Below are positions 1-64,000 of a stretch of 64,000 nucleotides of DNA, piece by piece (position 1 is the stretch's first letter; each line of letters begins with the position of its first letter). The position numbers and the translations under genes are program-made. A model generated the notes under the pieces. It worked only from the letters and a program-made list of their open reading frames with translations. It was not told where the DNA came from and did not search any database. This stretch comes from Macrostomum hystrix (Eukaryota > Animalia > Platyhelminthes), in NCBI GenBank assembly GCA_950097015.1, contig CATNEN010000007.1, positions 6,324,001 through 6,388,000 on the forward strand, read 5' to 3'.

Positions 1-1905
1 GGACATGAGCGAGATCCCGCGATGCTCCTCCTTCTTTGTAGTGCCCGGCTTCTTCGGGATGCCGACGATGGTGGCCTGGGTCCACTCGCGGGGCGCAGGG
101 CCTCCCGCCAGGACGCCGTTCATCACGCGGGCCACCTCGGTGGCAACCCTTGTGACTCGCAGTGCCTCTACGGGGACCTCATCCGGACCGGGGGCGCGGC
201 CTCCCGGTGCCCTGCGGGCGAATTCCACGATGTCGGTGCTGGTCACTGGACTGGTGTCGAAGTCCTCCTGCCGCGGTAGCGCCACCTCGGGGGGCAGCGG
301 CATCTCGTTCGGCAGAGTCGGCGGCGGCGCGTTGACAATGGCGGCGAAGAAGGTGCGCAGCTCGTTTCTGCGCTCCTCGGCAGTATCGCCAGCCAGGTTG
401 AGCGCCGCTTTCGTTTTGCGACCGGTGAGGGCGTTCACAACGGGCCAGACGACCCTGTTCTGCCGTTCAGGCCCGACAGAGGTGACAGCCCGGATCGCGT
501 CGTCAACAGCGGCTTTCTGTCGACTTGCGTAGGCGTCTGCCAGGGCTTTCTCGGCATCGGATGTCGGTCGCCTGGCTCGCCGCAGCTGCTCGACAGTGCG
601 GCGGGCCTCACGTACCTCCGGGTCGCTCGCCCAGACTGGAAGTTGCCGTGACGCGGGTTCCATAAGCGGCAGAGTCTTGGCAGCGGCAGTGGCGATGGCT
701 GAGCTAATTGTGCTGTAGTCCGGCGCCTGCGCTGATCCCAGGGCGGTCGCGAAGGCGTACGCAAACCTGCTGCGGGTGCCTGGGTCTTGCAAGGCGCGGA
801 AGTACCTTCTTCTAGGGCGTTTTGGTGGTCGGTACAGCGGATCAGAGAGCCTCAGGTCGCAGTAGAGCAGGCGATGGTCGGACCGGACAGCCAGGGGTTC
901 CATTGTGTCGCAGTTCTGCAGCCGGCTGCGTTCGCGATGGCGAATCAGCACGTGGTCGAGCTGCGCCAAGCGGGTCGTAGCGAATCGGCCTCGCGCGTTC
1001 CGCCTCCTTCGCTTGCAGCCGGCGAATGTCGCCAGCCGGTTGGGCGGTTTGCGGAAGCGCGTGTTGGCTGACACCAGGTCGAGCCTCGCCATCAGGTCCG
1101 CAAGCGCGGCGGTGTTGGCGTTCTGGCGTGGCGACACAAACGGGCAGCGCTGGGACCGCGGCGCTACGGCGTTGAGATCACCAAGCATCACCACAGTGTC
1201 GCGATGCGCCACCATCTCGAGCTGCTCCGACAGGAACTCGAAGAATTCCTGCGCCTCCTGCTGATGGGCAGCTGTGGGAGCGTACGCACAGAAAAGCCGC
1301 ACATTGCGGCGACGTAGTCTCACGTCCACGCGCAGCAGTCGGGCTGACAGGCTGACGCAGCAGATGCTCTCGCGTAGCCGTGGTCCGACAAGCACGCCGA
1401 CTCCTCCACGGCCTCTGCTGTCCGCTGACGTGTAGTGCAGCGTCCAGCCGCTCCCCAGATCCTCACGGTGTAGGCCAGACTCAGCAGTGATTGACACCTC
1501 CTGCAGCATGACGAGGTCCAGCCGCAGGTCAGATGCCAGCTTTGCGAGCATGCCCCTTCTCCAGGCAGACTTTAGCGTTCGGCAGTTAAAGGTTGCTAGC
1601 CTTAGAGCGCGGTTTGTAAAGGCTGGGGCCCGATGTTGGTGGGCCTCACGGTCCCCGGCGCCACCCGGCGGAGCCGACTGGGCGGGGGTCGGCAGATCAG
1701 TGTTGCCGGCAGACTGGCGGAGGCGGCCTTTCATTCGCCCTCGCCGGTTGCGTTCCCTTCGCCGCTCGGTGCGACGTCGGGTGCTTCGCTGTCCACGCCG
1801 TCCTCCCAACCTGCCGCACTTGGCAGCCGCAGCACCAGGGCGCGGCTCTCCGTGTTGGCCGAGGCAAGCGCTGGGGACTCCAGCGTCACCAGGAGGCGGC
1901 GGCAT
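1..1905 (-). mobile_element. Non-LTR retrotransposon (RTE-like) ORF2: APE endonuclease plus N-terminal part of reverse transcriptase; 5'-truncated, continues off the window
   Basis: Minus-strand frame from ATG 1905/1734 to base 1 (absent from the ORF track, consistent with no stop in the window) reads LATFNCRTL..LDLVMLQEV..GGVGVLV..FCAYAPT..VMLGDLNA..QLDHVL..SDHRLL (APE motifs), then RAPGPDEVP and EWTQATIVGIPKK..HRGISLMS (RT domains 0-1). Confidence 0.93.
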
Positions 1906-1920
1906 TTATTTGCACTAGGG

Positions 1921-2413
1921 TGCAAATAATTTAACACTGCAAATAATTTAACACTGCAAATAATTTAACACTGCAAATAATTTAACACTGCAAATAATTT
2001 AACACTGCAAATAATTTAACACTGCAAATAATTTAACACTGCAAATAATTTAACACTGCAAATAATTTAACACTGCAAATAATTTAACACTGCAAATAAT
2101 TTAACACTGCAAATAATTTAACACTGCAAATAATTTAACACTGCAAATAATTTAACACTGCAAATAATTTAACACTGCAAATAATTTAACACTGCAAATA
2201 ATTTAACACTGCAAATAATTTAACACTGCAAATAATTTAACACTGCAAATAATTTAACACTGCAAATAATTTAACACTGCAAATAATTTAACACTGCAAA
2301 TAATTTAACACTGCAAATAATTTAACACTGCAAATAATTTAACACTGCAAATAATTTAACACTGCAAATAATTTAACACTGCAAATAATTTAACACTGCA
2401 AATAATTTAACAC
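1921..2413. repeat. Homogeneous 17-bp tandem repeat (TGCAAATAATTTAACAC) x29
   Basis: Perfect 17-bp periodicity read directly. Confidence 0.98.
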
Positions 2414-2415
2414 TA

Positions 2416-2497
2416 CCAGTAACTATACAGACCTCCCAGTAACTATACAGACCTCCCAGTAACTATACAGACCTCCCAGTAACTATACAGACCTCCC
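2416..2497. repeat. 20-bp tandem repeat (CCAGTAACTATACAGACCTC) x4
   Basis: Read directly. Confidence 0.95.
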
Positions 2498-2537
2498 TGC
2501 AACCAGCGACCTCCAACGAACACTGAAATCCTCACAG

Positions 2538-5500
2538 AACGGCAGTCTGGGAAGCTTCAACATCATCGACGGCATCACATCTGGGATTATTCGCCTCCAG
2601 CGCACTCTGGACTTCGACGCCGGTCCGCGCCAGTACGTCATGAGCGTAGCCGCCGCCGAGCTGCCAACTGAGGCGGCCAGCCAGCCGATGGCTCTGACTG
2701 GCTATGCCACCCTGGTGGTGAACGTACTTGACTTCGACGACCAGAACCCGGCCTTCTCACAGAACTCCTACTCACTCTACTTCATGGAAAATGTGAGTGA
2801 GTGGTTGGTTGGTTGGTTGGTTGGTTGGTTGGTTGGTTGGTTGGTTGGTTTGTTGGTTGGTTGGTTTGTTGGTTGGTTTGTTGGTTGGTTGGTTGGTTGG
2901 TTGGTTGGTTGGTTGGTTGGTTGGTTGGTTGGTTGGTTGGTTTGTTGGTTGGTTGGTTTGTTGGTTGGTTGGTTGGTTTGTTGGTTGGTTGGTTTGTTGG
3001 TTGGTTGGTTGGTTGGTTGGTTTGTTGGTTGGTTGGTTTGTTGGTTGGTTGGTTAGTTGGTTGGTTTGTTGGTTGGTTGGTTTGTTGGTTGGTGTTTGCT
3101 ACCTTAATTGAAATCATCAATACTTAAATACTTAAATCATTTCATTAACTCCTCGCAGAACACAGACTATGTAAACACATCGCTGACAACCAGTCCACCG
3201 TTGTTAGCATACGATCTGGATGTTGGCATCAACCAGACCATCAACTATGCCATTGTTTCAGGTGGGCTGAATTCTCTTGTACTCGTAAAAAACAGTGTTT
3301 GAATTTCTATGTTATGCCTTAATCGTGTTTACGCTCGCTAAAATTCTGTATATTATAAGCGGAGACTGCACCTGGTTTTGCCCGCATTTGACAATTTTCA
3401 AGTTATTAAAGCTACTGTGTCCTCCTTATACAGGCTATTGGTGGACGGCAACAGGTATATCATCAATCATTTTCTGCAGCTAAACCGTGCTTAACTCTTT
3501 AACAAAGTTCAACTGCCAGACTAAAAATGACACGCATCAGTTATAATGTTACTTTTTTATCGCTTGCAGTGCCTGTAACCTTGGTGATGGGTTGGTAGCA
3601 GCAATTACGACATGACCGAACCTAACCCAGGTGTTACCAGTAAGGGCCCGCAATAAACTCGCCGACCTCATCATCGCAGGCTCCCAGATCGACAACGCCA
3701 GCTTCCTGACCATCAACACCACCACCGGACAGTTCAGAGTGGTTAGCCTCATCGATCGCGAGAGCCTGCCAGCCAGCCAGCTGTTCGTGCTGGTCAAGGT
3801 GCGTAATTAAGGCACTGCGAGCTCTTCGACACTCGCCTAAAAGTACATCCGTCAACTCTGGCCTCCCTATACCCTTTCAGAGCTACCAAACTGACAAGCC
3901 GGACACGCGGGTGGCGCTGACCCTCGTGCTGGTGATGGTCGGTGACAAGAACGACAACAGCCCGATCATGTCCGCCATCGCCTACTCAGCCGCCATTGTT
4001 GAGAGCTCGCCGGCTGGCAGTTTTGTTATCGGCGTGACCGCCTCCGACAGGGACCTGGTAGGTGAATGGGATCAGAAGGGCTGGCTAAAATCAGAAGGGA
4101 TCGCAGTCAGTAATTCTGTGCTTGGACCGAGTGGAAATCTAGGCCTTGGCGTCCTGTTGCCCATCCAAAAGACGATAGAGCAAATTTTGTCAAAAATAAC
4201 TTTAACAGGGTGACAACGCCACAGTCAACTACCACCTGAGCGATCCGAGCGGCGCTTTTCAAATCGATGCGGCTAGTGGTCACGTGACAGTGGCCAATGC
4301 CAGCCTGCTTGACAGGGAGATCACGCCAGAGTTCAATGTCACTGTGAGTAACTGAAGCAACAGCAACAAGCAGTAGTCCACTGAAGTATCGGGAAGTACT
4401 ATTAGTTCACTACAGTATCGGGAAGTACTATTAGTTCACTGCAGTATCGGGAAGTACTATTAGTTCACTACAGTATCGGGAAGTACTATTAGTTCACTGC
4501 AGTATCGGGAAGTACTATTAGTTCACTACAGTATCGGGAAGTACTATTAGTTCACTGCAGTATCGGGAAGTACTATTAGTTCACTACAGTATCGGGAAGT
4601 ACTATTAGTTCACTGCAGTATCGGGAAGTACTATTAGTTCACTACAGTATCGGGAAGTACTATTAGTTCACTACAGTATCGGGAAGTACTATTAGTTCAC
4701 TGCAGTATCGGGAAGTACTATTAGTTCACTACAGTATCGGGAAGTACTATTAGTTCACTGCAGTATCGGGAAGTACTATTAGTTCACTACAGTATCGGGA
4801 AGTACTATTAGTTCACTACAGTATCGGGAAGTACTATTAGTTCACTGCAGTATCGGGAAGTACTATTAGTTCACTACAGTATTGGGAAGTACTATTAGTT
4901 CACTGCAGTATCGGGAAGTACAATTAGTTGACTACAGTATCGGGAAGTACTATTAGTTCACTGCAGTATCGGGAAGTACTATTAGTTCACTACAGTATCG
5001 GGAAGTACTATTAGTTCACTACAGTATTGGGAAGTACTATTAGTTCACTGCAGTATCGGGAAGTACTATTAGTTCACTGCAGTATCGGGAAGTATTATTA
5101 GTTCACTACAGTATCGGGAAGTACTATTAGTTCACTGCAGTATCGGGAAGTACTATTAGTTCACTGCAGTATCGGGAAGTACTATTAGTTCACTACAGTA
5201 TCGGGAAGTACTATTAGTTCACTGCAGTATCGGGAATTGCTTGTATTCCACTGAAGTGTCGGGTTGTGCTTTTGGTTCACGGATGTACTTTGAAGTTGCA
5301 GATTCAGATTTAAAAAAACTTGAAAATGCTTTGAGTTAAAGTATGACAGATTCTACGAAACAGGTCTGGTCACAAGAAACGTCCACACCGGAGAGGTACG
5401 CCTCGCCGCCATCTAGCCTGAACATTCGACTTATCGATGTCAACGACAACTCGCCGGTGTTTCTGAATGCCAGCGGCTACAGTGTCACAATGGACCGCTC

Positions 5501-8500
5501 AAATGCCACGCCGAGTGCGGCTTTGATCACGCTCGTTGCTACGGACGCTGACGCCGGGGAAAACGGTCAGATAACTTACAGTCTAATCTTTGTCAGCGTT
5601 CCAGGAGCGCAGTCTTTGTTTAGCTTGGACTCCGGCAGCGGACTGCTCAGCGCTGCGGCAGGATTGTCGACTGCGCCTCTTGATCAGTGAGTGACGCGAT
5701 AGCTTCTCGGGATCTATGATAGGCTTTGGTGATGAAGAAACCAATTCCTTTCCTTGCTAACATTTTTATGATGATTCAGTGCTCAGTCTTTCATCCTTCC
5801 TAGACCAAACAAATCTCTACTTCACTCACCTTTCCCAGGTACCACCTGTTCGTTATGGCGGAAGATCGCGCCGATCCACCTTCTAATCGTCGGCGTTCCA
5901 TTGTCTCGGTGACGGTGACGCTGATGAGTTCCACGACGACCAGCACGACCAGCAGTGCGACAACAACACCCGCTGCCGTCACCACTACCGCCACGACCAC
6001 TGCCTATGCTGCAACCACTACCGCGGAGACCACCACTACCTCCTCTGCTACCACCACCGCCCCTGCCACAACCACCACTACCACCGCTGCCGCCACCACA
6101 ATGAGCAGCAGCAGCAGCAGCAGCAGCAGCCCGGCTCCAACCACAACTACAAGGGCTGAAACAAGTAACCCGACGACTCCGACAACTATCGCCAGTACAG
6201 CCGCATCACCAACGACTTTGCCTGTGACGTCAACGACGATGGCAACGACCACGGTTCCGTCAGAGGTGTGGAATGCCTCGATGGCCGTGGCTTCGATCTG
6301 GATCATCAACAGCAGCCACGTGCTGGTTGAAGTGAGAAGTTTACTTCGTATTATTCTTCTTTTAATTAAAAGTCTGAAATTCTAGTTCCAACTTCCCTGC
6401 TTAAATTATTCAGTTGCGAACCACGCACCGCGGTAGCCGTGGCAACCAGACTGTCACTTTAGAAACCATCGCCCTGCCCGTCAACGCCAGCCTCGTTTCC
6501 CAGCTGACCACAATGCCGACTTCAGCTGCGACTTCAGCAGCGACCAACTCAAAGTCAGAGTCGCCCGCCGCAAATTCAACAACGACAACAGCTCGGCCCG
6601 ACACCACAACGACAGTTCAGCAGGTGCCGACACTGCCGCAGCCTCCGCCGCTGGGATTAATCGTGGCCTGCGCGCTGCTTTCCCTGGCAGCCGCCACCCT
6701 AGCCCTGGTCCTCGGCTGGTTTTGCTTCGAGCGCTCTCGCCTGAGGGCCGTGACCTCCTCGCAGGCGGCCACTATTGAGAGCCTTCAGCAGAAGACCAAT
6801 CCAATCTTCTCCAACGGGCAACACCCAACGCAAGGCGAAATCGGGCCGGACAGGTGAGAGACGGCACATTGTCCATGAGCTCTGCTGCGCTCGTGCTTTT
6901 TATAACACTCATTTACCAGGCCTCACAAAAATGCGTACACGGGAAAACTCTCACCCAGTCCGACCAGCTTCGGAGGCGGTCACTCGCAGCCTGACGGCTC
7001 GGCAGCCATCTACGTGTCGCAGCAGCTGGCGCCGGACCCCGCCTACCAGACTCTGTCCTTCTCCATCGCTGTGGCAGACAATTAGAACCCATTATAAATA
7101 GCTTGTAGTACGAGCTTAACTCCTCCGGAGGAGGAGGTTGAGGGGATCAAACTCCCATCGACTCATCTCCCATCGCCTCATATTCCATCGCTTGATCTCC
7201 CATCGCCTCTTCTCCCATCGCCTCTTCTCCCATCGCCTCTTCTCCCATCGCCTCTTCTCCCATCGCCTCATCTCCTATCGCCTCATCTCCTATCGCCTGA
7301 TCTCCCATCGCCTCATCTCCCATCGCCTCATCTCCCATCGCCTTATCTCCCATCGCCTCTTCTCCCATCGCCTGATCTCCCATCGCTTGATCTCCCATCG
7401 CCTCTTCTCCCATCGCCTCTTCTCCCATCGCTTGATCTCCCATCGCTTGATCTCCCATCGCTTGATCTCCCATCGCTTGATCTCCCATCGCCTCTTCTCC
7501 CATCGCCTGATCTCCCATCGCTTGATCTCTCATCGCCTTATCTCCCATCGCCTTTTCTCCCATCGCCTCATCTCTCATCGCTTGATCTCCCATCGCCTCA
7601 TCTCCCATCGCTTGATCTCCCATCGCTTGATCTCCCATCGCCTTATCTCCCATCGCCTTTTCTCCCATCGCCTCATCTCTCATCGCTTGATCTCCCATCG
7701 CCTCATCTCCCATCGCTTGATCTCCCATCGCTTGATCTCCCATCGCCTTATCTCCCATCGCCTTTTCTCCCATCGCCTCATCTCTCATCGCTTGATCTCC
7801 CATCGCCTGTTCTCCCATCGCCTCTTCTCCCGTCGCCTCATCTCCCATAGCCTCATCTCCCATCGCCTCATCTCCCATCGCCTCATCTCCCATCGCCTAC
7901 AGTTAGAGACCCGCCAATTTCGTCAATTGAATTTTAACCCAGCCAACTCTGCCCCAGCCCATCGTACGCACTTGAATATTGAACAAATCAGACACCTCAG
8001 TATTAGTTGACACGCGACAACCTCTCCGCCAATACACAGAGTCTCTCCGCCCCATTTTCAAGCCGACTCCACTGAAGAGAAAATACACTAAACAGATAGG
8101 CCGAAATGATAGCGCAACCACTTTACCGACTCCAGTTTTCTCAGCTCAAAAGAAAATAGTGTCCAGAGAAGGTTACGAAATCATTTTTCTGCTTTTTTGA
8201 GGATCTTAGAATTTGAAATTTCAGAATTAAAATAGCCTATAGCCGACTTTGGAAAATTTCCCATTTTTCCATATAAGTTTCAACGCTGATTTGCCAGTAT
8301 TCAAGGAGGATATGTCGAAATGACAGACAAACAACACGTGAATTTTAGTATATTTATACGAGCAGAATTCCTCGGAGGAGGAAGTTGAGGGGAGACAAAT
8401 CCCATCGCCTCATCTCCCATCACCTAATCTCCCATCACCTAATCTCCCATCACCTAATCTCCCATCACCTAATCTCCCATCGCCTCAACTCCCATCGCCT

Positions 8501-11500
8501 CATCTCCCATCGCCTCATCTCCCGTCGCCTCATCTCCTGTCGCCTGATCTCTCATCGCCTCAACTCCCATCGCCTGATCTCCCATCACCTAATCTCCCAT
8601 CACCTAATCTCCCATCGCCTCAACTCCCATCGCCTCATCTCCCATCGCCTCATCTCCCGTCGCCTCATCTCCTGTCGCCTGATCTCTCATCGCCTCATCT
8701 CCCATCACCTAATCTCCCATCACCTAATCTCCCATCACCTGATCTCCCATCACCTGATCTCCCATCGCCTCAACTCCCATCACCTGATCTCCCATCGCCT
8801 CATCTCCCATCACCTGATCTCCCATCGCCTCAACTCCCATCACCTAATCTCCCATCGCCTCAACTCCAATCACCTGATCTCCCATCGCCTCATCTCCCAT
8901 CACCTGATCTCCCATCGCCTCAACTCCCATCACCTGATCTCCCATCGCCTCAACTCCCATCACCTGATCTCCCATCGCCTCATCTCCCATCACCTGATCT
9001 CCCATCGCCTCAACTCCCATCGCCTTATCTCCCATCGCCTCTTCTCCCATCGCCTGATCTCCCATCGCTTGATCTCCCATCGCTTGATCTCCAATCGCCT
9101 CTTCTCCCATCGCTTGATCTCCCATCGCTTGATCTCCCATCGCCTCTTCTCCCATCGCCTCTTCTCCCATCGCCTCTTCTCCCATCGCCTCTTCTCCCAT
9201 CGCCTCTTCTCCCATCGCCTCTTCTCCCATCGCCTCTTCTCCCATCGCTTGATCTCCCATCGCTTGATCTCCCATCGCCTCTTCTCCCATCGCCTGATCT
9301 CCCATCGCTTGATCTCTCATCGCCTTATCTCCCATCGCCTTTTCTCCCATCGCCTCATCTCTCATCGCTTGATCTCCCATCGCCTCATCTCCCATCGCTT
9401 GATCTCTCATCGCCTTATCTCCCATCGCCTGTTCTCCCATCGCCTCTTCTCCCGTCGCCTCATCTCCCATAGCCTCATCTCCCATCGCCTCATCTCCCAT
9501 CGCCTCATCTCCCATCGCCTACAGTTAGAGACCCGCCAATTTCGTCAATTGAATTTTAACCCAGCCAACTCTGCCCCAGCCCATCGTACGCACTTGAATA
9601 TTGAACAAATCAGACACCTCAGTATTAGTTGACACGCGACAACCTCTCCGCCAATACACAGAGTCTCTCCGCCCCATTTTCAAGCCGACTCCACTGAAGA
9701 GAAAATACACTAAACAGATAGGCCGAAATGATAGCGCAACCACTTTTACCGACTCCAGTTTTCTCAGCTCAAAAGAAAATAGTGTCCAGAGAAGGTTACG
9801 AAATCATTTTTCTGCTTTTTTGAGGATCTTAGAATTTGAAATTTCAGAATTAAAATAGCCTATAGCCGACTTTGGAAAATTTCCCATTTTTCCATATAAG
9901 TTTCAACGCTGATTTGCCAGTATTCAAGGAGGATATGTCGAAATGACAGACAAACAACACGTGAATTTTAGTATATTTATACGAGCAGAATTCCTCGGAG
10001 GAGGAAGTTGAGGGGAGACAAATCCCATCGCCTCATCTCCCATCACCTAATCTCCCATCACCTAATCTCCCATCACCTAATCTCCCATCACCTAATCTCC
10101 CATCGCCTCAACTCCCATCGCCTCATCGCCCATCGCCTCATCTCCCGTCGCCTCATCTCCTGTCGCCTGATCTCTCATCGCCTCAACTCCCATCGCCTGA
10201 TCTCCCATCACCTAATCTCCCATCACCTAATCTCCCATCGCCTCAACTCCCATCGCCTCATCTCCCATCGCCTCATCTCCCGTCGCCTCATCTCCTGTCG
10301 CCTGATCTCTCATCGCCTCATCTCCCATCACCTAATCTCCCATCACCTAATCTCCCATCACCTGATCTCCCATCACCTGATCTCCCATCGCCTCAACTCC
10401 CATCACCTAATCTCCCATCGCCTCAACTCCCATCACCTGATCTCCCATCGCCTCATCTCCCATCACCTGATCTCCCATCGCCTCAACTCCCATCACCTAA
10501 TCTCCCATCGCCTCAACTCCAATCACCTGATCTCCCATCGCCTCATCTCCCATCACCTGATCTCCCATCGCCTCAACTCCCATCACCTGATCTCCCATCG
10601 CCTCATCTCCCATCACCTGATCTCCCATCGCCTCAACTCCCATCACCTGATCTCCCATCGCCTCATCTCCCATCACCTGATCTCCCATCGCCTCATCTCC
10701 CATCACCTAATCTCCCATCGCCTCATCTCCTATCGCAAAATCTCCCATCGCCTCATCGCCTCGGAATCGTAGCTAGAATCGTACCCGGAATCGTAGCTAG
10801 AATCGTACTCGGAATCGTAGCTAGAATCGTACCCGGAATCGTAGCTAGAATCGTACTCGGAATCGTAGCTAGAATCATACCCGGAATCGTTGCTAGAATC
10901 GTACTCGGAATCGTAGCTAGAATCATAAACGGAATCGTAGCTAGAATCATACCTAGAATCGTAGCTAGAATCGTACTCGGAATCGTAGCTAGCACCGTAC
11001 CCGGAATCGTAGCTAGAATCGTACTCGGAATTGTAGCTAGAATCATACCCGGAATCGTTGCTAGAATCGTAATTGGAATCGTAGCTAGCACCGTACCCGG
11101 AATCGTAGCTAGAATCGTACTCGGAATCGTAGCTAGAATCATAACCGGAATCGTAGCTAGAATCATACTCGGAATTGTAGCTAGAATCATACCCGGAATC
11201 GTTGCTAGAATCGTAATTGGAACAGAACCAAAAGCGTCTGTTCTTTGTTTTGTTTTCTTAACTCAGTTTGCCGTGTTTACAGATTTAACTAAATATTTTC
11301 ATTTTCTTCATTCGTCATTACTTAGATCCTGTTTAAATCTGGTAAACAATTCATGCTGCTTTTGTTTGAAATTTGCATTTCAACTAATTTTTTTATTCCG
11401 CGCTACTCGCGTTTGACCAGTGAGTAGTATGATGCAGGCGTAGCAGCTGTCTTTTCTGAATTTATTCCGAAAAAGTCTTTCATAAACACTATTTAGCGCC

Positions 11501-13258
11501 GACGGCCCGGACACCGTTGACGCCAGCGAGATGGGCGTCAGGCGCAGCTTGGCCGACATCACCAACGTGTCGGAGGCTGGGGCGGCTGCCAAAGTTGACG
11601 CCGCCATGCCCAAGTGAGCTCTAGCTGTTTGAGTTGATGACCAGTAATTCTAGACTGCAATTGTGTTGTACTTGCTCAAGAATGTAGGTGGCTGTTCATG
11701 GCGGATCCCCGGTGTACGCTCGTAAAAATAGGAAAGAGCTATTATTCATAAGAGGATTGCAAAATTTCAAAATCCTTTTGTTTATGGTTTTCGAAGCTGT
11801 AAAAAAGGCAACAACTTTATTTGTAACGAATTAGCGAGTAATTAATATGTTTTACTGTCACAAATCTGTTCATAATAATAAAGAACCAATATGCAGTTCT
11901 GCACTACTTTCCAATAAAGTTGAACGTGCAGTTGAAGAACTGTCCACCACAGAGACTCCTCGGCAAGTCCACTTGGCCGGCTTCACTGACTTGGCATACT
12001 TGGTCACTGTCACCAACTTCATTTAGATTGCCGTTGTCAGTCTCAATTGTCACACTTTCGATGGTGGATTCCACATCGGCGTCAAAAATAGCGACTTTTG
12101 ACCAATAGGCAGCCAGGCAGGCAATCATTCGGGCCACACAGTCCGTGTCTCGCCGCTTGTAGAATGGCAGCACGAAAACAGTTGAGTCCTTAGATAATCG
12201 TTGAGGAATCGATCCGGCACACGCCCAAACTCAAGCCGGTCTAGCATTGACAGATCTTCACTAGTTAGCTCCGGCAGCGCTTCGGTACTGGACGACGCGT
12301 CCAAGTTGTCAACTTATAGAACATAGCGCATGCTCGATTCTCGAGTGACAAATCGATTATCGTTTCAAACTTCACTCTATTAATTTATAGCTAATGCCTC
12401 AAAAGTTGCATGTGGATTGGTTTTCTGATTTTCAGAGTAGAGACTGTGTAGCAGCGGAGGCAAATGTAAGACAAAAAGCTGTCAGTACGTTTTTGCCTCT
12501 CTTGTTGTTCATTTTCTGTGTTTTCTGCAGCACTCGTCGTTGTCTTTGTTGTATTTCTTTTATTTAGCAATGCTATTCGTATTTGATGTTATTTGACGCT
12601 TTTCGGTCGTCCATTTTGAAGAAAAATTTCTAGGACAAGAACTCAGCGAGGCTATAAAGCTTGCGCTTAAGCCTTACTGATTCGCTCTTAGTTAGCAAGT
12701 TGCTGGGGCCAGCTCTCTACTGCTTCGCTTTCCCGCTTGTCATTCCAGATCTGATTGGCTGAAATTGTTTACACTCTCCTTTTCATCGCATATCTGAAAC
12801 ATGATTGGCTGCAACCTCAGAATCCATAAGGGAGCCACCCACCCCTCTTGTCTTCACCTTTCTCAAGCCGGATTGGCTTCTGCAATATCAGAATTTAAAG
12901 CCACCCCAGTCCCTCTTCTTTACCCAATCTGAAATTTGATTGGGTACTGTGATATCACCACTGAAAGTCACTCCACTCCCTTTCCACTACCCAATCCAAG
13001 ATTTGATTGGCTGCAATTTTAGAATCGAAAGCAGCCCAACTCAGTTTCCCTTGCCTACATTCCAGGCCGACAGTGCAGCAGCCAATCAGAATAGGCGTCG
13101 ACCTCAGCTCGCACGTGCCGGCAATCTACCAACTGTTTGACGACAGCTTCGCAGCTACAGCCGAGCAGATGCGGATGGAGCAGGCGGTCAGTGAGGGCGC
13201 CCGGCATCCAAAGTATCGCTTACTGCCTGCCTTTGTTACACTGCGCACTAAACTATAA
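2538..13258 (+). CDS. Cadherin-repeat membrane protein with Thr/Ser-rich mucin-like stalk (mucin-like protocadherin architecture); 5' part lies outside the window
   Basis: Exons 2538-2792, 3159-3261, 3680-3798, 3881-4057, 4209-4343, 5364-5686, 5839-6331, 6414-6853, 11497-11613, 13066-13258: all GT-AG, phases consistent, 785 codons in total. Ca-binding motifs LDFD, DFDDQNP, DLD, IDRE, DKNDNSP, DRD, LDRE, DVNDNSP, DAD; Thr-rich stalk; [26 protein letters not shown]; C-terminus ..RTKL. The last two exons are less certain. Confidence 0.85.
2803..3093. repeat. (TTGG)n microsatellite starting at the intron donor
   Basis: Read directly; it generates the spurious LVGW/NQPT ORFs. Confidence 0.98.
4385..5236. 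repeat. 29-bp intronic minisatellite (AGTATCGGGAAGTACTATTAGTTCACTRC), about 29 copies
   Basis: Read directly; the A and G variants largely alternate. Confidence 0.97.
6920..7085 (+). CDS. Possible alternative terminal exon of the protocadherin (short cytoplasmic tail ending AVADN)
   Basis: TTTACCAG acceptor, phase-2 compatible with the donor after 6853, GC-rich coding-like sequence to TAG 7083-7085; no strong phase-2 donor inside it. Confidence 0.55.
7110..10760 (+). mobile_element. Head-to-tail composite repeat units (7110-8357, 8358-9980, 9981-~10760) with a 15-bp minisatellite core; Helitron/HINE-like
   Basis: Each unit begins ACGAGC..(C/T)TCCTC(C)GGAGGAGG hairpin head, then a CTCATCTCCCATCGC array. 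The first two continue into a ~460-bp near-identical tail ending GACAGACAAACAACACGTGAATTTTAGTATATTTAT. The repeat structure is certain; the class assignment is inference. Confidence 0.6.
10763..11222. repeat. 24-bp minisatellite (GGAATCGTAGCTAGAATCGTACYC) made of two 12-bp subunits
   Basis: Read directly. Confidence 0.95.
11904..12330 (-). pseudogene. Degenerate coding-like fragment, possibly Crypton/DUF3504-related
   Basis: Frame-broken reading ..[19 protein letters not shown].. / ..[10 protein letters not shown].. ending [11 protein letters not shown], resembling my recollection of DUF3504-protein termini; weak. Confidence 0.25.
12750..13090. repeat. Degenerate ~67-bp tandem repeat rich in CCAAT/ATTGG boxes
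   Basis: GATTGG near 12753, 12803, 12871, 12938 and 13005; CCAATC near 12924, 12991 and 13082; similar pyrimidine-rich spacers. Confidence 0.7.
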
Positions 13259-14597
13259 TGATGCATCCGTTTATTAAAAAAACTTTCATCTCGTACAAAT
13301 GGGATTGGTAAATGCAGATTAAATCGTATTTATCCAGGTAAAATGTTGCTATGGATGTTATATTTATAAGTCCTTGATAATAGTATTCACTCTGCGAATT
13401 ATTCGCTACAAAGCAAATTTTTACCGATTTGAACATTCGACTGGTCAGTTTTCAGTGAGTCAAGATGGTACAGAAATCTTTATGTGGTGGCTCTATGTAC
13501 TTACTTACGAACTTAAACGCTTTGCAAAAATTGTAATCCTAAACCACTTCTTCATTTTTCGTCTTTAAAAGTACTGGCGTATGATATGCTGAAAATTATT
13601 TTTGCCGAAGATGTGGATCTGTATCTAATATCGTCCAAATTTACCTTTTATTTATTCCCGGTTGCCTTTGAATTATAATTTAGTGCTTTGACTGTGCCTT
13701 ATCTAGTCGCCTGCTCCATTCTGAAAGTAAATTTTATTTGAATAAAAGCTCTTTAAAAAATTGAGCCGCTACTTTCGATCCTGTTTAAGCATTAAAATAT
13801 CATCATCAAGTATAGTGGCTTTGTATTCGATAAAAATACGCAACAAAAAATCATAATGAACTGTGCATTTTTCTGACCACATATCGACATGGTCATTGTG
13901 GAAAAAAAGTGTGCAAAATAGTCAATTCAGAATAAGAGAACAAAATCAAGGCAAGAATATAGTGAGTCTAGATCGAAAGACATGGTAATTAGGTATAGGT
14001 GATACTTCAATGTCAAGTAAGTAAAAAATATAACTTCCATTTTCACAAATCTTTTCTGCCCTTTTTGAGGAACAAACGAAATTGGAGTTCTATTAATAGA
14101 TTTTTGACCTTGGGTAAACACGCACAGAAAGCGTGACTTTGAATATGGATAACGACTGAGCCATGTGACTAAGCCAAAAACATGAAGCTTGCAGTGACAC
14201 TAGTAGAAAACTTAAAGCAAAAATTTGCACGAATTTAAATTCGATTTAAAAAATTGCTACAACTGAAATAACAAAGAAATAGAAACACTTGCGAACGTAT
14301 AGTTTTGAGTAAGGCACTTAGTTAAAGAAATTTACGTTTAAGAAAAAGAATGTCTCAAAAGAGAAGATTATTGTTTATAAAAACAGCGAACATTTTGCTC
14401 AAGAATGTGGTACAGTTAAAAAAACTCTTTATCTAAACAATTTTACAGTAGTGTACAATGTGGCACATAAAAATCGCAGAAAACGCAAAAGTACAAATTA
14501 CAGATGTTAGGGCAGCACTTATTGACTGATCTACTACTGATTTGCTTCAGCCCGATCCGGCTTCCATTGAGTTCTATGGCCCAAACCCCCACCCGAA

Positions 14598-17500
14598 TCA
14601 AGCGGTGGCCACGGGCTCCTCCTGATCGAGCAGCCCAGACCGATCCGCGTCGTTGACGCTTCCAGAGCTGTGTGCCACCTCTGGAGCGAAGTTCACGGAG
14701 CTGCCGTCACCGCCGACGCTATCAGCGCCGCTCCCAGCAGCAACAGCGGCGGGAGGCGCTGCGGTTGTTCCGCGCCTCTGTAGAACAAGCAGCAGAGTAG
14801 TCACTGATGTAACCAGGCCACCCAGACCGAATGCAACCCCGATAGCGGCCTTAGCAACCAGCTGCGGCGTCACCAGCAAGTCGCGCAGCTGCCTGGCTGT
14901 GTCCGCGTCAACAACAGCGCTCTCGTTAATCCACAGGACCGGGTAGAACTGCGACCGCAGTCCCGGCGCGAAGGCGCTGTAGGCGGGGCCGGAGTCAAGC
15001 TGGAGGTTGATCTGCAACCGCTTGTACAGCTGCAGCACAGCCCCGCTCAAAGGCTCAATATCCACGTAGGTCCGATGACCGCGATCGTCCGGCTGCAGGC
15101 CAATGACTGATGCCTGAAAAAAATGGGATAATAGGAGGCGATATAGGGATAATCACCTGGCACAATCAATACAAGTCTGAAGGATCTGATGTCCATCGCT
15201 GAATCTCGAGCACAGGTGACATTCATCCTTTTCCTCACCTGAAACTCAGGGCACAGGTGTCATTCAGCCTTCCTCACCTGAAACTCAGGGCACAGGTGTC
15301 ATTCAGCCTTCCTCACCTGAAACTCAGGGCACAGCTGTCATTCAGCCTTCCTCACCTGAAACTCAGGGCACATGTGTCATTCAGTCGTCCTCACCTGAAA
15401 CCCAGGGCACAGCTGTCATTCAGCCGTCCTCACCTGAATCTCGGGCGCCGCCAGCAGGAAATGTGGCAGCGAGGCCACCACAGGCACATGAAGGCCGTTC
15501 AGCCGCTTGCACTCGGTGAGGTTGAACAGGCCGGCAGGCAGGCAGTGCCCAGCCGGGGTGCAGTAGCCGGCGTTGTCCGGATTCTCGCTGGCGTTGGCCA
15601 GCAGCCTGTCCGGCCCGGTGAATCGCCAGAGCCGCAGGTGGCCGCCGACGGTGTCAACTTCGCTGTCGAAGACGCCGTACAGAGAGCGGCAGATATCGGA
15701 GATGAAGGCCGGCAGGACGGCCGAGCGGTTGAGGAAGGGCGGCGCCAGGCTGCCGTCGGAGCCGACGACAAGGTTGGCGAGGTCCGAGGACCAGAAGGTC
15801 AGACTGCGGGACCCGTTGAAGGCCTGGATTTCGCCCAGGTGGGCCGGGTCCCGGTGCCCGGCAGATATTGTATACACCCCGTCATAGGTATTGTTCATGC
15901 CGGCCAGGACACCGACGTAGTCTGTGTACACCATGCCAGGGATTATCTGCGGATTATCAGAGGATTAACCAAAACATTACCAACAATTTTATCCACGGAC
16001 CATTTGCGAATGGGCAAAAAAAAGTTTTGGGGACTGCATAGAATCTGGCGATTAGCGCAGGATAATCAGTATATAATCTACAGGATTATCTGCGGATTAG
16101 CGCACCTTGTGGGCCAGCTGCAGCAACTTGTCGTGATAGCCGAATGCAACATCGCGAACGCTGAGCTGCTTGAACAGTGGCTCGTCTGGGTAGGCTGCCA
16201 GAACCGCGGACAGAAAATCCTGCAGCTTGAGCGGCATGAAGCGCAGGCTGTTCAGGATGGTGACCAGCGGCAGATTGGCGGTGGTGAAGCGCCAGGTCTC
16301 GTCAGCTACTGACTCGTTGCGCAGGAACAGGTAGGTCCGGTTCTGCCGGTAGGTCAGCCAGTCGCGCAGCTCATCATAGATGACCCCCTCCTTCCGGCGC
16401 ACCTCGGCGTAGGTGAATGGACCGCGCTGCGTCACGGAGGGCCGGGCGCCTAGCCGTGGGTGGGGGGACAGCCAACGTTCAAGCCAGCTGCCTCCCCTGA
16501 TCCTTCAGTTGGTGCCAGCTGCCTCCCCTGATCCTTCAGTTAGTGCCAGCTGCCTCCCCTGATCCTTCAGTTGGTGCCAGCTGCCTCCCCTGATCCTTCA
16601 GTTGGTGCCAGCTGCCTCCCCTGATCCTTCAGTTGGTGCCAGCTGCCTCCCCTGATCCTTCAGTTGGTGCCAGCTGCCTCCCCTGATCCTTCAGTTGGTG
16701 CCAGCTGTCTCCCCTGATCCTTCAGTTGGTGCCAGCTGCCTCCCCTGATCCTTCAGTTAGTGCCAGCTGTCTCCCCTGATCCTTCAGTTAGTGCCAGCTG
16801 TCTCCCCTGATCCCTCAGTTGGTGCCATCTGCCTCACCTGATCCCTCAGTTGGTGCCATCTGCCTCACCTGATCCCTCAGTTGGTGCCATCTGCCTCACC
16901 TGATCCCTCAGTTGGTGCCATCTGCCTCACCTGATCCCTCAGTTGGTGCCAGCTGCCTCCCCTGATCCTTCAGTTGAGCATTTCAACTCACCATTCATCA
17001 CTTCAATAGGATTTTGCAGGTCAAACACATAGAATTGAATGCGCACTGGCACACTGGGGGAAATGAACTGGCTGTAGGCCAGGGTGCCATTGCGCAGGGC
17101 TATTTTCTGCAGCACCAGCCAGCGCAGCACAGGGTCGAAGGCCAGCAGGCTTGCTAAGCCAATAAGGAGGAGCAGCGCACCTGTTGCCAGGCTGCATTGG
17201 TACTTGTTGATGGCCTTTTGGTCAATGGAATACAAGAACAGCACAGTAAGTACTTTGTTTGTGCAGCCAGCATTACATTTTTTTAGTTGCAACTTTTAAA
17301 GCTTAATACAAATAAATAGGGAACATTTAAGGCTTCAAATATGAAATTGTCTTTATATTTGGCCTGCCTATGAGTCAATTGCCATATCTCAATGATTTAC
17401 TAATCTTAACTAGACTTATAACAAATATTTGGGAGGCCAACAACCTGAAAAACTCCATAAAAGTAAAAAATAGAGTCTTCTTTCTTCGGAGGATAAATTC

Positions 17501-18527
17501 AGATTTTTTAGTTTATCATACAGAGCAATAAATTTTTGTACTTTATAAAATTTCCATCGCAGGTTAAAGGTTAAAAAATGCTTATTTAAAAAAGCAATTT
17601 TATCATGCTGGTAATTCCTTAGGAATTACCTTAGGAAACCCATAAATTAAGAATGAGAAAACAAAAATGTTATACTGACTGCACATTAACAATACATATT
17701 TATAAAAACTAAAGCACAAAATACAACAATGTTGTTTATGCATTGTAGATTTGTTAACTAGTTAGGCTTTATTACTTAAAATGAATACCTACTATCATTA
17801 TTTATAATCTAGACTATTACTTTAAACAGAACATGAGCATGTAAAAAGCTAGTGACAATCAGATGCTTCATTATATTATTTTTGGGCAATCAAAACGTGT
17901 TACGTCAACGACATTTCGGCTAAAATGTGGCCTTTTTTACAAGGAAACACGATTAAATAAATTCGGCAGAATTTTTCTCAAATTCAGATACGATTCCTAT
18001 ACGCGGTCATATCCCAGAATTCTGAAAATTTTAAAGTTTAAATAATAAATTAATAATTATAAATATCATTAGGATGTTCATAGAAAATAGTATATTTGAA
18101 AGTGTGCATAATGTCATATGTTTAAAACAAAATGCGCCCAATCACTTTCTCTCTCTTTGATTGATCTTTTGTTACTAGGTGGTAAATGAATGCATATATT
18201 TCATTTTGGAGCGATTTTATAGCGACGTTTTGAGCCATATGCTAATTCTGCTTTGTAATTAGTGTTTCATTGCGACATCATATTGTGCAAGAAATATCCA
18301 AATAGCAAGCACTAAGAGCTTTGATAGGTCTATGAATCGATTGACTTAAACTCACAAAATAATTTGAGCTAAATCTAGCAGAATCTTTGTTGTGCGGTTT
18401 TTTCAGACAGCAATCATATTTAAAGGAAGTTTTAATCAACCCTTACCGAATGACAGTTACATAGTTGTTTTGGCACTGCTTACAAGCAGCAACAAGCCAA
18501 GCAGGAGTATACCAGGAAAGGCTTCAT
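14598..18527 (-). CDS. SCARB2: CD36 family scavenger receptor class B, LIMP-2/SCARB2-like (538 aa)
   Basis: Exons 18527-18484, 17191-16992, 16449-16106, 15946-15434, 15113-14598 join in frame. N-terminal Cys-rich segment plus TM, IALRNGT, QFYVFDLQNP, QRGPFTY, GSDG, DICRS, SLPHFL, DIEPLSG, C-terminal TM and DRSGLL dileucine motif. Confidence 0.92.
15207..15438. repeat. 39-bp intronic minisatellite whose unit contains the 5' splice site of the adjacent exon
   Basis: Unit TTCCTCACCTGAAACTCAGGGCACAGGTGTCATTCAGCC; CCTCACCTG is CAG|GTGAGG on the sense strand. Confidence 0.92.
16484..16977. repeat. 31-bp intronic minisatellite (GCCAGCTGCCTCCCCTGATCCTTCAGTTGGT), about 16 copies
   Basis: Read directly; fills almost all of intron 2 of the CD36-like gene. 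Confidence 0.97.
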
Positions 18528-19977
18528 TGTAAAGACAAATGCGAGCGCAAAGCATGATAACTTTTATTAAATTTTATAGAAACAGTTTTTCCTGATAAGT
18601 TGAAATAAAACCAAACCACAATTACATGAATCAACTTGGAAAGTGATCCTCAAGAAGCATAAAATATCATATTTAGGCCGCGACGGGCCAGCAAACGCAG
18701 CACCGGCAGCGCACTGGTTCTGTGCGCTTTGTTTCCGGCTTTGTCCATATTTCCCCTCGCTTTGTCCGAGTGGTCGCTCCTGCGGGCGCTATACTGGGGC
18801 TACAAGCTCATTCATTTTACCACTGCAACACTGACTGCAGTCCCATTATGTGTGGCCTCTTCAAAGGCATTCAGAGTGCCATTCACAGCTCCACGATTCT
18901 TGTGCAACCCTGCTGGCAGCGGCAGTAGCAGCAGCACTGACCCGCTCCTTTCTTACCCGCAATCCTTCTCCGCCCGACCCGCACCGAGCGACCAAGGACT
19001 GGCGCGGGCCGCCGCCAGCCGCCGCGGCCACGTGACTCAGCTGCGGCGCCGGTGGCAGCTGAAAGAAAGAGCTGCAGGCAGTTAGAGGAGAGGAGAGGAG
19101 TGAGGAAGAAAGACCAAATGGTGCGGTGTGGAGCACAGCGGAACAGGAGGGGCAGGGCAAGGTCCGGGAGACGGATTTGGAGATTAGCTGCGGCCGCTCC
19201 AAGCTCTTGCCGCAGCCCCGCTGTTTTTCAAATTCCCACCCTTTGGCCTTTGGTTCTCTTGCGACGACTTGGGGTGGGGAAGCGAGGGAAGGTGGATCGT
19301 GTTGGGAATCGGGGATCCCAAAACTGCCGCTCCCCCAAACCTACTCGAAAACACGCCAACGGTTGTATTGGAGGCGATTGCATGGGGAGGAAGAGATAGG
19401 GAGACCCCTCAACCGAGCGAATGGGGTCCTGGGTCCAGTCCAGGAGTGAGTCACATTTCCCCAATTTATGAGCCCGCTCCCATTTTCAAGCCCTCCGATT
19501 CCCAGCTAGTAATTCTCCTTCTGTCCCCTCCATTTCGCAGGCCCGCAGGGGGGCAGCCAGGAGGTGGGGTGGATAGTCGAGACGCAGGCGCAGTCAGCAA
19601 TTCGCCAAATAGTTTGAGAACTCCTCAAAAATCGACAGCCACCCCACGAAGCCGCCAATGGCTGTATAAAATCCCCTACAATACACACGCAAAGTGAGAG
19701 AGAACTTCACTTTGAACAACTGTACACGGTTCTGAGCAGTGGTATCCGATTCAGTATACCTCGAAACAAAGACCACTATAGACTGAAGACTGCCTGAGTT
19801 AAGTCTTTATTCTCATCGGTCAAGGCGTGTAGCTTAGCATCATGTGAGTTATTTTTTCTGCGCTTCATTTTCTGCTATATTATCTCACGCAGTCTGTTCT
19901 TATCCAGAGCACAATGCAAACCATCGCAGACACCGGGAAAAATCTCTGACCACCAGACCAGTACAGACTTAGGGGGA

Positions 19978-20435
19978 ATCTCTGACCCACCAGTCCAGGC
20001 CTATGAGAATCTCTGACCCACCAGTCCTGGCCTAGAAGAATCTCTGACCCACCAGTCCTGGCCTAGAAGAATCTCTGACCCACCAGTCCTGGCCTAGAAG
20101 AATCTCTGACCCACCAGTCCTGGCCTAGAAGAATCTCTGACCCACCAGTCCAGGCCTAGAAGAATCTCTGAGCCACTAGTCCTGGCCTAGAAGAATCTCT
20201 GAGCCACCAGTCCTGGCCTAGAAGAATCTCTGACCCACCAGTCCTGGCCTAGAAGAATCTCTGACCCACCAGTCCTGGCCTAGAAGAATCTCTGAGCCAC
20301 CAGTCCTGGCCTAGAAGAATCTCTGACCCACCAGTCCTGGCCTAGAAGAATCTCTGACCCACCAGGACAGGCCTAGAAGAATCTCTGACCCACCAGTCCA
20401 GGCCTAGAAGAATCTCTGACCCACCAGCCCAGGCC
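19978..20435. repeat. 31-bp minisatellite (CTCTGACCCACCAGTCCTGGCCTAGAAGAAT)
   Basis: Read directly. Confidence 0.96.
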
Positions 20436-21839
20436 GTAGCTATGAGTCTTGGCCTGCAGTCCGGTTCCAGTTCAGCTACTCAGGACACGAGTGTGCTCGC
20501 GCATGTAACTCTTTCATGCAGCATGCATGGGGACTGCAAGTATTACTAAATTATAAGCAATTAAGTTTCAAATTTCAGACTTTTCAACTGAGTTGAGCTG
20601 CTGTATAGTGCTAGTCCACACTCCTAGTGGCTCGTGGTGGATAGGCAAGGCAAAAGCCTGCAGCACTTGTCCCTTAAAACTGACCCCACCCACACCCAGT
20701 CCCAACACTTCTCCCGCTTATGCTCAAAATTTGACAATTTTAAATTCAGCGAATATCAGACCCTGCTCTCTCTCTCTCTCTCTCTCTTGATCTCACGATC
20801 GCTTTCCGCTGTAAAAAAACTTCCCATTCTTTAGCTCGAGGCATTTCCCTTCCTATTTGACTGCCTGAGCTATCGGACTGTGCGGGCTGCACCTGCCTGC
20901 AGGCTGTTCAAATCATAAATTTCCGCGGACACGAGACGGGACCGGTTGAGCAAGTCAAGGCGAACTGAGCATTCGATTTTGAAGGGATTATGCCCTCCTA
21001 ATGATATATGAGGCAATAATATAGAGTTTCCGTGACTTGTGATCTGTCCACGCCATAAACTAAAATTGCTAATGGGAGATGATTCACTGCGCTAGACAAT
21101 TCCTCCGGCCTTTGGATCCCCACAGCCTGCAGCAAGTTTCCTTCTACACAAAGACAGTTGTTGGGACGAAATGAAAGATTGTTTGGGAATTGGGGATTGG
21201 TCACAGAAGAAATTATCCCATCGGCCCGGCCGGCCCCATTTATATTTCTAGACTGAATTTCTACTCTTTGTTTCCCTCGCGTCGCTTCCCCATCTGTCGC
21301 TGCGGGTCGCGGCGGCGGAGGCCGCTCCGGGGTTTCCCCTCCACTGCGCAAGCCGCCCATTCCTCCCCCTCTCTTTGTTTATCGGCCAAAGGAGGGCCCT
21401 GGTGGCGTCGTTCCCCCCACCCCAATCTTCGCCCCGCCACCCCAACTCCGCGACACGCGCGCACAAATTAGTCAGCCTGCGGGCTCCAACTCCGATTGAA
21501 ACTCTGACCCCACACCACCCACCCCACTCCGCCCGGGCGTGCATTCTAACTCCAAGACCTTTTATTTAGTAGGATGAGAAAAAAGGAAAACATAAACTAG
21601 TAGGCCTTAAGATTCCGTCTTATTTTCTACTCGTAATTTGAAATCCATTGTAAAGCCGGAGAGCACCCCATTCTTTGCATCGTGACGTCACTTGAGTTTA
21701 AATTTACGTAGGCCCGATTTAGTTGAATTCAACTATTTCGGCTACAAAGCACCGCAGGCTGTGCTAAAATGGAATTCAATGTTGACAATCCACTGCAGAG
21801 AATCTTGACCTAAGACCCACCGCGAATCTGAAAAAAACA

Positions 21840-24800
21840 ATGAACGAAGTAGCCGACAACCGGAAGGTGGTTGTGGACCCCAACCCGCTGTCTGACATTG
21901 TCCGTCGAGCCGAAAAGCTTCGCAATGAGGCGGCTGACGCCGGCGGAGTTCTCTACCCGTGCGGCCTCTGCCACAAAGTGTTCAAGTTCAAATATGAGTA
22001 CGAGCGGCACGCCAAGGTACACAGCGGCGACCGGCCCTGGCAGTGCGGCCAGTGCTTCAAATCGTTCAGCCGCAAGGACAACATGCGGGCCCACATGAAG
22101 ATCCACACCGGTGAACTAGTCAGGCACCAGTGCGACCGGTGCGGCAAGACCTACGGCAGAAAGTACGACTTGCAGGTTAGTGAGATTAACGCACCGCTTC
22201 GGGGATTTTCATAGGAAAAGGGAAAGGCATTTTCACATTAGTTGCTCGAATCAGGATTTCATGTTGGGATCAGGATTTCATGTTCGGATCAGGATTTCGT
22301 GCTGGGATCAGGATTTCATGTTGGGATCAGGATTTCATGTTGGGATCAGGATTTCATGTTGGGATCAGGATTTCATGTTGGGATCAGGATTTCATGTTGG
22401 GATCAGGATTTCATGTTGGGATCAGGATTTCATGTTGGGATCAGGATTTCATGTTGGGATCAGGATTTCATTTAGGGATCAGGATTTCATGTTGGGATCA
22501 GGATTTCATTTAGGGATCAGGATTTCATGTTGGGATCAGGATTTCATTTAGGGATCAGGATTTAATGTTGGGATCAGGATTTCATGTTGGGATCAGGATT
22601 TCATGTTAGGATCAGGATTTAATGTTGGGATCAGGATTTCATGTTGGGATCAGGATTTCATGTTGGGATCAGGATTTCATGAATGTTGGGATCAGGGTTT
22701 CATGTTGGGATCAGGATTTCATTTAGGGATCAGGATTTCATGTTGGGATCAGGGTTTCATGTTGGGATCAGGATTTCATGTTGGGATCAGGGTTTCATGT
22801 TGGGATCAGGATTTCATTTAGGGATCGGGATTTCATGTTGGGATCAGGATTTCATGTTGGGATCAGGATTTCATGTTGGGATCAGGATTTCATGTTGGGA
22901 TCAGGATTTCATGTTGGGATCAGGGTTTCATGTTGGGATCAGGATTTCATGTTGGGATCAGGGTTTCATGTTGGGATCAGGATTTCATTTAGGGATCGGG
23001 ATTTCATGTTGGGATCAGGATTTCATGTTGGGATCAGGATTTCATGTTGGGATCAGGATTTCATGTTCGGATCAGGATTTCGTGCTGGGATCAGGATTTC
23101 ATGTTGGGATCGGGATTTCATGTTGGGATCAGGATTTCATGTTGGGATCAGGATTTCATGTTGGGATCAGGATTTCATGTTCGGATCAGGATTTCGTGCT
23201 GGGATCAGGATTTCATGTTGGGATCAGGATTTCATGTTGGGATCAGGATTTCATTTAGGGATCAGGATTTCATGTTGGGATCAGGATTTCATGAATGTTG
23301 GGATCAGGATTTCATGTTGGGATCAGGATTTCATGTTGGGATCAGGATTTCATGTTGGGATCAGGATTTCATGAATGTTGGGATCAGGGTTTCATGTTGG
23401 GATCAGGATTTCATTTAGGGATCAGGATTTCATGTTGGGATCAGGGTTTCATGTTGGGATCAGGATTTCATGTTGGGATCAGGGTTTCATGTTGGGATCA
23501 GGATTTCATGTTGGGATCAGGATTTCATGTTGGGATCAGGATTTCATTTAGGGATCAGGATTTCATGTTGGGATCAGGGTTTCATGTTGGGATCAGGATT
23601 TCATTTAGGGATCGGGATTTCATGTTGGGATCAGGATTTCATGTTGGGATCAGGATTTCATGTTGGAATCAGGATTTCATGTTGGGATCAGGATTTCGTG
23701 CTGGGATCAGGATTTCATGTTGGGATCAGATCCAGATTTTATGATGGACAACTTAGGATATTTAGGCTAATAGATATGTATATTTAAGAGTTGGTTTTAA
23801 CTTTCGTGGAAATGTGAAATAGTTTTTCACTATGGGTAAAAATGTTTAAGAATTTCGGATCCAAAGTTTGTAAGGTTATTAAAATATTATATGAAGGATG
23901 AAGGCTTGGCTGCATCTTCAATCTACATAACTATGCTGTGAGCTTTTGTAAAGTAACGTTTAGGGTCCTTCTATGTAGATGTTTCTCGATGTATGACGCA
24001 AGCTTTGGCCGCAAGGCGTGAGTCAATGACGTCACGTAAGGGTTGTTTATACTCAGTCTGTAGGCCTAAATTAGCTACACTGGCATTGTTTAAGCTGTCG
24101 TTGCTTTTGGTGCTAATTCCTTTTTCGCATAATCTTCAAAGTAGTGATGCGATGTTAAATGATGATTAGAGCTAAATGAAGCAACAGCTGTGAGGGATAG
24201 CTGCTGTACATTGTTACCACTGTCTCTTCTCTCCCGTATCTCATCTCTTCACTGTCTCGTCTCTCCCGTGTCTCACCTCTCCACTGTCTCATCTCTCCCC
24301 TGTCTCATCTCTCCCGTGTCTCATCTCTTCACTGTCTCATCTCTCCCGTGTCTCATCTCTCCACTGTCTCATCTCTCCCGTGTCTCATCTCTCCCGTGTC
24401 TCGTCTCTCCACTGTCTTATCAATCCCCTATCTCGTCTCTCCGCTGTCTTGTCTCTCTCGTGTCTCATCTCACAGTCTTATCTCTCTCTTTTCTCGTCTC
24501 TCCCGTGTCTCATATCTTCACTGTCTCACCTGTCCACTGCCACATCTCTCCACCGTCTCATCTCTAAACGTTCTCATCTCTCCTGTCAATGCGGCTTGCT
24601 GCCGTATCTTGTGCTCTTTCCTTCTCTCCTCTACTTATACTCGCGAGGTATGTAGGGTGGCTGACCCCCGAGGAAAGGGGAAAGTTTTCTAGAAGGAAAA
24701 CTAATTGTCGATATCCCACAGTATAAAAGCATAATGGCGAATTGTACTTTTATCCTTCACAAATTGTACCTATCGCTACAGGTGCATGAGCGGGTGCACA

Positions 24801-25402
24801 GCGGCGAGCGGCCCTTCCAGTGCGCCTCCTGCGGCAAGTCGTTCATCAGCACCAGCCGGCTGCGGGCGCACCAGCTGATTCACTGCAAGAACATCTACCT
24901 GCCCAGGCACGTGCGCAACAAGGCCCTCTCCGACTTGAGGCTGCTCAACTCGAGTAGCCAGCCGATGTCGCCACTGCTGCCGCCTTCGACGGCAGGCGAA
25001 ATCGAGATCGATCTGGACGATGTTGAAGCCGACGACGATGATGCGGAGCTGCAGCAGCTGGACGAGGCGGAGACGGCGTCGTCCTCGGCGGCATCGGCAG
25101 CAGCGGTGCGGCCATCGCCTAACAGCGACTCGGCGGTTGGCAGCCCGGGAGACTACAGCGGCCAGAGCGAGGAGCAACTGCCCGCTGTCTGCCGCATCGA
25201 CGTGGCCGCCAAGATGCGCCAGCTCGAGGCGACGCTGATGCAGCGCAAGGCGGAGCTGGCCCAGCGCGGCATCAAGGTCGAGGTGGACGCCATGCTGGAT
25301 CTGGACTTCCGCCTGCTCGACAACGAGGTCCAGTTTGACATCGTCCTGCCGGAGCCTTGCAAGGCGGAGCCCTCGGAAGGCTGCTTCGCCTACGCGACCT
25401 GA
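21840..25402 (+). CDS. C2H2 zinc-finger protein (4 fingers, acidic C-terminal region, about 318 aa)
   Basis: Exons 21840-22175 and 24782-25402 join as YDLQ|VHERVH. Fingers CGLC..H..H, CGQC, CDRC, CASC with SGDRPW and SGERPF linkers. Confidence 0.92.
22250..23729. repeat. 19-bp intronic minisatellite (AGGATTTCATGTTGGGATC), about 77 copies
   Basis: Read directly; source of the spurious [19 protein letters not shown] ORFs. Confidence 0.98.
24220..24590. repeat. Degenerate CT-rich ~16-bp repeat (TGTCTCATCTCTCCMS)
   Basis: Read directly. Confidence 0.85.
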
Positions 25403-26011
25403 CCGCAGCCGCCATTCCATGCGCTGACCCCATCCTTGGAGCCAGTCTCTGCCAATCAAGTGGAATTCTCAGTCTATTTGAACATGTAAAATCAGGCTTA
25501 TTTCCTTAATTTCTGTTTCTTTAAGCATAGCAATGGTGCTCCATGCTATTTCATTTATTTTTTTTTGATTGAGCAGTCCACGCTCATTTCACTTGTTACT
25601 AGCTATCCGTTTGCACTTTTGCTGCCGATGTAGAGAGGTGAGAATTGTGGCAACCTGGCTCATTTTTCTTATTTGTTGAATATTTTCTGACTGGTGTCTC
25701 AGCATTACCTCCGTGTGCGAGTGGCTTCTCCTTGAACTCGACTTTTATCATGACCAGCTTTGAGCTGACATTGCAGCCGATCTTGTTTGCTGTTTTGTTG
25801 GTTATTTTTTTACAGATTATTTACTGTTAGCAGGTTCCTAGCGCACCTGACACACCTCTGCTGCCAATTACACTCGGTTGCTGCCTGCTGCACCTGTACA
25901 GCTTTTGTTTTGTTGGTAACAAATAAACTTGGCTCACCACTTATCAGTGACTGATCGATACACGTTCAATCGAGCATCTTCTGCATTCTGTCACTGCCTT
26001 GGCGACAGATG

Positions 26012-26797
26012 AGAGGGACTGGGGAAATGGCACCAGCTGACACACTGAGGGACTGGGGAAATGGCACCAGCTGACACAATGAGGGACTGTGGAAACGGCA
26101 ACAGCTGACACACTGACGGACTGGGGAAATGGCACCAGCTGACACACTGACGGACTGGGGAAATGGCACCAGCTGACACACTGAGGGACTGGGGAAATGG
26201 CACCAGCTGACACAATGAGGGACTGTGGAAACGGCACCAGCTGACACACTGACGGACTGGGGAAATGGCACCAGCTGACACACTGACGGACTGGGGAAAT
26301 GGCACCAGCTGACACACTGACGGACTGGGGAAATGGCACCAGCTGACACACTGACGGACTGGGGAAATGGCACCAGCTGACACACTGAGGGACTGGGGAA
26401 ATGGCACCAGCTGACACAATGAGGCACTGTGGAAACGGCACCAGCTGACACACTGACGGACTGGGGAAATGGCACCAGCTGACACACTGAGGGACTGGGG
26501 AAATGACACCAGCTGACACAATGAGGGACTGGGGAAATGGCACCAGCTGACACAATGAGGGACTGGGGAAATGGCACCAGCTGACACAATGAGGGACTGT
26601 GGAAACGGCACCAGCTGACACACTGACGGACTGGGGAAATGGCACCAGCTGACACACTGACGGACTGGGGAAATGGCACCAGCTGACACACTGACGGACT
26701 GGGGAAATGGCACCAGCTGACACACTGAGGGACTGGGGAAATGGCACCAGCTGACACACTGACGGACTGGGGAAATTGCACCAGCTGACACACTGAA
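26012..26797. repeat. 34-bp minisatellite (GGACTGGGGAAATGGCACCAGCTGACACACTGAS)
   Basis: Read directly; about 23 copies. Confidence 0.97.
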
Positions 26798-27562
26798 GGA
26801 CCTGGTCAAATGTAAAGCTGGGTAAGGTTAAGTGGGAGCAAATGTTTTAGGACAAGTTTTTAGGCAAGTATTAATTCATTATTGTGGCAATGAGAACATA
26901 AATAATTGAAACCAGATAAAGCAAAGTTTCGCGCAAAATTCTTGAGTTAAAAGGGACTTAAAAGTGTGATGCCGGGGAAAACGCGTTGCGCCAATCCCAA
27001 GCAAACAGTTTATTTGACTGTGAATGACGCATGTTAATCAGGGCTTGACTGCATGACGTTTCTGTGGTCATATTTAGAAAAATAGATTTTAATTAGCATT
27101 CTAATGATTCAGAATACATGTTGGATCGCTAAATAAAAAAACTATCTAGCTAAGATGTTTTGCAGCAACAAAAAGCCATACAAAAAGCTAATCAGGTTCA
27201 ACGCGATACTACTAATAGTAAAGAGTTGCGGCAAGTGCACTCGACTTGCAAATTTTACACAAGAGCAAATCAAATATACAAAGGTTTATCGTCGAACAAA
27301 AAAACACTAAGTTTGAAGTATAAATGAGAGAAAATAGAATAGCGTTGGATAAAACTGCTTCACTAGTACTTGCTTTGAACAGGGAGACATTTGAACTCAA
27401 AAGCAACACAAAATAATACACAGGGTCACAACAGAGAAGGATTAAAAACTGCACAAATGTAACACGAGCAGAATAAATAAGTAGCAGCAGTTATCTCTGA
27501 ATTCTATAGCAGATTTCATTGCAGCTAAACGGATGTCACCGGTGGCTGGAAAGATGCATCAC

Positions 27563-30500
27563 TCAAGCATCTTCTCTTAGCTCGCTCTTCACCGAAGCTT
27601 CAGGCGACGCCTCCGCGGCGGCGACACTGTACGGCTCCGACAGCACCGGCGGGCCGGATGGAACAGCAGCCGTTCCTTCGGCGCCCTCCTCCTCCTTCTT
27701 CACCAGCACCTGGATCTCCATCATCACCAGGCCGCTATAATCATCGGAATCGTCAGCCTCCACCTCCGGCTGCTCCTCATCATTGCCGCCACCGCCTCCG
27801 CCATCCTCCTCTCCTCCGCCGTTATCGTAGCCCTCTTCGTCGTCAACATCCTCATCCTCCTCAGTCAGGTCCGGCGCAGATCTAGATGGCCATAGCGATG
27901 CTGTCGGATCGACTTGCGAAGTCTGATAGACGGCGCAGACGCCGCCGCCGCTGTAGGCTGCATCTCCCGGGGCCAGCCGCACCGTGCGCAGACCCGGCCG
28001 CAACAGGCCCGGAGTCTCGCCCAGCAGCCAGGCCAGCGCGGCCGACGTCTCGGAGGGCGAGGCCGCCGAGGCCAGTCGTCGCAGGCTGTCGTCAAGCTTC
28101 TGGCCGATGCGCTGTCGAGGTTGTCGCCGATTTTTAGCGCAGCTCGACCGCCGGTGGAACAGGCTCTCGCAGCCGGCCGCCTGAACGAGGCGCAGCTGAG
28201 CCCGCTGCTCAGTCAGCCGCAGCTCCGTCCAATCCCAGCAGCTCACGCTGGCAACGACCTCAGTGCCACCAGCCGCAAGCTGGACGCGTCGGCGATTTCG
28301 AGCGAGGAAAATCGGCGGCAGCGCAGTTTCAACAACGTCGTCAGGGTCCGGTCGCTGCAGCTGCTGCAGGTAGCGGCACCAATGCTGGGCGGCGGTTGCC
28401 GTGGCTGCAACTGACGGCGCGGCGGCATCTTCAGCGGCTCCGCGTCCTCTCTGCTGCTGCTGAATGGACGCCGACGAGGCTGACGGTTGCGAGTCAGCGG
28501 CTTGCAGGAGGCGAATGGTCAGAACGCGATCTTGCGGATTAAGGCTCATGTGGTACAGCTGCTGCTGCTGCTGCTGATCCTGGGAGTCGGACGGATCTAA
28601 CCTCGCGCGGCTGCATAAGGTGGAATTTCGAGACGACAATCTTATTAGGTAACAATTGTATCGCTTTGATTTTTTTGCATAGATACAAATAACACTTATC
28701 CCAGCTGGGCCAGATTGACAGCTAGTGCCACATCCCCAGCTATTGCATGGAAATGTCTTGTTCGGGTGATACAACTAGTTTCCGAAGGGGCCGAGATTGC
28801 GAAATCATTGACCTCTCAGTTAAAAGTCTGTGGCTCTAACCACTAGGCCTCAACCTGCCCGCCGAAAATGCGAAACCATTGACCTCTCAGTTAAAAGTCT
28901 GTGGCTCTAACCACTAGGCCTCAGCCTGCCCGCCGAGAATGCGAAATCATTGACCTCTCAGTTAAAAGCCTGTGGCTCTAACCACTAGGCCTCAACCTGC
29001 CCGGTAAGCCGTGCTCGTAAAGAGATTAGTTCTCCGCGCATGAAAAGTAAACTGTCACTGACTCACCGACTGCCGTCCTCAGAACTGGCTGCAACACCAG
29101 CAAATGGCTGCTGCCCGCGTTGGGCCAAGTAGAACTGGCGCAGCAGCCGGCGCGAGGGCTCATCAGTCACGAGGATGTGTAGCTGGCGCACCGCCAGCGA
29201 CAGCAGCCGGTCGAGTGTGAAGATTCGATAGTGACGCGAGCCCAGCATGTCGCGAACGCGATCCTCGAAGGTGGCAGGGTCCAGATTGCCGTTGACCATG
29301 GAGGTGGCCAGATACATGAAAGATGAGAAAATCTTAAAGGATCGGCTGCCCGCAGACGCAGCGGTTGGCGCAAGCTCGGCAGCGGTGGCAAGTGCGCCGG
29401 CTTTGACTTCCGCAATGCGCTCGGCCAGCATGTGAAACAGGCGTAGGAAGGAATACACAGTGATGTTACCTGGAAAAAAACACAATAAAATTATTTGCTT
29501 TTAGTAGGCAGACAAAGGATGAAAACAAGTTTTACAGAACAAACCTAATAGCGGGCGCTTCTCTGTCGGATTGACCGGATCTGATCCCTCGATGACGATG
29601 ACGCCTCTGCTGTCGCCGACGTCCTCATCGCCGGGAAGAATTGGAATCCGGGAGTCGGCGGTGACATCGCAAAGCCATCTGCGTAGCAGGCGTTTCATTG
29701 CGGCGCGCTCCTCCAAGCCGACGCCTGTGAGGCGTCTCGCCTGCAGGGTCAGCAGTTCGATGGCGTCTTTCCTAGCACTGGCCGCGTCAGCTGGCATTGC
29801 TAAGCGAAGCATCTGGCCGGGTTTGGTAGCGATCTCGTTCACTAAAGCCCGCGTGCGCATCTGGCGCAAGTCGGCCAGCTTAAAGGCCTGACCCTGCGGC
29901 GGCGATGGTGGAGGATTCGAGGGCGATAGTTAATTATCTTTCACAAACATATTTTAGAACCATAGCAGCAACTATCCGACTCTTACCTGGTGATCCAAGC
30001 TCCTGGCATAGTTTTTATCAACCTGCTCGCGCCACACATTGTTAAACGCTGCGTGAGCTTCACGCCATTCAGCAGCCTTGGCTTTCAATCGCCGAAGAAT
30101 AAGCGGCACAGCCACCGCCGGGTTCTCTTGCATGCACTGGATCGCCGCCTGGGCCTTGTCACCATAGACCCTGTGTAAGACGGGATGGTAAAAATGTTTC
30201 ATTTTCAGGCCTATTTCACGCAAGAGATCGCAGGAAAAAGACAGTTTAATCAAACTAATTCCTAAGACAAATATTAATAAAAAGGTTAAAGAAAAAATAA
30301 AAGAAAAAATTGCTTGCTTCCAGATTTGGATCGAGTACTGTAGGATACAAATGCAGAAAGTACAGCATTTGATAACTAGGATTAGGACGAGAACGGATAA
30401 TCTGGGACTTTAATGCTCGGCTGGACAGCGGCAGTGGCAGAAATAGAGCCAAAGAGAATGCGAGGGGCTTGGCGAATAACGACAGTGTCTCTGACTGCAT

Positions 30501-33500
30501 GTCGCCGAATGGAAAATTGGGCAGAATGGGCTAAACGTTGGCGGGCGGAAAATCCCCGGCGATCAATATGCTTCTGTTGGTTTCCAAGACCTAGAGGCTA
30601 TCATTAAATTGCGACTTATCCCTTTCTAGTCATCCCCATTCCTTCTTCATCTCTGAGCTGTTCTGGTCAATGCAGCGTGTCAGCGAAATTGGTGGGACTC
30701 GCAAGCAGCTCTGCAGAATAAATTGAATGTGGCACAGTAGCAGGAAAGCGAGCAGCATAGATCGGGTGAGGATAAAGAAAGCAGTGGAATGCCTCCGAAA
30801 CAGTCCAGCGTACTGAGTAAAAACCAATACAGATTAAGAATGCGCCAACCACGGATACGCCAAAGCAGCGCTAGCACGAAATGTACTGCTACATTCGGAA
30901 TGCTTTCGACAGCAAAATGAGAGACAAACATCTCGGCATTTTAAAGCACCCAAGGATTTACAAAACGAACAGATGGTATAAGGATAGCCGAAATAGCTAA
31001 GGATTGTTATTCATGATGGTCACAAACTGTTCAGTAGTTTTTGCATGAGCTCAACAAAGGAGATAAGTGGCAGCAACAGTTTAGCCAATAGCGGAGAAGA
31101 CCAGTAAATGTCTTATTCTATATAAAAGCTACATAGCATTTAAACTGACTGAGATTTTACACCGAAAGAACAGGCAATGGAAAATGACCGCTACTCGCCG
31201 TTCCGACGATTCACACCAGAGTCTGTGGAGCGCATTCTATATAGACAGAAGGATGGGACATTTCTAGGCCAAGCTTTAAGCGTACACGCTTCACGGTTTG
31301 GAGTGGCACAGGTAAACTCAAAATCAGCAGCTCCGCTTGTTGGAAGGCATCGAGCAGCACAATTGCAAGCCACTGCGTCAGCAGAGAAAGCAGAAGCTAC
31401 AGGGAATGATAAAGCTGCATGCACAGACACGGACGAGAAGCGGCCGAATCCAAAGCTCGCGGCTGGCATGAAACTGCCACCAGATTTAAGCGACCGATTT
31501 CCAGTCAAGAAATTAAGCGGCGTCATTTTGGAGGATATAGATGAGTACTATGCTGACAAGCTCACATGTGTTGTTATCGCGCGGGACAAAACAATATTTA
31601 GATTTTCAGCCACAAAAGCGCTCATGGTTATGTCACCGTTCAATCCAATTAGACGCTGTGCTATACACATTTTAACACACCCAGCCTTTTCTTTGCTAGT
31701 GCTGCTTGCTATAATCTGCAACTGTGTCTTTATGGCAATGAACAGCAATTCAGAGGCTGTCGAGTATACCTTCACTACGATATATACAGCCGAAGCAACT
31801 ATCAAGGCCTTGTCCAGAGGATTGATTCTATCAAAATTTACATACTTGCGCGACGCATGGAACTGGCTAGACTTCATAGTCATCGGTTTGGCCTACATTA
31901 TGTTTTTTAGTCAGGCTTTAGGAAATCTTAGTGCATTGCGTTCACTTCGCGTTTTGCGAGCTCTAAAGACAGTTACTACAGTGCCAGGCTTGAAGACCAT
32001 AGTTGGTGCCTTGATGGAAGCTGTAAAAAGGTTAAGGGATGTCGGAATCTTAACAATATTTGTGTTGAGCATATTCGCACTCGTCGGACTGCAAGTATAC
32101 AAGGGCACACTTTTGCAAAAGTGTGTAACGAAATTTAATTTGACAGAGTACCTCAACATAGAGCAACTAGCAAATTATTCCGACTTGAGTACAAGCGAGC
32201 AAAAAAATCTGGAGCAGAAATTGAAAAAAATCCACGGAAACAACTACAGCAACTGGTACAGAAACCCGAACGTAAGGGTATGTTCTTTATCTGACCAAGT
32301 CGGACAACAGTGTCCTGATGGCTACGAGTGCTTCCGCACCGATGAATTTAATCCTGACTATGGGTATACCAACTTTGACAACTTTGGCTGGTCGATGCTG
32401 TGTGCTTTCCGGCTAATGACACAAGACTGTTGGGAAAGCTTGTACCAACTTATCATTCGGACCAACGGAAAGCCGCACGTGTTTTACTTCGCATTCGTAA
32501 TCATGCTTGGCTCCTTCTTTCTTATGAATGTCATCCTAGCCATAGTGGCCATGGCCTACGATGAAGTAAGAAGACAGGATAAACTGGATGAGGAGGAAGA
32601 GGCTGCACGAAAGCAAGAAGAGGAAAGACAAGCACAGCAGTCAAACACAGAAGGCCAGGGCTCAGACAGTTATTACTCGGGTGAAATGAGCTGTTTAAGC
32701 TTACGTGACATTTACAAGGCTGCCGGTATACCTCTTGATAGATTAAAGAGAAGCGTAGAGCAGCTCAGCATGCGCTCTGACAAAATTGAAGGTGGACTAA
32801 TGCGCGAAAAGGTTGTCGTCGATGGACCCATGCTGAATTTGCAAAATCAACTACGCAAGAGTCTGAGCTTGCCTAGCTCACCGTGTATCAGGCACAAAGA
32901 CAGGTTTCATCTAAAGCCAACAGACTGTACGCGATTTAACATTCTGGAGGCAGTCAGGTTCCCATATGCTGATGATTCGTCTGCTCAGACACCTGCATCG
33001 GAGCACAATCAAGAGGAAAAAAATCAAAATAGAGGAATAAAAAACCAGGTACAAATCTGCACATTAGGTGGCGTTGATATCGCGACAGATGGATTTCGAA
33101 ATAGAAGAAGCGGCAACTTAAAGAACAATATCTTCATATGCAGCAAAGATGGACAGGATAGACCAACCATCAACCTTGTTTCAAATGAAGAGTACAAAAA
33201 GTCTGCAGCACTCGACCATTCACAGCTACTCAGTAGGAGACAAAGTAATACTTATCTACGAGAAAGGGAAACTCGAGCGCAGACCATCGACATACAAGAC
33301 ATAGTCAAACTAAGAATCCTAGTAGAAAATGCTGCAGAAACAGGTGGCAATGGACTAGATTGCATAGACAAAGAAGCCAAGAGAAAGGAAAATAAATCAG
33401 AATATCTCAAGCGACGCTTTCTGGAGAAATTCTGTCATAGTTGGGAATGCTGCCATTGTTGGAAAGCCTTAGAAAAATATGTAGCTTTTGTTATTTTGGA

Positions 33501-36500
33501 TCCGTTCGCCGAGCTATACATTACGCTCTGTATTCTGGTCAATACGGCTTTTATGGCTCTTGACATGCCAACAAACAGCAAAAGGTTTAGCGAATTTCTC
33601 AGCAATGCAAATCTTTTCTTTACAGCCACATTCGCCGTTGAAGCCATTTGCAAGCTAGTTGGAATGAAGCCACGAGTGTACTTTAAGGATGGTTGGAATA
33701 TATTTGACTTCACAATAGTTATTCTAAGCCTGGCAGAGCTTCCACTGCAAAACGTTCAAGGTCTGTCGATTCTGCGAGCATTCCGGCTTCTTCGAGTATT
33801 TAAACTTGCGAAGTCATGGCAGACGATGAATTTGCTCTTCGCTATCATTGCGAGGACTATGGGAGCATTAGGAAATTTAGTATTTGTGTTAGGTATAATA
33901 ATTTTCATATTTGCTGTTGTTGGAATGCAACTGTTTGGTGAAAGTTATTCAATGTACAAAAACATAACTTTGTATCCACACTACAAAGGCGACTATCCAA
34001 GATGGAACTTCAAGGACTTCACACACAGCTTTATGATAGTGTTTCGTGTATTGTGTGGTGAATGGATCGAGAGTATGTGGCACTGTATGAACGTCAATGG
34101 ATTCATATGCGTACCGTTTTTCTTGCTAACCAACATATTGGCCAGTCTGGTTGTTCTCAGCTTGTTCTTGGCGCTGCTTCTAAGCAGCTTTGGAGCCGAG
34201 AGCCTTCAGAGACGTGAAGTGGAGGAAGAGGTCAACAAATTGCAAGAGGCTATTGATAGAATCAAAAGGTTTATAGTGTGGTTGCGACTGCAGACAATAA
34301 GAATTTTCTGGTACATTGTCCATAACATTCGGGACAGATTGTGCAACCAGGAGTTCACAGATGAAGACTTATTTGAAAGTGACAGTCAGGATGCTGATGA
34401 AAATGAAGAACCTGGGGACAGAAAAAGGCCGACAATAAGTCCAGATGGAAGGTTTGCACTGAAGCGTCACGGCGCTTTTTTAATGGAAAACTTGAGCATC
34501 GCGGCAAGCAATATGGTATTCAAGGACATAAACGAGCTTCACGCCAATCGGGATGCTTGCACCGAGGCTCACAACAAAATATATCCAACATGTCAGTTCA
34601 GCCTTGCACTCGAGGACCAATTCCCACCGATATTTGAAGAGCCAGAAATAAACGAAGTCGATATTGTTTATTGGGACGCTCCCGAGGATTGCTTCCCAAA
34701 GAGGCTGACAAACTATTGCCCAAATGTGATGCAGCTATGCGACACAACAAAGTGTGGCAAAATTTGGTGGACGTTTCGATGTCAAATTTATAAACTCGTC
34801 GAACACAAGTACTTCGAGACGTTCATAATATTGATGATTGCACTAAGTAGTCTTACATTAACTCTGGAGGATGTTAATCTGCATAACAAGCCAAAACTGA
34901 AGCTTATCCTTGAGCACATGGACAAATGTTTTACCATAATATTTTCACTCGAAATGGCGCTGAAGTGGGTCGCCTTTGGTCTAAAGAAGTATTTTAAGGA
35001 CGCATGGTGCTGGCTAGATTTCATTATAGTAAATGTGGCGCTTTGCAGCCTTGTGCTGAACCTACTGGGAGGAGCATCCGGTCAAAACATGGGCGCCTTC
35101 AAAGCGATGAGAACGCTAAGAGCTTTAAGGCCGCTGAGAGCGGTTAGCCGTTGGGAAGGGATGAAGGTCGTTGTGAACGCGCTGATCCAGGCGATACCGT
35201 CGATTTTCAATGTATCGCTTGTGTGCCTAGTATTCTGGCTAATTTTTAGCATTATGGGGGTGCAACTGTTTGGCGGACAATTCTACAAATGTGTCGAAAA
35301 TGAAACGCAAGAGCGCCTGCTCCCGGAGGTTGTCCCAAATCAAACAATTTGCGAGGAGATGGCAAACAAATTCGGGAATGTGACATGGCAGAATTCGCGA
35401 ATCAATTTTGACAACGTGTTAAACGGCTACCTGGCTCTATTTCAAATCGCTACATACAAAGGTTGGCTTGGAATTATTGCTGACGCAGTTGACATCACAG
35501 GTAAGTTCGCATAAGTAATAATCGAACAATAAGAATATTCTTATAACAAACATTACTTTAGACTCGTCTGTATCTTTTCGTTTCAGGCGTCGGTATCCAG
35601 CCACAAAGGGACGCGAACACAACGATGTACCTGTTCTTTGTGCTATTTATTATATTTGGTTCATTCTTTACACTGAAGCTTTTCATCGGCGTCATTATTG
35701 ACAATTTTAACATGCAAAAGAAGCGAGCCGGTGGTTCGATGGAGATTTTCTTGACGGAAGATCAGAAGAAATACTACAAGGCAATGAAGAAAATGAGTAG
35801 TTCAGCCCCTCAGAAGCCGGTACCAAAGCCAAAGCTGAAAGTTTCTCAATTCTTCTTCAAGATAACTAGCAACCAGAAATTTGACGTTGTAATAATGATA
35901 TTCATCATGCTCAATACAATTGTGATGTGCATAGAGCATCACGACCAATCGGAAACTTTTAACTTCGTAGTGGAGCAGATCAATCGGTTTTTTATTGTGA
36001 TATTCACAGCGGAGTGTGTCATGAAACTTATGGCGCAGCGGTGGTACTACTTTAAATTTCCATGGAATATGTTCGACTTCGTTATCGTGGTGCTGAGCAT
36101 TCTCACCTGGGCTGTGGAAGATATAATTCAACTGCTGCGCATACCACCAACTATAATCCGAGTGGTGCGCGTGTTCCGAGTAGGTCGCGTTCTTCGTCTG
36201 GTCAAGTCAGCAAGAGGAATCCGCACCCTGCTGTTCTCACTGTTCGTGTCACTGCCAGCCCTGTTTAACATAGGCCTGCTTCTGGTGATGATAATGTTCA
36301 TCTACAGCATTGTCGGCATCTCCTTCTTCAGTCACGTGCGGCACAGCAGCGGCATAGATGAGATGTTCAACTTTGAGACCTTTTCCAGCGGCATGGTCGT
36401 GTTGTTCCAGCTCAGCACCTCCGCCGGCTGGGACAGCATCCTGGACGGCCTCACAAATGAGAAGCCGCCGCACTGCGATCCAGACAAGAAGCCGCACAGC

Positions 36501-38937
36501 GATTGCGGCAGCTACGCACTGGCCGTCCTTTTCCTGGTCTCCTACCTGGTGATTAGCTTCTTGGTCATCATCAATATGTACATTGCGGTCATACTGGAGA
36601 ACTTCAGCCAGGCAACTGAGGATGTTCAGCAAGGACTAACGCAAGAGGACTTCGACCTGTTTTACGAAAAATGGGAGTCCTACGATCCCAAGGCGAAGGG
36701 CTTCATTCCGGTGAGCCAGGTGTACGACTTCCTGGACGAGCTGGAGCCGCCGCTGCAGCTGCCGCAGCCGAATCGGATCAAGCTGGCCACCCTCAGCGTG
36801 CCGATATGCAAGGGCGAGACCATCTTCTGCGTAGACCTGCTGGACGCTCTGACTAGAAACTTTCTGGGAACAGCCGCCGACGAAGAGAGCCTGGCGGCTT
36901 TGAAGCCGAAGGCGGGCGGCAAGATCAAAGACGAGCGCATTGTGATTAGCAACACGTACGAGCGACAGAAGCAGCGGTACGCGGCCGGAATCATTGCACG
37001 ATGCTTGCAAAATCGTGTGGCGATGCGGAAGAGCACAGCGCTGCGGGACAGCGCCTTGAAGAACTGAATAGTTTTGTCACAGCCACAGCGTGCAAACTAT
37101 AATAAACCCATCGCAATAATAACTTACTAACCGATTTTGATATTTCTACACAAAAGCGCTTTTTTAAATTGAATACTAAACAGACAATAGAATAATATCG
37201 ATGCTAAATTATGTTTATCGCGTAGACATACTAGAAAAGCTTCTCAATCGAAAGTATCTACATTGCATTATAAACTGTTGATTTTTGTTATAAACACTAA
37301 TTAAAAATAGTGAGCAGTTAGCAGTCTAGAGCATCGTAGCAGATTTCACAAAACATGTGTTTTTACTTTTTTTACAAATCTATCTGCTCCTCAGATACTA
37401 AAGAAAGCAAAAAATAGTCCAAAAACAAATACTGGAAGAAAAAAACGGATCGAAAATACACTATATTGGTAAATAGTTAAGCGCAATGATGAGAAATAAG
37501 AGAACGAAGACAAGAGGGAGTGGAGCGGAGCGCAGGAGCGGAGCAATGCACTCACCTGTAGATAGCCTGGCGCTGCAGCACAGCGGAGCCGCCGCATAAG
37601 TCATCGCCCAGTCGGTAGCGCGCCAATTCGTCGGCGCTAGTTAGCCGCTGCAGACGTCGGTAAGTTGACTCCAGAGCCCGCACAGCCGCCTTGTTCACCT
37701 CTAGCACCATGTCCAATTCGTAGCGCTCGTCCTCCACGCGGCAGCAGGCCTCTTCGTGTGCGTTGCGCCGACCGCCGCCCTGCGAGTCCTCAGACAGCCA
37801 GCTGGGAAAGCTGACCAGAGTATCGTTGAGAGCGTCGCGACAGTCTGGTGGCAGATGGTCCCGGCCGCTGCAGCGGGGCGGAGGAACGCCGCGCGGCGCC
37901 GCCCTGTAGGAGCCGCCGTCGATTTGAAGCTGCAGCGAGTCGATTTCCGGCGGTTGAGACTGCTGCTGCCGGCGCTGCTGGCGGCTAATGTCCTCAGCAC
38001 TGGTCAGGTCTGCTCTCAGCCAAGCCAATAAATCGGGAAACGGGCGCAAGAAGGCGCCGACCCTAGCCAGGAAACTCTGTCGGTCAGCGCAGCCGGTGGC
38101 GTACAAGTTGAGGCAACGCAGGAAGTTTGCGAACACCTCCGGCTCGCCAATGGCCGCCTCGAAACGTTCGAGGAAGCGCGCCGCCTCGGCATCAAATCTG
38201 GCAGCGTCGGCTGCAGCAGCGGCAGCGTCGGTTGTGGGCAAGGGGGCGCGAACTGGCTGGGACCTGGAGCGCCGCCTGCGCCGCTTCTGGTGATAGAGTG
38301 GAGGCGGTGGTCGCGAGTCAAACAGCGACAATGGCCCGTTAGACGAGTCGGTGGCGGCTAGTGCGCGTCGCTTAGGCATAGTCGACAGTGAGCTCGGCGA
38401 CGATGGTCTCGGCCTCTTCTTGTGTGCGCTTGAAGGCTGGACAGCGGAGGGTGTCACGTGGGTGCCGGCGACAGGTATTGGCGTGGCCGCCTGCGGCTGC
38501 TGAAGAGCTGCAGCAGGCGTGGCCATGTCTAGGAGAAGACAAAGTAACATTTGTTCGTAATAAGGTATAAACTTTGAAATACTGGCATTACTTATAGTAG
38601 GAATGGTACAACATTCACGATAACGACAGAAAATTCCAGACATCAGTTTTCAGTAACAAACGCAATGATTCACTAACCGCCAGACTGTGATTTCTGCTGG
38701 TGCTGCTGCTGTTGCCGGTTAGGCAAAAACATGGCAAACTCGTCCAGTAGGTCCGACTGTCCGCCAAATAGGCGCCCAAGCTCCGTCATGACCTGCGTGT
38801 CGCAGTGCACCCGCCCAGCCCGCTGCTCCTTCTGGTAGCGATGCAGGATTTCCAGGAACTGTTTGTAGACAACCGAGCGACCGGCAAAGCGCGACTTAAT
38901 TTTGTTCACGTAGGCGATGGCATGGTTGAACTCTTCA

Positions 38938-38969
<32 letters not shown>

Positions 38970-40194
38970 CCGTTGCTGTTGTTGCTGCTGCTGCTCCTGA
39001 TGTTTTTGGGACTGCTTTGATGGCTGTGTTTGAGCCGTAAGCGGCGTGGTGGCAACACCAGAGGGTAAAAAGGCAAGAAAGCCAGTCAGCAGGTCCGGGT
39101 GCGAGCGAAACAGCTGGCGCACCCTGGCCAGAGCGGTCTGCGGAATTCAATGGGATCATGGTGAGATGAGGGTGAGACTGAAGGTCTGGGAGGAATTCAA
39201 TGGGATCAGGGTGAGATGAGGGTGAGACTGAAGGTCTGGGAGGAATTCAATGGGATCAGGGTGAGATGAGGGTGAGACTGAAGGTCTGGGAGGAATTCAA
39301 TGGGATCAGGGTGAGATGAGGGTGAGACTGAAGGTCTGGGAGGAATTCAATGGGATCAGGGTGAGATGAGGGTGAGACTGAAGGTCTGGGAGGAATTCAA
39401 TGGGATCAGGATGACTTGAGGGTGAGAGCGAAGGTCTGGGAGGAATCAAATGGGATCAGGGTGAGACAGGGACGAGTGCAAAGGACAGAGAAGGCCACGA
39501 AGAGTTGAAAGTATTAAAATAGGGAGATTCAGTGGGGGTGCCGAGGGCGCTCGATAATATGGCTAGGAATTTTTTACCTGTGGATCAATGACGCCAGCCT
39601 TGAAGTCTCTCAGCATATCAACAAAGGCACTATAGATGGCCGGACTATCTGCAGCGAACCGGCGCTTCACTGTCGCGATATAGTTCTGCGCGGCGTCCAT
39701 TCGGCCGGGCGAGGCGGAGTTCGAACCCGATACCTCCTGAACGGATTAGAGAATTTTCGGCGGAGGCAATACAATGTGTTCTTGATTCATGCAAAACTCC
39801 ATGCGGATAAATACTTGTTTGATGATGAGGCACAAAACTACGCAGCTATATGTATATTTCCTGCCTTTAGGTTTGATAAGGCTAGGTGAATTCGGCTCAC
39901 TTGCAACAGACTACTACCAGTAGTAGCAAGAGAGTATTAGCTTACCGTGGAAGCCTGCAACGAGATCTGCTGCGGCTGTGACTGCGGCTGCAACAGCAGC
40001 AGCTCCGGCTGGCCAGCGACACTGGTAGGATAGGAGGCTAAACTTGGCGCAACTCCGGCGCTAACCCGACCAGCGCTAGAGGCAGCCAATGCTGCCCTAT
40101 TGGCGGCTACTGCTGCGGCTGACATGGCACTGCCAGACGATGTTACAACAATGGAGTGATGGCTGAGGCCGACCGCCTGGTGGTTTGACTGCAT
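27563..40194 (-). CDS. SIN3: Paired amphipathic helix corepressor Sin3 (about 1274 aa)
   Basis: Exons 40194-39946, 39736-39578, 39137-38678, 38528-37556, 30170-29987, 29893-29545, 29469-29067, 28610-27563 join in frame (3825 nt). PAH1 AQNYIATVKRRF..RVRQLFRSHPDLLTGFLAFLP; PAH2 EFNHAIAYVNKIKSRF; PAH3 NFLRCLNLY; HID LNDTLVSFPSW.SEDS..EDERYELD; R|VYGDKA..AVPLILRRLK..SLDHQ; Sin3_C FTLDRL. Confidence 0.95.
28790..29002 (-). repeat. Three tandem 71-bp units resembling a degenerate tRNA-Lys(UUU) or SINE head
   Basis: Reverse complement GGGCAGG..GGCCTAGTGGTTAGAGCCACAGACTTTTAACTGAGAGGTCAATGGTTTCG: A-box-like and CTTTTAA anticodon-loop-like segments, degenerate T arm. Confidence 0.7.
31119..31128 (+). 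promoter_or_regulatory. Candidate TATA box of the nested Nav gene
   Basis: TATATAAAAG about 50 bp upstream of ATG 31177. Confidence 0.35.
31177..37067 (+). CDS. Voltage-gated sodium channel alpha subunit, Nav1 (DEKA) type, 1934 aa, nested antisense in a Sin3 intron
   Basis: Exons 31177-35500 and 35587-37067 with one GT-AG intron (35501-35586). Four S1-S6 repeats with Arg/Lys-rich S4s; P-loops TQDCWE, CGEWIE, TYKGW, TSAGWD; DIII-IV linker IFLTEDQKKYY; EF-hand-like C-terminus; AATAAA at 37101. Confidence 0.98.
39136..39470. repeat. 50-bp intronic minisatellite containing copies of the Sin3 3' splice-site sequence
   Basis: Unit AAGGTCTGGGAGGAATTCAATGGGATCAGGGTGAGATGAGGGTGAGACTG; on the sense strand TTGAATTCCTCCCAG|ACC mirrors the real acceptor TTGAATTCCGCAG|ACC. 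Confidence 0.93.
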
Positions 40195-41359
40195 GTCTGG
40201 AAACTGGAATCGTTATAGTTATTAACTTAATAGAGATAACGCATATAACGTTATATGTCGATAATTCTAGATTGAAAAAGTTTAATAACAGAAAACTAGT
40301 CATTTTTTGCGTTTTTTAACCCACTGAACAGGGAGAAAGGCATTTATACTATATTTTTAAGAAATCAATCACACTTCTGAAAAGTGCATAGCAGAATGTT
40401 TACAATAAGAAGAACCACTATATGAATCAGGATATTAGCACCAGTCCTATTTTAATCTGTGCAACCACCTAGGTTAAAAAGAATGCAAGAAACAAAATAT
40501 GAAGATACATGAAATTACAAGTACATACCTTAAGTATAGTCAACTCACTTCTCATCAATAGAGTCAATATTAGTTCATTAAGTCAATTTGTCAACAACTA
40601 ATAGGGAAATACTTGTATGCAGTTAAAGCCAAATGAATTTTTTTGTTTTTAGAGACAATAGCTATGTTCACTTCTTATACATAATGCACAAAATAATATA
40701 ATTCACACATAATCCCATGGTATATTCCTAAAACCATATGAATAGGCAACTGATAAAAATTCAAAATATACAGGTGATCCCAATTAAGTTCACATATATA
40801 TACTTACAATATAAGAACAACATCACATTTTCATTACCAATCTCCAATCTATACTCTGTAAGCCTCATGGCTCAGCTGCCATGGCCCATTGGACCCTTAG
40901 AATATGAACAAATTAAGTTCATGTAGAACTTTACTTAATTTTAATTGACGCTAGCACAGTTGTACATTTCTGAAAATAAAACTAATGGTGTACCAATAAC
41001 CTTTCACATACACTTGGGAACTTGCATATAGAGATGAATAGAAATTTGATTTCAATTTTGTTGTTTCCAGTTTTGATGCCAAATTGTGATTGAAACAGTT
41101 GCATAGTTCAGTTGCAATACTTGTTTTGAGGTATGTACAAATGTACAAATTTAGTAATTCAACTAGATGCATGTGTTACACTATATTTGGGAAGCTGGGA
41201 GGATGAATGAATTGTATTTCAATTAAATCAAGAATGAATCTAGGGTTGTTACATAAAGCAACAAATTATACTACTAAATAAATCAAAACATAAGTGTGAC
41301 AATGGTTACTATGATAAAATTTCAGAATGTCACAATGTGTCACACAATATCATAAATAA

Positions 41360-41489
41360 TAGGCAGTGCTTATTCCCATGGTCCTGTGCCAATAATTTCA
41401 ATTTTATCCACATGGATCCATGCCAATAATTTTCTGCTTATCCACTTGGCAGCTTGTATGAATAGGACCGTGGGAATAAGCACTGCCTA
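41360..41489. mobile_element. MITE with ~25-bp TIRs and TA flanks (Tc1/mariner-like)
   Basis: TAGGCAGTGCTTATTCCCATGGTCCT ... AGGACCGTGGGAATAAGCACTGCCTA. Confidence 0.85.
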
Positions 41490-42239
41490 AATAATATTCC
41501 CATATATATATTTTATCAACCTGTGATTCACTGGCTTTCACCAAATATACTTTTCACAAAAATGACTACATCTCCATTGCAGTTCGACTATAGTCTGTTG
41601 TGATCTATAATGGTAAATCAGAAGTTTCATCACTTTAGCTAACAATTTTGCAACTCAGGATTCAAATTAAGCCCATTCCACTAATATTTTTTCATTGGCT
41701 AATGAAGCAATTCCAAATACATTTTACTAGATAGGTTTAATTAAAAAGCAAAAATATGTTGAATAAATTTGTAAACATTGTAGGACCCCATATATTATAT
41801 ATATATTGAGTTTTGAACAGTTTCATTTGATCCATTGCTGTCTGTAGCAGTCCATTGTGGCCCATTCATGGACCATATGCAGACACAGGGATGGTCTCAC
41901 TTTAGTCATATTGTGGCTAAAGAAACCATCCTTTTAATCTTTTGAAAAAGTGCAGCCACTAATTTTATTGGTCAGTTTGTCACCTGGAATTTTTATATGG
42001 CAATGTAGGATCAAAACACATGATGCAGACTGAATATAGTAAAATTGAAAATCTGTGACTTCTCTTTGTATATATTTTGTTTTAATATGTGTAATTGTGA
42101 AAATTTGTAAATAGTTTGTTTTAATGCGAAGTTAGTTTCTTTGAATGCTCTGTAATTATTTTTTTTGAAATGATACAATTTTATTATAAATACAAGAGTG
42201 GAATCTAGGGAGAAACTAACCTTGTTCGATGCAGTTTGA

Positions 42240-42600
42240 AACAAAGTTCATATACAAAACTCAAAATTGTATTCTTTCATTCTTTATAAAACATACAGAG
42301 ATGAATACTAAGAAAGATTCATGAGAGAAAGAGAAATAGAAAGCATTGCTGTACACTTGAGATCATTGGTAATGCTCTTTGGAAAGCCTATACTCAGAAA
42401 TACATACATAAGATAAAGTAATTGGCCAGAATAACTAAATAGTAAATACACTACCTAGACTAACTAAATACGCTACCTAGACTAACTAAATACGCTACCT
42501 AGACTAACTAAATACAATACTCAGAATAACTAAATACTCTATCAGACTAAATACGCTACCAAGAAATTCTTTATATAAAATACATTCTCTGAGGCTAATT
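42240..42600 (+). repeat. Dispersed AT-rich repeat, copy 1, with an internal 22-bp TAACTAAATACGCTACCTAGAC expansion
   Basis: Shares TTTCATTCTTTATAAAACATACAGAGA..TACACTTGAGATCATTGGT..CTTTGGAAAGC with 58350-58530. Confidence 0.8.
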
Positions 42601-44878
42601 CTAAGAAAATATTGAAACTACCTCTAAAACAACTTACAACTTTCATAGAATACTAACAATAAGAAATAATACAACAACATTGTGAAAGTAAAGTTAGAAT
42701 AGTAATTAGCACTAGGCCTAGGACAACATTGGTAACAGCATTAGTATTTTCTTATAGGCCTATATTATCTAATACCCCTAAGACAACTTAGGTGGCATTC
42801 AGTAGGATATTAAATATTATAAAATAGCCCTAGCACACAAAGTTGTGAATAACACACAAAATTTCAACTATACCAGAGTGTGACTTTGCCTAAGAAAATA
42901 ATTGCACTGTGCTGTTTTCTTTAGAGGTTAGTATAATTTAAAATAGTAAAAAAATATATTCTAGAATAGATTCATATAGCTACTATTATGATGTATTTTG
43001 TAACCCATGGCCATAGCATCCAATAATTAATGGCAGGGTAGCCAGTATACACTTTTTTAAACTAAACACCCTTAGTCTAATCCTGTCTAGGTCATGTTGT
43101 AGATGACCAAAACTTTGGTAACTATGACCAAGACTGAATAATTGATAATGATAGACAGCTAGCTATATTATGTATAGAAAAATAGAAAATTGTGTAACGT
43201 AACATTAAATAGTATTAAAAATAGTAAAATAATTAATTGTCTTTTTTGAACTTAGACAAACGTACTTTTTCTAGTGTGCTCCTGACGTTTAATTGTATTT
43301 TTTTCCGAAACAAAAATAACGATTCTTGACTGTGGACAGTTCTCTGTAACTATACTGTCAGTGTTTTGTTTTCTGAGAACCTTCAAGGAATATAACAAAT
43401 AGGCTATGCCAGTTATTATATTCTTTCTACAAGGTGTTTAGAAGTTTTTTTCGAATTGCGCACGCTAGATCTTTTGATGTTTTGATCCCTCGATTATTTT
43501 TCTTTATTTTTTTACCACCTACTTGTCTGAGTGCATTCTGACTGTTTTACAGCAAAAGTCCCAGGATGTAATTCGTAATGCTGTGTTAATAAATCGAGTT
43601 AAATTCTTGAGTTATAACTTTTGCTAAAACTTAACTAATTTTTTGTTACAGATTCATCGACCAAATTATCAACGCCAAAATATTACTACTACTACTACTA
43701 CTATATTAGGGCCTACTACTTTTACTAGGCCTACTGCATAACAATCGCGTATATATTTCAATGAAAAATATAATGACGGTTAAGTTTTTATCTTGCTGCT
43801 TACAGCGACACTTTACTTTGCTTGCCTTCAATTCATTATAGTAAAAGTGATAATAGCTACTTTCGTTTTTACATTAGATGTGAGCTTAATGTTAGGGGCC
43901 TAGTATGTAGCATACATAATGCAAATTCGAAATCAGTGAAACTTGTATTGCCACATCTTTTTTGTCTCTGTCCTTATTAATATTTGCTTCATGGGGTAAT
44001 CTCCAAGTTTGTGGCATTAAATTAGGCCAACTTTTAAATTCTTTGCTTACTGTGAAGGTCACTGTGTGCATGGAATTTGAATGGTTAAATGGCCATGTTA
44101 AACTTCAAAACCATGTTGTCATCAATCATGGGCTTGGGCTACAAGAGGTCTTGGGCCTAAGTTAAGGCCAAATTCAGGACCGTTCATGCATGGCACTTCT
44201 GATGCCCTGTTTGAGAGCCATAGGGTAATGTATATCATCAGCCAAACAAGAATATGTATTTTTTAGGCCTACTTCAAACCTAAGCTACAGATTTTCATGT
44301 ATCTTCAAACCAAATGGAGAATTTGATGTTCGGTTTTATAATTTGAGTGAGTGGTTTAATATTATTTTAAGGAGTGAACTATCATGAATTATGTCATTTG
44401 AAAGCATTTTTCATGCTCTATAGGCCTAAATAACTGCATTTATGGTCATTGAATTGGCAAGCAACCACATACAATCTTCGTCTAAAGTACATACTGAAAA
44501 AATGTTGTCGAAAGGTATGCTTTTGCAATAAAAAATTCTACTGAAAATCTATATCTTTCTTTCCTCTTAATGCTTCATTGCTTCTCATGCCTCAGCTTAT
44601 CGATAATTTCTTTGACTTTCAAATTAGTTGTTCTGTGAAACACAATAGCTTGTTTCTGTCTTGCACAAGACCAAGGAAGGAGTCAAAATTCTTGTTTGGT
44701 TTTGAAGATACACTGTTTGGTTGTGTATTACCCTATCAAAAAATATCTATGGCAGACTCTTTCCTCAGAATGTGTTCAGCAACTTCCTAATAGGTGCCAC
44801 TACAGCATTGTTATAGTTTTCTGTTAAACTATAGTAGTTAATTATAGTTTCATTTTTTAATAAAAGTAATAAATTTAA

Positions 44879-45550
44879 GGAAGTGCTTATTCCCATGGTC
44901 CAGTGACGATAATTTCAATTTTATCCACACGGATCTGTGCCGACCATTTTCTGCTTATCCATACGGCAGCTTGTATGAATAGGTCTACTTTCAAGTATTC
45001 TTCTCTGAGCATAAGGCTTTTGCTTCAGAGTATAGTGTATAGTGTACACTATCAATGCATAGTGTAAAATAATAACAATGATGTATAATGTGTGATGAGT
45101 TTGGTGCTGACTAGAATTCTGCTGGTTGACTCATATGATTTTCTTTGATAGACTTCTTACTTTTTAAGTCAATACAATTCGAATGAAAACACGTAACGAT
45201 GACAAAAGATTTAATAAGTTGTTATTGCAATAATTAAAAAGGATGACATTAATGTCGGTTAATGAATGTGTAGGTCGAAATGTAGTAACACTGTTGTAAC
45301 ACATTGGCAACTTTTAACTTAGTTGATCTATTGGCTCAAGGGTTCAAAAAAATGTTCAAACCCGAAAGGGCCTCGTTTCAAAGAACAGAACCGTGTGAAT
45401 AAAATGGAAATAAATGACACGGCATATTTATATAAAGAGTTTTAGACCTATTCATACAAGCTGCCATGTGGATAAGCAGAAAATTATCGGCACGGATCCG
45501 TGTGGATAAAATTGAAATTATTGGCATGGGACCATGGGAATAAGCTCTGC
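44879..45550. mobile_element. Larger member of the same family with ~110-bp inverted terminal arms
   Basis: 44879-44987 and 45442-45550 are inverted copies of the 41360 element body (GTGCTTATTCCCATGGTCC..TTATCCAC..GCAGCTTGTATGAATAGG). Confidence 0.8.
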
Positions 45551-46529
45551 CAAATTTAATGCCACAGACTAGGAGATTGCTCTTGATTGTATAGATCATA
45601 TAAGCTTAACACCATTGAGGTCTGGATGTTAGAACTTGACATGTAGCTAACCAATTTCACCAATCATCTTGACTAGTATTAGTAATTTAACCTATGATCA
45701 ATACACATTAATATTTGATGACAAATTGTGATGGTCAGTTGTAATGAAGCCAATAAAACCTTTGACTCAGGGCATTGGTTAAATTGTTAAATAGGTAAAT
45801 AGGTCTGTATGTTAATTAGTAATTATATTTTTGTCACAATTTATCTTTATATTTATATCTTAATTGTTAGAGTAGTTAATATAGCCTTTATTGAAGCCAC
45901 TATTGGCTCAAATTACTGTTTACTAATTACTGAAACTGCTAGATTAGCTTTTTTCAACTCTGTGGATTGCTAGATTTAAGTTTAGCTGTTTGAGCTTTGC
46001 ATTCCTGATAAAGTAAAAGTAGCAGAGTCTATTCTACTTGTAGAATTTAAAACTAGTCAGAGAAAGTCTGAGGCAAAATCTAAGCTAAGCTTAAAGCAAG
46101 ATTTGCAAGTAGAAGAGCTACTTATTGCTTTATTGCACAATTGCTGGGGTAGAAATTTGCCAACCCTAGTTGTCTTTTCTGCACAATAAAGCTATGGTAC
46201 TGGCTTAGTATTAGTTAATTAAGCAAGGTCTAAATTCTGTTTCAATTTATGATGTAAAGCTTAGTCATGCTTTGGGAGAAAAAGAAATTTCTTGATTAAG
46301 CCATGCCAAGGAAAATCAATAAAACCAAACTTCATACTTTTAGTTATTTTAGATAAGTTTTACAGTTCTAGCTCATCTTAAAAATGTAAAATATTTTATG
46401 GTAATTGTTTAGAAAAATGTAAATGCTCACTAAACTTGCCAATTACAATATGTGTTTTTTGTTATCACATCTGTTTATCCTATTCGGATAAATTTCCACA
46501 GCAGGCCAAAGAAGCAGAAAGACGGCAAG

Positions 46530-48662
46530 ATGCAGCGCATGCCAGAGGCCACTCAGTGGCAGTGCGAAAATGTATTCGCTACACTAATGCGTCGGCCTAT
46601 TGGCCCGCCACCATCGTCGCTGCATGGACCTTCTGTCAGCCTGGCTATGCGGCCTTTCCCTACAGAATTCCTGTCCCACATGGAGTTGGCCTGGTCCGAC
46701 ACTATCGAGGTAGCCGGCGACGCCAGCCCACTTGTGCCGCCAATGCAGGCCGACTATTGCAAGCGACCCGATAGGCCTAGCCTCCTGGCTGTTGGCGACG
46801 AAGAAGGCGGCGTCCTGCTGATGAACACGGACCTGCCAGCCGGCTCCAGCCTGCAGGCCGCCTGGCGGGCGCATCGGAATGCCATCTTCGATTTGCAGTG
46901 GCTGGCAGACAGCGGCGAACAGCTGCTCACCGCCTCGGGGGATAAGACGGTGCGGCCCGGTGGCTTAAATGCTTACAATTAGTTGTATATTAAATAGGCA
47001 CATAATTGATAGGCATTTAGCCTTTTGAGTTTGGCCTATTTCCTCTGTGTCTTTGCTGGCAAGATTTGGCCATTCAAACAGGGGGAAAGTTTGAGTCTAG
47101 TACAATCTTCTCAAACCCCTATTTAGGTGCGGCTGCACTCCTGCTTAGATCGGCGCGAGCTCCGCGCATTCCAGGGCCACACCAGCTCGGTGAAGAGCCT
47201 CAGCTGCCGCCCAGGCGAGCCGGCTAGCCGGGGCCAGTTCTGCAGCAGCTCACGCGACGGCACAGTCCGCCTCTGGGACTCCCGCACCCCAGCTGGCTGC
47301 GTCAGCGTCATTCCTGATGCCCACGCCGCCTGCACTGTCGCAGTTAACAACGCCGGCCCACGACGCTCAGCTCCGACGCCAGCTGCCCGGCGTCGTCGAA
47401 GTACAATCGCGTGCGGGAGCGGCGGCGGTGGCGCCAATAGCGTGACTTGCGCAGTGTTCATCGACTCGCACAGCTTGGCCACTTGCGGCGCGGCCGATGG
47501 TTTCATCAAACTGTGGGACCTGCGCTCGCTGCCTTCAGCAGCATCGTCGGCTACAGCTGCACCTGCAGCGCAGCGTCGCCGTGTGTCATTGGCAACGTCG
47601 AAGTCTGCGACGCCTTTCCAGACGCTGGCGTACCCGGGTCCGGGCAAGCCGCATGGCTATTCTCACCTGGCCTTCGACCGGGGCCGCCTGTTCGCCAGCT
47701 GCCTGGACTCCGCCTTGTACGAGTTCCAGCCATTGGCACGGAGGCCTGGGCCAAGCGCCGTCTACCGCGGCCACCATCGCGTTGATGCATTCTACGCTCG
47801 TAGCAGCGTCAGTCCCGATGGTCGCTTCGTGGCTGCTGGCAGCAACGACTGCCGCGTTGTCCTGTACGCCACTGACTGGCAGCAGGTCGGCCAGCCGCCG
47901 GCGCTTCTGTCCGGCTTCGATGCTGAAGTGCCGGTGGCGGTCTGGTGCCCGGCCGGCTGCGACCCGCTGCGGCTGGCCACGCTGTCCGACGACTGCACCG
48001 TGCGACTGTGGCGCCTTAGCCGGCGACGTCACTGGGAAATGGAAGGCCAGGCGGCTGACACGGAGCGTATTCGACTGCGCGCTCTGGCCACACTGGCTGA
48101 CGACGCCGACGGCTGCTGGAGCTGTCGATGTCCCGCCGAGGCTTTGCCAGCTACGTCGGCGAATGTTCCGACGGTTGCGCCGACGCCCACGTCCTCGAGC
48201 CAGCGTCAGTTAAATATACGGAACTTTTTGGCGGCGTCATTGTCAGGAAGCTCAGAGACGGCCTCGGTGGCCTTCTCGCGACATCGCAGTCCACTGGGGC
48301 GCCAGCTCACCCTGCCGCAGACGCCGCCTCCGCAGCCGACGCCACAGCCACCTCCTCCGCTGTCAATGCTGCGCGACTCGACCAACACGCCGTCTAGGCG
48401 CCTGTCAAAACGACCGGCAGTCAAGTCGCCGTCTCCATCACCGACGGCCTCTCCGCTCCGGCCTCTGCAGTTAAACAGTCAGCAACAGCCGCAGCAGCAA
48501 CAGTTTAAGAAGTCCGCGAAGCGACCTCGCGTGTCCCGGCAGTCGAAGCCTATCGGTGGAGGCACTCCAGACCGTCCCCGCCTTGGCGGCGATCCTGCAG
48601 CCTCACCGTCAGCCCAGCTCATCACAAACTTCTTTAAACCGCTACTACCACCAGCTCTGTGA
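46530..48662 (+). CDS. DTL: Denticleless/Cdt2 WD40 substrate receptor of CRL4 (about 651 aa)
   Basis: Exons 46530-46949 and 47127-48662. LAVGDEEG, AHRNAIFDLQW, LLTASGDKT, GHTSSVKS, SRDGTVRLWDSR, GAADGFIKLWDLR, FYARSSVSPDG, TLSDD; disordered SP/TP-rich tail ending in PIP-like LITNFF. Confidence 0.92.
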
Positions 48663-49025
48663 CTTGGCGAGACCTTGCGAAAGACACTTTGCCCTTGATT
48701 GTTGACTTTGATTCCATGCTGTGTGTCTCTTCTGATCAATCCTCCTTTTTTATTTACTTGCCGTACTATTTGTTGAATTGTACTGCTAGAAATATCTATT
48801 GACTTTTACTTTCATGCTTGTCTAAAGCATTCGTATCTAGCTATGAATCTTTCAACTGTATTGCACTTATTTACTCTGAAATTTTATATATTGTTTATAT
48901 AAATCGTTATTTTTCTATCTCAGTTTTGCTCTAATTTAGTTTATCTTTGCAGTCCGCATTTCGAAGCAGTTTTTGTGGCATTTTTTCGTGCATAACGATT
49001 TAAGGAGTCCTCCCTATTTTTAGCT

Positions 49026-51012
49026 ATGAAGCTGATGACGTCATCTTGTAAGTACAGATAACGTCATCTTGTAAATACAATGTTAAAAACGGCATTTCCC
49101 GTCATTATTAATACAACTAACACTAAGGGATTAACTTCTTTGTTCACTTATTCTGTGTTCCTAGTGGTATAGAAATGCGAGTTAGAACTTACTTTCGAGA
49201 CAATTAATATACTAATATGGTAGCATATCAGGGGGCGAGTGGGTCAGCGGCTAACGTCGCTGCCTCGCACTCCAAAGGACGCTAGTTCGATTCACCCTTC
49301 AAGTCACGATTAATTTCGGGACTTGTTGGGGGGTTTGGACAGTAGCGACCGGCGGAGGTGCACCATATTTCGTGCAATCAAAGCTTGAAATAATAGCTTC
49401 GCTCCTACCTTCTGTGTGCCTGTTCTGTGTTGTGTGAGTTGTGTGCGTTGGTGCTGGGGCGTGAGACCTTGCGGGGGTGGCTGGAGGGCGGGTGTACACC
49501 GCCGCGCGCTTTCTGGACTTCCGTCAGCGCGATTGGATAAGTGTACACTCATCACCCGGCCCCCCCTGAGGACTGATTTCTTATCAGCCTTCCTTGGTCT
49601 GCTATGTGCGTGTGGGGCTGGGGGGGGGCACTGCTGCCTATTCTGGGTGCCTCCTGCCCTCCCCGGCTGGTCTGTGCTGCTGGTGTGGTGCCTGCTCAGG
49701 GGAGGTGGCGCGATGGGCTCGAAAGCGCCTAGTTCGCCGGTCTGGGGGCGTGCCGCTCCGTCGCTTGTGCGACAAGTGCCCCGGGCCCCCTGCAAATAGA
49801 TAGAGAAGGTAGCATATCTACTTATAAGTCAGATTAGAACATCTGAAGGTCGCAGCAGTGTTTATTGATTTGTTTATTTTCATTCATTTAAAAGAAACCG
49901 CAGGTTTGTCACTTCAGAGCTCGCAATTCATTCCGCTTCCCCAGGAGCCGGAGGATTTGCCAGAGCTCTACAAGGTGGTGCCTAACGACGCGGCCACACT
50001 GCAGGTGAGTCGCTTACTTATTTTATGGGCTCTGATTGCATCTCTAGAATCTACCTAAAAGATTGTACGAGTGTGTACAGTAACAGTAACGAATGAAACA
50101 CGGACGCCAGTGTGTTTTTAATTTGTCAGTCAACCTGTGGCTCGTTGTGGCAAGTCAACGTTGTCTCCGTTTTACTGGTCGCACTTCTGCCACCTAGTCC
50201 ACATGTTAGCGATGGCTTAAGCAGCAAACAGGGTGCGAGACATTTTATAGAGGATGACACGGCGACTCAGTGCTTCGAGCTCACCCCTGTTCTTCTAGTC
50301 ACGACCTCGAAGAAGCTTTTTCATCTGCAAAAATACTTCATTCCATCCTGCTGACCAGAGGGCAAAAACTTGATTGCGCTGGCTTTCGGTGCTCTGTAGA
50401 GAATCCCTTTTTGCTGCTGTTTTGTTTGAGTAGTATGACCATAGACACTGCCACGCGTTATTGACACATCGGCAGCGCAATTAAAAATATAGATTTCCAT
50501 AAATTAAAATTCCAGCAAAAGTTCCCTCTACAACAGAGGATGTTTAACACTTTGGCAGGAAATTTATCTTAAATTCAACATGTAGAACGTTAAAATTAAA
50601 CTCGTACTTATTGATGAGCTAGAACAGATAGATATTCCAGCCTCCAGGAACATTCGGACACCCTCATATTAACTGCAGTGATCATTTGCAGGTGCTCCAA
50701 TTTCTGTCTGGCAAGGACGCCTCACTCCGCTGGGAGTTCACCTTTGCCGATCCAGGTCTGGAGGCCAGGCGTTTGCAGATCTACAAGTTTCTAAGAAAGC
50801 GCCGCTATGAACGCGCGATGAAGGCGCAAGGCGGTGGCAGCGCTGCTGCTGCCAACGGCCGTCACTGCAGGACGCACGCCCAGCCCGTCCACCCGACCCA
50901 GCCTATCTCCAATCCGTATGTGAGCCGCGACGAGTCGTTGAACTTCCTGACCAGGCAGCAGCTGCTAGACGCTGGCTATGAGCTGCCCGGCTCCACCGCT
51001 GCCGGCAAGTGA
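49026..51012 (+). CDS. LIAT1: LIAT1-like (ligand of ATE1) small protein, about 147 aa
   Basis: Exons 49026-49047, 49904-50004 and 50692-51012 join in frame. SLRWEFTFADPGLEARRLQIYKFLRKRRY matches the Liat1 domain as I recall it (SLRW....DPE.E.ER.RIYK.NRRKRY). The first exon is tentative. Confidence 0.75.
49230..49807 (+). mobile_element. tRNA-derived SINE with 11-bp TSD
   Basis: Pol III A-box-like TGGGTCAGCGG and B-box GTTCGATTC in the head; TSD GGTAGCATATC at 49219-49229 and 49808-49818; short ATAG tail. Confidence 0.88.
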
Positions 51013-52117
51013 CTTGCGAATAAAAACAAACTTGGCTTGTTCTGTCACATGACAGTTCGGAGCCAGTAGCGACACATCGGTGTGTAACCAATAAAAAACG
51101 GCGGGAGATTGCTTCCCACGAGTGACATTTTTGTTTGTGTCGTTACACTGACACAATGCCACACTCTCGCCTATTCTATTTTAGTTGACTTCCAACGATT
51201 TGTGTCTCAATTCAAAGCTTCCATTGGTTTCTGTTTTGGTCTTCGAAGGCCGTAGCTGCATGTGTGCTCGTTTTGATTGCAGCTTAGAAAGCCAGCATTA
51301 CAATTACTTAATGTTAATTCCGTCCAAACTTTGGTCTTTTTTTAATCGAGAGTTAACTACTCTTGTATCTCTGCTACACTGCTACATTCTGAATTACGAA
51401 TCGATCGCGTATCAGTGTCATATATTTTATGTGAATAATAGTTAGTACTCGTACAGTTTCGTGCGGACAACTTTCTTGTACAAAGCAATACCACATGTTG
51501 CTTGTTTAGTTCCCTAATTCCTTTTTACAATTTGTTTTTGTTCTACATTACAAGGCAGACAACTATCTCAGGTATTAATGCTTGGAGCTTGAAAATTTAG
51601 AACAAAAATTAAAGAGGTGTCGCGTCGTTTCTTATTTTAAACAGAAACAAAGTATTAACAGAGAGCAGAATAGCAGTCCTGGTTGTTTTACACGCTTTTA
51701 TTTACACACAAGTATGCAGCCTTAAAATGCAGTAGCACTGAATTCAGAATCTTAGCCCAGAGAGGCAGCCGAGGAACAAGGAGATTCTGGTGCTATTTTT
51801 GCACCTGAATTGTGAAGACAAAACATGTAAATCGGTCATCTTTTAATTAAAATTATGCGGCTCGAAAATTATTGCTGAAAGCAAGCAAAATGCGCAAAAT
51901 AAGCAATCGTATAACACGGATAAAGCAGTCGGCCTGGAGCACACATAATGGCATTTATGGTTTACTAAAAAAGGAAAAATTAATTGTCAGAAACAAACAA
52001 AAAATCTACATCGAATGCAGACACAAAAGAAATTCAGTTGTTTTTACAATAAAAAATGCCAATTGGAATTAGCTTTGACAGTGATGCGCCTTGAGCATGT
52101 GCTCAGAGAAGTTTGAG

Positions 52118-52907
52118 CTACTTGCCCGTATCGTTGTTAATCTCGTGCATGAGCTGGGCAAATTTGTCCACGTACTCTGTCGTGTCCTCGCTGATCATCG
52201 CGTTGATGGCCGAGCTAATAGTGAAGGAATCGCGGCTGCTCTCGCACACTCGCTGCGGCGTTTTCAGCGGGCTGACTGAGTAGCCGATGCCCGCGTGGTC
52301 CCATCCGGTCGCGATGCTATCAGCGCCCGCGGACGGCATTGCGGCAAAGTTCGCATTGTCATCGTCGGCGCGCGGATGGCGCCGCTGCTGCTGGTCAGAG
52401 GTGTGATTCAGATCCTCCAGCAAGCCAGTCAGGCTGTCATCGGCCGAGACACCCACGGACGCGGCATCATAGTTCGACAGTTGCAGCAACTGCTGCTGGT
52501 GTGGAAACAATGACGACGGCGTCGACGCTGGCGCAGACTCGACGCTTCCCATGCGCAGCTGCCGCTGGACAGCCGAGATTGACCGCTTACCCGCTAGCAG
52601 CGAGACCTGGCGCATCTGCAGTCTAGATGTTGAGCAGGGCTGCGGCACCTGGAACTGCTGCTGCTGCTGCTGCTGAGGCTGCGGCTGCGGTAGTTGCTGC
52701 TGCTGTTGCTGAGTATTATTGGCAGACTGCATAACGGAAGCAGCTGAAGCCACGCCGGAAGCGGTCGAGACAGCGGAAACTGCGGTGCAAGTGGCGGTCA
52801 GTGAGGTGGAGGCCGTCGCTGTGGCAGCAGCGGCAACGGCAGAATTGTCGAGCTGGCTGCTTGTGCAGATAGAGAAGTAGCGGCCGCATGGATAGCCTTC
52901 ACGGCTT

Positions 52908-52975
<68 letters not shown>

Positions 52976-55900
52976 CTGTGATCGCTGGAGCTCGCGCACC
53001 TGGTCTCGTAGAGCTGAGTTTTGCGATTGCAAAGAATCCATCTGAGGGATTTTATAATGAATTGTATATACAAGCCGCCCATTTCTGGCTTGGAAGTAAT
53101 CCTTAAGCGAAAGCGCACCTTTGATTTCAACGAGAAATTCTCCGCCTCCAGCACTGCCCGCTCGCGCTGCTGATTTAGCTCGTGTGTGGCCAGATGAAAC
53201 AGCCGGCGCATTGTGTTGGTGATGCCAGTCTCGCGCTGGGCCAGGTCGGCCATGGACAGGTACTCGTATTCCAGCCGGATCACTGGCGGACAGCCCAGGG
53301 CCAGGTAGAGAGCCAGCAGGCGGATGCCGCGCGACTCCTCCAGGCTGACTCCGCACCGCAGGCGGGCGAGCAGGTGGCGCAAGTCCAGCCGGAACTGGCC
53401 CACCTGCTCGGCGGTGATAACGGACGTAGACGAAGAAGCTGCAGCAGCTTGAAGATCAGCTTGCTGTAGCTTCTGGTCCTGAGAGTGCTGCTGCTGCTGT
53501 TGTTGCTGCTGCTGGGAGAACTTAGTCAGGTAGGCTTCCAGGGCTATGTCCTTCACCTGAAGTATAAGCCAGAAAAATCTGTTTTAGAGGACAGTTTTGT
53601 CACAAAACAATAATAATAACCGGTTACAATAATCATAACTGTGAGCGCAGGAGAGCTGTGAAAACGGGCATATATGCTATTATTTGGTGACAGTAGACCC
53701 GCAGCCAGAGAGAGGCAATGCTAACACACAGGTGTGTACATTTGCCCTGACATTTGCTTGGGGTTGGGCCATTAAGGGTGCACCACATGCCCCCAAGCCG
53801 ATTCTCTTAGCGATGGTGCCTCCTCACCTTGCTCTTGCTAACCGATGTGACCAACTCGGCGCCGTCGGCAGCCTCGTCAAAGCTGCTACAGTCGGCGGCG
53901 CCGCAGACATCCTCGTCTGGCAGGTAGGCTGTGAGGCAGGGCCGGTCACGCCTGGGCGGCAGGCCGAGGCCCTCGCGCAGTCGTGCAGCCGCGGTGCGCC
54001 ACTTGCAGCGCAGGGCGTCCAGCGCGTCAAACAGCTGCCGGTTGAGGCTGACCTTGGCCCGCACCCGCGGATTCTGGCCGGCCGCCTGAACCCTGGCGAA
54101 GGAGAGGCCGGTGCGCGGCACCAGGTCCAGCAGGACAGTGTCCGGGAACTGGTAGTCCGGCCTGGGACCCTGCAATGCGGCCGAGACGATGCGTAGAATA
54201 TATATAATACGAGCTCTGTTAGCACATAATGCTTAGGTGGCAGCAGCAAATAGTAAAAGAAACTGCAGCCGGGCCAGACGTACAACCAGTGGCACAGCTA
54301 TAGCTATTCAGCGGCGCATGACAGGCTTCGTATAACCGTTCAGTCCATAGACTGTGGGGACACCCACACGCACCCTGTCCCAGATGGGACTGGAGAGAGA
54401 TGGGACAGGGGAGAAATAGGACAGGGGAAAGATGGGACAGGAAAGAGATGGGACAGGGGAGAAATGGGACAGGGGAAAGATGGGACAGGAAAGAGATGGG
54501 ACAGGGGAGAGATGGGACAGGGGAGAGATGGGACAGGGGAGAGGACAGGGGAGAGATGGGACAGGGAAGAGATGAAAAAGGGCCAGGGGCCGGATTCGGA
54601 AGCTTCTTCCCCCGCGAGCAGGAAGTTCGAACTCTAGATTTCTGTAGAGAGTTGTAAAATGTGCTTTTGCTTAACGCGCTACTTAAAGTAATGTCACAAG
54701 GAAACCTTAGCTACAACGTTTAATCTATTTTTAGAAATGAGTCATGCACTATTTTTAGAAACAAGTCATGTGACATGAAACCGGAGAACCGGTTCTTGAC
54801 AGCTGTATTTGCTTGAATTCCAAATATGGTAAAACAAACAATTATGACTCATCGGTTTCTGCATCTGTATTTACACAATATTCCAAATATGGTAATGTTC
54901 ACCTGAAAACCCCCAAAACGTAGCTGATCAAACAAGTCTGACCTCACTGTGCAAACATGTATGCCCAATGTAAACACCCGGTAGTAGAACCGGTTTTTCC
55001 CCAAAATTTTACTATAAATACAAGCGAAAATCCGAGCTAAAAATTCAGACTCGGAGCGGTCCACCGGACTTCAAAACACCTTACGAAGAAGAGGACTCAT
55101 CTCTGAGAGAAAGACAATAGGTAAGCGCTTTACTAGACAGAGTAATTTATTGCTAGCAATCGTTGTTGAATTGAACTAAGTTTACGAGAGCCACATATCG
55201 TCGATACATTTGAGAAAGGCCTCCTTGTTTCCTAGGATACATTCCTAGAGGATTATTGATTGATTTGATTTGAGTTATCCGTTATCTTTCGGAGGTAACG
55301 AAGAAGACGCCCTTCAGGAGGACCTATTAGAGATATACACGAGAGATTTCAATTGTTCACTAGGGCGCACGTTTCTATTGTGAATTCCGAGCTCGAGGAA
55401 ACCGACAAGTAATCTGATTCGCTCTCGTCATTTATTGGCCAACAGATAAACTCAAGCAGCTGCCAAGAAGACAAAGAAGACAAGACTACAAAGACTCAAG
55501 AAACACAGACTCGAAACCTCACGGTCGACCAGAACAAGGATTAGAAGAACCGCCGGCTGTCGAAGACCAAAGGCTACGAACTACTCACTACCAAGGAACA
55601 AGAAGCAATTGCAGTAAGTGTCACGTGACTGTTATAAATTCCTAGGCAATTGTTCCCCATTGTCTAGAAGTGGGAGTTTCGTGTGTCTGATCAACACGCA
55701 AAACTCTTCATTTCTTCGTTGGGAGCCTAAAGCTCAAACCATAAAGCTAAAAACCAGGTATTGTAAAGCGCCTCACCTGAATGTGATTCAAACGGCGCAA
55801 TGCCGGGCAGACAGGCGACCGCACAATGAACGACTTCTTTTTGCCGCGCACCTTGATACGGGTGGCGCCGTTGTGCACCAGCTCGTTCAGTCGCTCGCCA

Positions 55901-57233
55901 AGGCGGGCGGTGAGCGTCTTGCCGGCCAGGTATTTGCGAAAGTGGCCGTAATTAATTAAGCTGTAGAGTTCACGAACCGCTGGCCGAACCGCGTCGTCGA
56001 AGGTGAGGAAGTGGCGGATGCTCTGCCAGGTGCGCTGGTAGAACACCTTCACCTGCAGCGGCGGCGGAAAACAATGAAGCATTGAAGGGGAGAAGTCAAC
56101 AAAAGGCTCTAGAATGGAGCCCGAGGTCAACTTTCGAACCAATCCAACTATCTATCGTCCAGGGTACATTGGGTAGGACTGGGTGGGATTTCTCGGCGTT
56201 TCTAGTCGACTGGATCGACCAGCTACTGATTTTAGTCGGTTTGTTTCGAGGATTGGACCTTGAGCTCCATTCTAGAGCCTTCAGTTGACATCTTCATGTG
56301 TTTGAGCGTTGGGCCGGGTGTGAGGCGTCGTATGGGGGGTGTGGCGGGTGTGCACCAATGTGTACTCTCGTCCCTAACCTTCAGGCATCTAAGTCCTCCC
56401 CTGGTTTGATCTGCTCTGTGCGTTTCTCTGTGCGAGAGAGGCACTCCGGCTGCCGCCCCCTTCCCCGCTTGGCTTGCTGCTGTGTGTGAGGTGCCTGAGT
56501 CCAGGGGTCTAGATGGCGCGATGGGCGACTCCCGCCTTCGCCGGTCTGGGGGCATGCCGTTCCTGTGTTTGTGCGTCAAGTGCCCCAGGCCCCCCTGCGA
56601 ATAAGTAAAGTAAGTAAGACATCTTCACCAATGAGACTGGTGGTGGACTCCATGCTCAAGCGTCTACAAATTAACATTGACCATTAACTCTCATTCGCTC
56701 CCACACCTACCCAATTAGTAGCTCTCTGCCCTCCCATCATCAAACGAATCCGGGCGGTGCAGCTCTACCTGATTGCGCGTCTTCGCAGACGCATCGGCGG
56801 TGCGCCGCACCTTGAGTCGCATATAGCGGCTAATCTCCAAGAAGTTTTTGCCATAAAGCTTCAGAGCGTCAAAGAATGCGGACTTCTCCTCGGGGGTCCA
56901 CACATTGGCCACTTTTCGCTTAGCGCCGGAGGTTGCCGCGACGGCCGTTGCAGCTGCGCCAGACGCTTCATCCGAATCTATGGAGTCGGTGGTGGCTGCT
57001 GAGGTGGCCGCAGCAGAGGAAGACACTGCCGCAGCGGCTGCTGATGAGGCCGAAGCAGATCCAGAGGCAAGGGAGACGGAGCCGACATTTGAGCCCCCGG
57101 AGGCTGCGACAAACGCAGCACCGGCAGCTTCATCTAGACAGGAAACAGGCCCACTGGTGCCATCCGCGTCCCTAGTAACGCAGGTGCGCTGGCGCAGCTT
57201 CACCGATGAGGCGATGCTGTGGCCCGCATCCAT
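52118..57233 (-). CDS. CRAMP1: Cramped-like SANT-domain protein (about 814 aa)
   Basis: Exons 57233-56769, 56052-55777, 54169-53828, 53556-53119, 53041-52118 join in frame. SANT WTPEEKSAFFDALKLYGKNF..NQ|VKVFYQRTW; ELYSLINYG; LNELVHNGAT; PVCPALRRL; QNPRVR; LYLALG..LEYEY; C-terminal MISEDTTEYVDKFAQL. Confidence 0.92.
54382..54572. repeat. 15-bp purine-rich repeat (GGGGAGAGATGGGAC)
   Basis: Read directly. Confidence 0.9.
56297..56617 (+). mobile_element. 5'-truncated retroposon (SINE or LINE 3' end) with 10-bp TSD and TAAG tail
   Basis: TSD GACATCTTCA at 56287-56296 and 56618-56627; its 3' ~100 nt are similar to the 3' end of the SINE at 49230. Confidence 0.85.
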
Positions 57234-58349
57234 TGCGGCAGCAAATTTGAAGAGAATGATGCAGAGATTAGACTAGCTAGACAAGATCTATGAGCCGATG
57301 GATTGGAAAATGAATCACAGGTGAGAGAAGCAATAGGATCCAATGAGCTGAAAAGGCAAAATAAATTGAGCATTTGTTTGTGCCCTTTATTTGAAGACCT
57401 ATCATTATATTAAAATGTGACTGTAAAATATTTAGCACTCAAAAAAAATGAAAATTTTTAGCACAGATTAAATAAAAAACTTGGTTAGGCATATACTGTA
57501 TAAAAACTTTGCATGAAATTTGGCAAATTTGACCATTTTAAATAGGAAAAATTGTATTGGGTAACATACTCATTTTCAATAAATGCCTTTTTAATTAACT
57601 TTTTCTCAATAAAAATGTATCATTTTTCCCTTTTTAATGGGCTCTATATCTTTTGAATTTAGCAGTGGCAACACTCTGCACATACTATATTGATATTACC
57701 ACTACCCTTGCTTCTGTAAATCTTACTGTACCCTTACTTGTCCAATAGACATGAAAGTGATTGGACAGTGTCATTACTTTGAATGACACTTGTATATGCT
57801 TGTAATGCTTAACATGTCTTCTAAATCTAATAACTGCTGCTAGAGCTAAAATAAATATATATAGCATTGTACTAAAAATCTGAAGCCCTAATTATAGCTT
57901 TTTATCTAATGACAAAATTTATAGAGCCCTAATTTTTGGAACTCATCCAAAATATCCCTATTGAAATTAAAAACCTGTGGATACGCACCTTAGAATTGAA
58001 AAGTATTGAGCACTTTAGCCAAGTGCCACTCAAAAATTTTGTAGGAACTCTGTATTAAACTCTGTAATCATTAATGTTAAAAATGTTAAACAATACAGAA
58101 AAATTGGACTCAATAGCTTTTGGCCTTGGTAACTCCTTTTGAAAGAAAGTATAATAGATTGTTTCTGAGTATTGGATTTCCTACAAAGCATTCAGTAAAA
58201 TTAATATTTTTTTTAATTTTGACTTGTTTAGATAAGTGAATATTTGTTATACAGTATAAAACTTTGTTTAAATGTGTCTATCATTATTATTACAAAATAA
58301 GTATAAATACAGCTAAGTTTGGCAAAAGAAATTTGACTTGTGGTTTCAT

Positions 58350-58530
58350 ACCAAGTTCAAATACAATACTCAGAAATGTTTTTTCATTCTTTATAAAACA
58401 TACAGAGAGAAATACTAAGAGAATTCAAAAGAGAAAGAGGTAGAAAGTATTGCTCTACACTTGAGATCATTGGTGTAACATTCTTTGGAAAGCTTATATT
58501 CAGAGATACATATACATTCTCAGAGACAAA
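58350..58530 (+). repeat. Dispersed AT-rich repeat, copy 2
   Basis: Diverged direct copy of 42240-42410. Confidence 0.8.
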
Positions 58531-59170
58531 TTTTTATATTAATACCTATAACATTATATAAAATACATGTTACAATTTTTATAGGACATTAAAAATAAGA
58601 ACCATCACAACTTTGGTGGCAAAATCAGGATAATGAATTTACAAAGAAGTTAGACAAAAGCTTTGCAAAATCCCTTGGGCCTTGGCATATATCCTTAATT
58701 ATCATTGTCCCATATTTCTATTATCTTATTGGTTAATTTCACCAGAAAAAAATTTGAGTGATAATGTTTAGCATATATCACTAGGCCTATATCCTTTCTA
58801 AGGAGTTAATATGAAGTCACTTTTCAAGTTGGGCCAGTTGTGTATACCCCCCAAAAAACCTTAACTTCTATTAGTAGGGCTAATCTAGAATTCTATGTAA
58901 TAGGCCCCTATGTTATCCATTTAGAACTCTTGAAATACTAAATTTATAATACTAGCAATAGCCCAAAAAACCCACAATATGCTATTGCTTGGCCTAACTT
59001 AGGCTTAGGAAATGTTAGGGTCTATAATAGCAAAAATATTATTTGCTGTGTCTTTTTACTAAAAACAACTGAGCTACATTTAGAATGGCTAGGTAGTCCT
59101 ATGTAAATTAAATTAGATAATCTGAAATAAAATGCTAGGCCTAACCACAATATAGAAAATATTAGAACAG

Positions 59171-59596
59171 CACCCGACGGCAGAGGTCTAGAAAGGGAAA
59201 AAACTTTAAATATCTCTTGTCTAGCCTGGAAAAAGCTCATCTGTTAAGCTTTCTTCTATGGACTAGAATGGAAAATTAGGTTTGCTATCAAGAGTCAACT
59301 TGAAGAAAAAAGATTGACTGTAAAATCTGTCAAGCAGCTATAGGCCTTGGTAATTTTTGCATTGAAAAGAACATGTAAATTGTATAAACAGGATTTTAAA
59401 ATAGGCCTATCTTAACAGGATTTTAACAGGATTTTAAACAGGATTTTTTAAAATGAAAAATTAAAGTACTAGTATTTTAAAACAGATGAGCTTTTTCCGG
59501 TCTAGTCTATAGAAGAAAGCTTAACAGACGAGCTTTTTCCAGGCTAGATGAGAGATATTTTAAGATTTTTCCCATCTAGACCTCTGCTGTCGGGTG
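59171..59596. mobile_element. MITE with ~95-bp TIRs (CACCCGAC...GTCGGGTG)
   Basis: 59171-59266 is the near reverse complement of 59500-59596; AG on both flanks; internal AACAGGATTTT repeats. Confidence 0.85.
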
Positions 59597-60727
59597 AGAA
59601 CCTAATACATACACAGCTTGCTAGCTAAAAGCCTTGCCAAGGCCAAAGCAAAGCCAAAGGTTTAGACTAAAAGTCTAGCATTTTGTATTTGAAAATGATG
59701 AAATATTCATTTAAGTTACAAAAAAGATAATTATAGAATTATACATAACAGACTATAGTGTTTATTTACGATACAAGGATCATGGTGATAGTGACAATGG
59801 ATAGGCCCTAGGTGGTAGTGGAAGGTAAACGAGGTCGTGCCTTTTAACTCCTTTTAACTCCTCGTGCCTTTTAGCGGATAGCTCGTAACGTATCGTGGAA
59901 ATAATTTCCGTCATTTTCCAAGGATTCTTAGAAAAAATAAGGCCCTACGCCTTTTTATACGAAAAATAGCTGCCCTGCTAACTGTGCGGTGAAAATTAAG
60001 GCGCGCATTAGCTAGGTAGCTTATCCACACGGAACACAGGCAACATAGCTGCCCTATTTTTTGTATATTCCGTGAACTAAGTCCCGGCCGATGCAGAGCA
60101 GCACAGGAGTAGCACTTGAAGTAGCACAGGTCCCGGACGCGCTCGACCTTAGGTGTCGCGAATGATGGTTAAACTTTGCTATCAACTGATGGGCACACAA
60201 CGCGTGCTTTCATGTTAAATAGATGGCCACGCAGTGGGTGTCGACTTTTGGAGGTGACTAGCCTCAGCTTCCCTCTGGGCACGATCCAGCTCACCCAGCC
60301 GGGAGCTGGTGAGCCAGGGCATACAGGCCGCGGTGGCATGCCTCCATGCTACACAGATTCGACGACGGCCTTGTACCGCACAGCGACGTGCAGGAGCAAT
60401 CCTGATGGGCGAAAGTATAACATGCAAACGCGGCGTCGCATTTTTAGAACGACCGTCCGTTTGGCGCTCTAATTAGAGAACGCTGTCCACACAGACGCTC
60501 AGACTGCGAAGCTTGCTGTGCATGGGAATTTTCTATTTCGATACCCTAATGCAATTAGTGCGAATACAATTAATGCAAGTACACAAAATTCTGTTGAGAA
60601 TAGGATCCAGAAATTTCAGACTAAATTTAGAGAAAGTGTAAATACTTTCAGAAAGAAAAGACTAGCAAATAAATTCCCCCTTTGTCGGAGGGACGGAGGG
60701 AGGTAATGAGACTTTGCTTAGAGATCT

Positions 60728-61083
60728 AATGTCCCCCAGCAGCAAATAACCAATGTCCCCTCAGCAGCAGAGAACCAATGCCCCCCCCAGCAGCAGAGAA
60801 CCAAATCCCCTCAGCAGCAAATAACCAATGTCCCCTCAGCAGCAGAGAACCAATGCCCCCCCAGCAGCAGAGAACCAAATCCCCTCAGCAGCAGAGAACC
60901 AATGCCCCCCAGCAGCAGAGAACCAATGCCACTCCAGCAGCAGGGAACCAAATCCCCTCAGCAGCAGAGAACCAATGCCCCTTCAGCAGCAGAGAACCAA
61001 TGCCCCCCAGCAGCAGAGAACAAATGCCCCCCAGCAGCAGAGAACCAATGCCCCCCAGCAGCAGAGAACTAATGTCCCCTCAG
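60728..61083. repeat. 24-25-bp minisatellite (CCCCCAGCAGCAGAGAACCAATGC)
   Basis: Read directly. Confidence 0.93.
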
Positions 61084-61148
61084 TAGCAAAGAACGAATTC
61101 CCCGCTAAAAGAAGAGAACCTCCATAATACCAGGCTACCAAACCCTCC

Positions 61149-61610
61149 CAACTGTGAGATCACACTCTCATAATTACACTGCAACTGTGAGATCTCACTC
61201 TCATAATCACACTGCAACTGTGAGATCTCACTCTCATAATTACACTGTAACTGTGAGATCTCACTCTCATAATCACACTGCGACTGTGAGATCTCACTCT
61301 CATAATCACACTGCAACTGTGAGATCTTACTCTCATAATCACACTGCAAATCTGAGATCTCACTCTCATAATCACACTGCAACTGTGAGATCTTACTCTC
61401 ATAATCACACTGCAAATCTGAGATCTCACTCTCATAATCACACTGCAACTGTGAGATCTCACTCTCATAATCACACTGCAACTGTGAGATCTCACTCTCA
61501 TAATCACACTGCAACTGTGAGATCTCACTCTCATAATCACACTGCAACTGTGAGATCTCACTCTCATAATCACACTGCAACTGTGAGATCTCACTCTAAT
61601 AATCACACTG
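61149..61610. repeat. 33-bp minisatellite with internal 12-bp palindrome GTGAGATCTCAC
   Basis: Unit CAACTGTGAGATCTCACTCTCATAATCACACTG, about 14 copies. Confidence 0.96.
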
Positions 61611-61698
61611 TAGAGAGATAGAGATGTAGAGATGAGATGGTAAAAATCCAGTCCAAGCCAAAATCTCACGCAGCTCAACGCTGATTGGCCACTGGTAG

Positions 61699-62114
61699 GT
61701 CGAGGAGGACAGCCATCGAGAGAAGGGAGAAGATTCTCAGCGAGCTGGAACGCAAGATCGCAGCGGTGAAGTACAGGCAGCTCGTCTGGCAAGCTGGAGG
61801 CAGTGAAACTGGAGGAGCTGCAGAAAGCCATCAAGCTGATTTTTAAGAAGTGCGGCTGCCCCGACGCGCACAGCAAGGAAATTCTCGGCGCCGAGATCCC
61901 AGCTGCAACTGCATCCCAGTGGAATTTCAAAGTCCCAGTCAGCTCGACCGACATATACTCAGCAACGTTGAAAGTCGCGACCCTTTGCGCCAGTGAGAAA
62001 CTTCTATCGGATGTGTGCAGCTTGCAAAGGAGATCCAATAGAAGTTGCTCACTGGCGCGAAGGGTGGCGACTTTTCAATGTTGCTGAGTATAGACCGACG
62101 AGCAGAGTTCTTGA
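61699..62114 (+). pseudogene. Frame-broken coiled-coil exon fragment, CCDC63/CCDC114 (dynein docking complex)-like, interrupted by a MITE
   Basis: REKILSELERKI.. then a frame shift to KLEELQKAIKLIFKKCGCPDAHSKEILG, resembling the recalled ODA-DC motif L.QLK..I..LF.K..CD.....LG. Confidence 0.35.
61954..62092. mobile_element. 139-bp hairpin MITE with ~60-bp arms
   Basis: TATACTCAGCAACGTTGAAAGTCGCGACCCTT..CTATCGGAT / ATCCAATAG..AGGGTGGCGACTTTTCAATGTTGCTGAGTATA; flanked by GACCGACA and GACCGACG. Confidence 0.85.
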
Positions 62115-62807
62115 GCAGAAACTTCGCCCTCCTGTGATAAGATAATATATAATTATTCGAGTGAACTTGTTATTGACCAGAGCATGAAATATTGGTTTGT
62201 CTTATCTTAAACCTCAATTAATTAAACTTTATCTATATCTATGATCAGATAATATGTAATTTAGATAAGGCACGCTACCAATGCGATAAGATAAGGGCTA
62301 ATGAGCTGCTAATTAGCAGTTTTTGGCTGGATCAGGACAGACGGAGTAACTGTACACTCCAGCTCTCACTCCCACCCTCCGCCGGGTGGAGACTTGGAGA
62401 GAGTGGACTGGGGTTGAGTCAGTTGCGGGCACGCCACCTTGATTATTGATCGCCCATGGTGGAACGCACAGCAGAGAACGCGAGAGCCACGGAAAGAGAA
62501 CGTGAGCTCTCACTTTACCAGCGGCCTCTCTTCCACCCCCTGACATTCCTTGCCTCCGTCACAATGGTGAGGCTGGCGCAGTGGGGTGGGTGCGCGGATT
62601 TCTCTTACCCTGCCTTTCATTCCGGCCGCCCCAACCCAGACCAGTCATTTCAATTCCTAGCCAGCGAGCGCGCCAGTTTAAAATCTCTCTTCCGCCTTCT
62701 TTTTCCTTATTGCTTCGCAAAGAGCAAACAAAACTTTCTTCAATAAACCTTCCCAGCGTTAGCAGCGTTCTAGCTTCACCTGCGTCGGGGCATACGTAGG
62801 CCAAACG

Positions 62808-63935
62808 ATGGCGGAAAAGTACTATCAGAACTCGCTTTACTCGTCGACTAAACCGAAGGACAACAATGGCAGTGGCCAGCCGCAGTACGAGGACGCAGCA
62901 TCCTTCCACCAGCAGCAGCCGGGCCGCACCCGCAGTGTCATCTCGGCCCGCACAGGCGCCAGCGCGTACAGCCAGGTGACGAAAAAGTCCAGCGAATTCT
63001 TTCGCACGGACGTCGGCAGCTTAGAACGCAAAGTGCCGCTGGGCCAGCGCATCTCCAAGTTCATCTGGAACCCGGATGATCGCACCTTCCTTGAGCGCGA
63101 CGGCCTCGCCTGGGCCAGGCTCATTGTTTTCTACATCGCATTCTACGCCTTCATCGCCCTGATCTGGATGGCCTGCTTCGCGCTGTTCGACTTCGCGGTG
63201 CTGAATGAGGACCGGCCGGTGCTGTCCGGAGAGCAGAACGTGCTGCGCCTGAACCCCAGTCTGAGCTACATTCCGCAGCCCGACTACTACACCAGCCTTA
63301 TTCGCTACCGCAACAGCCGCTTCTCCAGCGCCAGAAAATACATTGACGACCTCGTGGCGTTCACGCAGTGGTACGAGGACTACGCACTGCAGGGCAAAAG
63401 TTTTGTCACCGAAACCACCAAAGACTGCGCCGCCGATGGCAAGAATACAGACCCGGTCAACACCGTCTGCCGCTTCAACCTGGACGTTGGCCGGCGCTGC
63501 AACGCCTACGTCAACTTCGGCTTCGTCGACGGCGATCCGTGCATCGCGCTGAAGCTCAACCGCGTCTACGGCTGGGTGCCGGACCCAGTGGACGAAGGAA
63601 CCTCCACGAACGCGTCAAGCACTGGCGTGCTGGTAAAGTGCCAGGGCAGAACGCCGACGGACCGGGACTTCATCAAGCAGATCTGCTATCACTACACCAG
63701 CAACGGCTGGGACGGCTCTGACGGCTACTGCAAGGAGGGCTACGGCGTCTTCGAGCAGTATTACTTCCCCTACCTGAGGCAGCTGCGCTACATGTCTCCG
63801 CTGGTGTTTGTCGAGTTTAGGGGCATCACCCGCAATGTGGTCACCATGATCGAGTGCTGGGCCGAGGCCAAGAACATCAAACTCGACCGCACCTACCGCA
63901 TCGGAATGGTCCAGTTTGAGATTCTCATCGACTGA
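62808..63935 (+). CDS. ATP1B: Na+/K+-ATPase beta subunit (nervana/ATP1B family), intronless, 375 aa
   Basis: FIWNP..FLER.G.AW.RLIVFY..FY TM segment, CRF, C....FGF.DG.PC..LKLNRVYGW.P, YYFPY, Y.SPLV.V, IECWA.AKNI. Confidence 0.95.
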   Translation: MAEKYYQNSLYSSTKPKDNNGSGQPQYEDAASFHQQQPGRTRSVISARTGASAYSQVTKKSSEFFRTDVGSLERKVPLGQRISKFIWNPDDRTFLERDGLAWARLIVFYIAFYAFIALIWMACFALFDFAVLNEDRPVLSGEQNVLRLNPSLSYIPQPDYYTSLIRYRNSRFSSARKYIDDLVAFTQWYEDYALQGKSFVTETTKDCAADGKNTDPVNTVCRFNLDVGRRCNAYVNFGFVDGDPCIALKLNRVYGWVPDPVDEGTSTNASSTGVLVKCQGRTPTDRDFIKQICYHYTSNGWDGSDGYCKEGYGVFEQYYFPYLRQLRYMSPLVFVEFRGITRNVVTMIECWAEAKNIKLDRTYRIGMVQFEILID

Positions 63936-64000
63936 GTTTCTATTGAGATTTGGCACCTGCATGCTTTTTAGCATTCAGAAATCGGGTCATTCAGTGAGCA

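What the first reader, a model, noticed from the sequence alone, without database searches (positions are those of the whole stretch)
30171..37555. Complete, almost intronless Nav1 channel gene nested antisense in a Sin3 intron
Seen: the Sin3 HID region is split (..QAIYR|VYGDK.., phase 2) by a 7,385-bp intron holding an intact 1934-codon four-domain Na+ channel ORF on the opposite strand. It has a single 86-bp intron, a candidate TATA box and an AATAAA. Known: Nav genes typically have more than 20 introns and span tens of kb; Sin3 is the corepressor REST uses to silence Nav genes in vertebrates. Inference: a retroposed or intron-purged Nav paralog whose expression may be coupled to, or interfered with by, host Sin3 transcription.
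Basis: partly seen in the sequence, partly recalled or inferred. Interest (0 to 1): 0.85.

Follow-up and report, generated by a model that had tools for sequence, protein, structure and literature searches.

The report
Intron-poor flatworm sodium channel inside Sin3
A complete nerve-type sodium channel gene with one tiny intron sits backwards inside an intron of the Sin3 co-repressor gene of the flatworm Macrostomum hystrix; this is an old, inherited arrangement shared by the species' whole Nav1 family, not a recent retrocopy.

Summary
A 1934-codon four-domain DEKA (Nav1-type) channel gene lies on the + strand: exon 31177-35500, an 86-bp GT-AG phase-1 intron, exon 35587-37067. It sits inside a 7,385-bp intron (30171-37555) that splits the Sin3 HDAC-interaction domain on the - strand.

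The assembly's size, contig count and N50 match Macrostomum hystrix exactly. The genome holds three DEKA Nav1 paralogues, and all three are intron-poor. They share the same intron at the same codon and phase (86 bp here, 78 bp on C2, 1,743 bp on C39). Each has its own orthologue in M. lignano. Their synonymous sites are saturated.

The intron-rich "Nav" genes are Nav2 (DEEA), so no intron-rich Nav1 parent exists.

The C2 paralogue lies antisense in the same intron (same position and phase) of a second Sin3 gene. The nested pair was therefore duplicated as a unit long ago.

Nearly all of the roughly 25 ancestral introns were lost before the triplication, probably through reverse transcription. 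I found no evidence of Sin3-Nav regulatory coupling. No RNA run was listed, so expression is untested.

The parts
31085..31128 (+). Candidate core promoter of the Nav gene: CCAAT (31085-31089) and TATATAAAAG (31119-31128), 49-92 nt upstream of the ATG
   Evidence: Read directly. Not conserved in the paralogues. No RNA evidence.
31177..35500 (+). Nav1 exon 1: N-terminus, domains I-III up to the DIII pore loop (1441 codons plus 1 base)
   Evidence: (Ion_trans x3, Na_trans_assoc).
35501..35586 (+). The only intron in the coding region: 86 bp, gtaagt...tttcag, phase 1, inside the Gly of DAVDITG|VGIQP
   Evidence: Same position and phase in the paralogues on C2 (78 bp) and C39 (1,743 bp). No hairpin (z = 0.07).
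35587..37067 (+). Nav1 exon 2: DIII S6, III-IV linker (IFL motif), domain IV, C-terminal tail, stop TGA at 37065-37067
   Evidence: (Ion_trans, GPHH).
37101..37106 (+). Candidate polyadenylation signal AATAAA, 34 nt after the stop
   Evidence: Not verified by RNA.
30171..37555 (-). Sin3 host intron (7,385 bp, gtgagt...cacag, phase 2). The Nav unit fills about 81% of it.
   Evidence: The same intron in the C2 Sin3 paralogue hosts the C2 Nav.
37556..38643 (-). Sin3 exon upstream of the host intron: PAH3 and the N-terminal part of the HDAC-interaction domain, ending ...LQRQAIY-R. Its 5' boundary was not determined.
   Evidence: Pfam Sin3_corepress and PAH. Aligns to Sin3B 262-513.
29987..30170 (-). 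Sin3 exon downstream of the host intron: C-terminal part of the HID (VYGDK...SLDHQ), followed by a 93-bp intron (29894-29986)
   Evidence: Aligns to Sin3B 515-576.
38678..39122 (-). Sin3 PAH-repeat exon (ORF bounds; donor at 38677)
   Evidence: Pfam PAH, 1.1e-16. Sequence read.
27563..29485 (-). Sin3 C-terminal exons (Sin3a_C domain; ORF bounds 29063-29485 and 27563-28774)
   Evidence: Pfam Sin3a_C, 1.3e-19.

Best explanation
This is one of three ancient paralogues of the ordinary flatworm Nav1 (DEKA) voltage-gated sodium-channel gene in Macrostomum hystrix. It is intact and under purifying selection, and it most likely encodes a working neuronal or muscle Na+ channel driven by its own promoter (CCAAT and TATA boxes, own AATAAA). 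Its near-intronless structure is a family trait. The common ancestor of the three Macrostomum Nav1 genes had already lost almost all of the roughly 25 ancestral Nav1 introns. The most plausible cause is a reverse-transcriptase-mediated process: either recombination with a cDNA, or an old retroposition that replaced the parent gene. That ancestor carried a single phase-1 intron in the domain-III pore loop, which all three paralogues still have. The gene was already lying antisense inside the HID intron of Sin3 when the Sin3+Nav block (with two neighbouring zinc-finger genes) was duplicated, because both resulting loci (C7 = this window, and C2) keep the same nested layout. The duplication predates the M. 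hystrix / M. lignano split, and synonymous sites are saturated. Shown: anatomy, family membership, shared intron, duplicated nesting, orthology, absence of an intron-rich Nav1. Inferred: the mechanism of intron loss, promoter use, expression, and channel function.
For: Species: assembly size of 220,453,370 bp, 42 contigs, N50 13,505,968 and longest contig 35,345,953 equal Table 1 for M. hystrix in PMC10468722. Family: Pfam domains; best PDB matches are Nav1.x channels, E about 1e-300; DEKA filter. Tree: IQ-TREE gives 100/100 support for (C39+Mlig P0004/5, ((window+Mlig P0001), (C2+Mlig P0002/3))), inside flatworm Nav1 with Bdelloura. The window protein is 90% identical to P0001 over 1563 columns. 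Shared intron: same codon and phase in all three genes (ACAG|GT...) with lengths 86, 78 and 1,743 bp. The C2 intron is in frame and stop-free, which is why C2 looks like a 1985-aa ORF. No parent: a domain-IV search with all 87 candidates scored finds only these three genes above 45% identity. The multi-exon genes on C1, C38 and C7:5.78 Mb carry TLDFWE/CGEWIE/FEGW/TSAGW, i.e. DEEA, so they are Nav2. Nesting duplicated: the C2 locus is collinear with window 21.9-39 kb, and its Sin3 intron is at the same codon and phase (KAIQ-R|IYGER), 8.6 kb long, holding the C2 Nav antisense. Selection and age: dN 0.19-0.27 with pS about 0.80-0.82, which is saturated. Gene-specific loss: the Nav2 and Cav-like genes of the same genome are split into many short exons. 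The genome mean is 6 exons per gene and 692-bp introns.
Against: There is no transcript evidence. No RNA run was listed, and no M. hystrix-derived protein appeared in the protein database. Promoter, poly(A) site, splicing and any 5' UTR exon or spliced leader are therefore unverified. The third paralogue (C39) is not next to any Sin3 sequence, so the nesting may be younger than the first duplication, or Sin3 was lost there. The origin of the single intron is unresolved. It lies 2 nt from (phase 1 versus phase 0) an intron position implied for birds and insects by read-through N-termini of partial gene models. It is absent from the Nav2 genes and from an uninterrupted 785-aa ORF of an unidentified sister-lineage contig (P0121). 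Exons are long genome-wide (mean 788 bp), so part of the intron loss may reflect a general trend in this genome.
Confidence: 0.8

Rival explanations
1. Ancient whole-gene retroposition. A fully processed Nav1 mRNA was reverse-transcribed and landed antisense in the Sin3 HID intron. The intron-rich parent was later lost. The domain-III intron was gained afterwards at an AG|GT proto-splice site, before the triplication. This is a specific version of the reverse-transcriptase step left open in the best explanation.
For: The location is typical for a retrocopy: whole unit inside a host intron, opposite strand, own TATA promoter. The exon junction is ACAG|GT in all three genes. The intron is 2 nt and one phase away from the position implied for birds and insects, and is absent in Nav2 and in the sister-lineage ORF P0121. 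C39 shows that these genes can gain introns, since it has an extra one in the C-terminal tail.
Against: There is no poly(A) remnant or target-site duplication, though these would have decayed. C39, the earliest-branching paralogue, is not in Sin3. The near-coincidence with an ancestral intron site also fits retention. Whether P0121 is genomic DNA or cDNA is unknown.
Confidence: 0.35
2. One reading: a recent retroposed paralogue of a conventional intron-rich Nav1 gene still present in the genome.
For: Only the low intron number itself.
Against: No intron-rich DEKA gene exists in the assembly. All three Nav1 genes share the structure and the intron. Each has a one-to-one orthologue in M. lignano. 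Synonymous sites are saturated.
Confidence: 0.03
3. The nesting is functional. Transcription of Sin3 across the antisense Nav unit, or the reverse, gives mutually exclusive or coupled expression, and this is why both duplicated pairs kept the layout.
For: The nested layout survives in two loci whose synonymous sites are saturated. Both Sin3 copies keep PAH, HID and Sin3a_C segments.
Against: A gene inside an intron is carried along by any duplication of its host, and it cannot leave without a rearrangement, so conservation is the null expectation. No conserved non-coding sequence was found in the host intron. C39 works without Sin3. No expression data exist. From my own knowledge, REST, the proposed link, is regarded as a vertebrate factor.
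Confidence: 0.07
4. Artefact or dead gene: a mis-assembly that placed a Nav gene inside Sin3, or an unexpressed pseudogene.
For: No RNA evidence was obtainable.
Against: The same nesting occurs on two different contigs. The 1934-codon frame is open. The protein is 90% identical to its M. lignano orthologue, and all pore and S4 motifs are kept. dN is far below the saturated dS.
Confidence: 0.03

Closest known systems
Bilaterian Nav1 alpha subunits (insect para, mollusc Nav1, the flatworm Bdelloura candida channel O02037, vertebrate Nav1.x)
   Same: Four 6-TM domains, DEKA selectivity filter, short III-IV linker with a hydrophobic triplet, and 41-49% identity to mollusc, annelid and insect Nav1. 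It groups with flatworm Nav1 in the tree.
   Different: It has one intron instead of about 25 (PMC6259924). The inactivation triplet is IFL rather than MFM/IFM. The domain-I toxin-site position is Cys rather than an aromatic residue (QDCWE). It is one of three lineage-specific paralogues.
Macrostomum lignano predicted sodium channel A0A1I8JLI5 (P0001)
   Same: Direct orthologue: 90% identity over 1563 aligned columns, sister with 100/100 support, and the same sequence across the intron site.
   Different: It is a protein prediction only; its gene structure and neighbours could not be fetched. It has Tyr (QDYWE) where the window gene has Cys.
Nested (intronic, opposite-strand) genes of animals, and intron-poor retrogene-derived genes
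   Same: The whole transcription unit lies inside a host intron on the other strand, has its own promoter signals, and has very few introns.
   Different: There is no surviving parent gene. The intron-poor state is shared by a whole ancient gene family. The host-guest pair was duplicated as a unit and both pairs were retained.
Nav2 (DEEA) channels of the same genome (C1:10.32 Mb, C38:3.55 Mb, C7:5.78 Mb)
   Same: Same 4x6TM architecture, with 42-55% identity in the conserved segments.
   Different: Glu instead of Lys in domain III. At least 13 exons each. Their intron lies before xFEGW, not after DAVDxTG.

Membership tests
Nav1 voltage-gated sodium channel alpha subunit | Four homologous six-transmembrane domains in one polypeptide | tested here: met
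   Pfam Ion_trans: three stretches in exon 1 and a fourth in exon 2, plus Na_trans_assoc. Full-length alignment to solved Nav1.x structures.
Nav1 voltage-gated sodium channel alpha subunit | DEKA selectivity filter (Lys in domain III) | tested here: met
   TQDCWE / CGEWIE / TYKGW / TSAGWD.
Nav1 voltage-gated sodium channel alpha subunit | Hydrophobic fast-inactivation triplet (IFM/MFM) in a short III-IV linker | tested here: inconclusive
   The linker is present with GGSMEIFLTEDQKKYY. The triplet is IFL here, LFM on C2 and MFM on C39. The functional consequence is unknown.
Nav1 voltage-gated sodium channel alpha subunit | Phylogenetic placement inside the Nav1 clade, apart from Nav2 | tested here: met
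   IQ-TREE, 100/100 support for the split from Nav2. It lies inside flatworm Nav1.
Nav1 voltage-gated sodium channel alpha subunit | Voltage-gated, Na+-selective current | not testable with these tools
   Needs heterologous expression and electrophysiology.
Retrogene (processed retrocopy) | Lacks the introns of its source gene | tested here: inconclusive
   It has one coding intron, against about 25 in Nav1 generally. A strict retrocopy would have none, so the remaining intron must be either retained or gained.
Retrogene (processed retrocopy) | An intron-containing parent gene elsewhere in the genome | tested here: not met
   Own-genome searches find only three equally intron-poor Nav1 genes, a very divergent intron-poor DEKA gene on C3, and DEEA Nav2 genes.
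Retrogene (processed retrocopy) | Poly(A) remnant and flanking target-site duplication | tested here: not met
   No A-run after the 3' end and no flanking repeat were seen on inspection. Both would have decayed at this age.
Nested intronic gene | Whole coding unit lies between two exons of a host gene that are contiguous in the host protein | tested here: met
   The flanking exons align to Sin3B residues up to 513 and from 515. Splice signals are GT..AG in phase 2. Splicing was not checked with RNA.
Sin3 co-repressor (host gene) | PAH repeats, HDAC-interaction domain (Sin3_corepress), Sin3a_C | tested here: met
   Pfam hits on successive - strand exons. PDB Sin3A, Sin3B and yeast SIN3 matches.

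The most novel reading that the evidence does not exclude
The antisense Nav-in-Sin3 layout is kept by selection as a transcriptional-interference switch: Sin3 transcription in non-excitable or stem cells would silence the embedded channel gene, and Nav transcription would do the reverse in neurons. That would explain why two independently evolving Sin3-Nav pairs have kept it since before the Macrostomum radiation.
Probability: 0.06. Interest if true: 0.7.

Novelty: new member of a known kind. Interest (0 to 1): 0.38.

Why it matters
It gives a clean, datable case of almost complete intron loss in a large and normally intron-rich neuronal gene, set beside intron-rich sister genes (Nav2, Cav) in the same genome. 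It shows a flatworm Nav1 expansion to three paralogues, independent of the vertebrate one, whose copies differ at the toxin-site and inactivation-gate positions. It also shows that a host-guest gene pair can be duplicated and kept as a unit over a very long time. None of this overturns current views of channel or genome evolution. Its value is as a well-defined example and as a correction to gene models, because the 78-bp in-frame intron of the C2 paralogue would be read through by ORF-based annotation.

Tried and rejected
- **RNA evidence.** The look-up of sequencing runs listed no run. Nothing can be said about expression, strand, transcript ends or a spliced leader.
- **Closed or exhausted tools.** The WD40 gene and the Na/K-ATPase beta gene of the window have no copy near the C2 locus.
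- **Mirtron or structured-RNA reason for keeping the intron.** Rejected: fold z-scores are 0.07 and -0.32, and there are no Rfam hits in 27-40 kb.
- **Conserved non-coding elements** in the host intron between the paralogous loci: none.
- **A second protein search with exon 2**, looking for M. hystrix transcripts or junction-spanning fragments: none found. The best hit was an unidentified ENA contig protein, P0121, at 72%, and its source could not be identified.
- **Literature.** No paper in the searchable library describes Macrostomum Nav gene structure or a Sin3-Nav nesting.
- **dN/dS.** It could not be quantified because dS is saturated.
- **Spliced model.** The joined (spliced) Nav model was never sent to a search tool. 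All database searches were done exon by exon, by reference. The joined model was used only inside scripts, for tblastn against loci of the same genome, for alignment and for trees.
Full report
**1. Observation**

The + strand carries two long open frames, 31177-35514 and 35625-37067. They join through a canonical intron, cacag|gtaagt...tttcag|gcgtc, at 35501-35586. The intron is 86 bp and phase 1. The spliced model has 1934 residues.

Pfam finds four Ion_trans domains, Na_trans_assoc and GPHH. The best solved relatives are Nav1.x channels, with E about 1e-300. The pore motifs are TQDCWE, CGEWIE, TYKGW and TSAGWD, which give the DEKA filter of Nav1 channels.

A CCAAT box (31085), a TATA box (31119) and an AATAAA (37101) flank the coding region.

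On the - strand a Sin3 exon (Pfam PAH and Sin3_corepress) ends ...QAIY-R at 37556 with donor gtgagt. The next exon, VYGDK..., starts at 30170 after the acceptor cacag. The two exons align to residues up to 513 and from 515 of Sin3B (PDB 8bpa), with the split Arg codon as residue 514. The 7,385-bp intron is therefore real at the protein level. Further Sin3 exons (PAH, Sin3a_C) lie on either side.

**2. Whose genome**

The assembly has 220,453,370 bp in 42 contigs. The window's contig is 13,505,968 bp and the longest contig is 35,345,953 bp. These are exactly the total, contig count, N50 and longest contig given for Macrostomum hystrix in Table 1 of Wiberg et al. 2023 (PMC10468722). The closest database proteins are M. 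lignano sodium channels, at 66-81% identity. That paper reports a mean of 6 exons per gene, a mean exon of 788 bp and a mean intron of 692 bp. Long exons are therefore common in this genome, and a 7.4-kb intron is unusually long.

**3. The rest of the family in the same genome**

Six-frame searches with each exon find two further close relatives:
- C2:2281669-2287599, 74% identical overall.
- C39:7863666-7871399, 67% identical overall.

They also find three multi-exon genes, on C1:10.32 Mb, C38:3.55 Mb and C7:5.78 Mb, with 42-55% identity in conserved segments. These three carry TLDFWE / CGEWIE / FEGW / TSAGW, i.e. DEEA. They are Nav2 channels, not Nav1, and have at least 13 exons each.

In the domain-IV search all 87 candidates were scored, and nothing else exceeded 45% identity. 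The genome therefore has no intron-rich DEKA Nav1 gene. The Cav-like genes are also cut into many short exons, so the intron poverty is specific to Nav1 among the 4x6TM channels. A very divergent DEKA gene on C3 is also intron-poor (see section 11).

**4. The single intron is shared**

All three Nav1 genes are interrupted after the first base of the Gly codon in DAVD(I/T)TG|VG, with exon ends ACAG|GT.
- The intron is 86 bp in the window.
- It is 78 bp on C2 (2286014-2286091).
- It is 1,743 bp on C39 (7867681-7869423).

The C2 intron is in frame and free of stops, which is why C2 looked like a single 1985-aa ORF. The C39 intron holds a Tc1/mariner-type transposase ORF (Pfam DDE_3 and HTH). C39 also has a second, private intron in the C-terminal tail. 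M. lignano protein models read straight across the junction with no insertion. The common ancestor of the three genes thus already had this one-intron structure.

**5. Phylogeny and age**

I ran IQ-TREE (LG+G4, 1647 columns) on the three models, five M. lignano proteins, Bdelloura, molluscs, annelid, nemertean, brachiopod and arthropods, with the three Nav2 genes as outgroup. The tree gives 100/100 support for (C39 + Mlig P0004/5, ((window + Mlig P0001), (C2 + Mlig P0002/3))). That clade is sister to Bdelloura within Nav1.

The triplication therefore predates the M. hystrix / M. lignano split. These genes are the flatworm's canonical Nav1 genes, not copies beside a parent. Between paralogues, pS is 0.80-0.82 (saturated) while dN is 0.19-0.27. 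That indicates great age and strong purifying selection.

**6. The nesting is duplicated too**

tblastx shows the C2 locus to be collinear with window 21.9-39 kb. The shared order is two C2H2 zinc-finger genes, the Sin3 C-terminal exons, the Nav gene, then the Sin3 HID and PAH exons. The C2 Sin3 copy is split at the same codon and phase (KAIQ-R|IYGER) by an intron of about 8.6 kb that holds the C2 Nav gene antisense.

The nested pair was therefore duplicated as a unit, and both pairs were retained. This also rules out mis-assembly. C39 has no Sin3 sequence nearby. Either Sin3 was lost there, or the nesting arose after C39 split off. The WD40 and Na/K-ATPase beta genes further along the window have no copy near the C2 locus.

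**7. How the introns were lost, and where the last one comes from**

Fux et al. 2018 (PMC6259924) report 20 intron positions shared by Nav1 and Nav2 in the conserved domains, plus five Nav1-specific linker introns. The Macrostomum Nav1 ancestor thus lost about 24 of 25. Loss of that many introns from one gene, while its sister genes keep theirs, points to a reverse-transcriptase-mediated event. That could be recombination with a cDNA, or retroposition with later loss of the parent. This step is an inference.

The origin of the surviving intron is open.
- Partial gene models of birds start either at ATFKGW... or, after read-through of ...(L/W/S)Q, at (Y/C)EEQP.... Insect models similarly join or start at VGKQP after a read-through Gln.
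- These imply an old phase-0 intron between the residues that align with Gly1442 and Val1443 of this protein.
- The Macrostomum intron lies 2 nt upstream of that site, in phase 1.
- The M. hystrix Nav2 genes have the neighbouring ancestral intron (FQV|xFEGW) but none at this site.
- An unidentified ENA contig encodes an uninterrupted 785-aa ORF (P0121) that is sister to the Macrostomum clade (95-96% SH-aLRT). It reads straight through the site and then appears to run into an intron at ...ATLQ|V.

Retention with a small shift and fresh gain at an AG|GT proto-splice site are both tenable, and I rate them about equal. The intron hides no hairpin or known RNA.

**8. Function and coupling**

Nothing in the sequence departs from a working channel. 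All S4 arginine ladders, pore loops and the III-IV linker are present. The N-terminus aligns with those of its paralogues.

No RNA run was listed, so expression, strand, transcript ends and splicing remain untested. I found no conserved non-coding sequence in the host intron and no other sign that Sin3 and Nav regulate each other. Conservation of the nesting is what physical linkage alone would produce. The REST-Sin3-Nav link is a vertebrate pathway (my own knowledge) and was not testable here.

**9. Comparison with the known, and novelty**

The gene is a member of Nav1. The defining features that I could test are met, except that the inactivation triplet is IFL. It works like an ordinary nested intronic gene. 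It fails the retrogene test on the parent-gene criterion.

The searchable literature has no description of Macrostomum Nav gene structure or of a Sin3-Nav nesting. The genome itself is published and annotated. I class this as a new member of known kinds: an intron-depleted gene family and a nested gene pair, with a moderately interesting evolutionary history.

**10. Limits**

- No reads could be laid.
- The joined spliced model was used only inside scripts and was never sent to a search tool. All searches were exon by exon, by reference.

**11. Side observations**

- A fourth, very divergent DEKA channel with a 1367-codon exon lies on C3. Its branch is too long to place.
- The window gene has Cys at the domain-I toxin-site position (QDCWE). 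Its M. lignano orthologue and C39 have Tyr, and C2 has Ala. This bears on the separate first-stage note s1-840166.

Noticed in passing
G000:C3:6944849-6949530 (L042:4849-9530, + strand): A fourth, very divergent four-domain channel with a DEKA-like filter (CQDWWD / CGEWIE / VFKGW / TSAGF). It has no IFM/MFM-type triplet (MAMLTD) and is encoded mostly by one 1367-codon exon. It is 30-37% identical to the window gene. Its branch is too long to place in the tree.
   Followed up: partly
window 32.3 kb (domain-I pore, QDCWE); paralogues on C2 and C39: The residue after the filter Asp in domain I is Cys here, Ala in the C2 paralogue, and Tyr in C39 and in the M. lignano orthologue. An aromatic residue at this position is what makes Nav1 channels tetrodotoxin-sensitive (my own knowledge). 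The paralogues may therefore differ in toxin sensitivity.
   Followed up: partly
G000:C39:7867681-7869423 (L029:4681-6423): On C39 the shared Nav1 intron is 1,743 bp long and contains a 310-aa - strand ORF with DDE_3 and Tc3-type HTH transposase domains, i.e. a Tc1/mariner insertion. C39 also has a private second intron in the C-terminal tail (DELDPPLQ|VPAPN).
   Followed up: yes
G000:C1:10322864-10336414, C38:3547998-3578226, C7:5777549-5791215 (all - strand): Three intron-rich Nav2 (DEEA) channel genes with at least 13 exons each. On C38 the last exon lies about 18 kb from the rest.
   Followed up: partly
G000:C2:2286014-2286091 (L026:6014-6091): The 78-bp intron of the C2 Nav1 paralogue is in frame and has no stop codon, so the gene appears as one 1985-aa ORF. 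ORF-based annotation would add 26 spurious residues to the domain-III pore loop.
   Followed up: yes
protein P0121 (ENA contig of 7,471 bp, source unknown): An uninterrupted 785-aa ORF covering the II-III linker to the C-terminal tail of a Nav1 channel. It is 65-67% identical to all three Macrostomum paralogues and is their sister in the tree. It has no intron at the Macrostomum site, and its C-terminal end looks like read-through of a donor (…ATLQ|V).
   Followed up: partly
window 21840-22214 and 24734-25402 (+ strand): Two C2H2 zinc-finger ORFs downstream of Sin3's 3' end are also present, in the same order, beside the C2 Sin3-Nav pair (82-87% amino-acid identity in the finger regions).
   Followed up: partly
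window 62808-63935 (+) and 47127-48662 (+): A single-exon Na+/K+-ATPase beta-subunit gene lies 26 kb from the sodium channel gene, and there is also a single-exon WD40-repeat gene. Neither has a copy near the C2 locus.
   Followed up: partly
window 27.5-39.1 kb: Strong compositional contrast between host and guest. Sin3 exons are 56-62% G+C, the Nav coding sequence is 45% (GC3 52%), and the non-coding remainder of the host intron is 34-43%.
   Followed up: no
window 6000-12000 and 22000-24000: Strong GC skew (-0.31 to -0.51, and +0.40) with overlapping ORFs on both strands, suggesting repetitive or low-complexity arrays. Not examined.
   Followed up: no
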